A stretch of 64,000 nucleotides of DNA from Candidatus Kapaibacterium sp. (GTDB lineage Bacteria; Bacteroidota; Ignavibacteria; Kapaibacteriales; UBA2268), in NCBI GenBank assembly GCA_963664875.1, contig OY761611.1, forward strand, positions 1,312,001 through 1,376,000, given 5' to 3'. The position numbers and the translations under genes were made by a program. Shown here piece by piece: positions 1 to 64,000 of this stretch (within the stretch, counting starts at the first letter, position 1; the number at the start of each line of letters is the position of its first letter). The notes beneath the pieces are model-generated. The model did not search any database. It was not told where the DNA came from and was given only the letters and a program-made list of their open reading frames with translations.

Positions 1-970
1 AAACAGCGAGAGATACTTCTGTGGGAACAATTTTTCCTGTAAAAGTCTTATGCTCCCAAAGGAACCTGGAAGCACCGTGCTGAGCAGCTCCCTCAACCAT
101 TCGAAGCATTTTCATGTAAGAAGAATCACCATCACTTTGGAACTCAGGCGATAACTCAGAAGGCTTTCTTCCGATGATTTGGCTTTTATCTATGGTATCA
201 AAAAGTTTAAGAGCAGCATAGTTGCAATCTTTGATGTTGTAGCCATCTAAGAGTAACATAGGGTCTATCGAATTTTCGAAAAGGGAGCGGAACTTCAGCT
301 CACTATTTCTTACATCGCGCTCAGCTGTAATCCTTTTGGTAATGTCCACAATTGCTACAATACATGAGACGACTTCGTGTTTTGCATTGAAGATGGGATA
401 CCATTCGTAAACACCCTGAAAAGAAGTGCCATCTTTCTTTTTGAATTCGGTTTCGCCGCTATAATTTTCACCGAGGGATTTAATTTCTTTGATTATTGTA
501 GTTATCCTTTCGAAGAACTCAATATCTACAATTTTTCTGAGAGAGTAACCTGTAACAATATCGGACTGGTAACCGAAGAGGTTTTCTGCCCCTTTGCTGA
601 AATGCAAGATACTAAAGTCTTTTGTTTCAGTTTCCAAATGTAAAAACGCAAGATTTTCTATTACCTCGCTTATTTGATGAGCATCATCATTCGTAAGTTC
701 AGGGTCTTTGTCGGAGTAAATATTTTTGACATCAAACGAGTTTGTGCATGTAACAATCAGTGATTGAGTATCAATATCCACGGATGTTCTGTTTATCTGG
801 AAAAGCCCTGAAACAGTGCTGCTAAATCGTTTGTACTCTTTATTTGATATTTCAATTGTATTATCTCTGCTTTTTACAGAAATCCCAATCGGTAGATTAT
901 CAACTATTTCTTTATATAGCTTTAGCTCATTTTCCAAGTCAATCAAATTCGATTTACTAACCGACATCAT
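1..970 (-). CDS. PAS-domain sensor protein, N-terminal part (runs off the left edge)
   Basis: Absent from the ORF track because it is open-ended. Manual translation from ATG 970 (GGAG upstream) gives MMSVSKSNLIDLENELKLYKEIVDNLPIGI... and later KFRSLFENSIDPMLLLDGYNIKDCNYAALKLF...IIGRKPSELSPEFQ, typical PAS repeats. Confidence 0.8.
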   Translation of the reverse strand, partial: MMSVSKSNLIDLENELKLYKEIVDNLPIGISVKSRDNTIEISNKEYKRFSSTVSGLFQINRTSVDIDTQSLIVTCTNSFDVKNIYSDKDPELTNDDAHQISEVIENLAFLHLETETKDFSILHFSKGAENLFGYQSDIVTGYSLRKIVDIEFFERITTIIKEIKSLGENYSGETEFKKKDGTSFQGVYEWYPIFNAKHEVVSCIVAIVDITKRITAERDVRNSELKFRSLFENSIDPMLLLDGYNIKDCNYAALKLFDTIDKSQIIGRKPSELSPEFQSDGDSSYMKMLRMVEGAAQHGASRFLWEHKTFTGKIVPTEVSLAV

Positions 971-1029
971 AAATCTCCGAATATTATTAGTCTTTATGCA
1001 AATTTAAATCTTTGCTCGTAAAATGCAAC

Positions 1030-1068
1030 AAAAAAAGCGTTGCAAAGTAATTCGCAACGCTTTTTTTT
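1030..1068. terminator. Intrinsic terminator after the MCP gene (bidirectional form)
   Basis: A7-GCGTTGC-loop-GCAACGC-T8. Confidence 0.85.
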
Positions 1069-1075
1069 GGATTTA

Positions 1076-4000
1076 TCAATTGCCATTCAGCAATTTTCTG
1101 CCATGTTCTTCATCGTCTCTATGATCCATGTGGTCATGTGTTATTTCATATTCAAAGTCATGAGAAGACACATTCCTGTGGATTTTGAATCTATTGATAG
1201 CAGAGATTAGTTTCTCTGTTTGTTTGCTCATTTTTTCAGAATAAATAGCAATTTCAGTTATCTGCTTAGCAGTAGAACCTGCCACAGTTGAAATAGATGC
1301 AATATTCTGAGCAATTTGTTCTGTAGTCGAAGATTGTTCTTCTGACGCAGCTGCAATTTGATTGATCATGGACATAACATCTTCCGAGCTTGAAACTATT
1401 GATTTCAATGCTTCACCGGCTTTATCAGCAAGTGCAATTCCACTATTTACTTCAGAGTTGCCCTGAACCATGATAGTAACAGCATTTCCTGTTTCATCCT
1501 GAATGCTTTGAATCATGTTGGCAATTTGTTTTGTTGCATCTGTGGTGCGTTCTGCAAGTTTTCTAACCTCATCAGCAACAACTGCAAATCCCCTACCCTG
1601 ATCTCCGGCTCTTGCAGCTTCTATAGCAGCATTTAGAGCAAGCAAGTTAGTCTGGTCTGCAATTTCATTGATTACAGAAATAATCTTTCCGATTTCTTTG
1701 CTAGATTCGCCAAGTTTTTTGATGTTATTCGCAGACTGAGTTACAACATCAGCAATGTCTTTCATTTTTTTAACGGTTTCAGACACTACAGTGCCGCCAT
1801 TTAGAGCTTCCTGACCGTATTTTTCAGCTATCTGTGCCGCTCTGTTAGATGCTTTGGCATTTTCTGCAACAGTTCTTGTCATTTCTTCGACAGCACCTGC
1901 TACTTCTTCAGTCTGCATACTTTGCTCTTGTGCACTTGAAGCAATATTAGCAGATTCACCATTTATTTGGTCAGAAGATGATGCCACTGCTTCTACTACA
2001 GAATGAACATCTTGAATAACGTTTTCTAAAGAATTTGCCAAGCTATTGATATTTTTAGCAAAGTCGTCAAACTCTCCGTTAAATCTCTTGTTGATTCTTG
2101 CTGTTAAATCACCGGAAGCAAGAATTGAAATGCAGTTTGCATATTCATTTAGCGGATTGATTATTGCGTCTAAGGTATTATTAACACCACCTACAACCAC
2201 CTGCCATGAGCCTTGGTAACGAGAAACATCTACTCTTTTATCTAATTCGCCCTGAACTGCAAAGTTTGTTTGTTGATGCACATCAGAAATCATTTTGTTG
2301 AGTATATCAGTCAAAATGTTGATGTTTTGAATCATACCAAAGTATTCGCCTTTAAAGTCACCATGTATAGTATCAAGTCTTTCGCCTCGACTTACATTGG
2401 CAATAAAATCTTTTGCTAAATTGAATGGCTCGACTATAGCATCCAGTGATTTATTGAAACCACCAAATATATTTATCCATTCGCCTTGCAAGCCTGTTGC
2501 ATCAGCTCGAACGTCCAATTTTCCATTTACAGTTGCTTCAGACTGCTCAGCCATTGTGATAACAAGTTTATAAAGTATTGTTCTAAGAGTATTGATATTG
2601 ATTTTTAATGTATTGTAAATACCTTTGTACTCTTTTGTTACCTCGTGCAATTCTTCACCGCGACTTGCTTTTGCTATGAAATCAATTGCAACTTCAAATG
2701 GTTCTGCCATGTTGTCTATCGCGAGATTCATTCCGTCGATAATAATTTTATAGTCTCCGTCTAACTTGTCAGAAGCAGCCCTATAGTCCAATTCTCCATT
2801 TTTGATAGATTCTGCAAGTGTATTTACTTCACTAATCAAAGTCATAAGATTGGCACGAACACCATTTATTGCATGAGTCAACGCAACCTGATCTCCCGGC
2901 AAATTCCTCATTTCTTTATTCAGATTGCCTTTGGCATAATCAAGCAATATCTCAACACCTTCAAAAATAGGATTAGAAACAGAATCCAATGTTTCATTGA
3001 TACCACTCATAAGATCAAGATAAATGCCGCTCATACCATTCACATCGCATCTTGCATTTACAAAACCCGAGTTTTGCTGCTTGATTGTTTCAAAAAGCGA
3101 ACTTTGCATAGCGTTCAAGGTATCTATACACATATTCAAATTGTTTTTGATTTCGTTGAAATCACCTTTCATGTCTTCTTCTATCTTTGGTGGTATATCG
3201 CCTTTGGATATTCTGTCGATATACTCTGCTGATAGATTTAAAGGACCTATCACTGCATCGAGCGATTTATTGAAGTTGCCGAATATGTTTAGCCATTCAC
3301 CTTCCAAGCCTTTCAAATCGGCTCTAACGTCAAGGCGACCATTAAGTGTTGCGTCGGATTGTTCCATCATAGTGAAGACAAGTTTATAAAGAACTTCTCT
3401 TAGACGGTTTATTCTGTTTTTCAGATTGCCGTATATGCCTTTATAATCTTTTGTTACCTCGTGCAACTCTTCGCCGCGACTTGCTTTTGTTATAAAATCT
3501 ATTGCTAATTCGAATGGTTCTACTACATTATCGAGTGTTTTATTCATGCCTGCTATTATTTTGCGGTAGTCACCATTGTGCATTGATTCGTCTGCACGCA
3601 ATTCGAGGTTGCCTTCTTCTGCTGCATGGTTTAAGGTATTTGCATCTGTGATTAGTTTATTGATGGAATCTATACACATATTCAAATTGTTTTTGATTTC
3701 GTTGAAATCGCCTTTCATGTCTTCTTCTATCTTCGGTGGTATATCGCCTTTGGATATTCTGTCGATATACTCTGCTGATAGATTTAAAGGACCTATCACT
3801 GCATCGAGTGATTTATTGAAGTTGCCGAATATGTTTAGCCATTCACCTTCCAAGCCTTTCAAATCAGCTCTAACGTCAAGGCGACCATTAAGTGTGGCGT
3901 CTGATTGTTCCATCATAGTGAAGACAAGTTTATAAAGAACTTCTCTTAGACGGTTTATTCTGTTTTTCAAATTGCCGTATATGCCTTTATAGTCTTTTGT

Positions 4001-5800
4001 TACCTCGAGTAATTCTTCGCCGCGGCTTGCTTTAGTAATAAAATCTATTGCTAATTCGAATGGTTCTACTACATTATCGAGAGTTTTATTCATACCTGCT
4101 ATTATTTTGCGGTAGTCACCATTGTGCATTGATTCGTCTGCACGTAATTCTAAGTTGCCTTCTTCTGCTGCATGGTTTAAGGTATTTGCATCTGTGATTA
4201 GTTTATTGATGGAATCTATACACATATTCAAATTGTTTTTGATTTCGTTGAAATCGCCTTTCATGTCTTCTTCTATCTTCGGTGGTATATCGCCTTTGGA
4301 TATTCTGTCGATATACTCTGCTGATAGATTTAATGGACCTATCACTGCATCGAGTGATTTATTGAAGTTGCCGAATATGTTCAGCCATTCACCTTCCAAG
4401 CCTTTCAAATCGGCTCTAACGTCAAGGCGACCATTAAGTGTGGCGTCGGATTGTTCCATCATAGTGAAGACAAGCTTATAAAGAACTTCTCTTAGACGGT
4501 TTATTCTGTTTTTCAGATTGCCGTATATACCTTTATAATCTTTTGTTACCTCGTGCAACTCTTCGCCGCGACTTGCCTTTGTTATAAAATCTATTGCTAA
4601 TTCGAATGGTTCTACTACATTATCGAGAGTTTTATTCATACCTGCTATTATTTTGCGGTAGTCACCATTGTGCATTGATTCGTCTGCACGCAATTCGAGG
4701 TTGCCTTCTTCTGCTGCATGGTTTAAGGTATTTGCATCTGTGATTAGAGCTGTTATTGCATCTATACATGTGTTGAGATTATTGATAATTTCAGCGAAAT
4801 CACCTCGGAACTCATCAGTAACTTTTGGTGGCAAATCACCTTTGCTAATGCGGTCAATATATTCTGCGGCAAGATTGAGAGGTCTCATGTATAAATCGAC
4901 ACTCTGATTTACGCCATCAATTATTTCAGCATAAGCCCCCTGCAACTTCTCTGAGCTTGCACGATAATCTAGTTTACCCATTTTAGAAGCTTGTACAATT
5001 GCCTGTACCTGCTGATTCATTTCTTCGAGAGTTGAAGATACTTTGACAAAAGCTCTTTGCACGTCAGCAAGTTCATCATTGCCTTTGATTTCTTTTTCGA
5101 TATTTAACTTACCTGAAGTAATGTCCTCTGCCATTGATTTGAGTTTCTTGAGAGGATTTACTACTGAAACTCGTCCGATAACGACAAGTGCAATGTTTAG
5201 CAGCACTATACTGCCGATAACAAAGATGAATAGCAAAGTGTGTAACTCTGCACGTTTAGTATTGTAAGTATCTAAATCATAGTCCGCAATTATAAACCAG
5301 TTCAAATCTTTATCGAAATGAGCCAATGCCATTTTTTCTTTCAGCGTATCGCCGATTGCAATCGAATAGCGGGCATAATCTTTATTGTCACTTTTCAGTT
5401 CATTAGCTATTTTGAGTAGTATGGCTGTACCTTCAGAATCTTTGTATTCTTCTACAGGTTTTCCGGAATATTCATTATTAGGTGAAGAAATAATCTTATT
5501 ATCTTTTATCACAAATATTCCATTTTTAGAATGGTATGATATTTCTGAGAGATAAATCAGTAGAGCATTTTGCTCATTTATTGCATCCTCTTCACTAACA
5601 AACTCTTTTGATTTTGTTTTTTCAATAATTGATATAGGTATTTCACTTATATCATGCAAAGATTCCTTTACGTCTTCAAGCAAGACGTTTTCTACGGTCG
5701 GCATCAAATAGTAATCAAGAGCAAAATACATTGCAATGGTTACTAAAATAAAAGGAAGGCTAATTTTTAGCGAAATCCCTGTTTTTTTAAACAGTCCCAT
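1076..5800 (-). CDS. Methyl-accepting chemotaxis protein with Cache-like sensor and long poly-HAMP array
   Basis: Two TM helices flank a periplasmic domain, followed by many HAMP-like repeats and the MCP signalling motif [38 protein letters not shown]. Confidence 0.95.
3123..4747. repeat. About three tandem 546-bp (182-aa) intragenic repeats
   Basis: TCTATACACATATTCAAATTG recurs at 3123, 3669 and 4215; the protein units are almost identical. Confidence 0.95.
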
Positions 5801-5967
5801 ACATATTACCTTAAAAATAGGAACAAATTATAGTTCAGATGACACAATACTACAACACAAAAGCGTTATAGAATTAATGCCTTATTGCAAACGAAAAAAT
5901 AATATAAAGGATTCGCTTTTAAAATTATTTTGATTACATGCTTGAGTAAAGCTAAAACTTTTGGAAT

Positions 5968-7080
5968 TTAGAATCTCTGATTTTTCCAGATTACATTTCG
6001 TTTTAATAGAGTAACAGGTATGAGGAGTTCGATAAGCATCACAAAAAGCAATGAGATGAGTATATAAGGCTTTAAATTGCTTTTCTTTTGAGAGTTTACA
6101 GATAAGTTTGTAACTATATAATCGCCATATAAGCGAGTAAACAGCACGGAGAAAATCCACATTAAGTTACCCGAATACAGAGAAATAAGGAGAGAAACCC
6201 ATATAGACAAAGATGTGAAAACAAAAATTGAAGCTTTTATTCCAAGAGCTTTGCCCCCTACAGCCCAACGGTGTTTTTGTTGCATATATTCCTTGAAAGT
6301 GTTGCAGCCATAAGTAGTTACTGAGGAATTTACAGAATTGAGATATACAATCTTACCGCCTGCTCTGTCAACAGCCTGCATCAAAGCGAGGTCTTCGGTT
6401 ACTGAGAAGTCAATATTTCTATAACCACCTAACTCTTTGAAAACAGAGCTCTTAATACTAAAATTATTACCGTATGCACCCAGTACTTTCTTATGACCTA
6501 CGCCTGCACTTGCCATAGTGTGCATATAAATCCATTCTACAGCCTGAATTTTATCAAAAAGCCTGTTACTTTCCACATGAGTGAATGCAGGTATTAAATC
6601 TACGCAATAAATGTCAAACGCATTCACAATTGTACGTATCCAATCTTTATGAACTTTACAATCAGCATCTGTAAGAAGCAGATATTCGCCTTTGGCTATA
6701 TCAGCAGCCTGCTGTATAGCTCCGGGCTTACCTTTGAGGTTAGCTTCTACATCTGTTTCAAGCCGGTGTAATATTTTTAGATTTGGGATTTCTAATGCGA
6801 GTCTATCCATAATAGCTCCTGTGCTATCCACAGAGCGATCATTCACCGCTATAATTTCGTATTTATCATTAGGATAGTTGCAATCTGCAGCAGCACGCAA
6901 AGCACGTTCTATGTTCTTTTCTTCGTCCTTGGCAGGTATAATAATAGAAACAAACGGAAGCTTATCTTCAGGTAAACTCAAATCGAGAGCAGAAAGATTT
7001 CTTTGGTTCAATGCTCCCGAATAGAAAACATAGACCCTAAAAAGATAAACAATTATTCCAAAAACTACTATATATATCAT
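5968..7080 (-). CDS. GT2 family membrane glycosyltransferase
   Basis: VSIIIPAKDEE, NDRSVD, TDAD (DxD), TEDL and QKHRW (QxxRW) motifs; C-terminal TM helices. Confidence 0.9.
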   Translation of the reverse strand: MIYIVVFGIIVYLFRVYVFYSGALNQRNLSALDLSLPEDKLPFVSIIIPAKDEEKNIERALRAAADCNYPNDKYEIIAVNDRSVDSTGAIMDRLALEIPNLKILHRLETDVEANLKGKPGAIQQAADIAKGEYLLLTDADCKVHKDWIRTIVNAFDIYCVDLIPAFTHVESNRLFDKIQAVEWIYMHTMASAGVGHKKVLGAYGNNFSIKSSVFKELGGYRNIDFSVTEDLALMQAVDRAGGKIVYLNSVNSSVTTYGCNTFKEYMQQKHRWAVGGKALGIKASIFVFTSLSIWVSLLISLYSGNLMWIFSVLFTRLYGDYIVTNLSVNSQKKSNLKPYILISLLFVMLIELLIPVTLLKRNVIWKNQRF

Positions 7081-7645
7081 AGATACTCTCTTTATTGCTC
7101 ACTTAGTCAAGTCTGCTAATATAATGCCAAATCTTGAATTTTAAATGCAGGAAATGTTGATTTTTCAGGAAGTACAAAAAAAAAGCGAACCACTTTAAAA
7201 AAAAAATGATTCGCTTAGTAGAGATTTGTCATATTGGGTTTATACTATTTTCTTAAAGACGAACCATCCACCAAATACTACAAAACCACCTGCGAGTATG
7301 ATTAATCCCCATTCAGGAAGTGTAGGTACTACACCAAAATGCACCTGTTCCGAATAAGCTGTCACTGTGCTATTAGTAGCATAAGCACGAACATAATAGC
7401 CCGGACCAATCTGCAAGTTAGTTGCATTTAGGGTATATTCGTCATTGCCACCGGCTGGTGCTGTTGCGATGCCGTCATAATCTGTGATAGTTGGATTTGG
7501 AGTAGTGCTCCAAACTATTCCTTTTGCTGTTATTGCTGTGCCGCCGTTATCATCCGGATTTGCAGTAAAGCTATATTCTGTGTCTGATATCTTGGTAGTT
7601 GTCGTGATCGAAACAGTTGAAGAGCAGAGAGGACAGAGAGAACCG
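6901..7645. repeat. Direct repeat copy A (GT 5' end, intergenic region, FG-GAP gene 3' end)
   Basis: Near-identical to 9204-9940, offset 2303 bp. Confidence 0.9.
7176..7216 (-). terminator. Terminator of FG-GAP gene A (duplicated near 9478-9519)
   Basis: GCGAACCA...TGATTCGC hairpin followed by a U-tract on the minus strand. Confidence 0.6.
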
Positions 7646-8922
7646 AATAAGCCAGAAAAGTTTGTTACGGGAGTAAAGTAAGAAAAAACATGCAAATCTT
7701 TTATGCCATCGCCGTCAAAGTCAGCAAAATCAACTGATCCATATTGTGGATTCATTGATTTTCCTGGAATAGGTTGACCATTAATTTGATTTGTTGGACC
7801 TGAATCTACAGCTTTGACAGTAAAATTATTGCTCCCATCGTTAACAGCTTGGAAAAATTTAGCAAAATCCCAAAATAGTATATCATCGTCACCGTCAGCG
7901 TCAAAATCACCTACTCGGGTACCACTATATGCCCCCTGAACTCCTTGTCCTGCACTAATACTTACATTATTAGTGCTAAAGCTCCCTGACCCATTGTTGA
8001 AAAATTCAAATACACCTGTATTGTCTATTAATAATAAATCGGTATCTCCATCTGTATCTAAGTTTATTGCAAGTAAGACTGGTGCAGCCGTAACTGTAAA
8101 ATTCAGATCAGCATTATCAATTAAAATACTAAGTTGACTAAATGTACCTGAGCCATTATTAGTAAAAACTTGCAATGCCGCTTCAATATTTCCACCTGAA
8201 TCTGAATAAACAGAAACAAAGTCTAAATCATTATCACCGTCAATATCAAAAAGCTGAATAGAACCATAAGATAAATCTATAAATCCACCATCAACAGGAG
8301 CAGCATCATCTCCCAATAGTTCGACCTGAGTGATTGTGAAATTAGCACTACCATCATTTTCATATTTTTTTATATTATCAGCAGTCTCACTGTCAATTAT
8401 AAGAAAATCAATATCGCCATCCGTGTCAAGATCTCCCGCGGCGAATGCCTGCATTGCAACAGAAGCCCATTGGTATTTCCTAGTAAAGGAAGTGCCGTTC
8501 CCATCATTTATATACAGTTCCGTTTTGCTTGAAGGTGCAGAATAGTATTTCAATATCAAATCAGGCTTGCCGTCACTGTTGAAATCTTCAGAATATAATT
8601 TACTAATTCTAAAATTTCCAATCGTGCTAACGTTAGTAATTGAATTCTCTGTAAAAGATCCTGACCCATCGTTTATGTAAATGCGCGCTGTATAATCACC
8701 GACAGCTTCTCTTTGCCCCGTAACAAGAATATCAATGTCTCCATCACCATCAAAATCTTTCGCTACAGAAGCAGCATATTTCCACTGTGAAGTACCTATA
8801 TCATAAGGATTATTCCAGACAATTGCCTTTGCATTTCCAAAGCAAATAAATATCAAAGAAAGATAAAGCACTTGCTTCTTTAGAAAGCTATCAATGTAGT
8901 TGTATTTTGTAAACATTTTCAA
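7240..8922 (-). CDS. FG-GAP/VCBS repeat surface protein with IPTL-CTERM-like anchor (paralog A)
   Basis: Signal peptide, repeated DFDGDGDxD loops, an FN3-like YYVRAYATNS segment and C-terminal VPTLPEWGLIIL-TM-KK. Confidence 0.85.
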   Translation of the reverse strand: MKMFTKYNYIDSFLKKQVLYLSLIFICFGNAKAIVWNNPYDIGTSQWKYAASVAKDFDGDGDIDILVTGQREAVGDYTARIYINDGSGSFTENSITNVSTIGNFRISKLYSEDFNSDGKPDLILKYYSAPSSKTELYINDGNGTSFTRKYQWASVAMQAFAAGDLDTDGDIDFLIIDSETADNIKKYENDGSANFTITQVELLGDDAAPVDGGFIDLSYGSIQLFDIDGDNDLDFVSVYSDSGGNIEAALQVFTNNGSGTFSQLSILIDNADLNFTVTAAPVLLAINLDTDGDTDLLLIDNTGVFEFFNNGSGSFSTNNVSISAGQGVQGAYSGTRVGDFDADGDDDILFWDFAKFFQAVNDGSNNFTVKAVDSGPTNQINGQPIPGKSMNPQYGSVDFADFDGDGIKDLHVFSYFTPVTNFSGLFGSLCPLCSSTVSITTTTKISDTEYSFTANPDDNGGTAITAKGIVWSTTPNPTITDYDGIATAPAGGNDEYTLNATNLQIGPGYYVRAYATNSTVTAYSEQVHFGVVPTLPEWGLIILAGGFVVFGGWFVFKKIV

Positions 8923-9038
8923 TTTCCAAATTTATTATTTGAGTATACATTGGACTACTATATAATCAATAAAACGATTTTTTCAAAGTAAAATTTAGGT
9001 TATTTTGCATTCTATTTTTTAACATTAAAAATACTTTG

Positions 9039-9383
9039 CTATGTGTTAATTTTTACAATTAAATAGTTTCCATCGTGCATATGACTACTAATTCTCCATC
9101 CATGGAAACAGTCAAAAAATAGAGCTTTAAGCTTATCAGAATTTCCAATTTTAAGTCTGTTGTTATAAAAAATCGGATAGTCACACTCTGCTACAGAGCG
9201 AACAGCACGTTCTATGTTCTTTTCTTCGTCCTTGGCAGGTATAATAATAGAAACAAACGGAAGCTTATCTTCAGGTAAACTCAAATCGAGAGCAGAAAGA
9301 TTTCTTTGGTTCAATGCTCCCGAATAGAAAACATAGACCCTAAAAAGATAAACAATTATTCCAAAAACTACTATATATATCAT
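9039..9383 (-). pseudogene. Chimeric remnant: GT2 N-terminus joined to a TetR C-terminal fragment
   Basis: The first ~60 aa are identical to the product of 5968-7080. The tail ALFFDCFHGWRISSHMHDGNY matches TetR ALFFDCFHGWQISYIMSDGNY. Confidence 0.85.
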
Positions 9384-9940
9384 AGATACTCTCTTTATTG
9401 CTCACTTAGTCAAGTCTGCTAATATAATGCCAAATCTTGAATTTTAAATGCAGGAAATGTTGATTTTTCAGGAAGTACAAAAAAAAAGCGAACCACTTTG
9501 AAAAAAAAATGATTCGCTTAGTAGAGATTTGTCAAATTGGGTTTATACTATTTTCTTAAATACAAACCAGCCACCAAATACTACAAAACCACCTGCGAGT
9601 ATGATTAATCCCCATTCAGGAAGTGTAGGTACTACACCAAAATGCACTTGTGCAGAGTAAGCTGTCCCTGTGCTATTAGTAGCATAAGCACGAACATAAT
9701 AGCCCGGACCAATCTGCAAGTTAGTTGCATTTAATGTATATTCGTCATTACCTCCGGCTGGTGCTGATGCTATACCATCATAATCTGTGATAGTAGGGTT
9801 GGGAGAAGTGCTCCAAACTATCCCTTTTGCTGTTATTGCAGTGCAGCCGTTATCATCCGGATCAGCCGTGAAGCTATATTCTGTATCTGATATCTTGGTA
9901 GTTGTCGTGATTGAAACTGTTGCAGGACAGAGAGAACCAT
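9204..9940. repeat. Direct repeat copy B
   Basis: Near-identical to 6901-7645. Confidence 0.9.
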
Positions 9941-11174
9941 ACAATCCTCCATAGTTTCCACCGGCAGTTGACTGATCTGTAAATACATGTAAATCCGGAG
10001 TACCATCACCGTCAAAATCTGCGAAAGTTACATCTCCATAATGAGGCCAAATTGCTTTACCAGCGATAGGTTGACCATTGATTTGTGCATAATTTGCTAC
10101 AGATGAAAATGAATAATTATTAGAACCATCATTTATTGCTTTATAAAAAGAGTTGTAGTGCCAGAATAATACGTCTATATCAGAGTCCCCATCGATGTCG
10201 TCTATTATAGAACTTGCGGAACCAAGACCTGAATACAGAGTGGTGTTTGTAGTGGAAAAGACACCGGTTCCATCGTTTGTAAAAGCGATAGTAAAATTAT
10301 GGCTTGTCAAGAAGAAATCGGTATCTGAATCAAGATCCAAATTTACAGGCATAATAAGTGGCCCGTATTCACACTTAAAGTTTGTATTATTATTATCGAT
10401 TGTAGTACTCTTGTGGGTAAACACTCCTGAACCATTATTTGTAAACACCTGTAGAGCTGCTTCAATATTTCCACCGGAATCTGTATATACAGAAACAAAG
10501 TCTAAATCATTATCTCCATCAATGTCAAAAAGCTTAATAGAACCATAATGTAAACCTATAAATCCACCATCAACCGGAGCGACATCATCAGCCAGTACTT
10601 CTACTTGAGTAGGAGTAAATGTACCCAATCCATTATTTACGTATTTTTTAATATCTTGTCCATTCCAATCGATTAGCACAAAATCAATATCCGAATCCCC
10701 ATCAATATCTCCTAAATCAATCGCAACAGCACCAAAAGCCCATTGATGTTGGCGTGTAAAGGAAGTACCATTACCATCATTCAAAAATACTTCTGTGGAA
10801 CCTGAATAAGATAGAACTAAATCCGGTTTGTTATCACCATTGAAATCAGCAGATACTAATTGGACAATTCTAGAGTTGATTGAACTTACGTTAGTAATTG
10901 TATTCTCTGTAAATGCCCCGGTACCGTCATTGACATAGATTCTTGCGGTATAATCTCCTGCTGCTAATCTCTTACCTGTAACAATGATGTCATTATCACC
11001 ATCATTATCAAAGTCCATTGCAACTGATTTTGCATAATACCATTGAGAAGTACCAATATCATAAGGGGTATTCCAGACATAAGCCTCGACGCTATTATAG
11101 CAGAAGATGACTAGTAACAAATAAAGCGTATGCTTCAAAAACATACGTTCAAAGAATTTGTTTTTTTCTCTCAT
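9543..11174 (-). CDS. FG-GAP/VCBS repeat surface protein with IPTL-CTERM-like anchor (paralog B)
   Basis: Same architecture as paralog A; near-identical C-terminal ~125 aa and a diverged propeller region. Confidence 0.85.
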   Translation of the reverse strand: MREKNKFFERMFLKHTLYLLLVIFCYNSVEAYVWNTPYDIGTSQWYYAKSVAMDFDNDGDNDIIVTGKRLAAGDYTARIYVNDGTGAFTENTITNVSSINSRIVQLVSADFNGDNKPDLVLSYSGSTEVFLNDGNGTSFTRQHQWAFGAVAIDLGDIDGDSDIDFVLIDWNGQDIKKYVNNGLGTFTPTQVEVLADDVAPVDGGFIGLHYGSIKLFDIDGDNDLDFVSVYTDSGGNIEAALQVFTNNGSGVFTHKSTTIDNNNTNFKCEYGPLIMPVNLDLDSDTDFFLTSHNFTIAFTNDGTGVFSTTNTTLYSGLGSASSIIDDIDGDSDIDVLFWHYNSFYKAINDGSNNYSFSSVANYAQINGQPIAGKAIWPHYGDVTFADFDGDGTPDLHVFTDQSTAGGNYGGLYGSLCPATVSITTTTKISDTEYSFTADPDDNGCTAITAKGIVWSTSPNPTITDYDGIASAPAGGNDEYTLNATNLQIGPGYYVRAYATNSTGTAYSAQVHFGVVPTLPEWGLIILAGGFVVFGGWFVFKKIV

Positions 11175-11199
11175 GACAAATCTCCAAAATTTATAATTC

Positions 11200-11215
11200 G
11201 ACCGAACGTTTGGTC
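11200..11215. promoter_or_regulatory. Candidate TetR operator
   Basis: Imperfect palindrome GACCGAACGTTTGGTC between tetR and the paralog B start codon. Confidence 0.5.
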
Positions 11216-11271
11216 ACTATATAATCAATAAAACGATTTTTTCAAAGTAAATATTGGATTAAAGTCAAATT

Positions 11272-11847
11272 TTATTTTTTAAGCAGGGATATATAGAAGT
11301 CAAATTGAGTTTGTAGTGGATAGTTACCGTCGCTCATGATATAACTAATCTGCCAACCATGAAAGCAGTCAAAGAAGAGAGCAATATGTTGCTCAGGAGT
11401 TGTAATTGATAATCTATTTAAGTATAAATTTGAAATAAAGTGATAAATTTCCATGCCATGAGAAGCCATATACTCCCTGACAATTGAAGTATAACGATTA
11501 TCGATTGTAATTTGAGTTATCAGGCGCCAGTACTTAAAGTTATCTTTCAAAGATTTTTCAAATCCGTCTAAAAAAAATCTAAAATCATTCCATGGATTTT
11601 CCGATTCTTCAGGTGGAATAAATTCGAAGATAAGGGATGTTCCGTCCTTTAGAAGTGTTGACAGTATTTCTTCTTTACTTTCAAAATAATGATACAATGA
11701 GCCTTTTGCAAGTCCGGTTTCTTTGGCAATCATGCTAATCGTTGTAGATTTAAAACCATGTGTTGCAAATAGCTCTAAGGACGTTTCTAAAATATCAGTC
11801 CGAGACCTATCTCTTCTCTGCTCATTATATGTTTTTTTTTCCGCCAT
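11272..11847 (-). CDS. TetR/AcrR family regulator
   Basis: N-terminal HTH: LFATHGFKSTTISMIAKETGLAKGSLYHYFESKEEI. Confidence 0.95.
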   Translation of the reverse strand: MAEKKTYNEQRRDRSRTDILETSLELFATHGFKSTTISMIAKETGLAKGSLYHYFESKEEILSTLLKDGTSLIFEFIPPEESENPWNDFRFFLDGFEKSLKDNFKYWRLITQITIDNRYTSIVREYMASHGMEIYHFISNLYLNRLSITTPEQHIALFFDCFHGWQISYIMSDGNYPLQTQFDFYISLLKK

Positions 11848-11861
11848 ACATCATATAAAAT

Positions 11862-11890
11862 AAAAAAGTGGGTTGCAAAACACAACCCAC
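11862..11890 (-). terminator. Terminator after mutB
   Basis: GTGGGTTG...CAACCCAC hairpin with a U6 tract on the minus strand. Confidence 0.75.
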
Positions 11891-11915
11891 CAAAGATAAG
11901 GAAATTTTATATATC

Positions 11916-14108
11916 TTATTCAGCTACTGCTTCAAATAATATGTTCATTAGTTTTTTAGCAGCATCAGGAATAACAGTACCAGGTCCAAAAATTTCGGCA
12001 CAACCTGCATTATAAAGATATTCGTAGTCTTGCTGAGGAATTACCCCACCTGCAATTACAATGATATCATCTCTACCGAGTTTTTTGAGTTCTTCGATGA
12101 GCTGAGGCACTAAAGTTTTGTGACCGGCAGCAAGCGAAGATACGCCTACGATGTGTACGTCGTTTTCTACTGCTTGCTTAGCCGACTCTTCCGGAGTTTG
12201 GAACAAAGGTCCCATATCTACGTCAAAGCCAAGGTCAGCGTAGGCAGTAGCAACTACTTTTGCACCGCGGTCGTGACCGTCTTGTCCCATTTTTGCAATC
12301 ATAATACGAGGACGGCGACCTTCCTGCTCTTCGAATTTGTCAGTCATAGCTCTTACTTCGTCGATAACAGACTGCTCAGCAAATTCGCTTGAGTACACAC
12401 CTGAAATCGAGCGAATTACAGCTTGATGTCTGCCTGTAATTTTTTCGATCGCATAAGATATTTCACCGAGAGAAGCACGAGCCTGAGCAGCTTTCACTGA
12501 AAGGTCAAGCAAGTTACCTTCGCCTGTTTCAGTTGTTTTAGTGATAGCTTCAAGCCAGTAGCGTACATCATCTTCATTACGATTAGCACGCAACTCTTCC
12601 AAACGTTTAATCTGAGATTGGCGAACAGAAGTATTGTCAATTTCAAGAATTTCGAGTGGATCTTCTTTATCAAGGCGATATTTATTGATACCGGTGATGA
12701 TTTCAGTGCCTGAATCAATTCTTGCCTGCTTACGAGCAGCAGCTTCTTCGATACGCATTTTAGGAATACCTGATTCGATAGCTTTTGCCATACCACCAAG
12801 TTCTTCGACTTCCTGAATGTGAGCCCATGCTTTTTTGATTAGCTCGTTTGTAAGAGCTTCTACATAGTAAGAGCCTCCCCAAGGATCGATAACTCGAGTG
12901 ATGCTTGTTTCTTCCTGCAAGTAAATCTGAGTATTACGAGCAATACGAGCAGAGAAATCTGTAGGTAAAGCGATAGCTTCGTCAAGTGCATTTGTGTGCA
13001 ATGACTGAGTGTGTCCCAATGCAGCACCCATAGCTTCGATACAAGTACGGGCAACGTTATTGAACGGATCCTGCTCAGTAAGAGACCAGCCTGAAGTCTG
13101 AGAGTGAGTACGCAATGCAAGAGATTTAGGGTTCTTAGGATTGAACTGATTAACGATTTTAGCCCAAAGAACGCGAGCTGCACGCATTTTTGCAATTTCC
13201 ATGAAGTAATTCATGCCTATTGCCCAGAAGAACGACAAACGAGGCGCAAACGCATCTACGTCGATTCCTGCAGCGATACCGGTTCTCAAATATTCCAAAC
13301 CGTCTGCCAAAGTATAACCCATTTCAAGGTCAGCAGTAGCACCTGCTTCCTGCATGTGGTAGCCGGAAATAGAGATACTGTTAAACTTAGGCATTTTCTG
13401 AGAAGTAAACTCAAAAATGTCAGCAATTATTTTCATAGAGATTTGTGGCGGGTAAATGTAAGTGTTACGCACCATATACTCTTTCAAAATATCATTTTGA
13501 ATAGTACCGGATAAATCTTCCAATTTGGCACCTTGCTCCAAAGCAGAGGAGATATAGAATGCCATGACAGGAAGCACTGCACCATTCATAGTCATAGATA
13601 CAGAAATTTTATCTAAAGGAATGCCATCAAATAAAACTTTAGTATCCATTATAGAATCGATTGCCACACCGGCTTTACCTACGTCACCCACTACTCGAGG
13701 GTGGTCAGAGTCATAGCCACGGTGAGTTGCCAAGTCAAAGGCAACTGAAAGACCTTTTTGACCTGCAGCAAGGTTACGGCGGTAAAATGCGTTAGACTCT
13801 TCGGCAGTAGAGAAACCTGCATACTGGCGAATTGTCCATGGCTGAGCGACATACATAGTCGGATACGGGCCACGCAAATTAGGTGCGATACCTGCAGTAA
13901 AAGGCAAGTGAGGCAATTCTTTAATATCATCTAAGGTATAAATAGGATTTATGTCGATCTGTTCCATAGATTTGGAAATCATCTCTTCATAATTCTTACC
14001 TGTTTCCTTTTCGAATTTTAGCTTCCAATCTTCCCTGCTAATTTCGGGAAAAGCTTGATCGAATTTTATATTAGAAAAATCAGGTGTTTTCATTTTATCA
14101 AACTCCAT
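11916..14108 (-). CDS. mutB: Methylmalonyl-CoA mutase, large (catalytic) subunit
   Basis: [17 protein letters not shown] and the B12-binding motif GQDGHDRG (DxHxxG). Confidence 0.97.
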
Positions 14109-14143
14109 TTCAAAAATTTTCTTTTACAAAAGTCTAACAGAAA

Positions 14144-16288
14144 TTACTTTCTGATACCGATTTGTTTCTGCAGGTTATAATTGATTTCATAAGCATTGGC
14201 TTTGACGTGAATAAATTCGTCAACTCCGGCAGCTTTGAAATTGTCAATATGGTCTGCAGGGTAACCAGCCACTACAACTTTAGCAGTAGGTTTAGCATCT
14301 TTAACAAGTTTTGTAAATTCAGGAACAAATTCAGGGTATTTGTCATCTGTCGAGCAGATCACCACAATTTCAGCTCCTGATTCCAAGAATGCTTTGCAAG
14401 CATCTTCGTTATTAGAAAAGCCTTTTGATTCGACTGCTTTGAAAGCAGCTACCTGGAAGAAGTCAAGAGAGAAATCACTTCTTGCTTTCCAGTCACGCAC
14501 GGCTCCAAAACTTGCAAGATAGACTTTCGGATAGTCGCCGTTAGCTTCTTTGTAATCTTCGGCAACTTGTCTGAGTTCTTCAAATTTAGCACCAGCTCTA
14601 TATTCTTTGATTGGTTCTACTTCTGTAGCTTCGCCTCTCATATCTTTGAAGATATTGAGTAGCTCGGAAGAGCTTGCACCAGCCTGAGCAGCATCGATAG
14701 CAATATCGAAGCATTTGCCTGCCTGAGCTTTAACTTCTTCGGTCAAATCTTTTAGTAAACCATAAACTCTTTCGCTGTCGCGGCTGTTGCAAAATTCGCC
14801 GAAAGCTTTCATTCTGTTGTCGAAAACTTCCTGACCATAAACTTTTGCAGTAGTTACAGGTTTTTCCTGAAGATTTGCATATTTATTAGTACCAAGCAAA
14901 GAATCTTTACGTAATTCGAGATTTTTGTTTCTTTTATTAGTAATATCGATGATTGCAGCTTGTATCTTGCCTTCTTTGAGAGATGCAACGATACCACCGT
15001 CTTTTTCAGTAGCTGCAAATAGTTCCCATGCTTTTTCAGTTACCTGATAAGTTAGTGTTTCTACATAATAAGAACCACCGGCAGGGTCAACTAATTCTTT
15101 GAAGTGAGTTTCATCAGCAAAAACGTTTTGTACGTTTCGTGTGATGCGTCGAGTAATGTCATTAGGGAGACCATACGCATCATCTACATAAGATAAGTGC
15201 ATGGAGTCGCAACCGCCAATTACAGCTGAGAACGCTTCTGATGTGATACGAAGCAAGTTTACATACGGGTCGTATTTTGTTTTGTTCACATTAGAAGATT
15301 TGGCATGCATAAAGATTTTTTGTGATTCTTCATTGCCGCCGAATTCTTTAACGATTTTCGCCCAAAGCATTCTCGCAGCTCTGAATTTTGCGATTTCCAT
15401 GAAGAAATTTTGACCTATACCAAATTTAAAACGGAAGCGAGGTGCAATATCATCAATTGACAAGCCCATTTCCATAAATCTGCGTATGTATTCCACTGCA
15501 GATGACATAGCGAAAGCAAGTTCCTGCACAGCAGTAGCACCACCATCAGCGAAAACTGCACCATTGATGGTGATAGATTTCATCTGAGGAGCGTTATCTT
15601 TCATCCAGCCGGTCAAGCGGCATGCTTCGAAGAAAAGTGCATCCAAAGAGCCACAAACTTTACCTGCGCCGGCAAGTTCACCGATAACGTCCATTTCGAT
15701 GCCGCCTTTTACAGATTTGATATCTATGCCGTTTTTGCGGCAGTATGCTGCAAACTGAGCAGTTACAGCAAGGGCTTGAGTTCCTGCATTGATAAATACA
15801 GGCACTTTTGTAAGGTCGATGCCATCAAAAGCTTTTTCCATGTCGTTGACAGTAGAAAGATACAAGCCTTGGTAAGCATCGCTACCGTTTTTGATAGCAT
15901 TTGCTGTGATTTTTGCAGAAGCTTTGTTGAGTTGGATATTTAATGCACTCTGACCGCGTTGAAGGTCACTTTTAGCTGCAGCGTTAAACTCTTCAGGAGT
16001 AGGATAAGGAATTTCCTGACTGATGAACCATGTACCTTTAGTATATCCTGCTGCAGAAGTACCTCTCAAGTAAGGATAAGCACCGGAGTACTGGTTATTC
16101 ATCAAAGGTAAACTATCACGATCTTCTTTGTTGTAAATTGGTTGAAGCGTGATGCCTTCGTAAGTTTCGGTGTACATTTTTTTGTCAAATGGAGCACCCT
16201 TGAGTGCTTTTTCTGCCTGAATTTTCCAATCTTCATAAGAAGGAATTGAAAATTCGCTGAAAAAGTCTTTAGTAATTTCAACTGACAT
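14144..16288 (-). CDS. mutA: Methylmalonyl-CoA mutase, small subunit
   Basis: FFMEIAKFRAARMLW, DPAGGSYYVETLT and ICSTDDKY; lacks DxHxxG; lies directly upstream of mutB. Confidence 0.93.
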   Translation of the reverse strand: MSVEITKDFFSEFSIPSYEDWKIQAEKALKGAPFDKKMYTETYEGITLQPIYNKEDRDSLPLMNNQYSGAYPYLRGTSAAGYTKGTWFISQEIPYPTPEEFNAAAKSDLQRGQSALNIQLNKASAKITANAIKNGSDAYQGLYLSTVNDMEKAFDGIDLTKVPVFINAGTQALAVTAQFAAYCRKNGIDIKSVKGGIEMDVIGELAGAGKVCGSLDALFFEACRLTGWMKDNAPQMKSITINGAVFADGGATAVQELAFAMSSAVEYIRRFMEMGLSIDDIAPRFRFKFGIGQNFFMEIAKFRAARMLWAKIVKEFGGNEESQKIFMHAKSSNVNKTKYDPYVNLLRITSEAFSAVIGGCDSMHLSYVDDAYGLPNDITRRITRNVQNVFADETHFKELVDPAGGSYYVETLTYQVTEKAWELFAATEKDGGIVASLKEGKIQAAIIDITNKRNKNLELRKDSLLGTNKYANLQEKPVTTAKVYGQEVFDNRMKAFGEFCNSRDSERVYGLLKDLTEEVKAQAGKCFDIAIDAAQAGASSSELLNIFKDMRGEATEVEPIKEYRAGAKFEELRQVAEDYKEANGDYPKVYLASFGAVRDWKARSDFSLDFFQVAAFKAVESKGFSNNEDACKAFLESGAEIVVICSTDDKYPEFVPEFTKLVKDAKPTAKVVVAGYPADHIDNFKAAGVDEFIHVKANAYEINYNLQKQIGIRK

Positions 16289-16461
16289 AGCTATTCACTT
16301 GAAGTTTTTAATACAAACAAGGCACACAATCAAGTGTGCCTTACACGTCCTAATAATTTATCCAAATTAAAAAGAAAAACAAAAACCCAAAAAAGTTTTT
16401 TGCCTCTCTTAGTGCTATTTAATCAAAAACTTACGTAAATATCTATCAGTTTTATTATAGT

Positions 16462-17505
16462 TTAAATAATAAGCATTGCATCGCCATAAGCCAGGAATCT
16501 ATATTCGTCTTTCATTGCCTGCTTGTATGCTTTGAAGATAAGCTCTTTTTCGCCGAAAGCAGATGCTACAAGCAACGATGGTGATGCAGGCGGATGGAAA
16601 TTAGTCAAAAATCTTGTAACGATTTTGAAATCGTATTGCGGATAGATAAATTTATCTGTCCAGCCTCTGTTAGGTTTGACAGCACCTGTAGTAAGCACCG
16701 AAGCTTCGAGAGCTCGAACAACCGAAGTGCCGACAGCGTAGATATTTTTCTTATTTTTTAGCGATTTATTGATTGTTTCAGCAGCTTTCATTGATATTTC
16801 GAAATATTCGGAATACATTCTATGTTTAGTAAGGTCTTCTACTTCGATTTTTTCGAATACACCTTGTCCGATATTTAAAATTATCTTTGCGACTTTCACA
16901 CCTTTATCTTCGAGTGCTTTTATCATCTCTTCTGTAAAGTGCAAGCCTGCTGTAGGTGGAGCAATAGAAGCTAACTGATTAGGATTAGCAAAGACACACT
17001 GATAAGTTTCTTTGTCCTTTTCCTCAGGTTCGCGTTTGATATATTCGGGCAAAGGCATCTCCCCTATGCGTTCTATAACTTTGAAAAGATTGCCTTCGTA
17101 GCTGAAACGTACTGTTCTGCCACGGGAAGTAGTATTATCTATTACTTCGCAGTAGAACTTTCCATTATCAAAATAGATTTTATTGCCTATTCTGACTTTT
17201 CTTGCAGGTTCTACAAGGACATCCCAAATTCTTTCGTCGGCTTTCAATTCTCTCAAAAGCATAACTTCGATTTTGGCATTTGTCTTTTCTTTTTTACCAT
17301 AGAGTCTTGCCGGAAATACTTTCGTTTCGTTTAGAACAATACAGTCCCCTTTTTGGAAATAGTCAAGCAAGTCAGAAAACTGCTTGTTTTCCATTTCACC
17401 GGTTTCACGGTTCACCACCATCATTCTAGCAGCATCACGAGGCTCTGCAGGATATTTGGCAACGGCATTTTTAGGGAGTGTGTACTTAAATTCTGAAAGT
17501 TTCAT
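16462..17505 (-). CDS. queA: SAM:tRNA ribosyltransferase-isomerase
   Basis: NETKVFPARL, MPLPEYIKR, PTAGLHFT, TNFH and YGDAMLI motifs. Confidence 0.97.
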   Translation of the reverse strand: MKLSEFKYTLPKNAVAKYPAEPRDAARMMVVNRETGEMENKQFSDLLDYFQKGDCIVLNETKVFPARLYGKKEKTNAKIEVMLLRELKADERIWDVLVEPARKVRIGNKIYFDNGKFYCEVIDNTTSRGRTVRFSYEGNLFKVIERIGEMPLPEYIKREPEEKDKETYQCVFANPNQLASIAPPTAGLHFTEEMIKALEDKGVKVAKIILNIGQGVFEKIEVEDLTKHRMYSEYFEISMKAAETINKSLKNKKNIYAVGTSVVRALEASVLTTGAVKPNRGWTDKFIYPQYDFKIVTRFLTNFHPPASPSLLVASAFGEKELIFKAYKQAMKDEYRFLAYGDAMLII

Positions 17506-17732
17506 TTACTCTGCCCTTTTGTATATATATTTTCGATATTTTTCTTATTCTTTTGGAAAGCCTACTGTGTGGTTTTGATCATTTTGCAGGGTATTCTTTT
17601 TTGATTGTAAAACACTGCAATGCTATAACTCAAAATATTTCAAAACCTCCGACTCCACAAATACTTTTTATAAAGCATAACGAGTCCTCAAGTGAATTTA
17701 GAGAACTCGTTAGCGTTCTTTATATTTGATTC

Positions 17733-19592
17733 TTATTTAGAAGTAGCTTTTTCCATGAACTCTGTCATTCTCTTTACGAAATCGCTTGGTTTTTGTATGT
17801 ACCCTTCTATCAGCAAAGCACCTTGATATAATTGTTCGACGCTTTCTCTGAGAATTTCGCTTTCTTTATTTTCTCCAAGCAATGTAGCTAAGTTTTTGAT
17901 AAGCCCATGCGAAGTATTAATTTCTAAAATTCGTTTAGAACCTTTGAATTGTTTATCGAGAAGCTGCATCATTTTTTCCATGTGAGCATCCATTCCTGCT
18001 TTGCCGACAACTAAAGTAACAGCAGAATCTACCAACCTTTGAGATTCGACCACATCCTCTACTTCATCGCCGAGCACTTCTTTGAAATACTCGATAATGG
18101 ATTTGGTTTGTGACTCATCTAATTTACTTTCGTCATTGTCATCTCTTTTAATTTCTGCTTTTTCTATTGATACTATCTGCTTGCCGTCATATTCGTTGAT
18201 ATACGGTATGGTAAATATATCAGCAGGATCAGTAAGCAAAAGCACTTCGATGTCATTTTTGCGGAAATATTCCAAATTAGGATTAGTTTCCAATGACTCG
18301 CGAGTGTTGCCTGAAATATAATATATTTTATTATCGTTGGCTTCGCCCATTCTTGCAACATAAGAGTTGAAAGAAGTAAGTTCGCCCGCTTCGGTTTTTG
18401 TAGTTTCAAATCTTAGAAGCTCGACTATTCTGTCTTTATTAGCAAAATCGGCATTTACTCCGGTTTTGAATAAGCTGCCAAAATTGTTATAAAATGTTTC
18501 ATATTTTTCTTTGTCTTTATCAGCCCATTCTTCCAATAGCCCCAGCACTTTGCCGGTTAAAATACTTTTTATTTTAGCCATGACAGGACTGTTTTGAGTA
18601 ACTTCTCGAGATACATTTAGAGGCAAATCCTCAGTATCGACTACACCTTTAAGGAATTCTAGATAATCAGGAAGCAGATTTTTTGCATCATCTTGTATAA
18701 ATACTTTGCTTGAATAAAGATGAATAGATTTGTCCTGAGATGCTCTGAAAACATCAGGAGGTGCTACTTTCGGAACAAAAAGCAATGCTTTGAAATTGAC
18801 GTTGCCTTCGATGTTCAAATGTAAATTGCCTAAAGGCTCCTGATAGTCATTAGATATGAATTTATAAAATTCGTTCAGCTCATCTTCGCTGATGTCGTCT
18901 TTTCGTTTATGCCACAAGGCAGTAACTTTGTTTACTTTCTCTTCGCCTACATACAAAGGGAAATCAACAAAATTAGAATATTTTTGCAAAATGTCTTTTA
19001 TTCTGTAATCGCTTGCAAAATCTTTGTATTCTTCTTTGAATTTGAAGCTTATTTTTGTGCCTCTTGACTCTTTGTCAGACTCCACTATTTCGAAAGTATC
19101 ATGCCCTTCGGAAATCCATTTATATGCCTTGGCACCCTGCTCTGCAAATCTGGTTTCTACAGTAACTTCATCAGTTACCATAAACAATGAATAGAAGCCG
19201 ACCCCAAACTGCCCAATCATATTAGCGTCTAAGCTCTGCTTGCTTTCTTTCATCTGTCTGATAAATTCCATTGTGCCTGAACTTGCGATAGTGCCAAGTC
19301 TGCCTGTCAAATCTTCTTTGGTCATGCCGATGCCGCTATCTTCAATTGTGAACTCTGAAGTATCGGGATTGACACTTATCCTGATAGTAAGCTCAGCATC
19401 CGAATCGACAATGTCAGGGTTTGTTAGTTTCATAAATCTGACTTTATTAAGAGCGTCAGAGGAGTTAGAAACAAGTTCCCTTAAAAATATTTCGGGATTT
19501 GTGTAAAGTGAATGGATAATCAACTGCAGCAATTGCTTCATCTCAGCCTTAAACTCGAACTTTTCTGCTGCCATACTCTTATTCTGTTCCAT
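17733..19592 (-). CDS. htpG: Hsp90 chaperone HtpG
   Basis: FLRELVSNSSDA, IGQFGVGFYS and DLPLNVSRE motifs. Confidence 0.98.
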   Translation of the reverse strand: MEQNKSMAAEKFEFKAEMKQLLQLIIHSLYTNPEIFLRELVSNSSDALNKVRFMKLTNPDIVDSDAELTIRISVNPDTSEFTIEDSGIGMTKEDLTGRLGTIASSGTMEFIRQMKESKQSLDANMIGQFGVGFYSLFMVTDEVTVETRFAEQGAKAYKWISEGHDTFEIVESDKESRGTKISFKFKEEYKDFASDYRIKDILQKYSNFVDFPLYVGEEKVNKVTALWHKRKDDISEDELNEFYKFISNDYQEPLGNLHLNIEGNVNFKALLFVPKVAPPDVFRASQDKSIHLYSSKVFIQDDAKNLLPDYLEFLKGVVDTEDLPLNVSREVTQNSPVMAKIKSILTGKVLGLLEEWADKDKEKYETFYNNFGSLFKTGVNADFANKDRIVELLRFETTKTEAGELTSFNSYVARMGEANDNKIYYISGNTRESLETNPNLEYFRKNDIEVLLLTDPADIFTIPYINEYDGKQIVSIEKAEIKRDDNDESKLDESQTKSIIEYFKEVLGDEVEDVVESQRLVDSAVTLVVGKAGMDAHMEKMMQLLDKQFKGSKRILEINTSHGLIKNLATLLGENKESEILRESVEQLYQGALLIEGYIQKPSDFVKRMTEFMEKATSK

Positions 19593-19810
19593 CTCGCTAT
19601 TCCATCCTAAATGTTAAACAAAAACAAGAATTGCCAAAAAATCGACGAAAAAAAATTTCTGCTATTGAAAATTTATTATCTTACAATTTGAGAAAACATA
19701 TTTCGATTTTTATGATAGTATCTTTTTGCTAAATGCGTAATTCGTCAAAGGTACAAAGATAATAAATCGCTCTAATTGTTTGAATTAAAATATTTTATTT
19801 ATAAAGCCAA

Positions 19811-21343
19811 ATGATAGCTTTCCGTACGATTATAGCAGTATTCTGCACAATTTTTTTATTTCTGAATGCAAACGCTCAGGATACTATTCCTATTCAGGAT
19901 TCTGTGAGAAGCCTCCCCACTGTCAAGCTTTCCAAGACAGATGAGCTACGCAATGATATCAACGGACTATTAGAAAATCCCGACTTTGCTAATGCTTCTA
20001 TTGGTGTTTGCATCCAGTCTATTAAAACAGGTGAATATCTATATAAGTTCAATCATACTAAAAATTTTGTTCCTGCTTCTACATTGAAACTATTTACTAC
20101 CGGTGCAGGCTTGGAGTATTTGGGTAGTGATTTCCGATTTTACACGCGTTTGTTTTTGGACGGCTCTATTTCCGGTAATGGTGAATTTTCTGGTAACATA
20201 ATAATACAGGGTACAGGCGATCCGAGCTTATCGGCAGCTTACGATATCGATCCTCAGCTAATATTGGAGTCTTGGGCAGATGTGTTGGATTCCCTGAATA
20301 TTACTTCTATCAAGGGAAATATTCTTGGTGATGCCACATATCTTGATAATACCTACTACGCTCCTGGCTGGGCTTGGGATGATTTGCCAAGCGCTTACTC
20401 TGCTCAAATCAGTGCTCTTTCTTTTAATGATAATGTGATAGATATTACTGTAACACAAGGTGAATCCATTGGCTCGCCTGCTACTATTTCTGTTGCTCCT
20501 GACAATAATTATGTCAGAATTATAAATTACATCACTACGACTGACAACACCACACCCGAAGAAATGGTGGTAATCAAAGAGCCTGGCACTAACATAGTAG
20601 AGCTTTACGGAGCGGTCAATTATGATTCGGTTAGTACTCACACCCTTTCAAGAAGCGTAACGATAGACAATCCGGTATTATTTTTTTTGAATCAGTTTCA
20701 GTTAGCTTTAAAAACTAAGAATATAAGATTTCGGGGTGCCTTGCTGAGCAGTTTGGATTGGAATGACAAACTTGACTATTCATCAATGAAGCTGATTGCA
20801 GAGCATGCTTCACCTCCACTGAGTGAAATAATAAAAATTGTGAACAAAAACAGCTCCAATATCAGTGCTGAGTTGCTTTTGAAAATAGTTGGCAGAGAAT
20901 TTCGCGGGCTTGGAAGCACAAGTGCCGGAATAGATTGCGTGCATGATTTTTTAAAAAAGAAAAGCGTTTCGATAGCGAACAGCAGCATAGTAGATGGATC
21001 GGGACTTTCGCGGCTAAACCTTGTTTCGCCGAGATATTTGGTTAACTATTTGCTTGCAATGTACCGAAGCAAATATAAAGATATTTTTACGGCTTCGCTT
21101 GCAGAGCCAAACAAAGAAGGAACTTTAGCCAATCGTATGAAAATGTCGCTTGCAGAAAAGAAAGTGAAAGCAAAAACCGGTTCAATGAATCATATTTCGA
21201 ACATAGCAGGCTATGTCAGCACCCGGGACGGAGAGGAACTCGCTTTTGCAATAATGATAAACAACTACACAGTCCCACGCAGCTTAGCCGAAAACCTGCA
21301 AGATCTAATTTTGATGCGACTCGCCGGTTTTTCGAGGAAGTAA
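19811..21343 (+). CDS. dacB: D-Ala-D-Ala carboxypeptidase/endopeptidase (PBP4, peptidase S13)
   Basis: PASTLK (SxxK), SSN (SxN), DGSGLSR and KTG motifs. Confidence 0.95.
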   Translation: MIAFRTIIAVFCTIFLFLNANAQDTIPIQDSVRSLPTVKLSKTDELRNDINGLLENPDFANASIGVCIQSIKTGEYLYKFNHTKNFVPASTLKLFTTGAGLEYLGSDFRFYTRLFLDGSISGNGEFSGNIIIQGTGDPSLSAAYDIDPQLILESWADVLDSLNITSIKGNILGDATYLDNTYYAPGWAWDDLPSAYSAQISALSFNDNVIDITVTQGESIGSPATISVAPDNNYVRIINYITTTDNTTPEEMVVIKEPGTNIVELYGAVNYDSVSTHTLSRSVTIDNPVLFFLNQFQLALKTKNIRFRGALLSSLDWNDKLDYSSMKLIAEHASPPLSEIIKIVNKNSSNISAELLLKIVGREFRGLGSTSAGIDCVHDFLKKKSVSIANSSIVDGSGLSRLNLVSPRYLVNYLLAMYRSKYKDIFTASLAEPNKEGTLANRMKMSLAEKKVKAKTGSMNHISNIAGYVSTRDGEELAFAIMINNYTVPRSLAENLQDLILMRLAGFSRK

Positions 21344-21470
21344 ATCTCATCACTGTTGGTTTATACAATTGGTGTTAGTTCGGCAGATTTGCTATGAGTA
21401 TAAGATATATAAATCTCGAAAAAATTTACTCCCATGGTAGTCTATGGTCTATTCCACCTAAAACCCAATT

Positions 21471-23798
21471 CTACCCAACAATGATTTTTTTGCTGATATT
21501 TCTATTTCCAATATATAGATTTAGATAATAAATCCCACTTGTAATGGTTTCGTCAATTTGTAAATCGATTTTAGTTGATGTCACTTTCAGGTTCTCCCAG
21601 CTGTTAACTACTATTCCCAAGTAGTTACACATTGTTATTCTATCCACTGTTTTTATCTTATCAGACAAATCAAGTGTTAATTTACCATTTGCCACAGGCA
21701 CAGGATAAACTCTGATATCTTTTGAAGTATCTTCGAAATAGTTATATTCAGAAACAGAAGTATATTTAGCAATATCATATATTAACAGAGCCGGAGTTAT
21801 TTCTTTCACTGCAAGATATTTATTGTCTGTGGACATATCCGCTACACATATGGAGCCATTGAAATCATCTTGATATGGTATATAATTTTGTAAATCCATT
21901 ATAATGTTATCACTTAGCTTCTCAAGTATTTTAATCTGTCGATTACTACTATTCAAGAGTAAATAATTATTATCTTTTGAAGATAAAACAGAATTATAAT
22001 AATTAGGACTAGGTGTTATAAGTTGATTATTCTGCTTGTCATTTATACTTACCTTATATATATAATCATCATCTGCATAATATAAATATTGATCCGTTAG
22101 ACTATAAGTAAAAGGTAACATATTTATAGACTTGCTCTTTCCACATGAACGTAACTTATATTCGACATCGTCTCCCAATTCATATATATCATAGTACCAT
22201 TCTGATTTGTATTTCATAACTAATAATAATTCTGTATCTGAAATCATTTCTACATAGTTGAATATTTTATTTACATGAAGCAAATGCTCAACATCGTTCT
22301 TAATAGTTATTATTCTGATTGTAGAATCAGAAGCGGCTATGACTAATTTCGTACAATCCTGATTCATTTTAGTATAAGTAATAGATGAGTTGTTTTTGGT
22401 ACTGAATGATTTATAAAGAGTTAAATCATCAGAATTGTATAAATTGACTTTATTTGTGTCTTCTATCACTACAATATACTTATCATCATTGCTAATACTA
22501 ATTTTATCATAAATATTATTGTACTCTAGTTTGTTCCAGTTAAGATAATTGCAAATAGAATCTTTGTCTGTATCATATACAATTATTTGGTTATAATCCC
22601 TATAATCGTCATTATTAGTAATACCAAGAAGAATTTTTTGTGCATTATGATTAAAATATTTTAGAACCTCTATCTCTCCATAAGGTAATGATAAACATCT
22701 GGTTGTTTTGTTTTCTAAATCATATTCTTTAGCAATTATCGGAGTTAAATAAGTCATCTTATTAGCTCCAGTAAAAAAATACTTGAGTGGATTGTAATCT
22801 TCTGTCATTGATAAATCTAGAGAGAATACTTCAGTGGATTGCAAAGTTCCGTCTGTCAGAGAAATGATTCTAATTTTATTATTATCTGTTAGATACATAA
22901 GTTTCTTTTTATCAACACTTATACTAACACTAGTCTCATAATTCATATCGAGTGTCCTGGCTAAAAGCTTCATACTAGATGCATCAAACAATCCTACACC
23001 AATATCTGTACTAAATTCACTTTTTAGAATATTAGAAATTAGAATTCCCTTGTCAAGGTATATTATTTCAGAACTTGTCATTGGAACCACATCATGTGGC
23101 AAGATTTTCTCTTTAAGCAAATGCCCATCGGAATTCCAAAAGCATACTTTGTCAATATATTCTTGCTCTTTGTATCCAGAATGCAAAGAAATAAAGCCAT
23201 TCGTAGTGTTATCAATAGAGTATATTATATCATTCGTATATTCTTTTTTCCACAGTAACTTACCAGTACTAAATGAGTGACAATATATTGTTTTTGAATC
23301 TCTGTCCATATTACTTATTCTAGAAATAGTAATATATTTATCCTGATCTAGAAATTTAATTTGTTTCACACCTTGTTTGAAATCTTCTAAAAGTAATGGG
23401 TCTAAGAAATACTTCCCCTCTAAATCCCATTTTAACAGATAATCATTGCAATTAGAATCCCAAGCAAATATGCATAAGTATTTATTATTCAAGCTAAAAA
23501 AGATTGCATCTATACTGAATTCCAAATCTTTATAATTTAAATCGTATAATAAATAGTCAAATTTATTTTCCTCTAAGTTGTAAATATAAACAGTAGAGTA
23601 TAAACCATTATTTTTAAAAGCAGAGCCTATAAAAGCATATTTGTAATCACTACTGACTCCATAATTATGCGTATAGTAATATTCATATACTCTTTTATCG
23701 GGCTCAAAAATTGGTTTTACAAGTTTCAACTCTTGTGAAAATGATAACAGTGGAAAAAACACTGCCATTAAGATAATATTTGATATTCTGCGAATCAT
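21471..23798 (-). CDS. Beta-propeller (WD40-like) protein with T9SS C-terminal sorting domain
   Basis: Signal peptide, propeller-like repeats, C-terminal IRVYPVP...SGIYYL...KKIIVG; visibly more AT-rich than its neighbours. Confidence 0.75.
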   Translation of the reverse strand: MIRRISNIILMAVFFPLLSFSQELKLVKPIFEPDKRVYEYYYTHNYGVSSDYKYAFIGSAFKNNGLYSTVYIYNLEENKFDYLLYDLNYKDLEFSIDAIFFSLNNKYLCIFAWDSNCNDYLLKWDLEGKYFLDPLLLEDFKQGVKQIKFLDQDKYITISRISNMDRDSKTIYCHSFSTGKLLWKKEYTNDIIYSIDNTTNGFISLHSGYKEQEYIDKVCFWNSDGHLLKEKILPHDVVPMTSSEIIYLDKGILISNILKSEFSTDIGVGLFDASSMKLLARTLDMNYETSVSISVDKKKLMYLTDNNKIRIISLTDGTLQSTEVFSLDLSMTEDYNPLKYFFTGANKMTYLTPIIAKEYDLENKTTRCLSLPYGEIEVLKYFNHNAQKILLGITNNDDYRDYNQIIVYDTDKDSICNYLNWNKLEYNNIYDKISISNDDKYIVVIEDTNKVNLYNSDDLTLYKSFSTKNNSSITYTKMNQDCTKLVIAASDSTIRIITIKNDVEHLLHVNKIFNYVEMISDTELLLVMKYKSEWYYDIYELGDDVEYKLRSCGKSKSINMLPFTYSLTDQYLYYADDDYIYKVSINDKQNNQLITPSPNYYNSVLSSKDNNYLLLNSSNRQIKILEKLSDNIIMDLQNYIPYQDDFNGSICVADMSTDNKYLAVKEITPALLIYDIAKYTSVSEYNYFEDTSKDIRVYPVPVANGKLTLDLSDKIKTVDRITMCNYLGIVVNSWENLKVTSTKIDLQIDETITSGIYYLNLYIGNRNISKKIIVG

Positions 23799-23909
23799 TT
23801 AATTATATCCAAAATGTATATACTTTGATATTTTATAGAGTTACTTTATGTACAATACAAATATACTAAAGATTTATACAATCAGGTTAGTTTCTTAATT
23901 TTAAGATAT

Positions 23910-24000
23910 CTCCCTTACTCAAACCCCCTCAACCGCATAATAGTTATGCTCCATCTCAATCTCTTTGAACTTCAAGCCCAGTTTTTTGAATACCACTTTT
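23910..24000 (-). repeat. Inverted copy of the CPBP-gene 3' end (copy 3)
   Basis: Reverse complement matches 30317-30407 at 84/91 nt by manual count. Confidence 0.9.
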
Positions 24001-24179
24001 ACTGTGAGTGTGCCTCAGTTGCTTAAAAAAAATGCAAATTGTATCTCGCGATATATGAAATACCTAATTCAAAAGCCCGCTTTACTTTTTGCAACTTTAT
24101 TTTGTATAATTGTGAGACCTATTTCTTAATTTTGTGTCTCTTTCTTTATATGCTTTTAACAAAATTGATTCGGTGTTTT

Positions 24180-27100
24180 ATGAAATATCTTTTTACTTTT
24201 TTGTTTATGTTTTCTCTTACTCTTACCTACTCCTCTGAAATAGTTATTAATGAGGTGTCTTCCATCAATAGCAGTGCGTGGGTGGACGAAAATTACGAGG
24301 CACCGGACTGGATAGAGCTTAAGAATATCAGCTCGAAAGCTATTAACCTAAATGGATATCGTATCTCAGACAAAGATAACTTTTCTAAAGCTTGGGTACT
24401 GCCGGATACTTCGCTCCTTCCCGGAGAGCTGTTGGTAATTTCTGCTTCAGATGCCGCCACTAATTCATCAGGCAAATATGTTGTAGAAACGGATGGTATT
24501 GGCATTGTGCCGGGAAATGACGAAGATGGCTTTACTTATTATTATATGCCTGTTTCGGGGGACTTTGTTGCCGAGTTTGACTTTTCTTCTATGCGAAATG
24601 TCGGTACATTTGGAGCTGCCGGTATTACTTTCAAAGAAGAACTTACCGAAGAATCAAAATATTTTGGTGTTTACAATCTGAGAGAGGATAGGACTACCTA
24701 TGGCTTGATGAGAAGAACTCAGATAGAAAAGGGAACTGAAGTGGATTACTCTTATCATCATAGCGTCAATCCATGGGGTAGAGTCAGATTAGAACGTAAA
24801 GGCAACACTATTATCGGTTATGATATCGAAAACGGGTTTGAATGGAAAGAATTTGCAAGATTTGAAGCTAATTTCAATAATTCAGGTTACATAGGATTAG
24901 GCTTTTCTTCTGCGAAATACGACCGTGTAGGGAAATTTACATTCTCTTATTTGAAGATAAACGATGAAATGATAAATATTGAAAAGCTTAGTAAAATTGA
25001 TATCAACATCAACAAGCCTTCAAAAATGTATATATCCAATGAAATACATACCAATTTCAAACTATCAAGAAGCGGCGAGACTCTGACTTTATGGGATGTG
25101 GATGGCGAAATAGAGCATCAGCTCGTAGTGCCTGCTCAAAATGTCGATATATCTTACGTCAGAAATGAAAATGGAGAAATGTTACTGTCTTATCCTGCTA
25201 CTCCGGGTTTTGAGAATAATAATTTTTATTCCGGTAGATGCCAATTGCCAACGGCTTCTCCCGATGGTGGCTTTTTCGAGTCAATGGTCGCAGTAACTTT
25301 GGACAAAAACGACGGTGACGTTATTTACTACACTCTTGATGGTAGTGAGCCAACAGAAAATTCAAAAAAATATACCTTGCCTTTTGCAATTGAAAGGACT
25401 GCAGTGCTTAGAGCAAAGACCTTTTCTTCTAAGAATCTACCAAGCAAAACTTTAACTCGAACATTTTTTATTGGGTCTGAGTATTCGCTACCTTGCATAT
25501 CTATAGCAACTGATTCATTAAATTTATGGCACAAAGATACCGGTCTTTTTATAGATAAAAATATTTATTGGGAAAATGACAAACCCGGTCATTTTGAAAT
25601 TTGGTCTCCTGAAGGTAAGCTCGAGATGCATTCTGACGGCACAATGAGATTACACGGACAAAAGTCCAGAACATTTGCTCAGAAGTCTTTGCGGTTTCAT
25701 GCAAATGCAATATCTGACAGTACCGAATATACCCACCCTTTCTTCGGCAATGAGTCCTACGAAAGCTATGAAAAAATTCTATTTAGAAACGGTGGCACCG
25801 GCTGGTGGAGCGCTATACTAACCGACGGATTTGTTGCTACCATTCTAAAAGATATACCTTCTGTGATAGTTGGTAACTATAGAGCCGGAGTTTCATATCT
25901 GAATGGAAAATACTACGGTATTATGAATATACGAGAAAAAGTTGACGAGGACTTGATAGCTCAGAAATATGGAATATCTGCAGAATCCATCAATTTTGTC
26001 GAAGACGAATTTGGTGCCGGAAATGGAGTTGCAACCGACTTTTTTAATGACTACACAGCCATTATGAATATGGACATGACAGAAGAAAATGCCTTCAAAT
26101 TTGTTTCCGAAAACTTTGATCTCGATAATTTATATGACTATTTATCTTCTCAAATTTTTATTTGCAACATCGATTGGCCTTGGAAAAATGTAAAATACTG
26201 GTCAAGTAGCGAGCTTGACAGTAAATGGAGATTCATTCCTCACGACATGGATTATTCTTTTGGGTGCTCTGCTGCCTTTTGGGAATTTGACATTTTTACT
26301 TTGCTGGAAGAAGATAAGATGTTTCCCAATTTTTTCACTAAGCTATGGGAAAACACTCGCTTAAAAGAGGAGTTTATCAACCGACTTTGCGATTTGATGA
26401 ATTCAAAATTCTTAGAAGAAAATACGCGTCCCCTGCTGGATACATTTGCAAAACAAATAGAGCCTTACATCTCTTTACAGCAAACAACTTATTCTGAATC
26501 TGCAAAAGAATGGCATTACTCTATGGATAAAATGAGAGCATTTGCTGAGAGAAGAGCCTACAGATTGAAAGAACACATGACTGCATATTTTAACTGTGGT
26601 GATTCTGCATTGGTAAATGTAAGCGTAAACAACAATGCTGCCGGCTATGTCAGATTGAATTCCCTCATTATTAACTCTTTCCCATGGGATGGATTTTATT
26701 TTCAAGATGTTCCTATTACGATAGAAGCAGTAGCCAATCCGGGAAGTCGGTTTGTGCGGTGGAGCGACCCGCAATACGGTACAAACCCAAAAATTAGCTT
26801 CAAACCATCAGCGGTAAATAATCTTGTTGCCATTTTTGACGATGACTCCGAATCGTTTGATATAGTTATAAATGAGATAATGTATAAAGCCGCCGAGTCT
26901 GAAGATACAGGAGACTGGATTGAGCTTTACAATCCTTCGCCTGAAAGTAAAGACCTTTCGTTTTGGGTATTGAAAGATTCCTCTCCTGACAATGTTTTTA
27001 CATTCCCTCAGGGTACGGTCATTGAAGCGGAATCTTATTTGGTAATCACAAGGAAAGGTAAAGACTTTGAGAAATACCACCCGGATGTTGATTACATTGA

Positions 27101-27581
27101 TGAACTTGGTTTTGGATTGAGTGAAGAAGATGCTGTAAAATTGTATAATCACGCAGATGAATTGATTGATTCTGTTCAATACACCGCCAAAAATCCGTGG
27201 CCTTCAAGCTCGAACGGAACAGGCTTGTCAATAGAACTCAAAAATGCAAAATTAGACAACAGCTTAGGGCAGAACTGGTACGCCTCACTCATAGTCAGAG
27301 GAACTCCGGGAAAGAAAAATTCTGTTGATACTGCTGTACCTTCACCTGAAAAATTACAAATAGAAGTTTTTCCAAACCCAACGAGCTCATATTTATTTAT
27401 CAGAACTGACTACCAAGAATTTGAATATAAGATTGTAGATGCTCTCGGATCAGTCAAATCAGTTGGGAAAGCTAACTATACAGTTGCTTTATCTTGTCTT
27501 GACTTACCAAATGGCAGGTACTTAATTGAAATTTTAATGCAGGATAAAACAGAAACAATTCCGTTTCTAATTGTCAGATAA
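24180..27581 (+). CDS. CotH kinase family protein with lamin-tail domains, FN3/CHB_HEX-like domain and T9SS CTD
   Basis: IVINE...DWIEL (LTD, twice), IYYTLDGSEPT, NIDWPWKN and HDMDYSF (CotH), VFPNP CTD. The signal-peptide start is the ATG at 24180. Confidence 0.88.
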   Translation: MKYLFTFLFMFSLTLTYSSEIVINEVSSINSSAWVDENYEAPDWIELKNISSKAINLNGYRISDKDNFSKAWVLPDTSLLPGELLVISASDAATNSSGKYVVETDGIGIVPGNDEDGFTYYYMPVSGDFVAEFDFSSMRNVGTFGAAGITFKEELTEESKYFGVYNLREDRTTYGLMRRTQIEKGTEVDYSYHHSVNPWGRVRLERKGNTIIGYDIENGFEWKEFARFEANFNNSGYIGLGFSSAKYDRVGKFTFSYLKINDEMINIEKLSKIDININKPSKMYISNEIHTNFKLSRSGETLTLWDVDGEIEHQLVVPAQNVDISYVRNENGEMLLSYPATPGFENNNFYSGRCQLPTASPDGGFFESMVAVTLDKNDGDVIYYTLDGSEPTENSKKYTLPFAIERTAVLRAKTFSSKNLPSKTLTRTFFIGSEYSLPCISIATDSLNLWHKDTGLFIDKNIYWENDKPGHFEIWSPEGKLEMHSDGTMRLHGQKSRTFAQKSLRFHANAISDSTEYTHPFFGNESYESYEKILFRNGGTGWWSAILTDGFVATILKDIPSVIVGNYRAGVSYLNGKYYGIMNIREKVDEDLIAQKYGISAESINFVEDEFGAGNGVATDFFNDYTAIMNMDMTEENAFKFVSENFDLDNLYDYLSSQIFICNIDWPWKNVKYWSSSELDSKWRFIPHDMDYSFGCSAAFWEFDIFTLLEEDKMFPNFFTKLWENTRLKEEFINRLCDLMNSKFLEENTRPLLDTFAKQIEPYISLQQTTYSESAKEWHYSMDKMRAFAERRAYRLKEHMTAYFNCGDSALVNVSVNNNAAGYVRLNSLIINSFPWDGFYFQDVPITIEAVANPGSRFVRWSDPQYGTNPKISFKPSAVNNLVAIFDDDSESFDIVINEIMYKAAESEDTGDWIELYNPSPESKDLSFWVLKDSSPDNVFTFPQGTVIEAESYLVITRKGKDFEKYHPDVDYIDELGFGLSEEDAVKLYNHADELIDSVQYTAKNPWPSSSNGTGLSIELKNAKLDNSLGQNWYASLIVRGTPGKKNSVDTAVPSPEKLQIEVFPNPTSSYLFIRTDYQEFEYKIVDALGSVKSVGKANYTVALSCLDLPNGRYLIEILMQDKTETIPFLIVR

Positions 27582-27607
27582 AAACAAAGATATTTGATGC
27601 AGACCCA

Positions 27608-28867
27608 TTAATCCAAAGGGTCTGCATCTTCAAATTTATAGATAATGTCGTTCCTGCGTACTTTATCCGGCACCTTAATTGCAAAAATATTACCTTTTTC
27701 AGCTTTGGCAACTCCACCACTATCCAGATGAATCTCGCTTACAACTGTTTTGATTGTGCCGGTAGTCGGACCTATAATTATAACTTCATCTCCTATATTT
27801 AGCTCGCCTGCCTGCAATAAAAATTCAGCTACTCCCAAATTGCTGAAATAATTTGTGCATTTTCCGAGATGAGCTTTTTTCTTAGTTGCCTGCGAACCGT
27901 AGATTTTACTCCATTCACCCATCTTTCTGCCAAGATAGTAACCATCCCAAAAACCTCTGTTAAATACAGTTTTGAGCTGTTCTTCCTGCTGTTTTATAAA
28001 CTCCGGAGTATAGCTGCCCTCGAGAATTGCATTGAGAGCAGAATTGTAAGCTCTTGTTACTGTATCGACATATTCAGGAGATCTGCCTCTGCCTTCAATT
28101 TTGAGGACTCTTGCTCCTGACAAAAGAATCTTATCCAAAAATCCGATAGTGCATAAATCTTTTGGAGACATTATGTATTCATTGTCAATCTCAAGCTGGT
28201 AGCCGCTTTCCTGTTCGGTAACTGTATAAGCTTTGCGACAAGTCTGCAGGCATGCACCTCTGTTTGCAGAAGCGTTTTGCTCGTGCAGGCTTAAATAACA
28301 TTTCCCTGAAACAGCCATACACAAGGCACCATGCACAAACATTTCAATCTTTACCGGCTTGCCGGATGGCCCGCAGATATTCTCTTCTGCGATTGCTCGG
28401 GTAATTTCTCTAACCTGCTTCAGATTAAGTTCGCGAGCGAGCACAATCACGTCAGCAAAGTTTGCATAAAACTTTACAGCTTCGATGTTGCTCACATTGC
28501 ACTGAGTAGAAAGGTGTAGCTCTACGCCTGCTGCATGAGTAGCATTTATCACAGCCATGTCAGCTGCTATAATAGCCGAAATTCCGCTTTCTTTTGCCAT
28601 AGCAACTACATCTTTCACAGAAGCTACGTTTTTATCATAAATCACTGTATTTACAGTAAGATAAGACTTTACATTGTTGTCGTTGCAAATCTGAGCAATC
28701 TCTTTCAAATCAGTCAACGAGAAGTTGATGCTTGATTTTGCACGCATATTGAGATGCCCTGCACCAAAATAAACCGAGTCCGCCCCTGCATTAATAGCAG
28801 AATGCAGCGCAGCAAAGGAGCCGGCAGGTGCCATAATCTCTATATCTTTTCTATTTATATCCATCAA
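27608..28867 (-). CDS. Peptidase U32 family protein (TrhP-like tRNA hydroxylation factor)
   Basis: APAGS, GADSVY, Fe-S motif HGALCMAVSGKC...NRGACLQTCR, KIEGR. Confidence 0.88.
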   Translation of the reverse strand: MMDINRKDIEIMAPAGSFAALHSAINAGADSVYFGAGHLNMRAKSSINFSLTDLKEIAQICNDNNVKSYLTVNTVIYDKNVASVKDVVAMAKESGISAIIAADMAVINATHAAGVELHLSTQCNVSNIEAVKFYANFADVIVLARELNLKQVREITRAIAEENICGPSGKPVKIEMFVHGALCMAVSGKCYLSLHEQNASANRGACLQTCRKAYTVTEQESGYQLEIDNEYIMSPKDLCTIGFLDKILLSGARVLKIEGRGRSPEYVDTVTRAYNSALNAILEGSYTPEFIKQQEEQLKTVFNRGFWDGYYLGRKMGEWSKIYGSQATKKKAHLGKCTNYFSNLGVAEFLLQAGELNIGDEVIIIGPTTGTIKTVVSEIHLDSGGVAKAEKGNIFAIKVPDKVRRNDIIYKFEDADPLD

Positions 28868-29081
28868 TATTTACCAAGTATATAAGATAAAATCTTACAA
28901 AAATAATGCTTTTATCCCTTATTTCCTAAGGAGTTGTGAGACTTGACGTGCAATTCTCGGAAATTATAGCTTTAAATATAAAATATTTTTATATATTACA
29001 ATGTATTAAATATGTACTATGATATAATAATTGAAATATTCAGTGTTATTATTGCAATAATATTAAATCTTCGAGGCTAAT

Positions 29082-30398
29082 ATGTCAAATTTCAAAGCTA
29101 TTCAAACAGAATTAATCGAATTTTATAAAGCACCGAAAGAAATTGATCAATCAGATGAAGGTTTCGGTACAAAACTAAACTTTTGGTTCAAGATACTTAC
29201 TATAGACTTTCTTTTCTCTTTTGTGATAACTGTTGTCATGTCAATTGTTTCTGAACTTGGGCTGTTTGACGCAGAAAATCATGAAGTAATGGAAATGATG
29301 AAAAGCATGACTCCTATAGGATTTATGTTTACAGCAGTAATATTGTTGCCATTTATTGAGGAAGTGATATTCCGTTTGCCGCTGAGATACAAATCGAATA
29401 TTATTCTCAGAGGAGTAGAGTGGTTTTCTGTCATCTTTGGTAAAAAGGTAAAAATAGAAGTGAGAAGTGCATTCGAGTCGATTTATGCAAAATACTTTAA
29501 GATACTTTTCTACACATTTGCTATATTCTTTGCACTATTGCATATTATGAATTACCAATTTTCATTGAGCGTGCTATTGCTTTTTCCACTGCTGATTTTG
29601 CCGCAGCTTTTGTTTGGAATGTTTGGTGGCTTTGTTCGATTGAAACTTGGATTTTTTTGGGGAGCCTGTCTGCATTTTGCTCATAATCTGATTTTTCTTT
29701 CCGTGCCTTTGATAATGATGATGAGTGACAAGGAAGGCATTTTCGAAAATGATGATTTCCAAACTTTTCATCATTCAACTGAGAATGTTAGCATACAAAT
29801 TGAAGAAACCGGTATTGGATTTTTCGGGAACAAACATGCCCAATTTTCAGCTGATTCACTTAGTTTCGAGGCCTACGGCATGAATGATATTATTAGTATG
29901 CTTTTGGATGTAAATCAAGAACTTATAAAGTTTGAGGGAGCCCCTTACTCGCAAAATCTTCGTTTGGACTGCAAAGCTAAAGTTCTGAAAGATTCTGTAG
30001 ATATAAACAAGGAATTACTTGCCCTACTTCAATCGCATTATCGTTTCAAAATCAGTCAGAAAACATCAGTGAAAAAAGGTCTGGAATTATATGTTGCGGA
30101 TACAGTCAAATTCACACAAAATACAAAAGCAGAAATCAACGATGATTACAGTACACATGCTTACACTTCTTTCAATAAAATAACTATGAGCAATGTAAAT
30201 ATTAAAGACCTTGCAGAATCTCTAAGCACAAACCTGAATCTACCGGTTAGCTTCAAAGGAAGGAGCAAGCGAAGAATAGACATCAGCTACAAGACCGGAA
30301 GCACTGATGAAATTAAAAAAGTGCTATTCGAAAAACTGGGCTTGAAGTTCAAAGAGATTGAATTGGAGCATAGCTATTATACAGTTGAGGGGGTTTGA
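29082..30398 (+). CDS. CPBP (CAAX/Abi) intramembrane metalloprotease with soluble C-terminal extension
   Basis: EEVIFR, FALLH and HFAHN motifs within TM segments. Confidence 0.85.
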   Translation: MSNFKAIQTELIEFYKAPKEIDQSDEGFGTKLNFWFKILTIDFLFSFVITVVMSIVSELGLFDAENHEVMEMMKSMTPIGFMFTAVILLPFIEEVIFRLPLRYKSNIILRGVEWFSVIFGKKVKIEVRSAFESIYAKYFKILFYTFAIFFALLHIMNYQFSLSVLLLFPLLILPQLLFGMFGGFVRLKLGFFWGACLHFAHNLIFLSVPLIMMMSDKEGIFENDDFQTFHHSTENVSIQIEETGIGFFGNKHAQFSADSLSFEAYGMNDIISMLLDVNQELIKFEGAPYSQNLRLDCKAKVLKDSVDINKELLALLQSHYRFKISQKTSVKKGLELYVADTVKFTQNTKAEINDDYSTHAYTSFNKITMSNVNIKDLAESLSTNLNLPVSFKGRSKRRIDISYKTGSTDEIKKVLFEKLGLKFKEIELEHSYYTVEGV

Positions 30399-30407
30399 GT
30401 AAGGGAG
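30317..30407 (+). repeat. CPBP-gene 3' end (copy 1 of a three-copy repeat)
   Basis: Also present at 31400-31474 (direct) and 23910-24000 (inverted). Confidence 0.9.
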
Positions 30408-30474
30408 TAAGTTTTTTTAAAATATTAATTTTATTGTCTATAATCATAATCTCGCAACACAAAGGAAACACACT

Positions 30475-31344
30475 ATGCAACTTAACAATAACAATTACTT
30501 ATTTCATTATACAACACTTAATAATTTGGAAAAGATTTTGGAAAATGGACTACGATTTAATTCTATCTGCAAACAGGCAGACTATCATGAGGGAAAATAT
30601 AAGTTTGGGAATGTCACCCGAGGTTATTGGCATGATCCTAAAAAAGATGAAACAGAACAATTAAAGGAAAATTTTAGTATACCATTTGAACAGTTGCAAA
30701 TTATATCATTAATACAGAATGGTATTCCAAAAATAGAAATAGAGGAAGACGACTACGATAATACTTTATCAAATCATTTTGACGATTTGTCAGATTGTCA
30801 AAAGAATCACACAAGGAATATAAAAGACATTATTGATGATATAAACGAACAATTCATATTTGAAAGCAAAGGTTATTATAATAACTATATGTGGGAAAGA
30901 TATGGAGATAAACATAATGGAATCTGTTTAATTCTCGATAAAAAAAAGCTTTTTGATGAGATTCTCAAAAAATATGGATATTTTGCTAAGCACAATAAAG
31001 TAGAATATAAATCAAATGAGATATCAGAACACAACAATGCTACAAACAACGAAAATATTCATCTTTTTCAAAAAGACTTAACATATAGCCATGAAAACGA
31101 ATACCGTATTTTATTACGGAAACAACTAGATGAAAAAAATAGAGATTATATTGGAAAAAACGCCATAGAGGGTGTTATCGTAGGGATACAGCTTGAAAAT
31201 GAAATCAAAATGTATAACAACAGCATTATTAGTGGTAATAGTAAGATAGAGAAATACAATAATTTGAAAAATAAAATCAATTTTTACTGTCTTCAAAGAG
31301 ATAATCCTAGAGGGACTCTGGATCAAGATGTTTTTCCAATTTGA
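30475..31344 (+). CDS. DUF2971-like protein
   Basis: LFHYT, MWERYGDKHNGICL and K...HENEYR motifs; AT-rich. Confidence 0.75.
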   Translation: MQLNNNNYLFHYTTLNNLEKILENGLRFNSICKQADYHEGKYKFGNVTRGYWHDPKKDETEQLKENFSIPFEQLQIISLIQNGIPKIEIEEDDYDNTLSNHFDDLSDCQKNHTRNIKDIIDDINEQFIFESKGYYNNYMWERYGDKHNGICLILDKKKLFDEILKKYGYFAKHNKVEYKSNEISEHNNATNNENIHLFQKDLTYSHENEYRILLRKQLDEKNRDYIGKNAIEGVIVGIQLENEIKMYNNSIISGNSKIEKYNNLKNKINFYCLQRDNPRGTLDQDVFPI

Positions 31345-31399
31345 AACAGAAAAAAAGATAAAAGAGTTTATATCCCTCCAACACAAAAATATATTGTCT

Positions 31400-31474
31400 A
31401 AAACTGGGCTTGAAGTTTAAAGAGATTGAACTGGAGCATAGCCATTATGCAGTTGAGGGAGTTTGAGTATGGGA
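31400..31474 (+). repeat. Direct copy of the CPBP-gene 3' end (copy 2)
   Basis: 69/75 nt match to 30332-30406; still reads KLGLKFKEIELEHSHYAVEGV*. Confidence 0.9.
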
Positions 31475-31572
31475 TAGATCCTAAAATTCGAGACTGTAAA
31501 CCAATCTCTGTCTGTACTATTTTTTATAGAAGAAAATTCTGGTTGTGATTGTTAAAAATCAACTTTAGTTCC

Positions 31573-31600
31573 GGCTGACTCTGAGCATACTGAGTCAGCC
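31573..31600. terminator. Hairpin between convergent genes
   Basis: GGCTGACTC...GAGTCAGCC. Confidence 0.55.
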
Positions 31601-31644
31601 CAGTTAAAAAAAAACATCCACATTGATACTGATTTATTCACATT

Positions 31645-32433
31645 CTACTCCTTTATAAACTTAATTCTTTTGTTGTTTATTTGAATGTAATATACTCCCA
31701 TTTGATAATTAGATATATCAACAGACCCAGTGAATTCTCCTGATGTTAGTCTATTGCCCAATATGTCAAATATCTCATATTTTTGACTATTACAAATTCC
31801 TGCTATCGTAATAATCTCAGTTGCGGGGTTAGGATAAATAGTTATCTCGCTATTCTGTTCATCATTTTCTGTAACGGAGACTGCAACGCCTGCTCTGGAA
31901 GCGTAAGCAATACTTTTTGATTCAACATATCCTTCGAAAATTGCAAAAAGGAGTTGTTTCGCTTCTTTTATTGGCACATAATTATCGAAAACGATAGCGA
32001 AACAAGGTCTTATCATATGTTCAGACTCTGCTTGACCACCAAGAACTTCTCCATAACTAGGACGTATGATTGAAAACTTAAAATCAGGATCAATTTGACT
32101 GTACTTTTGTTTTGCATTGTCATAGCTACTTGTCATGTCATTGACTGAATATGGTGTGTTCAAAGTAATCAAATTTCCGAAAGGGTAGCCATCCGAGGCA
32201 ACTGTCTCTAAGTGAAATTCAAAATACTTGTATGCATAAGCGACTCCGAAATTTGCAGATCCATAACAAGAATCTACTAAAACTGAATCAGGGTTAGAAT
32301 AAAAATCTGACCCACCTTCTCCTGGTTCTTCATCAGGACAAATCATCTTAAAACAAGAATCCGGTGGCATTTGAGCAATACTGCCCAAAGAGCTTAGCAC
32401 TATTGCAAGTGCAAAAATTAGGAAATGTTTCAT
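31645..32433 (-). CDS. Small secreted protein with T9SS CTD
   Basis: Signal peptide; ITIYPNPATE...GVYYIQI...KFIKE. Confidence 0.8.
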   Translation of the reverse strand: MKHFLIFALAIVLSSLGSIAQMPPDSCFKMICPDEEPGEGGSDFYSNPDSVLVDSCYGSANFGVAYAYKYFEFHLETVASDGYPFGNLITLNTPYSVNDMTSSYDNAKQKYSQIDPDFKFSIIRPSYGEVLGGQAESEHMIRPCFAIVFDNYVPIKEAKQLLFAIFEGYVESKSIAYASRAGVAVSVTENDEQNSEITIYPNPATEIITIAGICNSQKYEIFDILGNRLTSGEFTGSVDISNYQMGVYYIQINNKRIKFIKE

Positions 32434-32984
32434 TAGAGCTCCAAAATAGTTAGTGAAAAATATTATTGTTACTTAATTTATTTTTCTGCTTATTAGTTAT
32501 TGATAGTGAGAAGCGTTCGTAAATACAAGTTAGTTGTAACATGTATTATAAATTTAGACCTGAAGGCACTCAACTTTAATATTATTTAAAATATTGACAA
32601 TATCTTACAATATTTATTATATAATTTAATAATTTAACATACAACTACAAAGGTATTAATGTAATCGGAAGAAACATACGTTTAAATACCTAACCGAATA
32701 CACTTAGAGAGCAAAAAAACTACCAACCGGCAGGGCGATAACAACTAAATGCATCTAATCAACTTGGTAGATTTACCAATTATTTGAAATGAGTCTTCAT
32801 CTTCATAGCCCCTAATTGGTTCGTAGTCAGGTTTTTATTTCGCACAAAGCACCCCACTTTTACTAGCCAAGTTTAATATGTACCATATTTTGCTTCTTTC
32901 CTTATATTTTTTCTTGAAGACTTCCCTCGATTCCTTATCTAAAATTCTTAAAGTACACTTGTAGCAGTTTTGGCAAACTTTTGA

Positions 32985-33108
32985 AACTATGCTATCCGTT
33001 TTTTTATCAACGGAAAGAGTATTAAGAGAGAAGGATATTATAAATAATTAGATTGGGTTGGGTCAATTTAGGGGATAAAAACGAGTCAATTTTCAGAGGG
33101 AAGGTACA
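32985..33108 (+). mobile_element. Possible IS21-family right-end remnant
   Basis: Repeated G(G/A)GTCAATTT boxes (33060, 33083) end in ...GTACA, preceded by an IstB-tail-like INGKSIKR. Confidence 0.45.
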
Positions 33109-33387
33109 AAAATTTTACATCACAAGTGCAAAAACGGTAAACACATTTCTGACATGATGTCATAAAATATAATTTGAGATACACGATTTTTGTCTAAAAC
33201 GAGAGAAAATAAATAGGAATTTAGGTATCAGATTTTACTTCATTTGAGTTCAATATTTTAAATTCCATAGATTTGCTTTTTCGGAAGGCATTTGTAAATC
33301 TGTAAGTAAAGAAATTGAAAATCACAAATTGTCCGTATTTTGATTTTCAATTTTATAACTTATTTATTTTATAGCATTAAAGCGTTT

Positions 33388-33410
33388 TTGTGGAGGTGGC
33401 GGGACTCGAA
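33388..33410 (-). mobile_element. att site: 3'-end fragment of tmRNA (or a tRNA)
   Basis: Minus strand reads TTCGAGTCCCGCCACCTCCAcaa, a T-loop plus acceptor 3' strand of tmRNA type, about 200 bp from the integrase. No 5' half is present. Confidence 0.75.
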
Positions 33411-33532
33411 TATACTTTTTCTTATTTTACTTTACTTTACCTATTCTTACTACAATACCGCTTATATAGCTGTTTTTCAGCATTTTAAAAATAAACTAAA
33501 TTCAAATGGAGTTAAAAGAAATAAGCAAAATC

Positions 33533-33584
33533 TGTAGAGAATATGTAGAGGATTTGTAGAGAAATTTTTGTACCTTGTGTAGAG
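33533..33584 (+). repeat. Four TGTAGAG direct repeats (candidate integrase arm-type sites)
   Basis: At 33533, 33544, 33555 and 33578 (spacing 11, 11, 23). Confidence 0.65.
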
Positions 33585-33607
33585 GTCAAAATACTGAAGG
33601 TGAAGTA

Positions 33608-34819
33608 GTGAATTATAACTTTTATATAAAAGTAGAAAAGAACGCAAAAACAAAGCATCCTAATTGTATTATACAGCTATATATACGTGACAAGCGTGGA
33701 ACCATCTATTTTAATACTGGTGAAAAAATCGAAGAAAGGTACTGGGATAAAAACAAGCAAGTTGTGAAAAAGTCATATCCTGGTTCAACAGAGTTAAACT
33801 CATATCTGCGTAGCTACAAAGAAGATATAGAAAGAAAAATTCGTACAATTCAAACAGAGAAGCCAAGTATATCTCTTGCTGAACTAAAAAAGATTCTAAA
33901 GACTCCTGTCAAAGAGGCAGAAATAGTTAAAGTTAAATTCTTGGATTTGTTTCAGAAATTCATTGAAGGTAGAAGAACAACGCTAAGTCATGCAACATAT
34001 AAAAAATACAAAACACTCTTCAACCATCTGAAACAGTTTCAGAAAAAATCTAAACTCAAACTGGATGTTGAAACGATTAATGTAGATGTATTAGATCAGC
34101 TACAAAATTACTTCCTAAAACAGGGTCACAATAATAATACTACCTTCAAGCATATTCAAAATCTTCGGACATTTCTGAATTGGGCATTGGAAAGGGATTT
34201 GACTGACAATATAAAATATCAGAAATTTAATCCAATCAAGCGTGCTAATCCCGAAAGTATAGCTCTGACCAAAGAAGAATTAAAACTGATTACTGACTGT
34301 AAAGATTTAACACCAAGTCTTGAAAAAACAAAAGACCTCTTTCTTTTTATGGTTTATACAGGTCAACGGTACTCAGATGCAGTGCAATTTAACAAGGATG
34401 ACGTAAAAAATGATGTCTGGTATTTTAGGCAAAAGAAAACAACAAAGGTTATGAAAATTCCACTTAGTCGCCCAGCATTGGCAATTTTAGAAAAGTATAA
34501 TTACCAATTGCCAGTAATGAGCAACCAAAAAATGAATGCTAATCTAAAGTTTTTGGGAGAAAAGGCTGGTCTCAATGAAATCGTATCACAAGTCAAATAC
34601 AACGGTGCAAATCAAACAGTTGAAAGATACCCTAAATACAAACTACTTACAAGCCATGTTGCACGTCGAACATTTGTGTCTTTAGCAGCTTATGGCGGAA
34701 TAAGTCAACAAGTTATCAAATCATTTACGGGGCATAGCACAGATAGAATGGTATCTCAGTATTTTATTGAAAATCCGATGCAAGCCATAGATTCTATAAA
34801 TAATATATTTGAGAATTAA
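33608..34819 (+). CDS. Tyrosine integrase (Bacteroidota Arm-binding/SAM-like type)
   Basis: Catalytic set GQRYSD, K, HVARR, GHS, Y; GTG start at 33608 is inferred. Confidence 0.93.
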   Translation: MNYNFYIKVEKNAKTKHPNCIIQLYIRDKRGTIYFNTGEKIEERYWDKNKQVVKKSYPGSTELNSYLRSYKEDIERKIRTIQTEKPSISLAELKKILKTPVKEAEIVKVKFLDLFQKFIEGRRTTLSHATYKKYKTLFNHLKQFQKKSKLKLDVETINVDVLDQLQNYFLKQGHNNNTTFKHIQNLRTFLNWALERDLTDNIKYQKFNPIKRANPESIALTKEELKLITDCKDLTPSLEKTKDLFLFMVYTGQRYSDAVQFNKDDVKNDVWYFRQKKTTKVMKIPLSRPALAILEKYNYQLPVMSNQKMNANLKFLGEKAGLNEIVSQVKYNGANQTVERYPKYKLLTSHVARRTFVSLAAYGGISQQVIKSFTGHSTDRMVSQYFIENPMQAIDSINNIFEN

Positions 34820-34845
34820 TTCATTATTCCTCCCCTCTTTATACC

Positions 34846-34883
34846 ATCAGGTCAATAGCAAAAAACTACTGACCTGATTTTTT
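34846..34883. terminator. Terminator between the integrase and hsdM
   Basis: ATCAGGTCA...TGACCTGAT followed by a T-tract. Confidence 0.7.
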
Positions 34884-36399
34884 ATTTCGATTTTATCGTA
34901 TCCATGATTTCTTTGAATGATGTAAGACCTGATTCAAGATTTTGGATTATCTCCTCAGCCAATTCGTCGGGGTCAGGGAGATTGTCTAAATCTGTTAAGC
35001 TTTTGTCTTTTAACCAAAAGATATCAAGATTTGTTTTATCTCTTGCTAATATTTCTTCGTAGGTAAATTTTCGCCAACGCCCTTCGGGATTATCTTCACT
35101 CCATGTTTCTACTCGTTTGTTGCGGTTATCAGGATTGTAACATTTTACAAAGTCTTCTAAGTCTGCTGTTGTTAAAGGCTTTTTCTTCAAGGTATGATGT
35201 ACATTAGTTCGGTAGTCATATATCCATACTTCTTTTGTGTGAGCTTCTTTGCTTGCTGCTCGATTATCAAAGAAAAGAACATTTGCTTTTACGCCATGTG
35301 CATAGAATACACCTGTAGGCAATCTTAGGATTGTGTGTAAATCAGTTGTAAGCATTAATTGCTTGCGGACTTCTTCTCCTGCCCCACCTTCAAACAAAAC
35401 ATTATCAGGTAGGACTACAGCTGCTTTTCCTGTTGTCTTTAGCATTGATTTTATATGCTGAAGAAAGTTAAGCTGTTTGTTCGAAGTTGTTTCCCAAAAA
35501 TCCTGTCTGTTATAACTTAAATCTACTTTTTCAGCTTCATCATCTTCGTTTGTTACAGTATAGGAGCTTTTTTTACCGAATGGCGGATTTGCCAAAACAT
35601 AATCATAAGTTTTACTATCCGGTGCAACCAAAGCGTCATTAGGCGAAATAAACGGGTCGCTTGCTATGTCGCCTATATTATGTAGATAGAGATTCATCAG
35701 ACACAATCTACGTGTATTGGCTACAATTTCATTTCCGAAGAAGGTATCGTTCTTGAGGAATTCCTTTTCTTCTTTATCAAGCTGATTGTTTGCAATTATC
35801 CAATCATAAGCTGCAAGGAAAAATCCTCCCGTACCACATGCAGGATCTGCTATTGTTGCTTTGGGTTTAGGTTGAATGCACGCCACCATTGTTTTAATCA
35901 ATGCACGGGGAGTAAAATACTGACCTGCTCCTGATTTAGTATCTTCTGCATTTTTTTCAAGTAAGCCTTCGTAAATTTTACCTTTTATATCCGCACCCAT
36001 CAAAGTCCAATTTTCTTTGTTTATCATTGTGATAATTCGGGACAGCTTTGCGGGATCCTGTATCTTATTTTGGCTTTTGGTGAATATCTGACCTAACATT
36101 CCTTTTTCGGTGCTTAAGCTACGCAGCATCTGCGAATAAAATGATTCTAACTCCGCACCTCTTTTGCTTGAAAGTGTTTCCCAGTCGCAGATTTCTCCGT
36201 CTGTAATCTCATTGCCTTCGGTATCTTTCATCCGTGGAAATTGCAGTCCTTTAAAGTAAGGAGGTTTGTTCATTTCGTCTGCCATCTTAAGGAATAACAG
36301 ATAAGTTATTTGCTCAAGATAGTCGCCATAACTAACGCCATCGTCTCTTAGAACCCCTGCGAGATTCCATATTTTTGATATAATTGCTGAATCTGACAT
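34882..36399 (-). CDS. hsdM: Type I RM methyltransferase subunit
   Basis: GQYFTPR, DPACGTGGF and NPPF motifs; start MSDSAI is inferred. Confidence 0.95.
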   Translation of the reverse strand: MSDSAIISKIWNLAGVLRDDGVSYGDYLEQITYLLFLKMADEMNKPPYFKGLQFPRMKDTEGNEITDGEICDWETLSSKRGAELESFYSQMLRSLSTEKGMLGQIFTKSQNKIQDPAKLSRIITMINKENWTLMGADIKGKIYEGLLEKNAEDTKSGAGQYFTPRALIKTMVACIQPKPKATIADPACGTGGFFLAAYDWIIANNQLDKEEKEFLKNDTFFGNEIVANTRRLCLMNLYLHNIGDIASDPFISPNDALVAPDSKTYDYVLANPPFGKKSSYTVTNEDDEAEKVDLSYNRQDFWETTSNKQLNFLQHIKSMLKTTGKAAVVLPDNVLFEGGAGEEVRKQLMLTTDLHTILRLPTGVFYAHGVKANVLFFDNRAASKEAHTKEVWIYDYRTNVHHTLKKKPLTTADLEDFVKCYNPDNRNKRVETWSEDNPEGRWRKFTYEEILARDKTNLDIFWLKDKSLTDLDNLPDPDELAEEIIQNLESGLTSFKEIMDTIKSK

Positions 36400-36406
36400 A
36401 TTTATT

Positions 36407-37153
36407 CTATTTTTTGTGATTATCAATATTATTTACTTCATCTGTTTCAAGAAATGATACTTCCCGATACATTATAGTCAATCCTTTCCCTTTGATCGTT
36501 GCTTTATATGTATCATAACCTAAATGGGTAGCTTCTATTCGTCTGATGAATGTATAAAAATCTTTTTTGTTATCGCAACCCTTTTCAAAATCATACTCCT
36601 TGGTTTTGAATACAAGAATTAGCAATACATCTAAATCTAAATCTGATTGCGTTCCAACTGTTGAATAAAGCATCTGATAACGCAAAGTAAAATCTTCTTC
36701 TTTTACTTCTTTCAGATTTACCTTCAATAGATTTTCTATTCTTTCAGGAGCATTGGTATTATTACCGTTTAATTCCTTTACCTTAGCTCTTTGGTAAACT
36801 GTTGCAACTGTGTCGCCAAACGGCTCATCAACTTTTGCTTCGAGACCAATAAAGATTGATTGCTTTGATTCTGTTTTACCCCAAATAGCTAAGTCATGTT
36901 CCCTGCCATGACCGAATTCATCAAATCTAACTTCGAATTCGGGTTCTGCCTTTTCTAAAGTAACTTTGGTATTAAGTACATTTGAGAGCATTGATTCTAA
37001 TTCTGCAGCTCCATTACGATTTAAAATAAAATCCGCAAGTGAATATGCACTTCTGTTTTCTTTCCAATGTCTTCCTTTCTTGCCACTTCCGAATGCAGCT
37101 TTCTGCCAATCATCCATGGTCTTAATTTCTGTGTTTCTATATTCGATTTTCAT
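36407..37153 (-). CDS. Predicted PD-(D/E)XK nuclease (DUF6946-like)
   Basis: HWKENRSAYSLA, HDLAI...LEAKVDEPFG and LRYQM motifs. Confidence 0.65.
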   Translation of the reverse strand: MKIEYRNTEIKTMDDWQKAAFGSGKKGRHWKENRSAYSLADFILNRNGAAELESMLSNVLNTKVTLEKAEPEFEVRFDEFGHGREHDLAIWGKTESKQSIFIGLEAKVDEPFGDTVATVYQRAKVKELNGNNTNAPERIENLLKVNLKEVKEEDFTLRYQMLYSTVGTQSDLDLDVLLILVFKTKEYDFEKGCDNKKDFYTFIRRIEATHLGYDTYKATIKGKGLTIMYREVSFLETDEVNNIDNHKK

Positions 37154-37174
37154 TAGTTTTCCAATAGATTATTA

Positions 37175-38158
37175 TTATCTGTTTCTATTTAAGATGCTAA
37201 TTACTAATTTTTTCACAGCATTTGCTTCATCAGATTTGCTAATTGCAATAAATAAAGTCAAAGCGGCAAGGGTATTATTATCAATAATTAGAGAACCATC
37301 TTTTTTCAGTAACATATTGTTGCGTTTAAGGAAGTAAACAAAGCAAGCTGCGGCTATTCTCTTATTCCCATCCACAAAAGAATGATTTTTAACAATAAAA
37401 TAAAGTAGATTAGCTGCCTTTTCTTCTATTGTTGGATACAAATCATTACCTGCAAAACCTTGAGCAATTTGGTTAATTGCACTTACAAAACTTCCATCTT
37501 TTTGAAGAGCAAAAACAGTAGATTCAAAATCTGAATACATCTCCTGAATCAAGTGCATATAATCATTATACGATGGGTAAATAGTTTCTTTTTGAGATTC
37601 ACCTGCTATATCTAATGCCTCGTTGTCATAATCATCAAGTAGTGCTAATCCGTTCGAAAACAACTTAAAGACTTCATTATTTTCTTTATTGGCTTCTTCC
37701 TCAATCACTCTACTTACAATTCGAATGCCTGTTTTTAGATATTCTATTTCCTGCTGTTTTTGAGCTAAACGCTTTTCATTTAATGCATATCCTTGGACTA
37801 AATAATCTTTTAATCGTTGAGTTGCCCATTGACGAAATTGTGTACCTCTTTGTGATTTTACCCGATACCCAACAGAAATAATAACATCAAGATTATAATA
37901 GTCAACTTTTTTGTTCTGAGTTTTACCCTCTATCGCACCATGTTGAGTGGTATGTGCAAATTTTGCACATACCATATCCTTATCCAACTCACCTTCTTTA
38001 AAGATATTTGAAATATGCCTGCTTATTACCGTCCTATCTCTTTGAAAAAGATCTGAAAGTTGTTCACGACTCAACCAAACAGACTCGTTTTCAAATTGAA
38101 CATGTATTTCAGTATGAGTATCATTAATTTTGTAGATTTCTATTTTCTTCCCCATCAC
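37175..38158 (-). CDS. RhuM-like DNA-binding domain fused to a Fic/Doc domain
   Basis: YNLDVIISVGYRVKSQRGTQFRQWAT; Fic motif HSFVDGNKR. Confidence 0.9.
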   Translation of the reverse strand: MMGKKIEIYKINDTHTEIHVQFENESVWLSREQLSDLFQRDRTVISRHISNIFKEGELDKDMVCAKFAHTTQHGAIEGKTQNKKVDYYNLDVIISVGYRVKSQRGTQFRQWATQRLKDYLVQGYALNEKRLAQKQQEIEYLKTGIRIVSRVIEEEANKENNEVFKLFSNGLALLDDYDNEALDIAGESQKETIYPSYNDYMHLIQEMYSDFESTVFALQKDGSFVSAINQIAQGFAGNDLYPTIEEKAANLLYFIVKNHSFVDGNKRIAAACFVYFLKRNNMLLKKDGSLIIDNNTLAALTLFIAISKSDEANAVKKLVISILNRNR

Positions 38159-39660
38159 TTCTCCTTCTTAATTCTTTCCAAGAGGATGCTTGCAGGTTCG
38201 TAGTCGGGGGCTTTTTTGCATTCGGCTATTTCAGATTCGGAGAGAAGCTCTCCTTCAAATGCTTTTTTTAGTATTCTTTGGCGAAGTGCTTCTGCTTTTT
38301 CTAAAGATTCTTCTATTGTTTTTTCCACCTGATCGCATACTGAAAGTCGTGATTCTATTTCTTTGACTATTTGGTACTGCTCTTGGAGGGAGCAGATTAC
38401 AGTTTTAGATTTATTCAATTTCTCTAAAGTCAATCTCGTTATAGCAACACCTGCAATATTACTTAGCATTCTTTTACGAGTCACTTCAGAATTTAAAAAA
38501 TAGGCTACAAATTTAGGTGTTATATATTTTTGATTAAATCTGAAAACTCCAACGCTTGAAAGCAATGAAAACTCCTCTTTCAAAGTATTTACAGTCGCGA
38601 TACCTGTTGTAGCTCCGTCCTTAATATATAGTATATCACCTTCTCTCACATCTGCTCTTGCAAAGATTGAATGATGGTCTTCGGCAGAGACATATGTAAT
38701 ATTTGATAAATTAATTCCATTTTCTTTGATGTTTTTAGCTGTTATGTACTTAAAATCACCGTGAGCAAAACTTTTAGGAGAAAAATGAGTTCCATCAAAA
38801 ATTCTATCCGCAATTATGCCGAATGTATACCATTCCCAATTTTTTGGAATTGATGGTAATAATAGTATATCTTCTTCTGGCACGGAATCTTTTTTAATAT
38901 TATTCTTCGGCTTTGCAGGTTTCTTGCCTTCTTTTCCATTTTCTTCCCATTCTTTTACTGCTATTTTCCAATCAGATAGTTGTTTTTCGTAATATTTTTT
39001 ACGTTCTTCTTTTATCTGTTCAAGAAGTTCTTCTGCTGTAGGTAGATCTGTTTGCTTCTCTCTCCACTCTTTAGTCAACTCCCCCTCAAAAGCCTTTTTG
39101 AGGACAGACTGGCGGTAAATTTTAAGTTGATCTTGGGCTTTTTTTAAATCTTCTATGCCTTTATCAAGCGAAGTAAACAGATTTTCTATTTTTGTTACTA
39201 TGGCACGTTGGATTGGTAGCGGAGGGACTTTTAGAGGTAATCGTTTTAAAGCACTTTGTGTTAACTTCAATCTTGTTGTGCCAGTTACATATTCCCTTAG
39301 TTGCATTTGATTCAAATAATGTAATAAAAAATCATTGTTAAAATGAGAATTCAAGATATGAGCATGATTATTTACCCATGTTTTACCTGCTATTTTGTAA
39401 GCAACATTTCTTGTCATATCTAAAAATGGAGCACCATCTTCGCCTATAACTATAAACTCGCCATCTGTTAAATAATCATCAATAAAGCCAACCTGACCTG
39501 TCGCTCCAAAGTATGGATATAAATCTACTTGCGATTTACCTTCAATACGTTTTCTTCTTTCTGTCGCATTTATTGGTTTCCTTAAATTATCCAATATTGA
39601 ACAGACTTGTTCTAGTTTACACTCTATCCAATCTTCTTTCATCTTATTTTCCTTTCCCAA
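38155..39660 (-). CDS. hsdS: Type I RM specificity subunit
   Basis: Two TRDs and the conserved PPLPIQRAIV, SVLKKAFEGEL and ILKKAFEGEL helices. Confidence 0.93.
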   Translation of the reverse strand: MGKENKMKEDWIECKLEQVCSILDNLRKPINATERRKRIEGKSQVDLYPYFGATGQVGFIDDYLTDGEFIVIGEDGAPFLDMTRNVAYKIAGKTWVNNHAHILNSHFNNDFLLHYLNQMQLREYVTGTTRLKLTQSALKRLPLKVPPLPIQRAIVTKIENLFTSLDKGIEDLKKAQDQLKIYRQSVLKKAFEGELTKEWREKQTDLPTAEELLEQIKEERKKYYEKQLSDWKIAVKEWEENGKEGKKPAKPKNNIKKDSVPEEDILLLPSIPKNWEWYTFGIIADRIFDGTHFSPKSFAHGDFKYITAKNIKENGINLSNITYVSAEDHHSIFARADVREGDILYIKDGATTGIATVNTLKEEFSLLSSVGVFRFNQKYITPKFVAYFLNSEVTRKRMLSNIAGVAITRLTLEKLNKSKTVICSLQEQYQIVKEIESRLSVCDQVEKTIEESLEKAEALRQRILKKAFEGELLSESEIAECKKAPDYEPASILLERIKKEK

Positions 39661-40906
39661 TTTTCTCTAAAAGACCTAACATATTCCCTGGCATAGTAGG
39701 TGAGGATTCGTCTTTGAGCAATCCTGAATCTGCACGGCTAAATAGAGATTGTAATACTATCTCTCTTTCTCTATCACTCACAGCAGAATCTTTATGTAAT
39801 GCTAAGAAAAGATAGGTTAACTGTTCCTTCTCCTCAGCATCGCGAGCCAAGTGAAAAGCACTCAACGTAAGTTTACTCAAATGTTTAATCCCAAAAGCAA
39901 GCAAAGATACAAAAGTTATAAATGTAATCGACCATTTGATTGCAGTACCAGTTTCTTTGAAGATTCCTTCCATTATTCCATTAGATAAACAGAATAAAAC
40001 CCCGACTGCCAATACTATTCCACCAATGGAAACACCCTTTAACCATTTATTATGTTTATCACCTTCAGCTTTCAACGTGTCTGCTCTTTGTTTCCAATAG
40101 GCGGCAGGTTCTTTAAGCTTAAGAAGATTTTCGTAAGTATCTTTTAAATCCGTGATTTCTTGTTTTGATTTGGCATACCAGTCATCAAATGATTTTTCTT
40201 TTTCAGTTTTAACATCTTCAATCTTTTGAGCATACTTTTCACCATCTTTAGTAGCTTTATCCAAAACACCTTTGAGATGAGCTTCCGATTCAGTAAGATA
40301 ATTTGAAAAATCATTTCTAAGTTTACTCAAAGAAGATTTTTCACTATCATATCTTTTGGTAATTTCAGTATAATCACGTTGGATGAATTCGTATGCGATA
40401 ATATATGCTATGAAATTTTTCGGAGTATTTGGTGGGTTTATATTCCCATTTCTTTCAAAAGAAATTAAAAAATCAAATACTTCTTGATTGTATTTTGGTT
40501 GCTCTTTGTGTAGTTTAATCAAAAACTCCGTTTCGGGACGGTCATATGTTATTATTTTACGTCGTGTATTATTGTCTGTATAATTTGCAAAATGATTAAT
40601 CCATTGTTTGCTTAGCTCTTGTTTATCAATTTCTTTAGAAATATTGAGAAATTGGATAAGATGCTCATGAAATCTTTTAAAATATGAAAATGAAGGATCT
40701 AAATTAGAAGGTAATTCTCCTAAACTCTCCCAACCTTTTTTTTGTTGTGACGCATAAGTGTATATAGCAATAAAACCGACTTGATTGCAAGTAAGCATAG
40801 GAAAATCAGGAAACTTCCAATCAATTGAAACAGAATCAAACCATTCAGGATATTGGGTTTCTTTTATTTTGGCAAGGAGTTCTTTTTTAGTCATAGTAGT
40901 AGCCAT
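39644..40906 (-). CDS. Coiled-coil plus 2-TM protein (DUF6161-like)
   Basis: PAAYW, two TM helices, HLARDAEEKEQLTYLFLAL...LQSLFSRADSGLL. Confidence 0.65.
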   Translation of the reverse strand: MATTMTKKELLAKIKETQYPEWFDSVSIDWKFPDFPMLTCNQVGFIAIYTYASQQKKGWESLGELPSNLDPSFSYFKRFHEHLIQFLNISKEIDKQELSKQWINHFANYTDNNTRRKIITYDRPETEFLIKLHKEQPKYNQEVFDFLISFERNGNINPPNTPKNFIAYIIAYEFIQRDYTEITKRYDSEKSSLSKLRNDFSNYLTESEAHLKGVLDKATKDGEKYAQKIEDVKTEKEKSFDDWYAKSKQEITDLKDTYENLLKLKEPAAYWKQRADTLKAEGDKHNKWLKGVSIGGIVLAVGVLFCLSNGIMEGIFKETGTAIKWSITFITFVSLLAFGIKHLSKLTLSAFHLARDAEEKEQLTYLFLALHKDSAVSDREREIVLQSLFSRADSGLLKDESSPTMPGNMLGLLEKIGKGK

Positions 40907-40968
40907 GGGTACATTATAATTATAGTTTTGATTTGTGTTGCATTTGGTTGATTTGGAGTTGGTGTCTT

Positions 40969-42438
40969 TTACTCTTCTTCTTCTTCTTCAGTTTCATTTA
41001 TTACTGATCCAAGTAACAGAAGCAATTTATTAGAATCTAAATTTAAGTCAAGCGATAATAACTTTCTATCTAATTTCCACTTTCTTCCGTACCATTTTTC
41101 AATTTTCAACAATTCTATATCTTTCTCATTAAATTCAGCATGCCCCATTACATCAGTTCCAAACAATCGACAAACATTGTTGACTACATATTCTATTTCT
41201 GCAAATGCTACGTAATCGAATCTTATTCCTCGGTTGTTTAAGAAATAGGAATATTGAATATCATCTATTTGGTGAACTTCCATCATATTAAAATAGGAAA
41301 AGTACTTTTTGCTCAAGTATCTATGCATTATCTTATCTTCCAAATCACCTTCTGTAATGTAACTGTTCTCTAATGGGATAACTTCAACATCTTGCTTCAA
41401 TTGATTTATAAAATCACCGATATTTGCAAAATTTACACCCAAGTTTTGATATTCCTCTAAAAATTCATCCCACCCCATCACTTTAGTATGAAAACCAAAT
41501 AGGTTATAAAGAAATTTTGATTTTTTTTGCAAACCTTTATCTTCAGAAATCAAATAATCGCAATGAATTGCATAAAATGAATGAACTGCATCTTGTATCA
41601 TATTTGCGAATCTTACCTTACTGTTCTTTTCTCCATCAATCCCAAAAACATTCAAATACAGGTATGTCAATGTATATTGGATATAAAAATTATCTGCCAA
41701 AGGTATTTTAGAAATTGAACTAAAAGATTCTTCAACTACTTCATAAAAAGATCTTCCAATTTGAGTAAGCTTAAATTTGTCATCAAAGTCAATATCATCC
41801 ATATTTATTTGCAACTTTTTGATTTGATTCTCTTCCATGCCAAGTCTGCGGGCAAGTCCATATAGCTTTTCGTCATCATAAAATTTGTCCGCAATACTAT
41901 TGGTAAGTTTTACCCAATCAGATTGTTCATATTCTCTATTTTCTATACCAAGCTTGTTTATATAATCTACCATGTCAGCTGACGGATTTGTTGGTAAGTT
42001 TGAAATAACATATTTCTCGGGTATGTTTGTTATCATTTCGTTTAGAGCAATAGCACTATCTAAAATGACAGAGTACTGTCCAAAAAAAGGTAATTCTTTA
42101 AGTGCTGAAATCATATCTGAATTGAAATCTATATCAACTTGGCTTCTGCTATTAGAACCAATTGCTTCAACATTTTTAAATTTCACAAGAGGAAGTATTT
42201 TACTCATTGAAACATTTTGATTTTGAATATCAAAATACAAAAAATGATTTGTGAATTTACCAATATATGTTAGCTCTTCATACTTAATATCAGTTTTATC
42301 TTGCTTTAAATCATCTAAATGTGCAGGAGAATAAAGGAAAAACAATCTATCATCAGATAATAGATTCTCTTCGATCATTTTATCTTTTTGTTTTTTCAAA
42401 TTCGAAAAAATGTTCTTGTCAAAGTAGATTCTATACAC
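40969..42438 (-). CDS. Hypothetical protein with PIN-like acidic motifs
   Basis: IYFDKNIF, YSPAHLDD and DAVH...CDYLISED. Confidence 0.55.
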   Translation of the reverse strand: MYRIYFDKNIFSNLKKQKDKMIEENLLSDDRLFFLYSPAHLDDLKQDKTDIKYEELTYIGKFTNHFLYFDIQNQNVSMSKILPLVKFKNVEAIGSNSRSQVDIDFNSDMISALKELPFFGQYSVILDSAIALNEMITNIPEKYVISNLPTNPSADMVDYINKLGIENREYEQSDWVKLTNSIADKFYDDEKLYGLARRLGMEENQIKKLQINMDDIDFDDKFKLTQIGRSFYEVVEESFSSISKIPLADNFYIQYTLTYLYLNVFGIDGEKNSKVRFANMIQDAVHSFYAIHCDYLISEDKGLQKKSKFLYNLFGFHTKVMGWDEFLEEYQNLGVNFANIGDFINQLKQDVEVIPLENSYITEGDLEDKIMHRYLSKKYFSYFNMMEVHQIDDIQYSYFLNNRGIRFDYVAFAEIEYVVNNVCRLFGTDVMGHAEFNEKDIELLKIEKWYGRKWKLDRKLLSLDLNLDSNKLLLLLGSVINETEEEEEE

Positions 42439-42491
42439 ATAACCCTCTTTTGTCTTTGAAACAATAAACTGATTTTTACATTACCATACCC

Positions 42492-45305
42492 TTACGCAGC
42501 CAAAGCCTCATTGAGTTCATCAATAATTTTTAGCATCTCATCACCGAACAGTTGATACATCATGCCTCTGCCACCTTTTGCATCAAACGGAGTATAATCA
42601 AGGTCATCCAATTCGATATGGTAAGAGCTAACGACATGGTCTTTAATCATTCGCAGCCAATCCATTTGCTCAGGTGTGAAGCGGTTATGTTGCCCTGCAT
42701 TCTGTTGGAATATCCACTTTTTGAAATTATCATCAACTGTTTTATCATAAGGATTTAGTTCCTTATCTATACCACACGCACGGCGGATAAGTGAAACAAG
42801 GGCTGTTAGCTCATCTTTCGGTCTGTTATGTTTGACCTTTTCAATAGTTGCATAAGCATTCCAAACATATTCAGGAGCGAGTTTAGGTTTCGCACTTCTT
42901 AGCTTACTAAGCACCTCCTGAAGCATTTTAAAGGTAATCTCCCGTCTATTATAAGGCTGATTATAAAATATGCTCAGAGCTTTTATTTCGTCCTTGTTCT
43001 GTTCCAAATATTCCGTAAAATCCTTAATAGTTTCTGCGGCAGTTTCTTTGGTGAAGCTGTCCCATTCGGATTTTGTAACTGTATCAATGTTCACATGGTC
43101 GATAATCTGTTCGTGCTCTTTCCTAATGTTTTCTATTTTATCATTCAGTTTGCCATTGAAGTTTTTAGCAGCTTCACGAATCAAATTTTCCTGCACTTCC
43201 TTTTTAGTATCTTCAATTAGCTTAGGCGTTCGTTCCTCTTCAGGGATAGAAGCAATCTTTTCGTTTGTAAGATTTTCAATCACATCAACATCATAAGCCT
43301 TGATGAGATCCTGCGAAATCTGTTTCAGGTCTTTACCACCAGTATGTTCAATCAGTTCCATTCTTTCATTTTCTGTGAGTTGCTTATCTAATCTGACAAG
43401 CCGATTGGCAAGTGACAGGAACAAATCCTCGTCAATATGTCCCACAGTTACAGCACCTAAAAGATCTTTCATCGGCACAGATGGCTTACGTTCGAGTGGT
43501 CTGCTGTCAGTTTTTTTAGATTTAGTAGCACCAATAGCATCAACTATAACGAAGTGTGTTTTATGGTTTGCCGTGCTTGAGACTTGTTTTAATAACTCAT
43601 TATCAATTGTCCGTGTGCCACGACCTTTCATCTGTTCAAAGTAATTGACCGACTTAACATCACGCATAAACAGAAGAACTTCTAACGGCTTAACATCAGT
43701 GCCTGTGGCAATCATATCAACAGTAACTGCAATACGAGGGTTATAAGAATTTCGAAATCTGTTTAGTAAAGATTTTGGGTCTTCGTCAATTTTGTAAGTT
43801 ATCTTTTTACAGAAGTCATTGCCGTTATCAAATTCTTCACGGACAATACTTATTATATCATCTGCATGTGAATCAGTTTTAGCAAAAATCAGAGTCTTAG
43901 GAACCTCATACTCACCATTCTTATCGATACGATTTGGGAATATTTCCTTTTGAAGTGCACTCTTAAATTCTCTTATAATATTTCTTATCTGACTTGGGTT
44001 AACCACCTTTTTATCTAAATCATTTCTTGCATATTCTGTATCTTCATCTTCCTGCTGCCAACGTCTCTGACGTGTAAGTTTATCTCGCCTGTCAACAAAC
44101 CACCCTGCCTTAATCACATCACCGTTTTTAGATATTTCTGTTTCAATTGTATAAACATCATAAGGCACATTAACACCATCAAGAACAGATTGTTCATAGG
44201 TATATTGGCTGACAACGTTTTCGTTAAAGAAACCAAAAGTCCGTTTATCGGGTGTGGCAGTAAGTCCAATTAGGAATGCGTCGAAGTAGTCAAGCACCTG
44301 TTTCCAAAGATTATAGATGGAACGGTGACACTCATCAACCACTATAAAATCAAACTGCTCAATAGGTACTTTAGCAGAGTATTCTACAGGAAGTGCTTTC
44401 TTTTTCGAGGTTTGTTTCTGCAACCAAGTGCTTTCATTAGGATTATCCATTTCAGCAGAGTCTTCTAAATCCTCTCCCTTAAGAATGGAATACAAGCGTT
44501 GTATAGTGGAAATACATACTTGGCTATCGTCAGAAATAAAGCTTGAAGATAATCTCTGCACATTGTATAATTCTGTAAACTTACGGTTGTCATCATTCGG
44601 CTTAAAGTTCATAAACTCTTGCTCTGCTTGCTCACCCAAGTTTTTTGTATCCACAAGGAAAAGGATTCTCTTTGCATTGGCGTGTTTTAAGAGACGATAT
44701 ACAAAAGTACAAGCAGTAAAAGTCTTACCGGCACCTGTAGCCATTTGAATAAGAGCTTTGGGTCTATTCTTTTTGAAAGATTCTTCTAAATTATTGACAG
44801 CTTCAATTTGTGCAGGTCGCAATCCATCAGTGATCAATTCAGGTACATCCAGTAAACGAGTGCGAAGCGTTTTCTCCTGCTTCAGCCACTCTGCAAAAGT
44901 AGATGGTTTATGAAAGCTAAATACTTCTCTTGCCCGTGGTTTTGGGTCTCTATAATCTGTAAAATGTGTTCGAAGTCCTGTAGATTCATATACAAACGGT
45001 AAGGGTTCATTATCAAGATATTTAAGTTTGGCATTAGCATATCGGGTTGATTGCTCTTCCACAGTAGTAAGCTTGTGACCAGAGTCGTAAGGTTTTGCTT
45101 CAATTACACCAACAGGTTTGCTATCAACAAACAACACATAATCAGCAGGTCCGACATCAGTCTGATACTCTCTAACAGCCACACCATTGTTAGCGTGCAA
45201 GTTTATATCATCTTTTGATTGTACAAACCAACCTGCTTGAGATAACATAGAATCTATTTTGTCTCTTGCAATTTGCTCAGGATTTTGATTTACATTTTGT
45301 GGCAT
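42492..45305 (-). CDS. hsdR: Type I RM restriction subunit (EcoAI/EcoEI-like)
   Basis: ADYVLF..VIEAK nuclease motif, MATGAGKT, DECH, TATP, QMKGRGTR. Likely start 45305 (or 45314), not 45485. Confidence 0.95.
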   Translation of the reverse strand: MPQNVNQNPEQIARDKIDSMLSQAGWFVQSKDDINLHANNGVAVREYQTDVGPADYVLFVDSKPVGVIEAKPYDSGHKLTTVEEQSTRYANAKLKYLDNEPLPFVYESTGLRTHFTDYRDPKPRAREVFSFHKPSTFAEWLKQEKTLRTRLLDVPELITDGLRPAQIEAVNNLEESFKKNRPKALIQMATGAGKTFTACTFVYRLLKHANAKRILFLVDTKNLGEQAEQEFMNFKPNDDNRKFTELYNVQRLSSSFISDDSQVCISTIQRLYSILKGEDLEDSAEMDNPNESTWLQKQTSKKKALPVEYSAKVPIEQFDFIVVDECHRSIYNLWKQVLDYFDAFLIGLTATPDKRTFGFFNENVVSQYTYEQSVLDGVNVPYDVYTIETEISKNGDVIKAGWFVDRRDKLTRQRRWQQEDEDTEYARNDLDKKVVNPSQIRNIIREFKSALQKEIFPNRIDKNGEYEVPKTLIFAKTDSHADDIISIVREEFDNGNDFCKKITYKIDEDPKSLLNRFRNSYNPRIAVTVDMIATGTDVKPLEVLLFMRDVKSVNYFEQMKGRGTRTIDNELLKQVSSTANHKTHFVIVDAIGATKSKKTDSRPLERKPSVPMKDLLGAVTVGHIDEDLFLSLANRLVRLDKQLTENERMELIEHTGGKDLKQISQDLIKAYDVDVIENLTNEKIASIPEEERTPKLIEDTKKEVQENLIREAAKNFNGKLNDKIENIRKEHEQIIDHVNIDTVTKSEWDSFTKETAAETIKDFTEYLEQNKDEIKALSIFYNQPYNRREITFKMLQEVLSKLRSAKPKLAPEYVWNAYATIEKVKHNRPKDELTALVSLIRRACGIDKELNPYDKTVDDNFKKWIFQQNAGQHNRFTPEQMDWLRMIKDHVVSSYHIELDDLDYTPFDAKGGRGMMYQLFGDEMLKIIDELNEALAA

Positions 45306-45468
45306 ATTAAGCATTGCTAAAGCATTTGTATTATGATACTTACATTTTATATTAGAATGTTTTTGACTTGCCTTACAAAAAGAACATGTTAAAAAACACA
45401 AAAGACAAGTCGTAATATAATATATCAATCTTAATATACTAATACTAAATGAAGTACACAAACGAAAC

Positions 45469-45485
45469 ATGACAGAGACTGACAT
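45469..45485 (+). promoter_or_regulatory. AYGACA-N5-TGACAY box 1
   Basis: ATGACA-gagac-TGACAT upstream of the riboswitch; a second copy lies at 45934. Confidence 0.45.
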
Positions 45486-45547
45486 ATTTTATTCATTAGT
45501 ATGTATTTTTGTAACGAATTTCAATTTTTGACGTATTATTTAGATAT

Positions 45548-45665
45548 AGTATCAAGAACACTTTAAGTAGTGTGCCAACCGAGCAAGGTAGCCACGGTGG
45601 CAAATGGATACGGCTTTTAAGCAAAAAAGTCCGCTACTTGATACTCCATTTGTATAATCTTGGAG
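45548..45665 (+). ncRNA. SAM-I/IV-like riboswitch with translational expression platform
   Basis: P1 GUAUC(45549-53)/GAUAC(45607-11); J1/2 AAGA; P2 ACACU/AGUGU; P3 GCC-AA-CCG/CGG-U-GGC; junction AAAUG; P5 GGCUUUU/AAAAGUC; PK-2 AGGUAGC(45586-92)/GCUACUU(45633-39). Confidence 0.8.
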
Positions 45666-45674
45666 AGAGAAATC

Positions 45675-45947
45675 ATGGCATCTACAAACAAAACCTTTCG
45701 AACCTTGACAATTCTGAAGATGTTCCTAAAAGGACTAAAATTGACAAAAAGAGAAATTTTGCTACAATTAGATTCTTCAGGTGATGATGTAACTCAGAGA
45801 ACTATTGAAAGAGATTTGCAAGTGCTTCAGGAGATGCAACTTGTTAATAGTTTTGAATCTTATGGTCAGGAAAAAGTTTGGGAAGCATGGGGATATGCAA
45901 AAAAAACAGTAGCAAACTCAAATTTATACATCTACGACAATATTTGA
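45675..45947 (+). CDS. Winged-HTH protein resembling the N-terminus of WYL regulators (WYL domain absent; possibly truncated)
   Basis: RTLTIL...LTKREI...VTQRTIERDLQVL; SD UGGAG 9 nt upstream of ATG 45675. Confidence 0.7.
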   Translation: MASTNKTFRTLTILKMFLKGLKLTKREILLQLDSSGDDVTQRTIERDLQVLQEMQLVNSFESYGQEKVWEAWGYAKKTVANSNLYIYDNI

Positions 45948-45950
45948 CAC
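45934..45950 (+). promoter_or_regulatory. AYGACA-N5-TGACAY box 2
   Basis: ACGACA-atatt-TGACAC followed by TATATT, upstream of rtcB2. Confidence 0.45.
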
Positions 45951-45993
45951 TCATAGAAGTATATTTCAGCAATTATAATTTAAAAGAAAATCT

Positions 45994-47105
45994 ATGTTCA
46001 AAGAAATAAACAACAAAATCAAGCTAATAACCAACGACAAAAATTGGGTTGAGAGCGAAGCAATCGAACAACTTAAGCTTGTTTCTGAACTTGAAGGTGT
46101 TCAACAAGCTATTGGGCTTCCCGACATCCATTCAGGACCAGTAGGAGTTACCATAGCAACACAAAAGATTATTTATCCGCATTTAATTGGCAATGATGTG
46201 GGATGTGGAATGGCATTATTCAAACAGACCTAAAGAAATCTAAAATCAAAAGAGATAAGTGGGTCAGAAAGCTATCAGGCTTAGAGGATTCTTATGATGG
46301 AAATATAAATGCTATTATAGAAGAAGCAGGTGTTGAATCTACCGCATATGATTCTTCTATTGGTACAATTGGTGGTGGAAACCATTTTGCAGAGCTTCAA
46401 TCTATTGAAAAGGCTTTTGATGAAAACGCTCTTTTAGATTTAGGAGTTGATTCAAAGAATCTTGTATTATTAGTACATAGTGGTTCAAGAAGCCTTGGAT
46501 CTGCAATTTTTCAAGAATTTGCAGAAACAAACACTTCTACTGGGCTCAAAATAGAATCTGAAGAGGCAACTAAGTATCTTCAGCAACATGATAATGCGGT
46601 TCATTGGGCAAAACTAAGTAGAAAGCTGATTGCTGAAAGGTTTTTAGAACAGTTAGGTAGTTTTTCAAAGACGGTTTTAGATGTAGAACACAACTGTATT
46701 GCTAAAACAACTGTTGGTCATCAAGAATACTACTTACATAGAAAGGGTGCGGCTCGTTCAGACCTTGGTGCTGTTGTAATTGCAGGGTCTCGTGGTACAT
46801 ATAGCTACCTTGTGCTACCTATTGGTGGTCAGGAACAAAATCTTTTTTCACTTGCTCATGGTTCGGGTAGAAAGTGGAAACGTAAAAACGCTAAATCTAT
46901 CCTTGGTGATAAATATACAATTGATAAAATGCAACTCACCGAAATTGGAAGTGCCGTAATTTGTGAAGATAAAAATCTCTTATACGAAGAAGCACCACAG
47001 GCATACAAGAATATTGAGCATATAATTGCAGCATTGGCAGATGCAGGAATAATAAAAGTACTGGCTCAGCTCAAACCTATCATTACTTACAAAACAAGGA
47101 AATAG
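45994..47105 (+). pseudogene. rtcB: RtcB2 (PrfH-associated RNA ligase), split by a 1-nt frameshift near 46220
   Basis: PDIH, GNDVGCGM | QTDLKK, GTIGGGNHFAE, HSGSR, HN, HRKGA, HGSGR, EEAPQAYK. One added base restores GMALFQTDL. Confidence 0.85.
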
Positions 47106-47107
47106 TT

Positions 47108-47758
47108 GTGCTCAGTGAGAAATTTAATGTATTGAGTATGCCTTCAACTCTACGTAGAATAAGAGGATTTGATGCAGTAAATAAAGTTGTAGAAAGTAAA
47201 TACAAGCAATTTAGTAGCATTATAAAAAAGCTCGATCAAGATATAAGCTTTGCTCATAGAAATACAAAAACACAAAGCGATGAAGAATGGCAGGATATTG
47301 TGCAATCAGTTAAGAAATTGAATGAAAGATTCCGCGAAATTAATGTCCTTATCAAAGATGAAGTAAAAAGGCAATATAAAGTCGCTGAGGCAAGAGTAAA
47401 TGATAATGATGATTGGGTTCGAGATTTTGAAATTGAATGGGAAATTGAATTTTATATAGGTGAGGATGATCCTGCCTATCAAGAAGATGATGATAATTAT
47501 ATAGCTCGTTTTTCCGACAGTTTGAGCTATGATTCTTCTGATAAATTGGATGATTATATTGAAGAATTCTATTATTCAAACAATTACGATCATAATGAAT
47601 TTAAAAATTTGTCAGATGACAAATCTGATTTAAACAGCTTTATACATACATTTATGCTGCATGAACTATATGATCATCAGCATCTGTCATTTGAAGAAAT
47701 CTCACGCATAAAGATTATATGGGTTGACTTCAAAACTATTTATCAATATTATAAATAA
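47108..47758 (+). CDS. Hypothetical acidic protein between rtcB2 and prfH
   Basis: 216-aa ORF tightly packed in the operon; no family recognised. Confidence 0.6.
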   Translation: MLSEKFNVLSMPSTLRRIRGFDAVNKVVESKYKQFSSIIKKLDQDISFAHRNTKTQSDEEWQDIVQSVKKLNERFREINVLIKDEVKRQYKVAEARVNDNDDWVRDFEIEWEIEFYIGEDDPAYQEDDDNYIARFSDSLSYDSSDKLDDYIEEFYYSNNYDHNEFKNLSDDKSDLNSFIHTFMLHELYDHQHLSFEEISRIKIIWVDFKTIYQYYK

Positions 47759-47772
47759 ACGGAAATAAGAAT

Positions 47773-48396
47773 TTGAATTGGTTACAACTTACTGCAGGTA
47801 GATGTCCCGAAGAGTGTGCTTGGGTGGTAAATAAGGTTCTTAATGAAATTACTAAAGAAGCAGAGGGGTTTAAACTTAAGTTAGATATACTTGAAAAAGT
47901 CAGTGGACAGGAACGAGGCACTTTGAAATCAGCACTCCTAAGTATAGAAGGTGATAATTTAAAATCATTCTTGGAATCATGGACTGGTACTATTCTTTGG
48001 ATAGGACAAAGCCCTTACCGTAAAAACCATAAAAGAAAAAATTGGTATATCGGCGTTAATCGCTTGACAATGCCAAAGCCAACTGAATTTTCAGAGAATG
48101 ATATAAAATTTGAAACTACGCGTTCTTCAGGAGCGGGAGGACAGAATGTTAACAAGGTGGAAACAGCAGTCAGAGCAACTCATATCCCTTCGAATATATC
48201 CGTTTTAGCAAGTGAAGAACGCTCCCAACTAAGGAATAAAAGTCTTGCTCTCTCACGATTGTTTGATATGCTTAAACATATTGACGACAAGATGCAGTTG
48301 GATGCCGAAAGGGATCGTTGGTTAAATCATTGGGATTTGGAAAGGGGTAATCCAATCCGAACTTATGTTGGTGAAGGATTTAAAAGGAAGTCGTGA
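47773..48396 (+). CDS. prfH: Peptide chain release factor H
   Basis: LQLTAGRCPEEC, GTILWIGQSPYR..HKRKNW, GAGGQNVNK, ERSQ..NK; downstream of rtcB2. Confidence 0.93.
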   Translation: MNWLQLTAGRCPEECAWVVNKVLNEITKEAEGFKLKLDILEKVSGQERGTLKSALLSIEGDNLKSFLESWTGTILWIGQSPYRKNHKRKNWYIGVNRLTMPKPTEFSENDIKFETTRSSGAGGQNVNKVETAVRATHIPSNISVLASEERSQLRNKSLALSRLFDMLKHIDDKMQLDAERDRWLNHWDLERGNPIRTYVGEGFKRKS

Positions 48397-48467
48397 GGTT
48401 TTAAACTTCTAATATTTGGTTCGATTGGTGTAAGATTGCTGCCCCATGGTGACCAATTAGAATATTA

Positions 48468-48900
48468 TTGATATTTCTGTAAACTACACCACCTATTTCG
48501 GTAAAAGAACTCCACTTTTCACCAAACTAAACATGGCACAAAAAATGATACTCCTCTAATCGATAATAATGATTACTGATATAGGGTATTGTGTATGGCT
48601 AACAAGAGTATTTCATTGATAGATATCAGACAAATTCTAAGAATGCACCACGAGCATCATTCCATGCGTAAAATAGAAAACTATCTTGGAGTTGCACGCA
48701 AAACCGTGTCAAAGTATATTATCTTGGCTCAATCAGCAACAATTACTTACCCTGATATTCAACACCTTTCTGATGAAGAGCTGTTAGCAATAATCTTAGA
48801 ACAGAAAAACTTGAAATGAGCAATTTTAATATCTTGAGTCACAGTTTGAAGACTTTAAAAAGAAGCCCAAAAAGACAGGTCTAAGCAAGTTTTTTTCAGG
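48468..48900 (+). mobile_element. IS21-family left-end remnant with truncated istA (48595-48819)
   Basis: MANKSISLIDIRQILRM...SMRKI...LGVARKTVSKY...LSDEEL, preceded by degenerate repeated CCAC boxes. Confidence 0.7.
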
Positions 48901-49019
48901 TGTAAAAATATAGAAGCAAATCAATCATATGAAAATAAATAAGAGATTGGTATTATTTACAGCAGATGACTGAGAAAAATCAAAATCCTTTACAATACAA
49001 AGATTGACCTGATTTAGCT

Positions 49020-49054
49020 AAAAAAAAGGGCTTACTCCCGTAGGATATAAGCCC
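49020..49054 (-). terminator. Terminator after the large T9SS gene
   Basis: GGGCTTA...TAAGCCC with a U-tract on the minus strand. Confidence 0.7.
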
Positions 49055-49080
49055 GACTTATTGAGGTATGGAAATGCGAA

Positions 49081-52000
49081 TTAGTGAATTACAACAAAAG
49101 GAATTACTTTTGTTTCGCTTCCTGCCTGTATCACTAAATAATACTGACCTGAAATGAAACTGCTCGTATCAAACCCTTTGTAATGTACCCCTGATTTTTG
49201 ATTCCCTTCATTTTTATAGTATAGTACTGTTCCGTATTGATTCCTTATCTCAAACTCAACTTTTGCCGACTGAAGCAATGTATATTCTACTGAAAATTTG
49301 TCATCTGCAGGGTGTGGCATAGTTGAGACGCTCGACAATATAGGAGATGCAAAACTCATAGTTCTCATCTGCATACAACTACTTGTTAGCTCACTTACTT
49401 CAACAGGTTGGAAGTTAGCATCGTAATAGTGAATTTCCACTTTTAGTGTACTGTCTATAGGTTTCACCAAATCTGTTAAATGGTATGAGGTGCTGAAATC
49501 AAAAGGTGATGCAGATTTCGGGTCTCTAAACTCATAGTGCAATACAACACTCGGAGCCTCCATGTCAGAAACAATGACATAATAAATGTCAATCGGATCG
49601 ACAGGTGTTTGATTTTGTTCTACATCTATGCCATATTCACAGAAATTTCCTACAGGAATTGCCATAGCTGAAGGTTCAAAAATGTCATTATCCTGGAGTA
49701 GCTCCCAATGTCTTTCAAATTCATAAGAACAGAGAACATTACCGTCTTTGTCATAGAACACAATTCGATATTTTGAATCAAGTGCTCTTTGGAAATCAGC
49801 AGGATATGCAGTTGAAGATGATTCATTGATATAAACATCATTTATCTTAAGTAGGTTGCCTGACATATCATACTCTTCGATTTCGATTTTATCGAGCATA
49901 TATCCAATTTCATTCAATTCGATAGTTTTGAACCATAGAGCATTAGTGTGAGTACGTGGATAAGCTACCTGAAGTTCATCTATATGAGTATATAAATATA
50001 GTTCTTGTGCAGGATGTCTTGGATCAATAGGAAGACCATCTTTGATAGTGTATTTGTCACATAAATTACATGAATCAACTAATTCTTTAACGCATGCAAT
50101 ACTGTCATTTTCGTCTTTAAGGTAGAATTCGAATTTGACTTCTTCACCACAATAACAAAATTCAGCATAAATGCTACCATCACCGATTATATCTTCAGTT
50201 ATATCTTCTGTTGTTCCATCTTCTTTGACTGCTCTGATGCCGTATGAAGTATAACATGTAGAGTCAGGATTTACTTCCGCCATCACTTTCCAAGCACAAC
50301 CGCCTGTAGAATCACAATCAATATCAGATGATTCTAATGTAACAGGACTTAGGAATGAACAACAGTCATCAAAAGATCCGCTATCGATGAAATTTTCACA
50401 TTGTATTGTGTTATTAGCATCCGCAAAGCCTGCATATAACTGAAAATAATTAGTTCGACCTTCGTAAACGCACGTTGTAATGACATATTCTTCACCTGCG
50501 TGTAAATCGCCTTCGAATGAACAACGTCTTGCATCTTCATTCCATTGGAAACTCCATCTGTCATCCGGCACCCAATAACTCATATGTTTGTGAGTTAATT
50601 CATTTTCAAAAAGTAGTTGTAATGCAGTATAATCACAGTCACCTGTATTTTTTATTATTAAATGATAGCAATTATCTTGATATTGTCGCACTTCAACTTC
50701 AATATTCTCATTAATGCCATTGCATGTAACACAAGTTGTATCTTCCATTTCAGGTGTCTGTGCTAAATATTTTGCTTCAACTCCTATCATTTTACCTTGA
50801 CCGGGCAGCAAGTTTGCAGTAAATGCCTCGTTTTCTTTGATAACAGTGTCAATCATGTGATATAAATCAGGCTGTCTCCAAAATTTTGAATTCAGTTCGG
50901 AATTGTCGTAACCCAATTCCTTAATCTCATAATATCTACCGCTAAAGTAGTTAGGATTATTATCTGCTTTAAAGTTAATTGGTACTGATAATTGCCTACA
51001 ACCTAAGCGTTTCCACCAAAGGTCTTTCCAAAAGTCCGAAGAGTAGTATTGGTCGTTTTTATAAAGTTCACCACCATTCTGTACAAATTCATCAAATTCA
51101 GCAGCTGAAATGAAAATCATAGAATTTAGTGGAACTTCGCTATTCAAATATAACAGAGGATCAGTTCTTCTATTCTGAATACCAAGCACAAACTTATTGT
51201 TGTCAATATCGTTTTCGCTATATCTCATGAGAGTCAAATCAAAGAATGAAGAATCATAACTTTCTTTGACTACTGCATAATTACCTGTTGTTGGTTCCCA
51301 TATCTTTTTTGTAAATAGTTTTGTTGTATCAAACTCTATATAGTTATTCCATACATCAGTTGCAGAATAACGCTCGTCCCAATTTTGCCATTGCCTATAT
51401 CCCTTAGATAGAGAAGCGAAAGGACGTAAATCCATTATTTCGTCGCTCATTAAATCAAGGAAGGTATGTAATTTAACTAATTCAGATCTGATGCTCCGAG
51501 TTCCAATATAGACTCTATCTCTATCTATTCCTGCATATTGTGCAGTTGTATCTACATAAGAAAAACGAGTACTGTCAGTTTCTAAATTCCAAGTATCATA
51601 CTCTGAATTGATAAAATCGTCACCAACTTCTCTTGAAAGAAGAGGATATGAGGTAAACTTTGATGTATCGCCTATTCCAAGACGTAATTCCCTTTTTTGA
51701 CGGTCAACATCTGTTTGATGGTCTCCATCGTAAATAAACCCTTTACACCCTCTAATCATAGAGGAATGCCATTGCAAACGGAATTCTTCAGCTGTCTTGG
51801 CTCTGTATGTGTTCCAATTAAATATTGAATCAATTGTTGTCCCATTTTGCCATGGTGTTATTTCTGCACTATAAAATAAAGAGTAAATCCACCAATTCTT
51901 ATCAGAGTAAATTAGATTTTTTACGTTAGTATTTGGGTTATAATAATATCCGTAGAGTCTTGCCTCCCAAATAGGTTGTATATTGTTTTCAACACTAAAT

Positions 52001-53613
52001 AATCTGTTAAAATAGTCATAATCGTTATTGATATTTATAGTGGGATCTAAATATGTTTCGTAATCAGAATTTAAAGAATCAGGGAAATTAATGCTTGTTT
52101 CTCTACCTTTGAATCCATTTTTTATATCCATCGCACGAGCAGGAGAAAAGTTTCCTTCTTGCCAACCATGCCGAATATATGGAGGTGCAATTGCGGCATC
52201 CCAATTATTGAAATGAAGCCCAACCCACCTCTCAGGACATAATGTATAGTATTCATAAAGTTTAGGATGTTTATAATTGTCTCTTGTAATTACCATATTG
52301 TTTGTCAGCTTGTTTGCATATCTTAATGGTCCCCACCAATAATACTTATCAGATTCTATATCCTGAAAATAAAATCTAAAAAACTGTGCATCTTGAAAAC
52401 CATTTGTTTCACTGTAAACATCATCAAGAGAAGTCTCAACGATTCGTTTTATATCGTATAAGTATGTTTTTTTTCGCTTTTCGTCACTAATTAACAATGT
52501 ATCTTGAGTGGGATCAGGTGTCAACACACAACTGGTTAAAGTGTTTCTATTCATGCTGTCAGCCACACCTGTAAGTAAGTAGTGGGCTCGCATTGTCTCA
52601 ATTCTCACCCAATCAATCGCTACATCTAAATTCCCAAAATAATTTACTTCGATGTCGATAGAGTCGATTTCAAATGGATCCTCTCCAAAATCATGATTTT
52701 TTTCTATCTCAGAAACTGTAAAAAAACATGAGGAAAATGTTATCGCTGAATTTTCTGAAGTAACAGGTATAATTCTATTTGTCACTAACATTGAGTCCGA
52801 TAAAGACTCATACATCTTTTGGTATTTCCCTCTATTTTGATGATAATTTGCGAAATATATTGAATCCTCATCTTGCTGTGGAATACTATCGAATACCATA
52901 AGTCCTGAAACGTTTTGTCCCCAATACCTGATTTTTAAACTGAGTACAGCATCATCATTTATGACATTATCTATTTCAGGATTTAATCTTCTGACATTAG
53001 CAGTTAGATACCATTTGCGTCCAAAATACATATCTGTCTGACCTGAAACATCTTTCGCAGCTCTAGAAACAAAATGAGGCTGAGGTTGTATATCTTTCAG
53101 AACTGTATTGCCTCCATAAGAAGCTACAGAGTCTTTGTATAATATCAACCTTGAATAGTTTACATCTGAGGAATTAGATAAAATTGTACCTCTTCTATAC
53201 TTGAAGCCAAATACAGGGTTCGATGAATCTTCAGGTCTCAGTATGTCTCCAAAATTATTATCATTCAGAGGTAATGTTGGTTCGTACTGCATAAAAGGAG
53301 CCCAGTAATATGCGGGAATATAACCTGTCGCATTCAAATCTGAAGGTTGATATAGTAGCAGCAAAGTGTCATTTGTCTGAAATTCTCCTTCGTGCACGTT
53401 TCCAGTACCACGTATATTATTACGAAGCGAATCATCCATTAAAGGAGTACCTGACCACTGAAAGCCGTGTACTACTGCATTTTGCTGATAATTGTTAGGA
53501 TTAAATACTTGTGATGACTGATTTCCAAATTCAAAACTCATTGGAGAGGGCTCGCTATCTTGTGCTTTTAGCAAAAACGGGGCTAATAGCAGCATCAAGA
53601 ACAATCTTTTCAT
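49081..53613 (-). CDS. Large (~1510 aa) secreted protein with Cys-rich modules and T9SS-like CTD
   Basis: Signal peptide MKRLFLMLLLAPFLLKA from 53613; C-terminal PHPA...SGQYYLVI...PFVVIH. Confidence 0.75.
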   Translation of the reverse strand: MKRLFLMLLLAPFLLKAQDSEPSPMSFEFGNQSSQVFNPNNYQQNAVVHGFQWSGTPLMDDSLRNNIRGTGNVHEGEFQTNDTLLLLYQPSDLNATGYIPAYYWAPFMQYEPTLPLNDNNFGDILRPEDSSNPVFGFKYRRGTILSNSSDVNYSRLILYKDSVASYGGNTVLKDIQPQPHFVSRAAKDVSGQTDMYFGRKWYLTANVRRLNPEIDNVINDDAVLSLKIRYWGQNVSGLMVFDSIPQQDEDSIYFANYHQNRGKYQKMYESLSDSMLVTNRIIPVTSENSAITFSSCFFTVSEIEKNHDFGEDPFEIDSIDIEVNYFGNLDVAIDWVRIETMRAHYLLTGVADSMNRNTLTSCVLTPDPTQDTLLISDEKRKKTYLYDIKRIVETSLDDVYSETNGFQDAQFFRFYFQDIESDKYYWWGPLRYANKLTNNMVITRDNYKHPKLYEYYTLCPERWVGLHFNNWDAAIAPPYIRHGWQEGNFSPARAMDIKNGFKGRETSINFPDSLNSDYETYLDPTININNDYDYFNRLFSVENNIQPIWEARLYGYYYNPNTNVKNLIYSDKNWWIYSLFYSAEITPWQNGTTIDSIFNWNTYRAKTAEEFRLQWHSSMIRGCKGFIYDGDHQTDVDRQKRELRLGIGDTSKFTSYPLLSREVGDDFINSEYDTWNLETDSTRFSYVDTTAQYAGIDRDRVYIGTRSIRSELVKLHTFLDLMSDEIMDLRPFASLSKGYRQWQNWDERYSATDVWNNYIEFDTTKLFTKKIWEPTTGNYAVVKESYDSSFFDLTLMRYSENDIDNNKFVLGIQNRRTDPLLYLNSEVPLNSMIFISAAEFDEFVQNGGELYKNDQYYSSDFWKDLWWKRLGCRQLSVPINFKADNNPNYFSGRYYEIKELGYDNSELNSKFWRQPDLYHMIDTVIKENEAFTANLLPGQGKMIGVEAKYLAQTPEMEDTTCVTCNGINENIEVEVRQYQDNCYHLIIKNTGDCDYTALQLLFENELTHKHMSYWVPDDRWSFQWNEDARRCSFEGDLHAGEEYVITTCVYEGRTNYFQLYAGFADANNTIQCENFIDSGSFDDCCSFLSPVTLESSDIDCDSTGGCAWKVMAEVNPDSTCYTSYGIRAVKEDGTTEDITEDIIGDGSIYAEFCYCGEEVKFEFYLKDENDSIACVKELVDSCNLCDKYTIKDGLPIDPRHPAQELYLYTHIDELQVAYPRTHTNALWFKTIELNEIGYMLDKIEIEEYDMSGNLLKINDVYINESSSTAYPADFQRALDSKYRIVFYDKDGNVLCSYEFERHWELLQDNDIFEPSAMAIPVGNFCEYGIDVEQNQTPVDPIDIYYVIVSDMEAPSVVLHYEFRDPKSASPFDFSTSYHLTDLVKPIDSTLKVEIHYYDANFQPVEVSELTSSCMQMRTMSFASPILSSVSTMPHPADDKFSVEYTLLQSAKVEFEIRNQYGTVLYYKNEGNQKSGVHYKGFDTSSFISGQYYLVIQAGSETKVIPFVVIH

Positions 53614-53614
53614 T

Positions 53615-54946
53615 CTAATTCTCCTTGACGACTTTATAATCCGCAACAGTAGCACCACAAGCAGCTCTAACGATATAGATTCCTACACTAATACGACTTA
53701 AATCAACAGTCATATCTTCACCGTTGTAATTCCATTCTGCCTGAGATGTTACATCTGCACCATTGGAATCAAAAATTGAAAAACTTGGTTCACTTGTTTC
53801 GCAGATTAAAGGTATTGTTACTATGCTTGTAGTTGGATTGGGATAGATAATGTCGTTTTTATTTTGTTCCTCAATAGATGTATCGAAGTCGTAATAGCCA
53901 GATGAAATACTCATGTTTCCTAAGCCGATAATTAAATTTGAACTTTTAGAAATCCTTGACTCTATTCCCCAGCCATAACCAGAAGGATGTTGTGAAAAAT
54001 ATACAATAGAGCCCTTTTCTAAATCTAAGATATTTGTAATAGATGAAAGTGTCGATAAAATATATTTTGAATCCTCATACAGGGAAATCTTACCAGGTGC
54101 TACAATATTACTTTCTATATTAAATCTTTCATCAACAATTTTCTTCTCTGATACATTGTAAACCGATAATCCTTGATGATTTTTATCGCTTTCAAAATGT
54201 TTGAACCTGCCCGAAATATAAATATTATCCGAGTTCACTCTTGAAAATTTCAAATCGCCAGGGTCGCCAAATTCGTTAGAAGTGTGAGGTGCCATATAGT
54301 GGTCAACTATCTGCTCTCTTGTTTCTAAATCCCAAACTAAGAGTTTTGATTTGCCTTCGCTGATGGAAGCGAGGTATTTACCATCATACGAAACAGCAAG
54401 ATTTATCAACCACAAATCAAAATGACTTTCATCTGTAAGCTCACCCACATATTCTAATGTTTCTGAGTTGTAAATAACTATCTTAGATTTACTTTCTTCT
54501 TTATCAGGCTGATTTATTATGTATTCTATTCGTAAGTACAAAAGTGGTCTAATCGGATCTATTTGCATTTGACCGTAAAACAAATGATAATCACCATCTT
54601 CAGTTGGCATTTCTATGCTTTGTACCACTTCTAATGTTTCAATATCACGTATTTCGAGGATTGTATTTTTCCTTGTAATCATTTTTGTGCTATCAGCAGA
54701 AAATTCTATATCTGTTAAATTTTCTCCTCTACTCAAGACTACTTGTCCTGTAAGAACTTCCCGTATTTCGAGAACATTGTATCGTGCAATAACGCAATAA
54801 TCATTATCAGGCATAAATTCAATATCAGAAACATACCCTTCATTCAATGCCTCTGACCATAAAAACTTCATTTCACCTGCGGTGGAAGTAGCAATAGTCA
54901 AAACTAACATACTGCATAAAATCAAAATCAAACATAAGGATTTCAT
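53615..54946 (-). CDS. WD40-like beta-propeller protein with T9SS CTD
   Basis: Signal peptide, LAVSYDGKYLAS...LLVWD and IIYPNPTTS...GIYIV. Confidence 0.8.
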   Translation of the reverse strand: MKSLCLILILCSMLVLTIATSTAGEMKFLWSEALNEGYVSDIEFMPDNDYCVIARYNVLEIREVLTGQVVLSRGENLTDIEFSADSTKMITRKNTILEIRDIETLEVVQSIEMPTEDGDYHLFYGQMQIDPIRPLLYLRIEYIINQPDKEESKSKIVIYNSETLEYVGELTDESHFDLWLINLAVSYDGKYLASISEGKSKLLVWDLETREQIVDHYMAPHTSNEFGDPGDLKFSRVNSDNIYISGRFKHFESDKNHQGLSVYNVSEKKIVDERFNIESNIVAPGKISLYEDSKYILSTLSSITNILDLEKGSIVYFSQHPSGYGWGIESRISKSSNLIIGLGNMSISSGYYDFDTSIEEQNKNDIIYPNPTTSIVTIPLICETSEPSFSIFDSNGADVTSQAEWNYNGEDMTVDLSRISVGIYIVRAACGATVADYKVVKEN

Positions 54947-55685
54947 AGAGTGGACTCCAAATAAAAGAATTACAATACTTATATAATCAATGTAATAATT
55001 ATATTGATATTATAAAAATAAAATTTTAGCTAAGCTGATAATTAACTTGAAAAAATTGTATAGGTATGTTTTTTAAAACAGGTTGGCTACATAAATTTTC
55101 AATTTTTGGTGCTTCTTGGAAATATTATTGGAAGGAAAAGTTAATTTAGAGTCGTTTTTTCTTAAACTTAAATCTTTAATGCTAATATTTCGCCATAAAA
55201 TCTATTATAAGAGTTTTTCATGTTTAGCAATAAACTTTTACTGCTCTTCAATAAAAACCTAACAGAATAGATTTATGGTGCTTATTTACTATAATTTGTT
55301 TTGTTATATCTGCTTCTTTATCTCATAACATTCTATCTTAAATACTTCATATTTTATACCACTCATTCTTCTTTTGGCTTTATTTCAATCAAGAGTTTGT
55401 AGTTCATGGTAAAAAGCTAACTTGTAACAATCTTTTTCATCTTTGAGATTTGCAGACAAACAAGAAAATTGCTTTAAGTATTAGCAATATAAATCATTTA
55501 CAATATTGTATACAAAACTTTTTCCTCGCTGATTAGTTTATATAAATATACAATATTATCAGTGATGAAGCATATTAAGCTTATAAAGAATAAAACAAAA
55601 AAAATCTCTCTCTTCTACACATTTGGGGGGGGGGGAGCTTAATATAACGAAGATTGATGTACAAATGGAATCGTAAAATTTATAA

Positions 55686-56759
55686 TTACTTCAACACATC
55701 AAATTTCGAGACGTTGTCGGTAACAATGCTTCTAAATTCAGTATTAAAAATATTTCCAAATGCTCTATCGCTTACATTCAGTTTTTTGGCTATCAATCTG
55801 ATATAATTCAATTCACGTTCAGCAATTTCTCCATCAACTTTCGCTAAATCCAACAAAGTATATAGAATGTTGTGCTTTTCTAACGGATGGTTATTCAACA
55901 AAGCAAAATCAATTTGTATTAGCTTACAATCCCACAGAGATTCACCAAATGTACGTTTATCTACTTTAGGCAAGTCAGATTCAACAATTAGTTTTTCTAT
56001 TACTTTAATTTCTTGCCTTTGAAGTTTTCCATCAATTTTTATCAAGTTGATATACAAAGCAATTTTGTTGTACTCTAACTTAAGATGTTCTTCAAGTCGA
56101 TTATTGTCTTCTTCTTTTGAGGTTCTTACGATAAAGATTTGTTTAGCACGGTTCCCAATCATAAGTGTTGAGATTCCGTCAAAGGATGCTCCTACAATGC
56201 TTGCTAAGAGAGGAATACTATAAGTAACTTCTTCTGCTCCTTTGACTGATAAACGCTGTACTATTGACTTCAGAGCAGTTTCATTGATTATCTTGATTGC
56301 TTCCTCACTTAAACCTTTCACTAACAATTCGCCTGCTGTGTGGGATGCAAATTTGGCACCTACATTTTTAAGTAAATCTGCCGTTTTACCAACTGTCCAA
56401 CTTAAAAGAACAAATGTCTTTACTTTTTTATCTTTCAAATCAAACCCTGCTAAATGTGCAATTGCAGCTACCATTCGCATCTGTAGGAATGTAACACCAA
56501 CTAAAGATGCAGGAATCATAAAAGACATAGTTAAAAGACCGCCTAAGCCTGTTATAAATCCTGAAATAGAAGCTTTTGAGGTTTCTTTCCTGATGATTTT
56601 GTTTGCCATAGAAAGTAAACTATCATTTGGATTATAAACCGAATCAGCAAGCTCTATTGCAGAATATGTGCCAGGCAGTCCTTCAAAAGATTTTTCATAA
56701 GCCCAATCTATGAGCTTTTCAATTTTCTTTGAACCATGCTTAGATTTTAACATAAACAT
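55686..56759 (-). CDS. EcsC-like domain fused to a TerB-like domain
   Basis: SGFITGLGG...IPA...QMRMVAAIAHLAGFDL (EcsC); IDGKLQRQE and LAKVDGEIAERE...IAKKL (TerB). Confidence 0.75.
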   Translation of the reverse strand: MFMLKSKHGSKKIEKLIDWAYEKSFEGLPGTYSAIELADSVYNPNDSLLSMANKIIRKETSKASISGFITGLGGLLTMSFMIPASLVGVTFLQMRMVAAIAHLAGFDLKDKKVKTFVLLSWTVGKTADLLKNVGAKFASHTAGELLVKGLSEEAIKIINETALKSIVQRLSVKGAEEVTYSIPLLASIVGASFDGISTLMIGNRAKQIFIVRTSKEEDNNRLEEHLKLEYNKIALYINLIKIDGKLQRQEIKVIEKLIVESDLPKVDKRTFGESLWDCKLIQIDFALLNNHPLEKHNILYTLLDLAKVDGEIAERELNYIRLIAKKLNVSDRAFGNIFNTEFRSIVTDNVSKFDVLK

Positions 56760-56790
56760 TTAATATGTAATGTATTGAGAATTATCCAAT

Positions 56791-57276
56791 TTAAAATGCT
56801 TCATAGCTTGTGAGCTCTTCAACTCTTTTCATAGCAGAAACCAAATCATCTCCATGTTTGCCGTCTTTGACTTCTTGAAGAACAAGCTTCAAAACTTCGA
56901 TAAATTCTTTTGCTTCTGCTTCTACAAATTTCTCTTCAAATTCTACAAGATCTTCTTTGGCTTTTTGCATTGCCTCTTCAAACAAGTGCTCATACTCACT
57001 TGTGCTAAATACAACTTCTTTTTGTAGCTCTTCTTCGGCTTCTTTTCTACCTTCTTCTAAAGCATCTTCTACAATTTTTGCAAGTAGAACTTTCCGTTCT
57101 TCATCATTACTGGTAAAGAACTTATAGTCATCTTCTTTATCTTTAATTTGAGTTTCTATAAATTTAGCTAACTTTTCGGCAGTATCAAGATCTTCTGCCC
57201 AATCAACAAAACTAAACCCTACCCAAACAATTTTTTTTCTGATTGAGTTTATAAAATCTGTGATAAAATTTGACAT
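56791..57276 (-). CDS. Hypothetical acidic helical protein
   Basis: 161-aa ORF in the co-directional cluster. Confidence 0.65.
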   Translation of the reverse strand: MSNFITDFINSIRKKIVWVGFSFVDWAEDLDTAEKLAKFIETQIKDKEDDYKFFTSNDEERKVLLAKIVEDALEEGRKEAEEELQKEVVFSTSEYEHLFEEAMQKAKEDLVEFEEKFVEAEAKEFIEVLKLVLQEVKDGKHGDDLVSAMKRVEELTSYEAF

Positions 57277-57326
57277 AGTGTTATTTCCTTTTTTGTTTTT
57301 ATTTTAATATTATTAAATCATATTTC

Positions 57327-58409
57327 TTACATCAATGCAGGTCCAATCAAAACATCAAAAAAAGTTAGGATCATCCATATCCAAAAACTTGCTTGAGTCT
57401 TTTGTAGAATTTTATTCCTTTTCCAAATGTAAACAGGAATCCAAAATATTGACCCAAATTGTTCAGTATCATGACCTAAATTTTTAAGTTTAGAAGAATC
57501 AATCCCGATAAATATCAGATTAAACATGATATAAACGACACCCCCCCAATTGCTTAAAAAGTGATATAAATCAGCATAAGCTTGGACGTTGGTTTGTATA
57601 TATTGCTCCCAACTGAAACTCATAATTAGAAGAAGTACAAGACTACTAATTAATGGAGAAAATGCAACCCACCAAATTGAACCATTCGGGGCATTTTCTC
57701 CTAACACAGGAGGTGGAGTGTGAATGTATTTCTTCAGCTCTGTATCTTCAACAGCAACCCAGTTATGTCTGCCCTCTTTATAAACAGCATCTCCGTAACT
57801 AATATGTTCTTTTTCAATTGCTAATCTCATTTCAAATTCTGTAAAAGGACCTTCTCTGTCCCCATTTCTGCTATAGAACCAAACTTTTGGTAAATCTTGA
57901 TTCAATCTCTGTGCATTTTGATTTACAATTATCTTAGCTTCCTGCCAATTCTCCTGATTGTCTGAACTTACTTCTGTATCAGATGAAATAGTATTATCTA
58001 AAGTAAGTTTTAATATTTTCTCAAAGTCATATGCACCATAGACTTGCCCATTTTTTCTGTAGAACCAAGTCGTTCTATTAGTCTCTTTAGTTGGAGCTGA
58101 TTGATTTGATTCTGTGTCTATTTTACTGTCATCCTCAGTTGCTACCGACTTTTGTTTATCAATAACAGTAGCATTGGATTTATGTATAAATACTTCTCCT
58201 TCCACAGCTTTACGATTTGGCAAATTATTGGTGTCACTTCCTATTTTATTTCCACAATTCGAGCAAAACTTTGAATCTTGATGATTTTCGGCTCTGCAAT
58301 TTGAACAAATTTTCAAGTGGTTAACTTTCTCTCCACAATTATTACAGAAATTGGCATTTTCTGCAATCGGTAAATTACAAGCAGAACAATTTCGCATATT
58401 ATACTCCAT
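57327..58409 (-). CDS. Double zinc ribbon, two GYF_2 (DUF4339)-like domains and three TM helices
   Basis: Four CxxC pairs; WFYRKNGQVYGAY and WFYSRNGDREGPF. Confidence 0.8.
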   Translation of the reverse strand: MEYNMRNCSACNLPIAENANFCNNCGEKVNHLKICSNCRAENHQDSKFCSNCGNKIGSDTNNLPNRKAVEGEVFIHKSNATVIDKQKSVATEDDSKIDTESNQSAPTKETNRTTWFYRKNGQVYGAYDFEKILKLTLDNTISSDTEVSSDNQENWQEAKIIVNQNAQRLNQDLPKVWFYSRNGDREGPFTEFEMRLAIEKEHISYGDAVYKEGRHNWVAVEDTELKKYIHTPPPVLGENAPNGSIWWVAFSPLISSLVLLLIMSFSWEQYIQTNVQAYADLYHFLSNWGGVVYIMFNLIFIGIDSSKLKNLGHDTEQFGSIFWIPVYIWKRNKILQKTQASFWIWMILTFFDVLIGPALM

Positions 58410-58437
58410 TTATTGAACGATTCCTATGGTTTGTTGG

Positions 58438-59286
58438 TTAATCTTTAATCAACCTAATAGAATAAAAGTTCTCCTTGTTACTGCTTTCTCGAAGAAGTTC
58501 ATCTGAGGAGTATTCAACTTTAAGAGATCTTGAAATTGCATTAGTATCTGAAAGTTCAGTAGCTGTCCACCAAGTACTGACAACACATAAACCTGAGAAT
58601 CCGTCTTCATATTTGCCACTTGGAATTGCTAAAAAACCACTTTCACCGATTTCTTCCATCTTTTCAGTATAGTTCCATAAACTTTCAAACCCAATGAGTT
58701 TTATACCAATAGATTTATTATTCCTATCGAATGACTCAAGTTGATGTTCTGACAGTCCAAGCAATGATTCTAATGTTTGCCAATCTTCATCTGTAGGAAT
58801 ACGATATCCAACTGGTGCGATTCCACGATCATCAGAGACTGCATACCAATTGTAAAGTTTCCCAAATTTTGCTCCTCGACTTTCATCAAAGTTATAATAA
58901 CACCATGCTCCAATTTTGTTTCGAGAAGCATTTTCCAATTCATAACTGTTTTTACATTGGGGGATTAAGTCTCCATTCTTATAAGATATCACATCTAAAT
59001 TGCGAGTCATCCATGTTTGATTAAAAATGCGGATTTCTTTTGCCGAAACCCAAGTTTGGATAGTTCCCCAATTAAATACAATTCCCATTGATAGAATTAA
59101 TAATGCCCCCGGAAGAAAAGCAAAGAATACAACTCTTTTGGGAAAGATTATTTTTGACTCATTTGAGCCTTTTGTATTTTGTAAAACAACCGACTCCTCA
59201 CCATCTAAAGCTATTACCTTAATTCCGCATTTGTTACAAAAGTTTGCTCCTTTCTGTATTTCTTTACCACATTCTTTACAAAACAT
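58438..59286 (-). CDS. Zinc ribbon, TM helix and FISUMP (Fibrobacter succinogenes major paralogous) domain
   Basis: MFCKECG..NFCNKCG; QTWMTRNL, GKLYNWYAV, RIPTDEDW, YSIRLIKD. Confidence 0.85.
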   Translation of the reverse strand: MFCKECGKEIQKGANFCNKCGIKVIALDGEESVVLQNTKGSNESKIIFPKRVVFFAFLPGALLILSMGIVFNWGTIQTWVSAKEIRIFNQTWMTRNLDVISYKNGDLIPQCKNSYELENASRNKIGAWCYYNFDESRGAKFGKLYNWYAVSDDRGIAPVGYRIPTDEDWQTLESLLGLSEHQLESFDRNNKSIGIKLIGFESLWNYTEKMEEIGESGFLAIPSGKYEDGFSGLCVVSTWWTATELSDTNAISRSLKVEYSSDELLRESSNKENFYSIRLIKD

Positions 59287-59327
59287 AATGTATATCCTTT
59301 CAATAATGAATCAATATCAAATTGAGC

Positions 59328-60998
59328 TTATTGAGCCTGTTCTTCTCTTAAATTATAGAAATACCATACTGCTCCGTATATCATATAGGAATCTCCAACA
59401 TGAGTTACGTGCAAGTTTGTTTTCTTACCTTTGTAATTAAAATTTAGATTAAATGTGTTAGAGTCAAGATTTGAGTCAAGTTCTTTGAACATAACCTCTA
59501 AAACAAGCTTCCTGAATGATTCAGGCAACTCTATGTCTTTCCAAGCATAAAAGCGATTTTTATATTGCAGTCCCTTTTTATCTACTCGGACAAGCAGTTT
59601 TTCTTTTTGTTTAGGAGTGAGTTTTACTTTTTCTGCTTTCTTATTGTCTTTGAAATACTTATCAAAAACTTTTCTCAGGATATTCTTCTTTTCTTTTGGT
59701 AAAAAAGGTGAGATTATCAAATCCAATATCCAAACTACCAAAGAAGTTGCAAGATATAATATCCCAAATATCACCACTATAATGTATGGCATTGCTACCA
59801 AGAATAGAAACCAAGCGACGTAAAATGCTAATAGCATCGCAATGAAAATTAAGATATTCATCAATATATTTGAATCACCATTAAGTATATTTCTAACAAA
59901 TAACACGGAAGCAGCTATTATTGGTGGAACAAGCATAAAAACATATATATATCTATCCGAATTGCTGTAGAAAGATAGAAATTCTACCGGCTCTTCTTGA
60001 AATCCAAATACCTCTTCTATAATTTTTTCTCTGAGCTGCTTATCAGTCTTGTGAACTATTAACCTATCCTCCTTGGTTTCACTATCATTTATTTTGTACT
60101 TTTCTTCAGATATAGATTTTTTCAAATCTTGAAAATCAGCATCCATTTTTTTTGGTTGTGTTTCTATTTCTGTCTGTGTCTCTTCTATCTCTTCTTTCCT
60201 TGCGAAGTTGACTCTATCAGAATCAGAATTCTCAGTAGTGTCAGATTTCATATATAAGTACATCTCTTTCTTTTCTTCATCACTTAGTTGATTTAATATA
60301 CCGTGATGATCCGAGTCATTTTCATCATAATATTTTTTAAACCATGCCTTATATTTAGAAAACTTATATCTTTTTCCTACAAATTTTGCAATAAGAAACG
60401 GAAGAAATAATTGCATAAGCCCTGCCTGACCACTTAAGGCAGTCGGCTCGTCATTTGCGAAATCTATTCCCAGCACTTCAGAGTTAAGGTATGAAATAGC
60501 TATCAAACTAATGAAGTAAACTCCGACTTGAATAAATATTTTTGACCAACTTAGATTTTCTTTGAACTCTAAAAATCTTTTGTAAAGCGGAGCTGAGTAA
60601 TTTTTCGATATCACCTGTTTATAAGTTATATGGTAATCTTTAAACTGATTAAATGTCAAGAAGTCATCATAACTTAGTCTGTCAATATTCGGTAAAGAAC
60701 GGTTGTTATAATTACTTTTTAGTTTTATCCAAAGTTGATGTTCCCAATACATCAATTGGGCTCTGTTCTTAATTTTCCCGGTTTCAATTCGCATCTCAAT
60801 TTTTTCAATTTCGATTTTTAGCTTTTTGTAGCTTTCTTCGCCAAGTGCTGTCTTCCAATTTTCGCACTCTACTTTAAATCTTCCAAGCAATTCAGGTTTA
60901 TCAGGATCTCCGAACAATTCAAGTAAAAACATAAGAGCCATATAGAATCTAACTAAAATCCATTCTGAAGTTGTTTCTTGGTATATTGTGTTACTCAT
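59328..60998 (-). CDS. Hypothetical multi-pass membrane protein
   Basis: Long ORF with 4-5 hydrophobic helices; ATG start at 60998 is inferred. Confidence 0.65.
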   Translation of the reverse strand: MSNTIYQETTSEWILVRFYMALMFLLELFGDPDKPELLGRFKVECENWKTALGEESYKKLKIEIEKIEMRIETGKIKNRAQLMYWEHQLWIKLKSNYNNRSLPNIDRLSYDDFLTFNQFKDYHITYKQVISKNYSAPLYKRFLEFKENLSWSKIFIQVGVYFISLIAISYLNSEVLGIDFANDEPTALSGQAGLMQLFLPFLIAKFVGKRYKFSKYKAWFKKYYDENDSDHHGILNQLSDEEKKEMYLYMKSDTTENSDSDRVNFARKEEIEETQTEIETQPKKMDADFQDLKKSISEEKYKINDSETKEDRLIVHKTDKQLREKIIEEVFGFQEEPVEFLSFYSNSDRYIYVFMLVPPIIAASVLFVRNILNGDSNILMNILIFIAMLLAFYVAWFLFLVAMPYIIVVIFGILYLATSLVVWILDLIISPFLPKEKKNILRKVFDKYFKDNKKAEKVKLTPKQKEKLLVRVDKKGLQYKNRFYAWKDIELPESFRKLVLEVMFKELDSNLDSNTFNLNFNYKGKKTNLHVTHVGDSYMIYGAVWYFYNLREEQAQ

Positions 60999-61067
60999 AC
61001 ATTTCCTTAATAGTATTTCCTTGATATTCAAGGATTGTTATCTATAAAGTGTAAAATATCATCATTT

Positions 61068-61105
61068 TTTCAGGCAGGTGTATAAAGAATTGCAACCTGC
61101 CTGAA
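61068..61105. terminator. Intergenic hairpin within the cluster
   Basis: TTCAGGCAGGT...ACCTGCCTGAA. Confidence 0.6.
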
Positions 61106-61131
61106 TAAAGTTCTAAGATTTTCTTCCTAAT

Positions 61132-61428
61132 TTATATGCCTTCTGCAGGCATATCACCTAAAATTGACATTACTAAGCCTCCGATTGCAAGTCCCATTAC
61201 TGCAAAAAGTATTATTCCCAAGACAATAGCTATACCGATTAGTATCAAGGATGCTTTTGCCCAATTTGCTTTATTCGGGTTGGTATCAGATCCAAATGCC
61301 CAAACAAATAGCATTATAAATCCGACTATAGGAATTGCTGTAATTAGATATGTTACAAACCACTGCCCGAAAGACATTTCATTTTGATTAGATGCAACAT
61401 CAAAGTTGTTTAGTGCTGTGTTTTCCAT
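61132..61428 (-). CDS. Small membrane protein (paralog of 61444-61641)
   Basis: SFGQW...IPIVGFIMLFVWAFG...NWAKA. Confidence 0.75.
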   Translation of the reverse strand: MENTALNNFDVASNQNEMSFGQWFVTYLITAIPIVGFIMLFVWAFGSDTNPNKANWAKASLILIGIAIVLGIILFAVMGLAIGGLVMSILGDMPAEGI

Positions 61429-61443
61429 TTGAATTACTCCTCG

Positions 61444-61641
61444 TTACATCATGCTTAAAATAACTAAAAAGAATGCTATTGCTTGGAATGCTAATAGTGC
61501 TTTTGCCCAGTTTGCAATAACTTTGGGAGTGCTGTCTCCTGCCACCCAAACGATTAGCATAATTAGACCAATGATTGGAATTGATGCCAAAATAAGCTTA
61601 CCAATCCATTGCCCTACTGAAACTGTTGAATTTTGTGTCAT
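61444..61641 (-). CDS. Small membrane protein
   Basis: SVGQW...IPIIGLIMLIVW...NWAKA. Confidence 0.75.
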   Translation of the reverse strand: MTQNSTVSVGQWIGKLILASIPIIGLIMLIVWVAGDSTPKVIANWAKALLAFQAIAFFLVILSMM

Positions 61642-61698
61642 GTTTGTTTTCCTTAAGTTAGTTGAACTATAGTTGTATTTATAATAAATAATAAATAT

Positions 61699-63426
61699 CT
61701 AACGACAACTTCTCAGTTTTGAATTGTTTATATTCAAGAATATCTCTTGTCCTGCTTCATAACCCAGCATATTCCTCATAAACCTAACAGTCATCATATT
61801 ACCTTTTAGTCTTATAAATTGAACACTATGCCAATTATAAACATTTTCATTTTCTTCATCAGAAGCCAACTCTTCCATAACTTCAGCAGTGGAGAAAAAT
61901 GCTGTCATTTTAAAACCATCTGTAAAAGTCCCAAATTGAATACAGTCACCTTGTTCTAATTTTGCAATCAAGGCTTTTTGCTCTTTTCTCCGCTGTTCTT
62001 TAAGTCTTTCTCGTTGCAGTTCTCCTTCATGTTTTAGTTCTTCCTCTTTAGTGTTTAGTTTGTCATGAATCTCTGAAACAAAAACCTTAAAAACTTGTGT
62101 CTCTACTTCTACTTCTTGTTTCGCTTTATTGGTTTTTGTTTTTATCTTCAATAATGTGTTTTCTATATCTTCTTTCTTCGAATTCAACAATTCTAATACA
62201 GTATAATTAATATTCTCTTTATTAAAATCGAAATACACCATTTTATCAGATACATCTGAAATATTTGCTTTCAACTCTTCTGAAGATTTTAGTTTTCTTG
62301 TAAGATTTTCTTCAAATTCCTGAATTTCTAATGTGAGTTGTTTACCCGAATCTTTACTCTGAGCATGTTTTATAAAGTTATCCATTTTTACTAATATCTT
62401 TTTTAATTCTAAATCAATATCATTTTTATAGGAAGTGAGAGTTGTTTTTATTTTTTTTACCTCAAGATCTTGCTCTTCTTCTAATTCCTTTAGTAGTTTA
62501 GCTAATACTTCATATTTTGAGAGTACAATGTCTTGGTATTTTTTTACCATTTCACCTTTAAGTGTTAAGATTTCTCCATCCTCATATTTTGAGTAAAAAT
62601 TAAGCCATTCATCATAGTATGCTATTTCGTTTGAATAGGATTCTTGTATTCTGTCAAATATTCTTTTAGCTGTTTTACTTCGGAGTTCGCTCTTTACCTT
62701 ATCATCTTTTAAGACTTCAATTTCACTTGCATAGATATACAAATCTTTTATTTCATAAATCTCATCAATACAATCAGTCAAGAATATCGGATACTTTTTA
62801 TCAAGAGTATAATAAGCCACAAAGTGTTCAGATTTAGGAATTGTTTTTACCGAATTTTTTGCAATCTTACTTAAAATGTTTTTATCAACTACATAATTTT
62901 TCATAGCTGAGTAAATACTTTTAAGTTCACTATTACTTCTTGCTCCAAATGTGTTTTCCTTGTCTGCCTCTAATACGTAAGCTGTACTTCCACTAAATCC
63001 AAGAAGGATATAATCATCTGTATCAAATTCGCTTACGAACCACTCTTCAATAGCAGAAGCTCCATAAATTGATTGACCTTTTGGAAGTGTGGAATCTTGT
63101 TTTATTAGGTAATAAACCCCAGACCCTGCTGCAAATAAACCTGCTGCCCATATTAAGTTTCTAATATCTCTTGCAGAATCAGCAGGGGTTCCATTTTTTG
63201 TTGCAATATCATAATATGCTTGACCTCCGCCAGCAAATGCAGCTAAAGGTACTCCTGTGAATGTCAAATATGACCATAAAGAATAAGACTCGTCTTTACG
63301 GATATTTTCGTAAATATGAAGTCCTCTTGATTTATCAGATGTCCAATCTTCTTGTTTATAAGAAATTGTAGTACATGATTGAAGCAGTACTAAGGTTATT
63401 AGGAATAGAGAAATAATACGAATCAT
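61699..63426 (-). CDS. Predicted lipoprotein with two Gly/Ala-rich hydrophobic helices and a long coiled coil
   Basis: MIRIISLFLITLVLLQSC lipobox from ATG 63426. Confidence 0.65.
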   Translation of the reverse strand: MIRIISLFLITLVLLQSCTTISYKQEDWTSDKSRGLHIYENIRKDESYSLWSYLTFTGVPLAAFAGGGQAYYDIATKNGTPADSARDIRNLIWAAGLFAAGSGVYYLIKQDSTLPKGQSIYGASAIEEWFVSEFDTDDYILLGFSGSTAYVLEADKENTFGARSNSELKSIYSAMKNYVVDKNILSKIAKNSVKTIPKSEHFVAYYTLDKKYPIFLTDCIDEIYEIKDLYIYASEIEVLKDDKVKSELRSKTAKRIFDRIQESYSNEIAYYDEWLNFYSKYEDGEILTLKGEMVKKYQDIVLSKYEVLAKLLKELEEEQDLEVKKIKTTLTSYKNDIDLELKKILVKMDNFIKHAQSKDSGKQLTLEIQEFEENLTRKLKSSEELKANISDVSDKMVYFDFNKENINYTVLELLNSKKEDIENTLLKIKTKTNKAKQEVEVETQVFKVFVSEIHDKLNTKEEELKHEGELQRERLKEQRRKEQKALIAKLEQGDCIQFGTFTDGFKMTAFFSTAEVMEELASDEENENVYNWHSVQFIRLKGNMMTVRFMRNMLGYEAGQEIFLNINNSKLRSCR

Positions 63427-63515
63427 TTCTGCCTCATCGTTAGTTTTATATTTTTGTTTAAAATGGGATTCATATATTAGGTAACTAATCTTTGAGGAGA
63501 TGCAGATATGCCATA

Positions 63516-63654
63516 AAAAAAAGGATGCCTTATACATATCTACTCAGACAAGCCCCGCAAAAGGCACAACTCATAGATACATATAGACATCCACACGTGT
63601 GGAGTCCTTATAGTATCCTTGGGGGTTGTTTAAAAATTTGCGGTTTTTGTCTGA
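63516..63654 (-). promoter_or_regulatory. Structured leader / candidate attenuator
   Basis: A 110-nt nested hairpin (63544-63654) competes with a second helix, 63574-92/63524-43, that is followed by U8. Confidence 0.6.
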
Positions 63655-63852
63655 CCCAAAGAATCTAAGATTACTCTTATTTAAAATTTTCTGTTATATG
63701 TTATTTTTCTGATTTTTCTTTCTGATATGCGATTCTCATAAAAATGTTAATAAGTCCTACATAATAGCAATATAAAATATTAGATTCAAATTATCAAATA
63801 TTTTCTTTCATGTAAATAGAAAATATAAAATTTCGTAAATAGTAGGTTAATT

Positions 63853-63890
63853 ACAATCCTGCACTTCATTTTTTTGAGTGCAGGATTGTT
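63853..63890. terminator. Hairpin, likely terminator of a gene beyond the right edge
   Basis: ACAATCCTGCACT...AGTGCAGGATTGT. Confidence 0.55.
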
Positions 63891-64000
63891 GTTGTTTGAG
63901 GGGAAATTTCAATCTATATCACTATTTTATATATCTAAAATTGATTTAATTTACTTTCCCTAAAACCAAATTTCTAAACTCTTGATTTCCATATCTTCTA

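Follow-up and report, generated by a model that had tools for sequence, protein, structure and literature searches.

The window analysed here is a 64,000-nucleotide (nt) stretch of the complete genome of a Candidatus Kapaibacterium species (contig OY761611.1), in which a predicted SAM-I/IV riboswitch precedes a four-gene operon on the forward strand. The aptamer (45544..45638) is followed by a gene for a 90-amino-acid (aa) probable winged-helix DNA-binding protein (45675..45947, +), rtcB2, coding for an RNA ligase of the release-factor-H-coupled type (45994..47105, +), a gene for a 216-aa protein (47108..47758, +) and prfH, coding for peptide chain release factor H (47773..48396, +). On the upstream side lies a divergent gene for HsdR, a type I restriction subunit (42492..45485, −; ResIII 145.1, EcoEI_R_C 142.6 and HSDR_N 28.5 bits). 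Downstream of prfH is a 76-aa helix–turn–helix (HTH) open reading frame (ORF) (48589..48819, +) resembling the N terminus of an IS21 or IS1 transposase, with sub-threshold hits to HTH_11, HTH_38 and transpos_IS21.

The product of the first gene is termed a probable winged-helix DNA-binding protein because every family hit falls below curated cut-offs: its Pfam matches are to FUR (20.7 bits), Arg_repressor (19.2 bits) and HTH_12 (17.3 bits), it matches the N-terminal HTH of a PADLOC WYL model with an E value of 8.5e-4, and its PDB hit is to the ArgR N-domain (E 0.07). A search of 5.8 billion proteins returned one related cluster, at 92% identity, and 311 pattern matches in metagenome contigs gave no confirmed further copy of the gene. 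An HTH regulator had been named in the first-pass annotation as the target of the switch; the sub-threshold HTH hits are consistent with this, and no family hit above the curated cut-offs backs it.

The second gene, rtcB2, is split in the window into two frames (45994-46233 and 46203-47105) that score 99.3 and 369.3 bits against NF007153 and 85.4 and 335.2 bits against TIGR03073, for which the rtcB2 of paralog A scores 437.2 bits (cut-off 271.8). The window sequence is one C short of paralog A, and the contigs of all four sequencing runs carry an extra C behind 46220, so the frameshift is probably an assembly error. PrfH matches TIGR03072 with 245.4 bits (cut-off 166.65) and RF-1 with 86.5 bits. 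The 216-aa protein between them had no match of note in Pfam, NCBIfam, PADLOC or PDB, and is conserved in paralog A and at locus L086. By likeness to known systems, RtcB2 and PrfH encoded in one operon would constitute a 16S rRNA repair module. The target of the switch is non-metabolic, as first proposed: a winged-helix gene heads an RtcB2/PrfH operon that holds no methionine or SAM gene. The rtcB2 gene starts 47 nt past the winged-helix stop codon; as it lacks translational coupling to the regulated gene, we propose that the switch reaches the repair genes indirectly.

Both copies of the operon are housed in integrase-bearing islands with type I restriction–modification, CRISPR–Cas or Abi genes, which agrees with the defence-island setting originally suggested for the locus. 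The operon is part of a duplicated segment of 19.7 kb whose homology with the second genomic copy begins at 45509, 35 nt before the aptamer; hsdR lies outside it. The two paralogous copies are 95.7% identical, and the switch platform is kept in both. A conserved block directly 5′ of the aptamer (45509..45543, +) forms the left edge of the duplicated segment and recurs in the leaders L008 and L009 of two other genomes. On the basis of this homology it is a putative promoter/operator, its promoter role being presumed because no sigma-70-type site passed a simple scan.

At gathering thresholds, a cmscan of the whole window returned exactly one match, to RF01725 (SAM-I-IV) at 45544-45638 (+). It scored 68.1 bits against a gathering score of 41.1, 27 bits over the cut-off (E 3.6e-9), covered model positions 1-99 of 99 without truncation, and made RF01725 the best-scoring family of the SAM clan at these positions; a genome-wide search again gave 68.1 bits, and 14 control genomes gave no match to the model. 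The first-pass annotation had named SAM-I/IV as the class and put forward a comparison with Rfam models as the check on it, and the assignment is borne out by this significant, full-length match. The SAM-I-clan core motifs that it listed are likewise all readable in the sequence and the consensus alignment. P1 pairs GUAUC (45549-53) with GAUAC (45607-11), and is followed by J1/2 (AAGA, 45554-57), a P2 that forms a simple hairpin of 5 bp (45558-73) and lacks the internal loop (k-turn), a P3 (45574-45601) with CAAC opposite GGUG, and J3/1 (AAAUG); P4 is absent, and a short hairpin 3′ of P1 (45613-22) leads into an A-rich tail. All strongly conserved positions of RF01725 are matched (AUCAAGA, CAACC, GGUG and the GAU that closes P1), and the core, comprising P1 closed by AU/UA pairs, AUCAAGA and the CAAC/GGUG columns, is invariant in 12 related leaders. 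We take the SAM-contacting bases of the aptamer to be those of the SAM-I structure. Judged by eye, P3 has a conserved A-C mismatch at a position that is G-C in the family consensus.

The helices are supported by covariation, another check proposed at the outset, across 60 distinct related aptamers. In this set, 89.0% of cells were paired, compared with 27.8-52.7% when the partners were slid, and the covariation score was 0.269, compared with 0.034-0.102 for slid partners and attained by none of 500 shuffles. Eight of the 17 aptamer pairs vary on both sides; because the set was chosen by a DNA pattern in which much of P1 and P3 is fixed, the pairs that carry information are 4-98, 37-82, 46-73 and 47-72, together with P2. 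By these measures, the RNA at 45544-45638 is a genuine riboswitch of the SAM-I/IV class, with SAM as its presumed ligand.

The window aptamer is one of five RF01725 copies in this genome, and none of the five precedes a methionine or SAM gene; judged from their neighbourhoods, all five are predicted to govern accessory genes that sit in mobile or defence islands. The models for SAM-I (RF00162) and for long-loop SAM-II (RF01726) had no match in the genome, and metK, which lies 18 nt after the preceding gene, had no Rfam match at E<=1 within 3.4 kb around it. RF00521 had no match either, but as its control matched no genome, this negative carries no weight. In an evenly drawn sample of the phylum, seven RF01725 loci outside this genome exceeded the cut-off: two precede NhaC-type transporters, one an ADP-ribosylglycohydrolase operon and three genes of unknown family, and the seventh (L099) has no ORF of at least 60 aa within about 360 nt. 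The wider phylum survey found many SAM-I/IV leaders before genes of unknown function or genes for ADP-ribosylglycohydrolase or a NADAR-like protein. The combination of riboswitch with rtcB2–prfH was seen at three loci only, in two species of one genus. A 200-aa protein of the other copies formed four clusters in a protein homology search, and the gene downstream of L008 resembles, by eye, a class-V aminotransferase or a cysteine desulfurase. A phage origin of the aptamer was considered on account of four pattern hits in viral contigs and rejected. These were judged to be chance matches, because long ORFs enclose three of them, the fourth is immediately ahead of one, and none has the P1 closing strand.

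Between the aptamer and the first start codon lie a switching block, CUUGAUACUCCA (45637..45648, +), and the Shine–Dalgarno (SD) sequence UGGAG (45661..45665, +), which is read 9 nt 5′ of the start codon. In alignment A1 of 12 leaders, the block (columns C96-C105) is invariant except for one purine/U column, and its flanks are variable. The block takes part in two competing pairings. The unconstrained minimum-free-energy (MFE) fold of the window leader (−35.9 kcal/mol) contains a 9-bp helix of 45548-56 with 45637-45, whose 5′ arm (45548..45556, +) comprises the P1 5′ strand and the AAG of J1/2. This alternative helix is also the MFE solution in 9 of 11 block-carrying related leaders. Its duplex energy is −11.2 kcal/mol in the window, a value reached by none of 300 shuffles, and −9.5 to −14.0 kcal/mol across all 12 leaders; in each of the 10 leaders tested, only 0-2 of 300 dinucleotide shuffles attained it. 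When P1 was forced and J1/2 kept single-stranded, the block paired instead with the SD sequence in all 11 leaders examined by constrained folding, at a cost of 1.8-5.0 kcal/mol (2.6 in the window copy). This pairing uses CUCCA (45644-48), which is complementary to the SD sequence, and the forced folds thereby bear out the OFF state claimed in the first-pass annotation. The SD helix has duplex energies of −6.6 to −12.7 kcal/mol in the 12 leaders; in the window it has just 5 bp and −6.6 kcal/mol, close to the −6.9 kcal/mol of L102, compared with −8.8 to −12.7 kcal/mol in eight other leaders.

Transcription attenuation was rejected for the window copy, as a terminator scan found none between the aptamer and the start codon and only one terminator-like site (46482-46501) in the whole of 45300-48900. 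A metagenome search for the same platform returned one contig, which has an intrinsic terminator in place of the SD helix, with the switching block as the 5′ half of the terminator; this relative appears to use an equivalent switch logic at the level of transcription. The aptamer class, the two mutually exclusive folds and the conservation of those folds are all computational results. The folding models suggest that the leader acts as an OFF switch on translation, with the logic of both folds common to 11 of 11 related leaders.

We put the probability at roughly 80% that the leader is a SAM-I/IV-class translational OFF switch acting on the first gene of the operon of winged-helix gene, rtcB2, 216-aa ORF and prfH. 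In the mechanism that we propose, binding of SAM would lock P1 (45549-53:45607-11) and leave the block at 45637-45648 free, so that its CUCCA could pair with UGGAG at 45661-65 and close the start region. When SAM is low, the block would invade P1 through pairing of 45637-45645 with 45548-45556, wrecking the ligand pocket and leaving the SD sequence open, and the winged-helix protein would be made. The signal might then be relayed to rtcB2–prfH by the small protein itself or by stabilization of the mRNA. The exclusive folds agree with the direction of control originally claimed, in which expression rises as SAM falls; we infer both that SAM is the ligand and that the switch operates in this way in the cell.

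The ON state had been drawn differently in the first-pass annotation, with CAAAUGGA (45601..45608, +) capturing UCCAUUUG (45645-45652) and so removing the P1 3′ strand and the anti-SD sequence together. That helix, of 8-9 bp, is present in the window copy, where it has the best duplex energy (−12.1 kcal/mol, compared with −11.2 kcal/mol for the conserved helix), and it would drive the switch the same way, so that it could reinforce the conserved helix. However, it is absent from the MFE fold and is strong in the window alone: its energy weakens to −7.7 kcal/mol in paralog A, −7.4 kcal/mol in L012 and −7.0 kcal/mol in the ortholog L009, and lies between −1.2 and −5.1 kcal/mol in the remaining eight leaders; moreover, it is broken by T45605A, the base found in the contigs of runs X3 and X5. 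Because it crosses the conserved helix, the two cannot form together as simple secondary structure. We consider it improbable that the ON state takes this form: the conserved ON-state helix is that of 45548-45556 with 45637-45645. The 7-bp pseudoknot claimed between L3 and the 3′ tail can likewise be read in the window copy. AGGUAGC in the L3 arm (45586..45592, +) can pair with GCUACUU (45633-45639), with 7 bp including one G-U, and this possible PK-2 reaches −9.3 kcal/mol in the window copy and paralog A, but it is not kept in the ortholog L009 or the other non-paralog leaders (−1.4 to −4.6 kcal/mol in ten).

Two further readings leave the folds in place and question the ligand or the purpose of the switch. 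One is that the RNA keeps the SAM-I/IV fold and senses a different molecule, for example SAH or some other adenosyl or sulfonium compound. This would account for the absence of SAM-metabolism genes under all five copies, and would suit the many relatives in the phylum that precede genes of unknown function; other riboswitch families include classes with altered specificity. The match at every strongly conserved RF01725 position and the wide margin above the cut-off speak against such a change, as does the presence of the pattern-defined aptamer subgroup before MTHFR and MetK genes in other genomes, which fits SAM, and we rate this the least probable of the readings weighed. Slightly less remote, though still improbable, is that the riboswitch is a passenger, an island promoter–leader cassette that recombined in front of a horizontally acquired rtcB2–prfH pair without any adaptive link. 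RtcB2 of this type exceeded the cut-off in only one of the 401 genomes sampled from the phylum, that of the window itself, and the left edge of the duplicated segment lies just outside the aptamer. L008 has the same promoter block and aptamer 5′ half joined to another 3′ half that lacks the switching block, which indicates mosaic recombination. With the link confined to three loci, from two species of a single genus, recombination could have produced it recently by accident. Against the passenger reading, the platform is intact and tuned at all three rtcB2 loci, and both paralogs have retained it despite their divergence. The preferred reading remains a SAM-responsive translational switch on the first gene of the operon.

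In the account of Weinberg et al. 2010 (PMC2864571), the SAM-I/IV class ('SAM-I-IV-variant') has a P2 that lacks the internal loop (k-turn) found in SAM-I and SAM-IV, is devoid of P4 and carries a hairpin on the 3′ side of P1, and the window RNA shares this core, the loop-free P2, the missing P4 and the hairpin after P1. Crystal structures of the env87 representative are listed as 4L81 and 4OQU (PMC8525861). In contrast to the crystallized RNA as summarized there, the peripheral L3/tail pseudoknot that aids folding is not conserved in the leader group of the window. The genes under control also set these copies apart, since the usual context of SAM-I/IV, methionine or SAM metabolism or transport, fits none of the five in this genome. 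SAM-I (S-box, RF00162) and SAM-IV belong to the same clan, with the same ligand-pocket architecture, and they switch OFF by the same logic, the P1 5′ strand belonging both to P1 and to an alternative helix. SAM-I differs in carrying a P4, in the k-turn of its P2 and in acting for the most part through terminators.

On the protein side, work on E. coli describes RtcB2–PrfH as a module that rescues ribosomes with cleaved 16S rRNA and religates the cut (PMC9223846, PMC9304027, PMC13166195). The window likewise has a release-factor-coupled RtcB and PrfH in one operon; unlike that module, the pair is split here by the 216-aa gene, and an orphan winged-helix gene and a SAM riboswitch come before it. 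Elsewhere, rtcBA is governed by the CARF-domain sigma-54 activator RtcR, and WYL/HTH regulators adjoin RNA-repair and defence genes. The operon of the window resembles these systems in placing an RNA ligase under a dedicated sensor, and the N terminus of the 90-aa protein is weakly like the HTH of WYL regulators, but there is no CARF or WYL domain here and the sensor would be an RNA that reads a core metabolite, presumably SAM. Among the papers searched, none connects a SAM riboswitch to rtcB, prfH, anti-phage systems, restriction–modification or SAM lyase, and the only one to mention both prfH and a riboswitch is unrelated; nor could SAM-like variants near rtcB or WYL genes, as mentioned in the first-pass annotation, be traced in the literature searched. 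The regulon is new to that literature; the riboswitch class is already known.

SAM riboswitches are feedback devices of sulfur and methyl metabolism. A switch placed before a regulator and a repair operon, and not before a methionine gene, suggests that low SAM is read as a starvation or alarm signal, and a ribosome rescue and repair module raised as SAM falls is the likely physiological meaning. A broader idea, which we hold to be doubtful but less so than the alternatives above, is that in this lineage SAM-I/IV switches have taken on a new role as alarm sensors. SAM could then fall through a toxin, through starvation or through a phage enzyme that degrades SAM and so disables the adjacent type I restriction system, which depends on it; the fall would derepress accessory modules of defence islands, here the regulator and RtcB2–PrfH, as an RNA-based guard of a cofactor targeted by anti-defence proteins. 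To our knowledge, no system other than RtcB2–PrfH mends ribosomal RNA that has been cleaved. The targets of SAM-I/IV leaders across the phylum form a list of candidates for SAM-linked functions. If the SAM response holds in vivo, the switch would be the first regulatory input for RtcB2–PrfH and would provide a testable idea, that cells take the level of SAM as a sign of danger or starvation in controlling the genes of defence islands.

Scanning the whole window against Rfam at gathering thresholds returned a single match, to the SAM-I/IV riboswitch family (RF01725) at 45544–45638 on the forward strand, which clears the gathering score of 41.1 with 68.1 bits (E = 3.6e-9) and spans model positions 1–99 of 99. 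Sequence and Rfam alignment together resolve, on the same strand, P1 (GUAUC 45549–53 with GAUAC 45607–11), J1/2 (AAGA, 45554–57), a plain 5-bp P2 hairpin (45558–73), P3 (45574–45601, with CAAC opposite GGUG), J3/1 (AAAUG) and a small hairpin (45613–22) followed by an A-rich tail; the functional leader begins near 45509 and ends at the start codon, 45675–77. The RF01725 model found no match in 14 control genomes. The full-length match, the readable elements and the blank controls confirm the SAM-I/IV element that a first-pass annotation had placed at 45548–45677, and show that the window RNA is a genuine SAM-I/IV aptamer and belongs, as an ordinary member, to a class already described. Given that all strongly conserved RF01725 consensus positions are matched, and in view of existing knowledge of the class, we infer that its ligand is probably SAM.

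The genome (one contig, 3.83 Mb) holds five RF01725 matches above cut-off, at 69.3, 68.1, 61.7, 61.7 and 53 bits. In a set of 61 related genomes, this one counted, six have an RF01725 match: besides this genome, 5 of the 36 others from its own taxonomic family, and none of the 24 from the order's other families. A DNA pattern derived from the aptamer core retrieved 84 stretches from a species-level genome collection, Bacteroidota in the main, and 58 of them satisfy a stricter expression that adds the closing strand of P1. From the pattern stretches and the relatives we aligned 60 distinct aptamers with MAFFT, entering P1, P2 and P3 as pairs. Standard pairs fill 89.0% of cells, compared with 27.8–52.7% when the 3′ partners are slid, and both sides change at 8 of 17 pairs. 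Covariation in homologs, whose absence the first-pass annotation had listed among its refuting conditions, is present, with a score of 0.269 against 0.034–0.102 for slid partners, matched by none of 500 shuffles; because the selection pattern fixes much of P1 and P3, its weight rests on pairs 4–98, 37–82, 46–73 and 47–72 and on P2. In the Prevotella group, where the MAFFT alignment of P2 is imperfect, P2 is 61.3% paired.

Folding covered the span from aptamer to start codon in twelve leaders of this genome and its relatives. A few bases past the tail, 11 of the 12 carry a block, CUUGRUACUC, that is absent from leader L016; in an alignment of 12 leaders this switching block is invariant save for one column and lies between variable flanks. 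Left free, the window leader reaches −35.9 kcal/mol in a fold whose 9-bp helix joins 45548–45556, an arm made up of the P1 5′ strand and the AAG of J1/2, to 45637–45645, and the SD (UGGAG, 45661–65) is not sequestered. This long-range alternative helix is the minimum-free-energy solution in nine of the 11 block-bearing leaders, the exceptions being L013, which forms it partly, and L091, which favours the SD hairpin. When P1 was enforced and J1/2 kept unpaired as a mimic of the bound state, the block paired with the SD in all 11 leaders, bearing out the OFF-state pairing that had been proposed for the window; this P1-enforced, SD-closed fold costs 1.8–5.0 kcal/mol (2.6 in the window). With L102 added, duplex energies in 12 of 12 leaders put the alternative helix at −9.5 to −14.0 and the SD helix at −6.6 to −12.7, and in each of 10 leaders 0–2 of 300 dinucleotide-shuffled downstream-leader sequences matched the alternative helix. 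Taken together, the folding, duplex-energy, shuffle and conservation results describe what is, in these models, a classical SAM OFF-switch design: bound ligand would lock P1, locked P1 would release the anti-SD block, and the released block would close the SD. The conserved two-state platform is thus shown, as modelled, to predict expression at ligand scarcity. No terminator-like site was found between aptamer and start codon; on metagenome contig L113 (1201–1320, reverse strand) the block CUUGAUACU supplies the 5′ half of a terminator hairpin with a U tail, and this is the same competition in transcriptional form, working through termination.

The first-pass annotation had ascribed the ON state to another helix, CAAAUGGA (45601–08) with UCCAUUUG (45645–52). 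It exists in the window copy, at −12.1 kcal/mol, but weakens to −7.7 in paralog A (the second genomic copy of the operon), −7.4 in L012, −7.0 in the ortholog leader L009 and to between −1.2 and −5.1 in the eight that remain, and contigs of two public sequencing runs (X3 and X5) have an A at 45605 that breaks it. As it also crosses the conserved alternative helix, it contributes to the ON state at most as an addition, in the window copy alone, if anywhere. The 7-bp L3/tail pseudoknot of the same proposal (PK-2, 45586–92 with 45633–39) is likewise present here and in paralog A (−9.3 in both) but weak elsewhere (−1.4 to −4.6). Since L3/tail pairing can also be seen by eye in sequences of Flavobacteriaceae-type relatives, PK-2 may be optional in this leader group.

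The switch opens onto a 90-aa ORF (45675–45947, forward strand) that had been read as a helix-turn-helix regulator. All its matches are to winged-helix DNA-binding domains, but none passes threshold: FUR (20.7 bits), Arg_repressor (19.2), HTH_12 (17.3), the HTH end of a PADLOC WYL model (E = 8.5e-4) and the ArgR N-domain in the PDB (E = 0.07). Among 5.8 billion proteins its relatives form one cluster. The next gene, 46 nt further on, is rtcB2, encoding a release-factor-coupled RtcB, which is split over two frames (NF007153, 99.3 + 369.3 bits; TIGR03073, 85.4 + 335.2 bits). The break at 46220–46221 has one C fewer than the intact paralog, and contigs of all four public runs compared carry the extra C behind 46220; in a 1,413-nt contig of run X1 it is the sole difference from the window. 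These contigs make an error of the assembly, probably in a homopolymer, the most likely cause of the frameshift, and not a pseudogene, with the caveat that X1 may be the source sample. PrfH scores 245.4 bits to TIGR03072 (cut-off 166.65). All three operons of this type encode, between rtcB2 and prfH, a 216-aa protein (47108–47758) for which no known family was found; it could be a novel partner for RtcB2–PrfH. Published accounts report that RtcB2–PrfH in Escherichia coli rescues and religates ribosomes whose 16S rRNA has been cut by colicin E3 (PMC9223846, PMC9304027, PMC13166195). Directly behind prfH in both copies, a 76-aa ORF (48589–48819) looks like the HTH end of a transposase of IS21 or IS1, perhaps left over from the vehicle that delivered the module. 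Of 401 genomes sampled from the phylum, this one alone has an RtcB2 above cut-off, so the operon was probably acquired and then set behind a kind of leader that was already widespread in the lineage.

The non-metabolic context noted for the window copy extends to the whole genome, where no Met/SAM gene follows any of the five riboswitches. Copy A (genome 2131662–2131756, reverse strand) heads a 95.7%-identical paralog of the operon. The further copies C, D and E, with the switching block present, lie at genome 1377046–1377137 (reverse), 2110420–2110511 (forward) and 20883–20975 (reverse) (L003, L004 and L005), and head operons of a 200-aa and a 155–360-aa protein family. These pairs or triplets, behind the identical C and D and behind E, matched no Pfam, NCBIfam or PADLOC family and have very few relatives; for the first protein just four related clusters were retrieved. 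Copy C's second gene terminates within the window, at 63946. By eye, an ACGTA or TCGTA motif lies about 20–35 nt before the aptamers of the window (45528–45536), L003, L005, L011 and L012; it precedes otherwise dissimilar leaders and could be part of a common promoter or operator. The gene metK starts 18 nt after the preceding gene, with no leader (L144, genome 3645968–3649381), and the 3.4 kb surrounding it gave no Rfam match at E ≤ 1.

From 45509 to past the window end, a segment of about 19.7 kb (genome 1357509–1377184) recurs inverted at 2131791–2110373 with 81–99.3% identity and a divergent middle. Each repeat end lies 35–47 nt outside an inward-facing SAM-I/IV riboswitch, so promoter–riboswitch cassettes mark both borders. 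Left of the first copy, the region 33575–45485 encodes a tyrosine integrase (33575–34819) and a type I restriction–modification system (HsdM, RhuM/Fic, HsdS, DUF6161 and HsdR); a DUF6946 gene also lies there. To the right, past the window, follow a DnaB-like helicase and Cas6, Cas8b, Cas7, Cas5 and Cas3, the cas genes being type I-B-like and lying some 4.7 kb past copy C. Flanking the second copy are another integrase (29% identical), an Abi_2 protein and a second HsdR. The label of defence island thus fits the surroundings but not every gene, because the repeat itself holds T9SS-sorted, EcsC/TerB and zinc-ribbon proteins.

In an evenly drawn sample of the phylum, RF01725 exceeded cut-off in 8 of 151 genomes, this one counted. 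The seven other loci precede NhaC-type transporters (two), a small ORF and an ADP-ribosylglycohydrolase (one, L104), a homolog of the 200-aa family with a metallophosphatase behind it (one) and genes with no known family (two); one has a terminator and no clear gene. Among 20 representative downstream proteins of the pattern-defined set, Pfam gave five matches above cut-off (two MetK-like proteins, MTHFR, an AAA ATPase and VF530), three below it and none for 12. That this subgroup heads MetK-like or MTHFR genes in some genomes speaks for SAM as the ligand; accessory genes with no known function are nonetheless common among its targets. In Prevotella-type loci (L018, L030, L051, L079, L084 and L090), the leader precedes a NADAR-like protein and a large family with no known function, with a MetK paralog next in L018, L084 and L090; the first gene scores 63.9 bits to the NCBIfam 'NADAR family anti-phage protein' (cut-off 240).

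For the physiological reason behind the switch we infer, as the ordinary reading, nutritional gating, in which accessory genes and a ribosome-rescue system would rise in starvation; no MTHFR gene was found in this genome, so SAM may track methionine supply. Low SAM might instead be an alarm signal for the operon, which stands back-to-back with hsdR. Phage SAM lyases disarm SAM-dependent restriction and BREX; in our literature search riboswitch and SAM lyase co-occurred only in unrelated papers, and we hold this reading to be unlikely. It seems improbable that the riboswitch is a passenger cassette with no adaptive logic for the operon. Locus L008 (1432–1597, reverse strand; equal to L032) would suit such a history: it has the same promoter block and aptamer up to P3 but another L3, hairpin and tail, and the switching block is absent, which points to a recombination breakpoint inside the leader.

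Among the papers covered by our literature search, none describes the genes downstream as a regulon of this SAM-I/IV leader. The RNA class is already known; what appears to be new is the regulon. Judged from the genome sequence, the core SAM genes of this bacterium appear to be riboswitch-free, and five accessory operons appear to be under SAM control.
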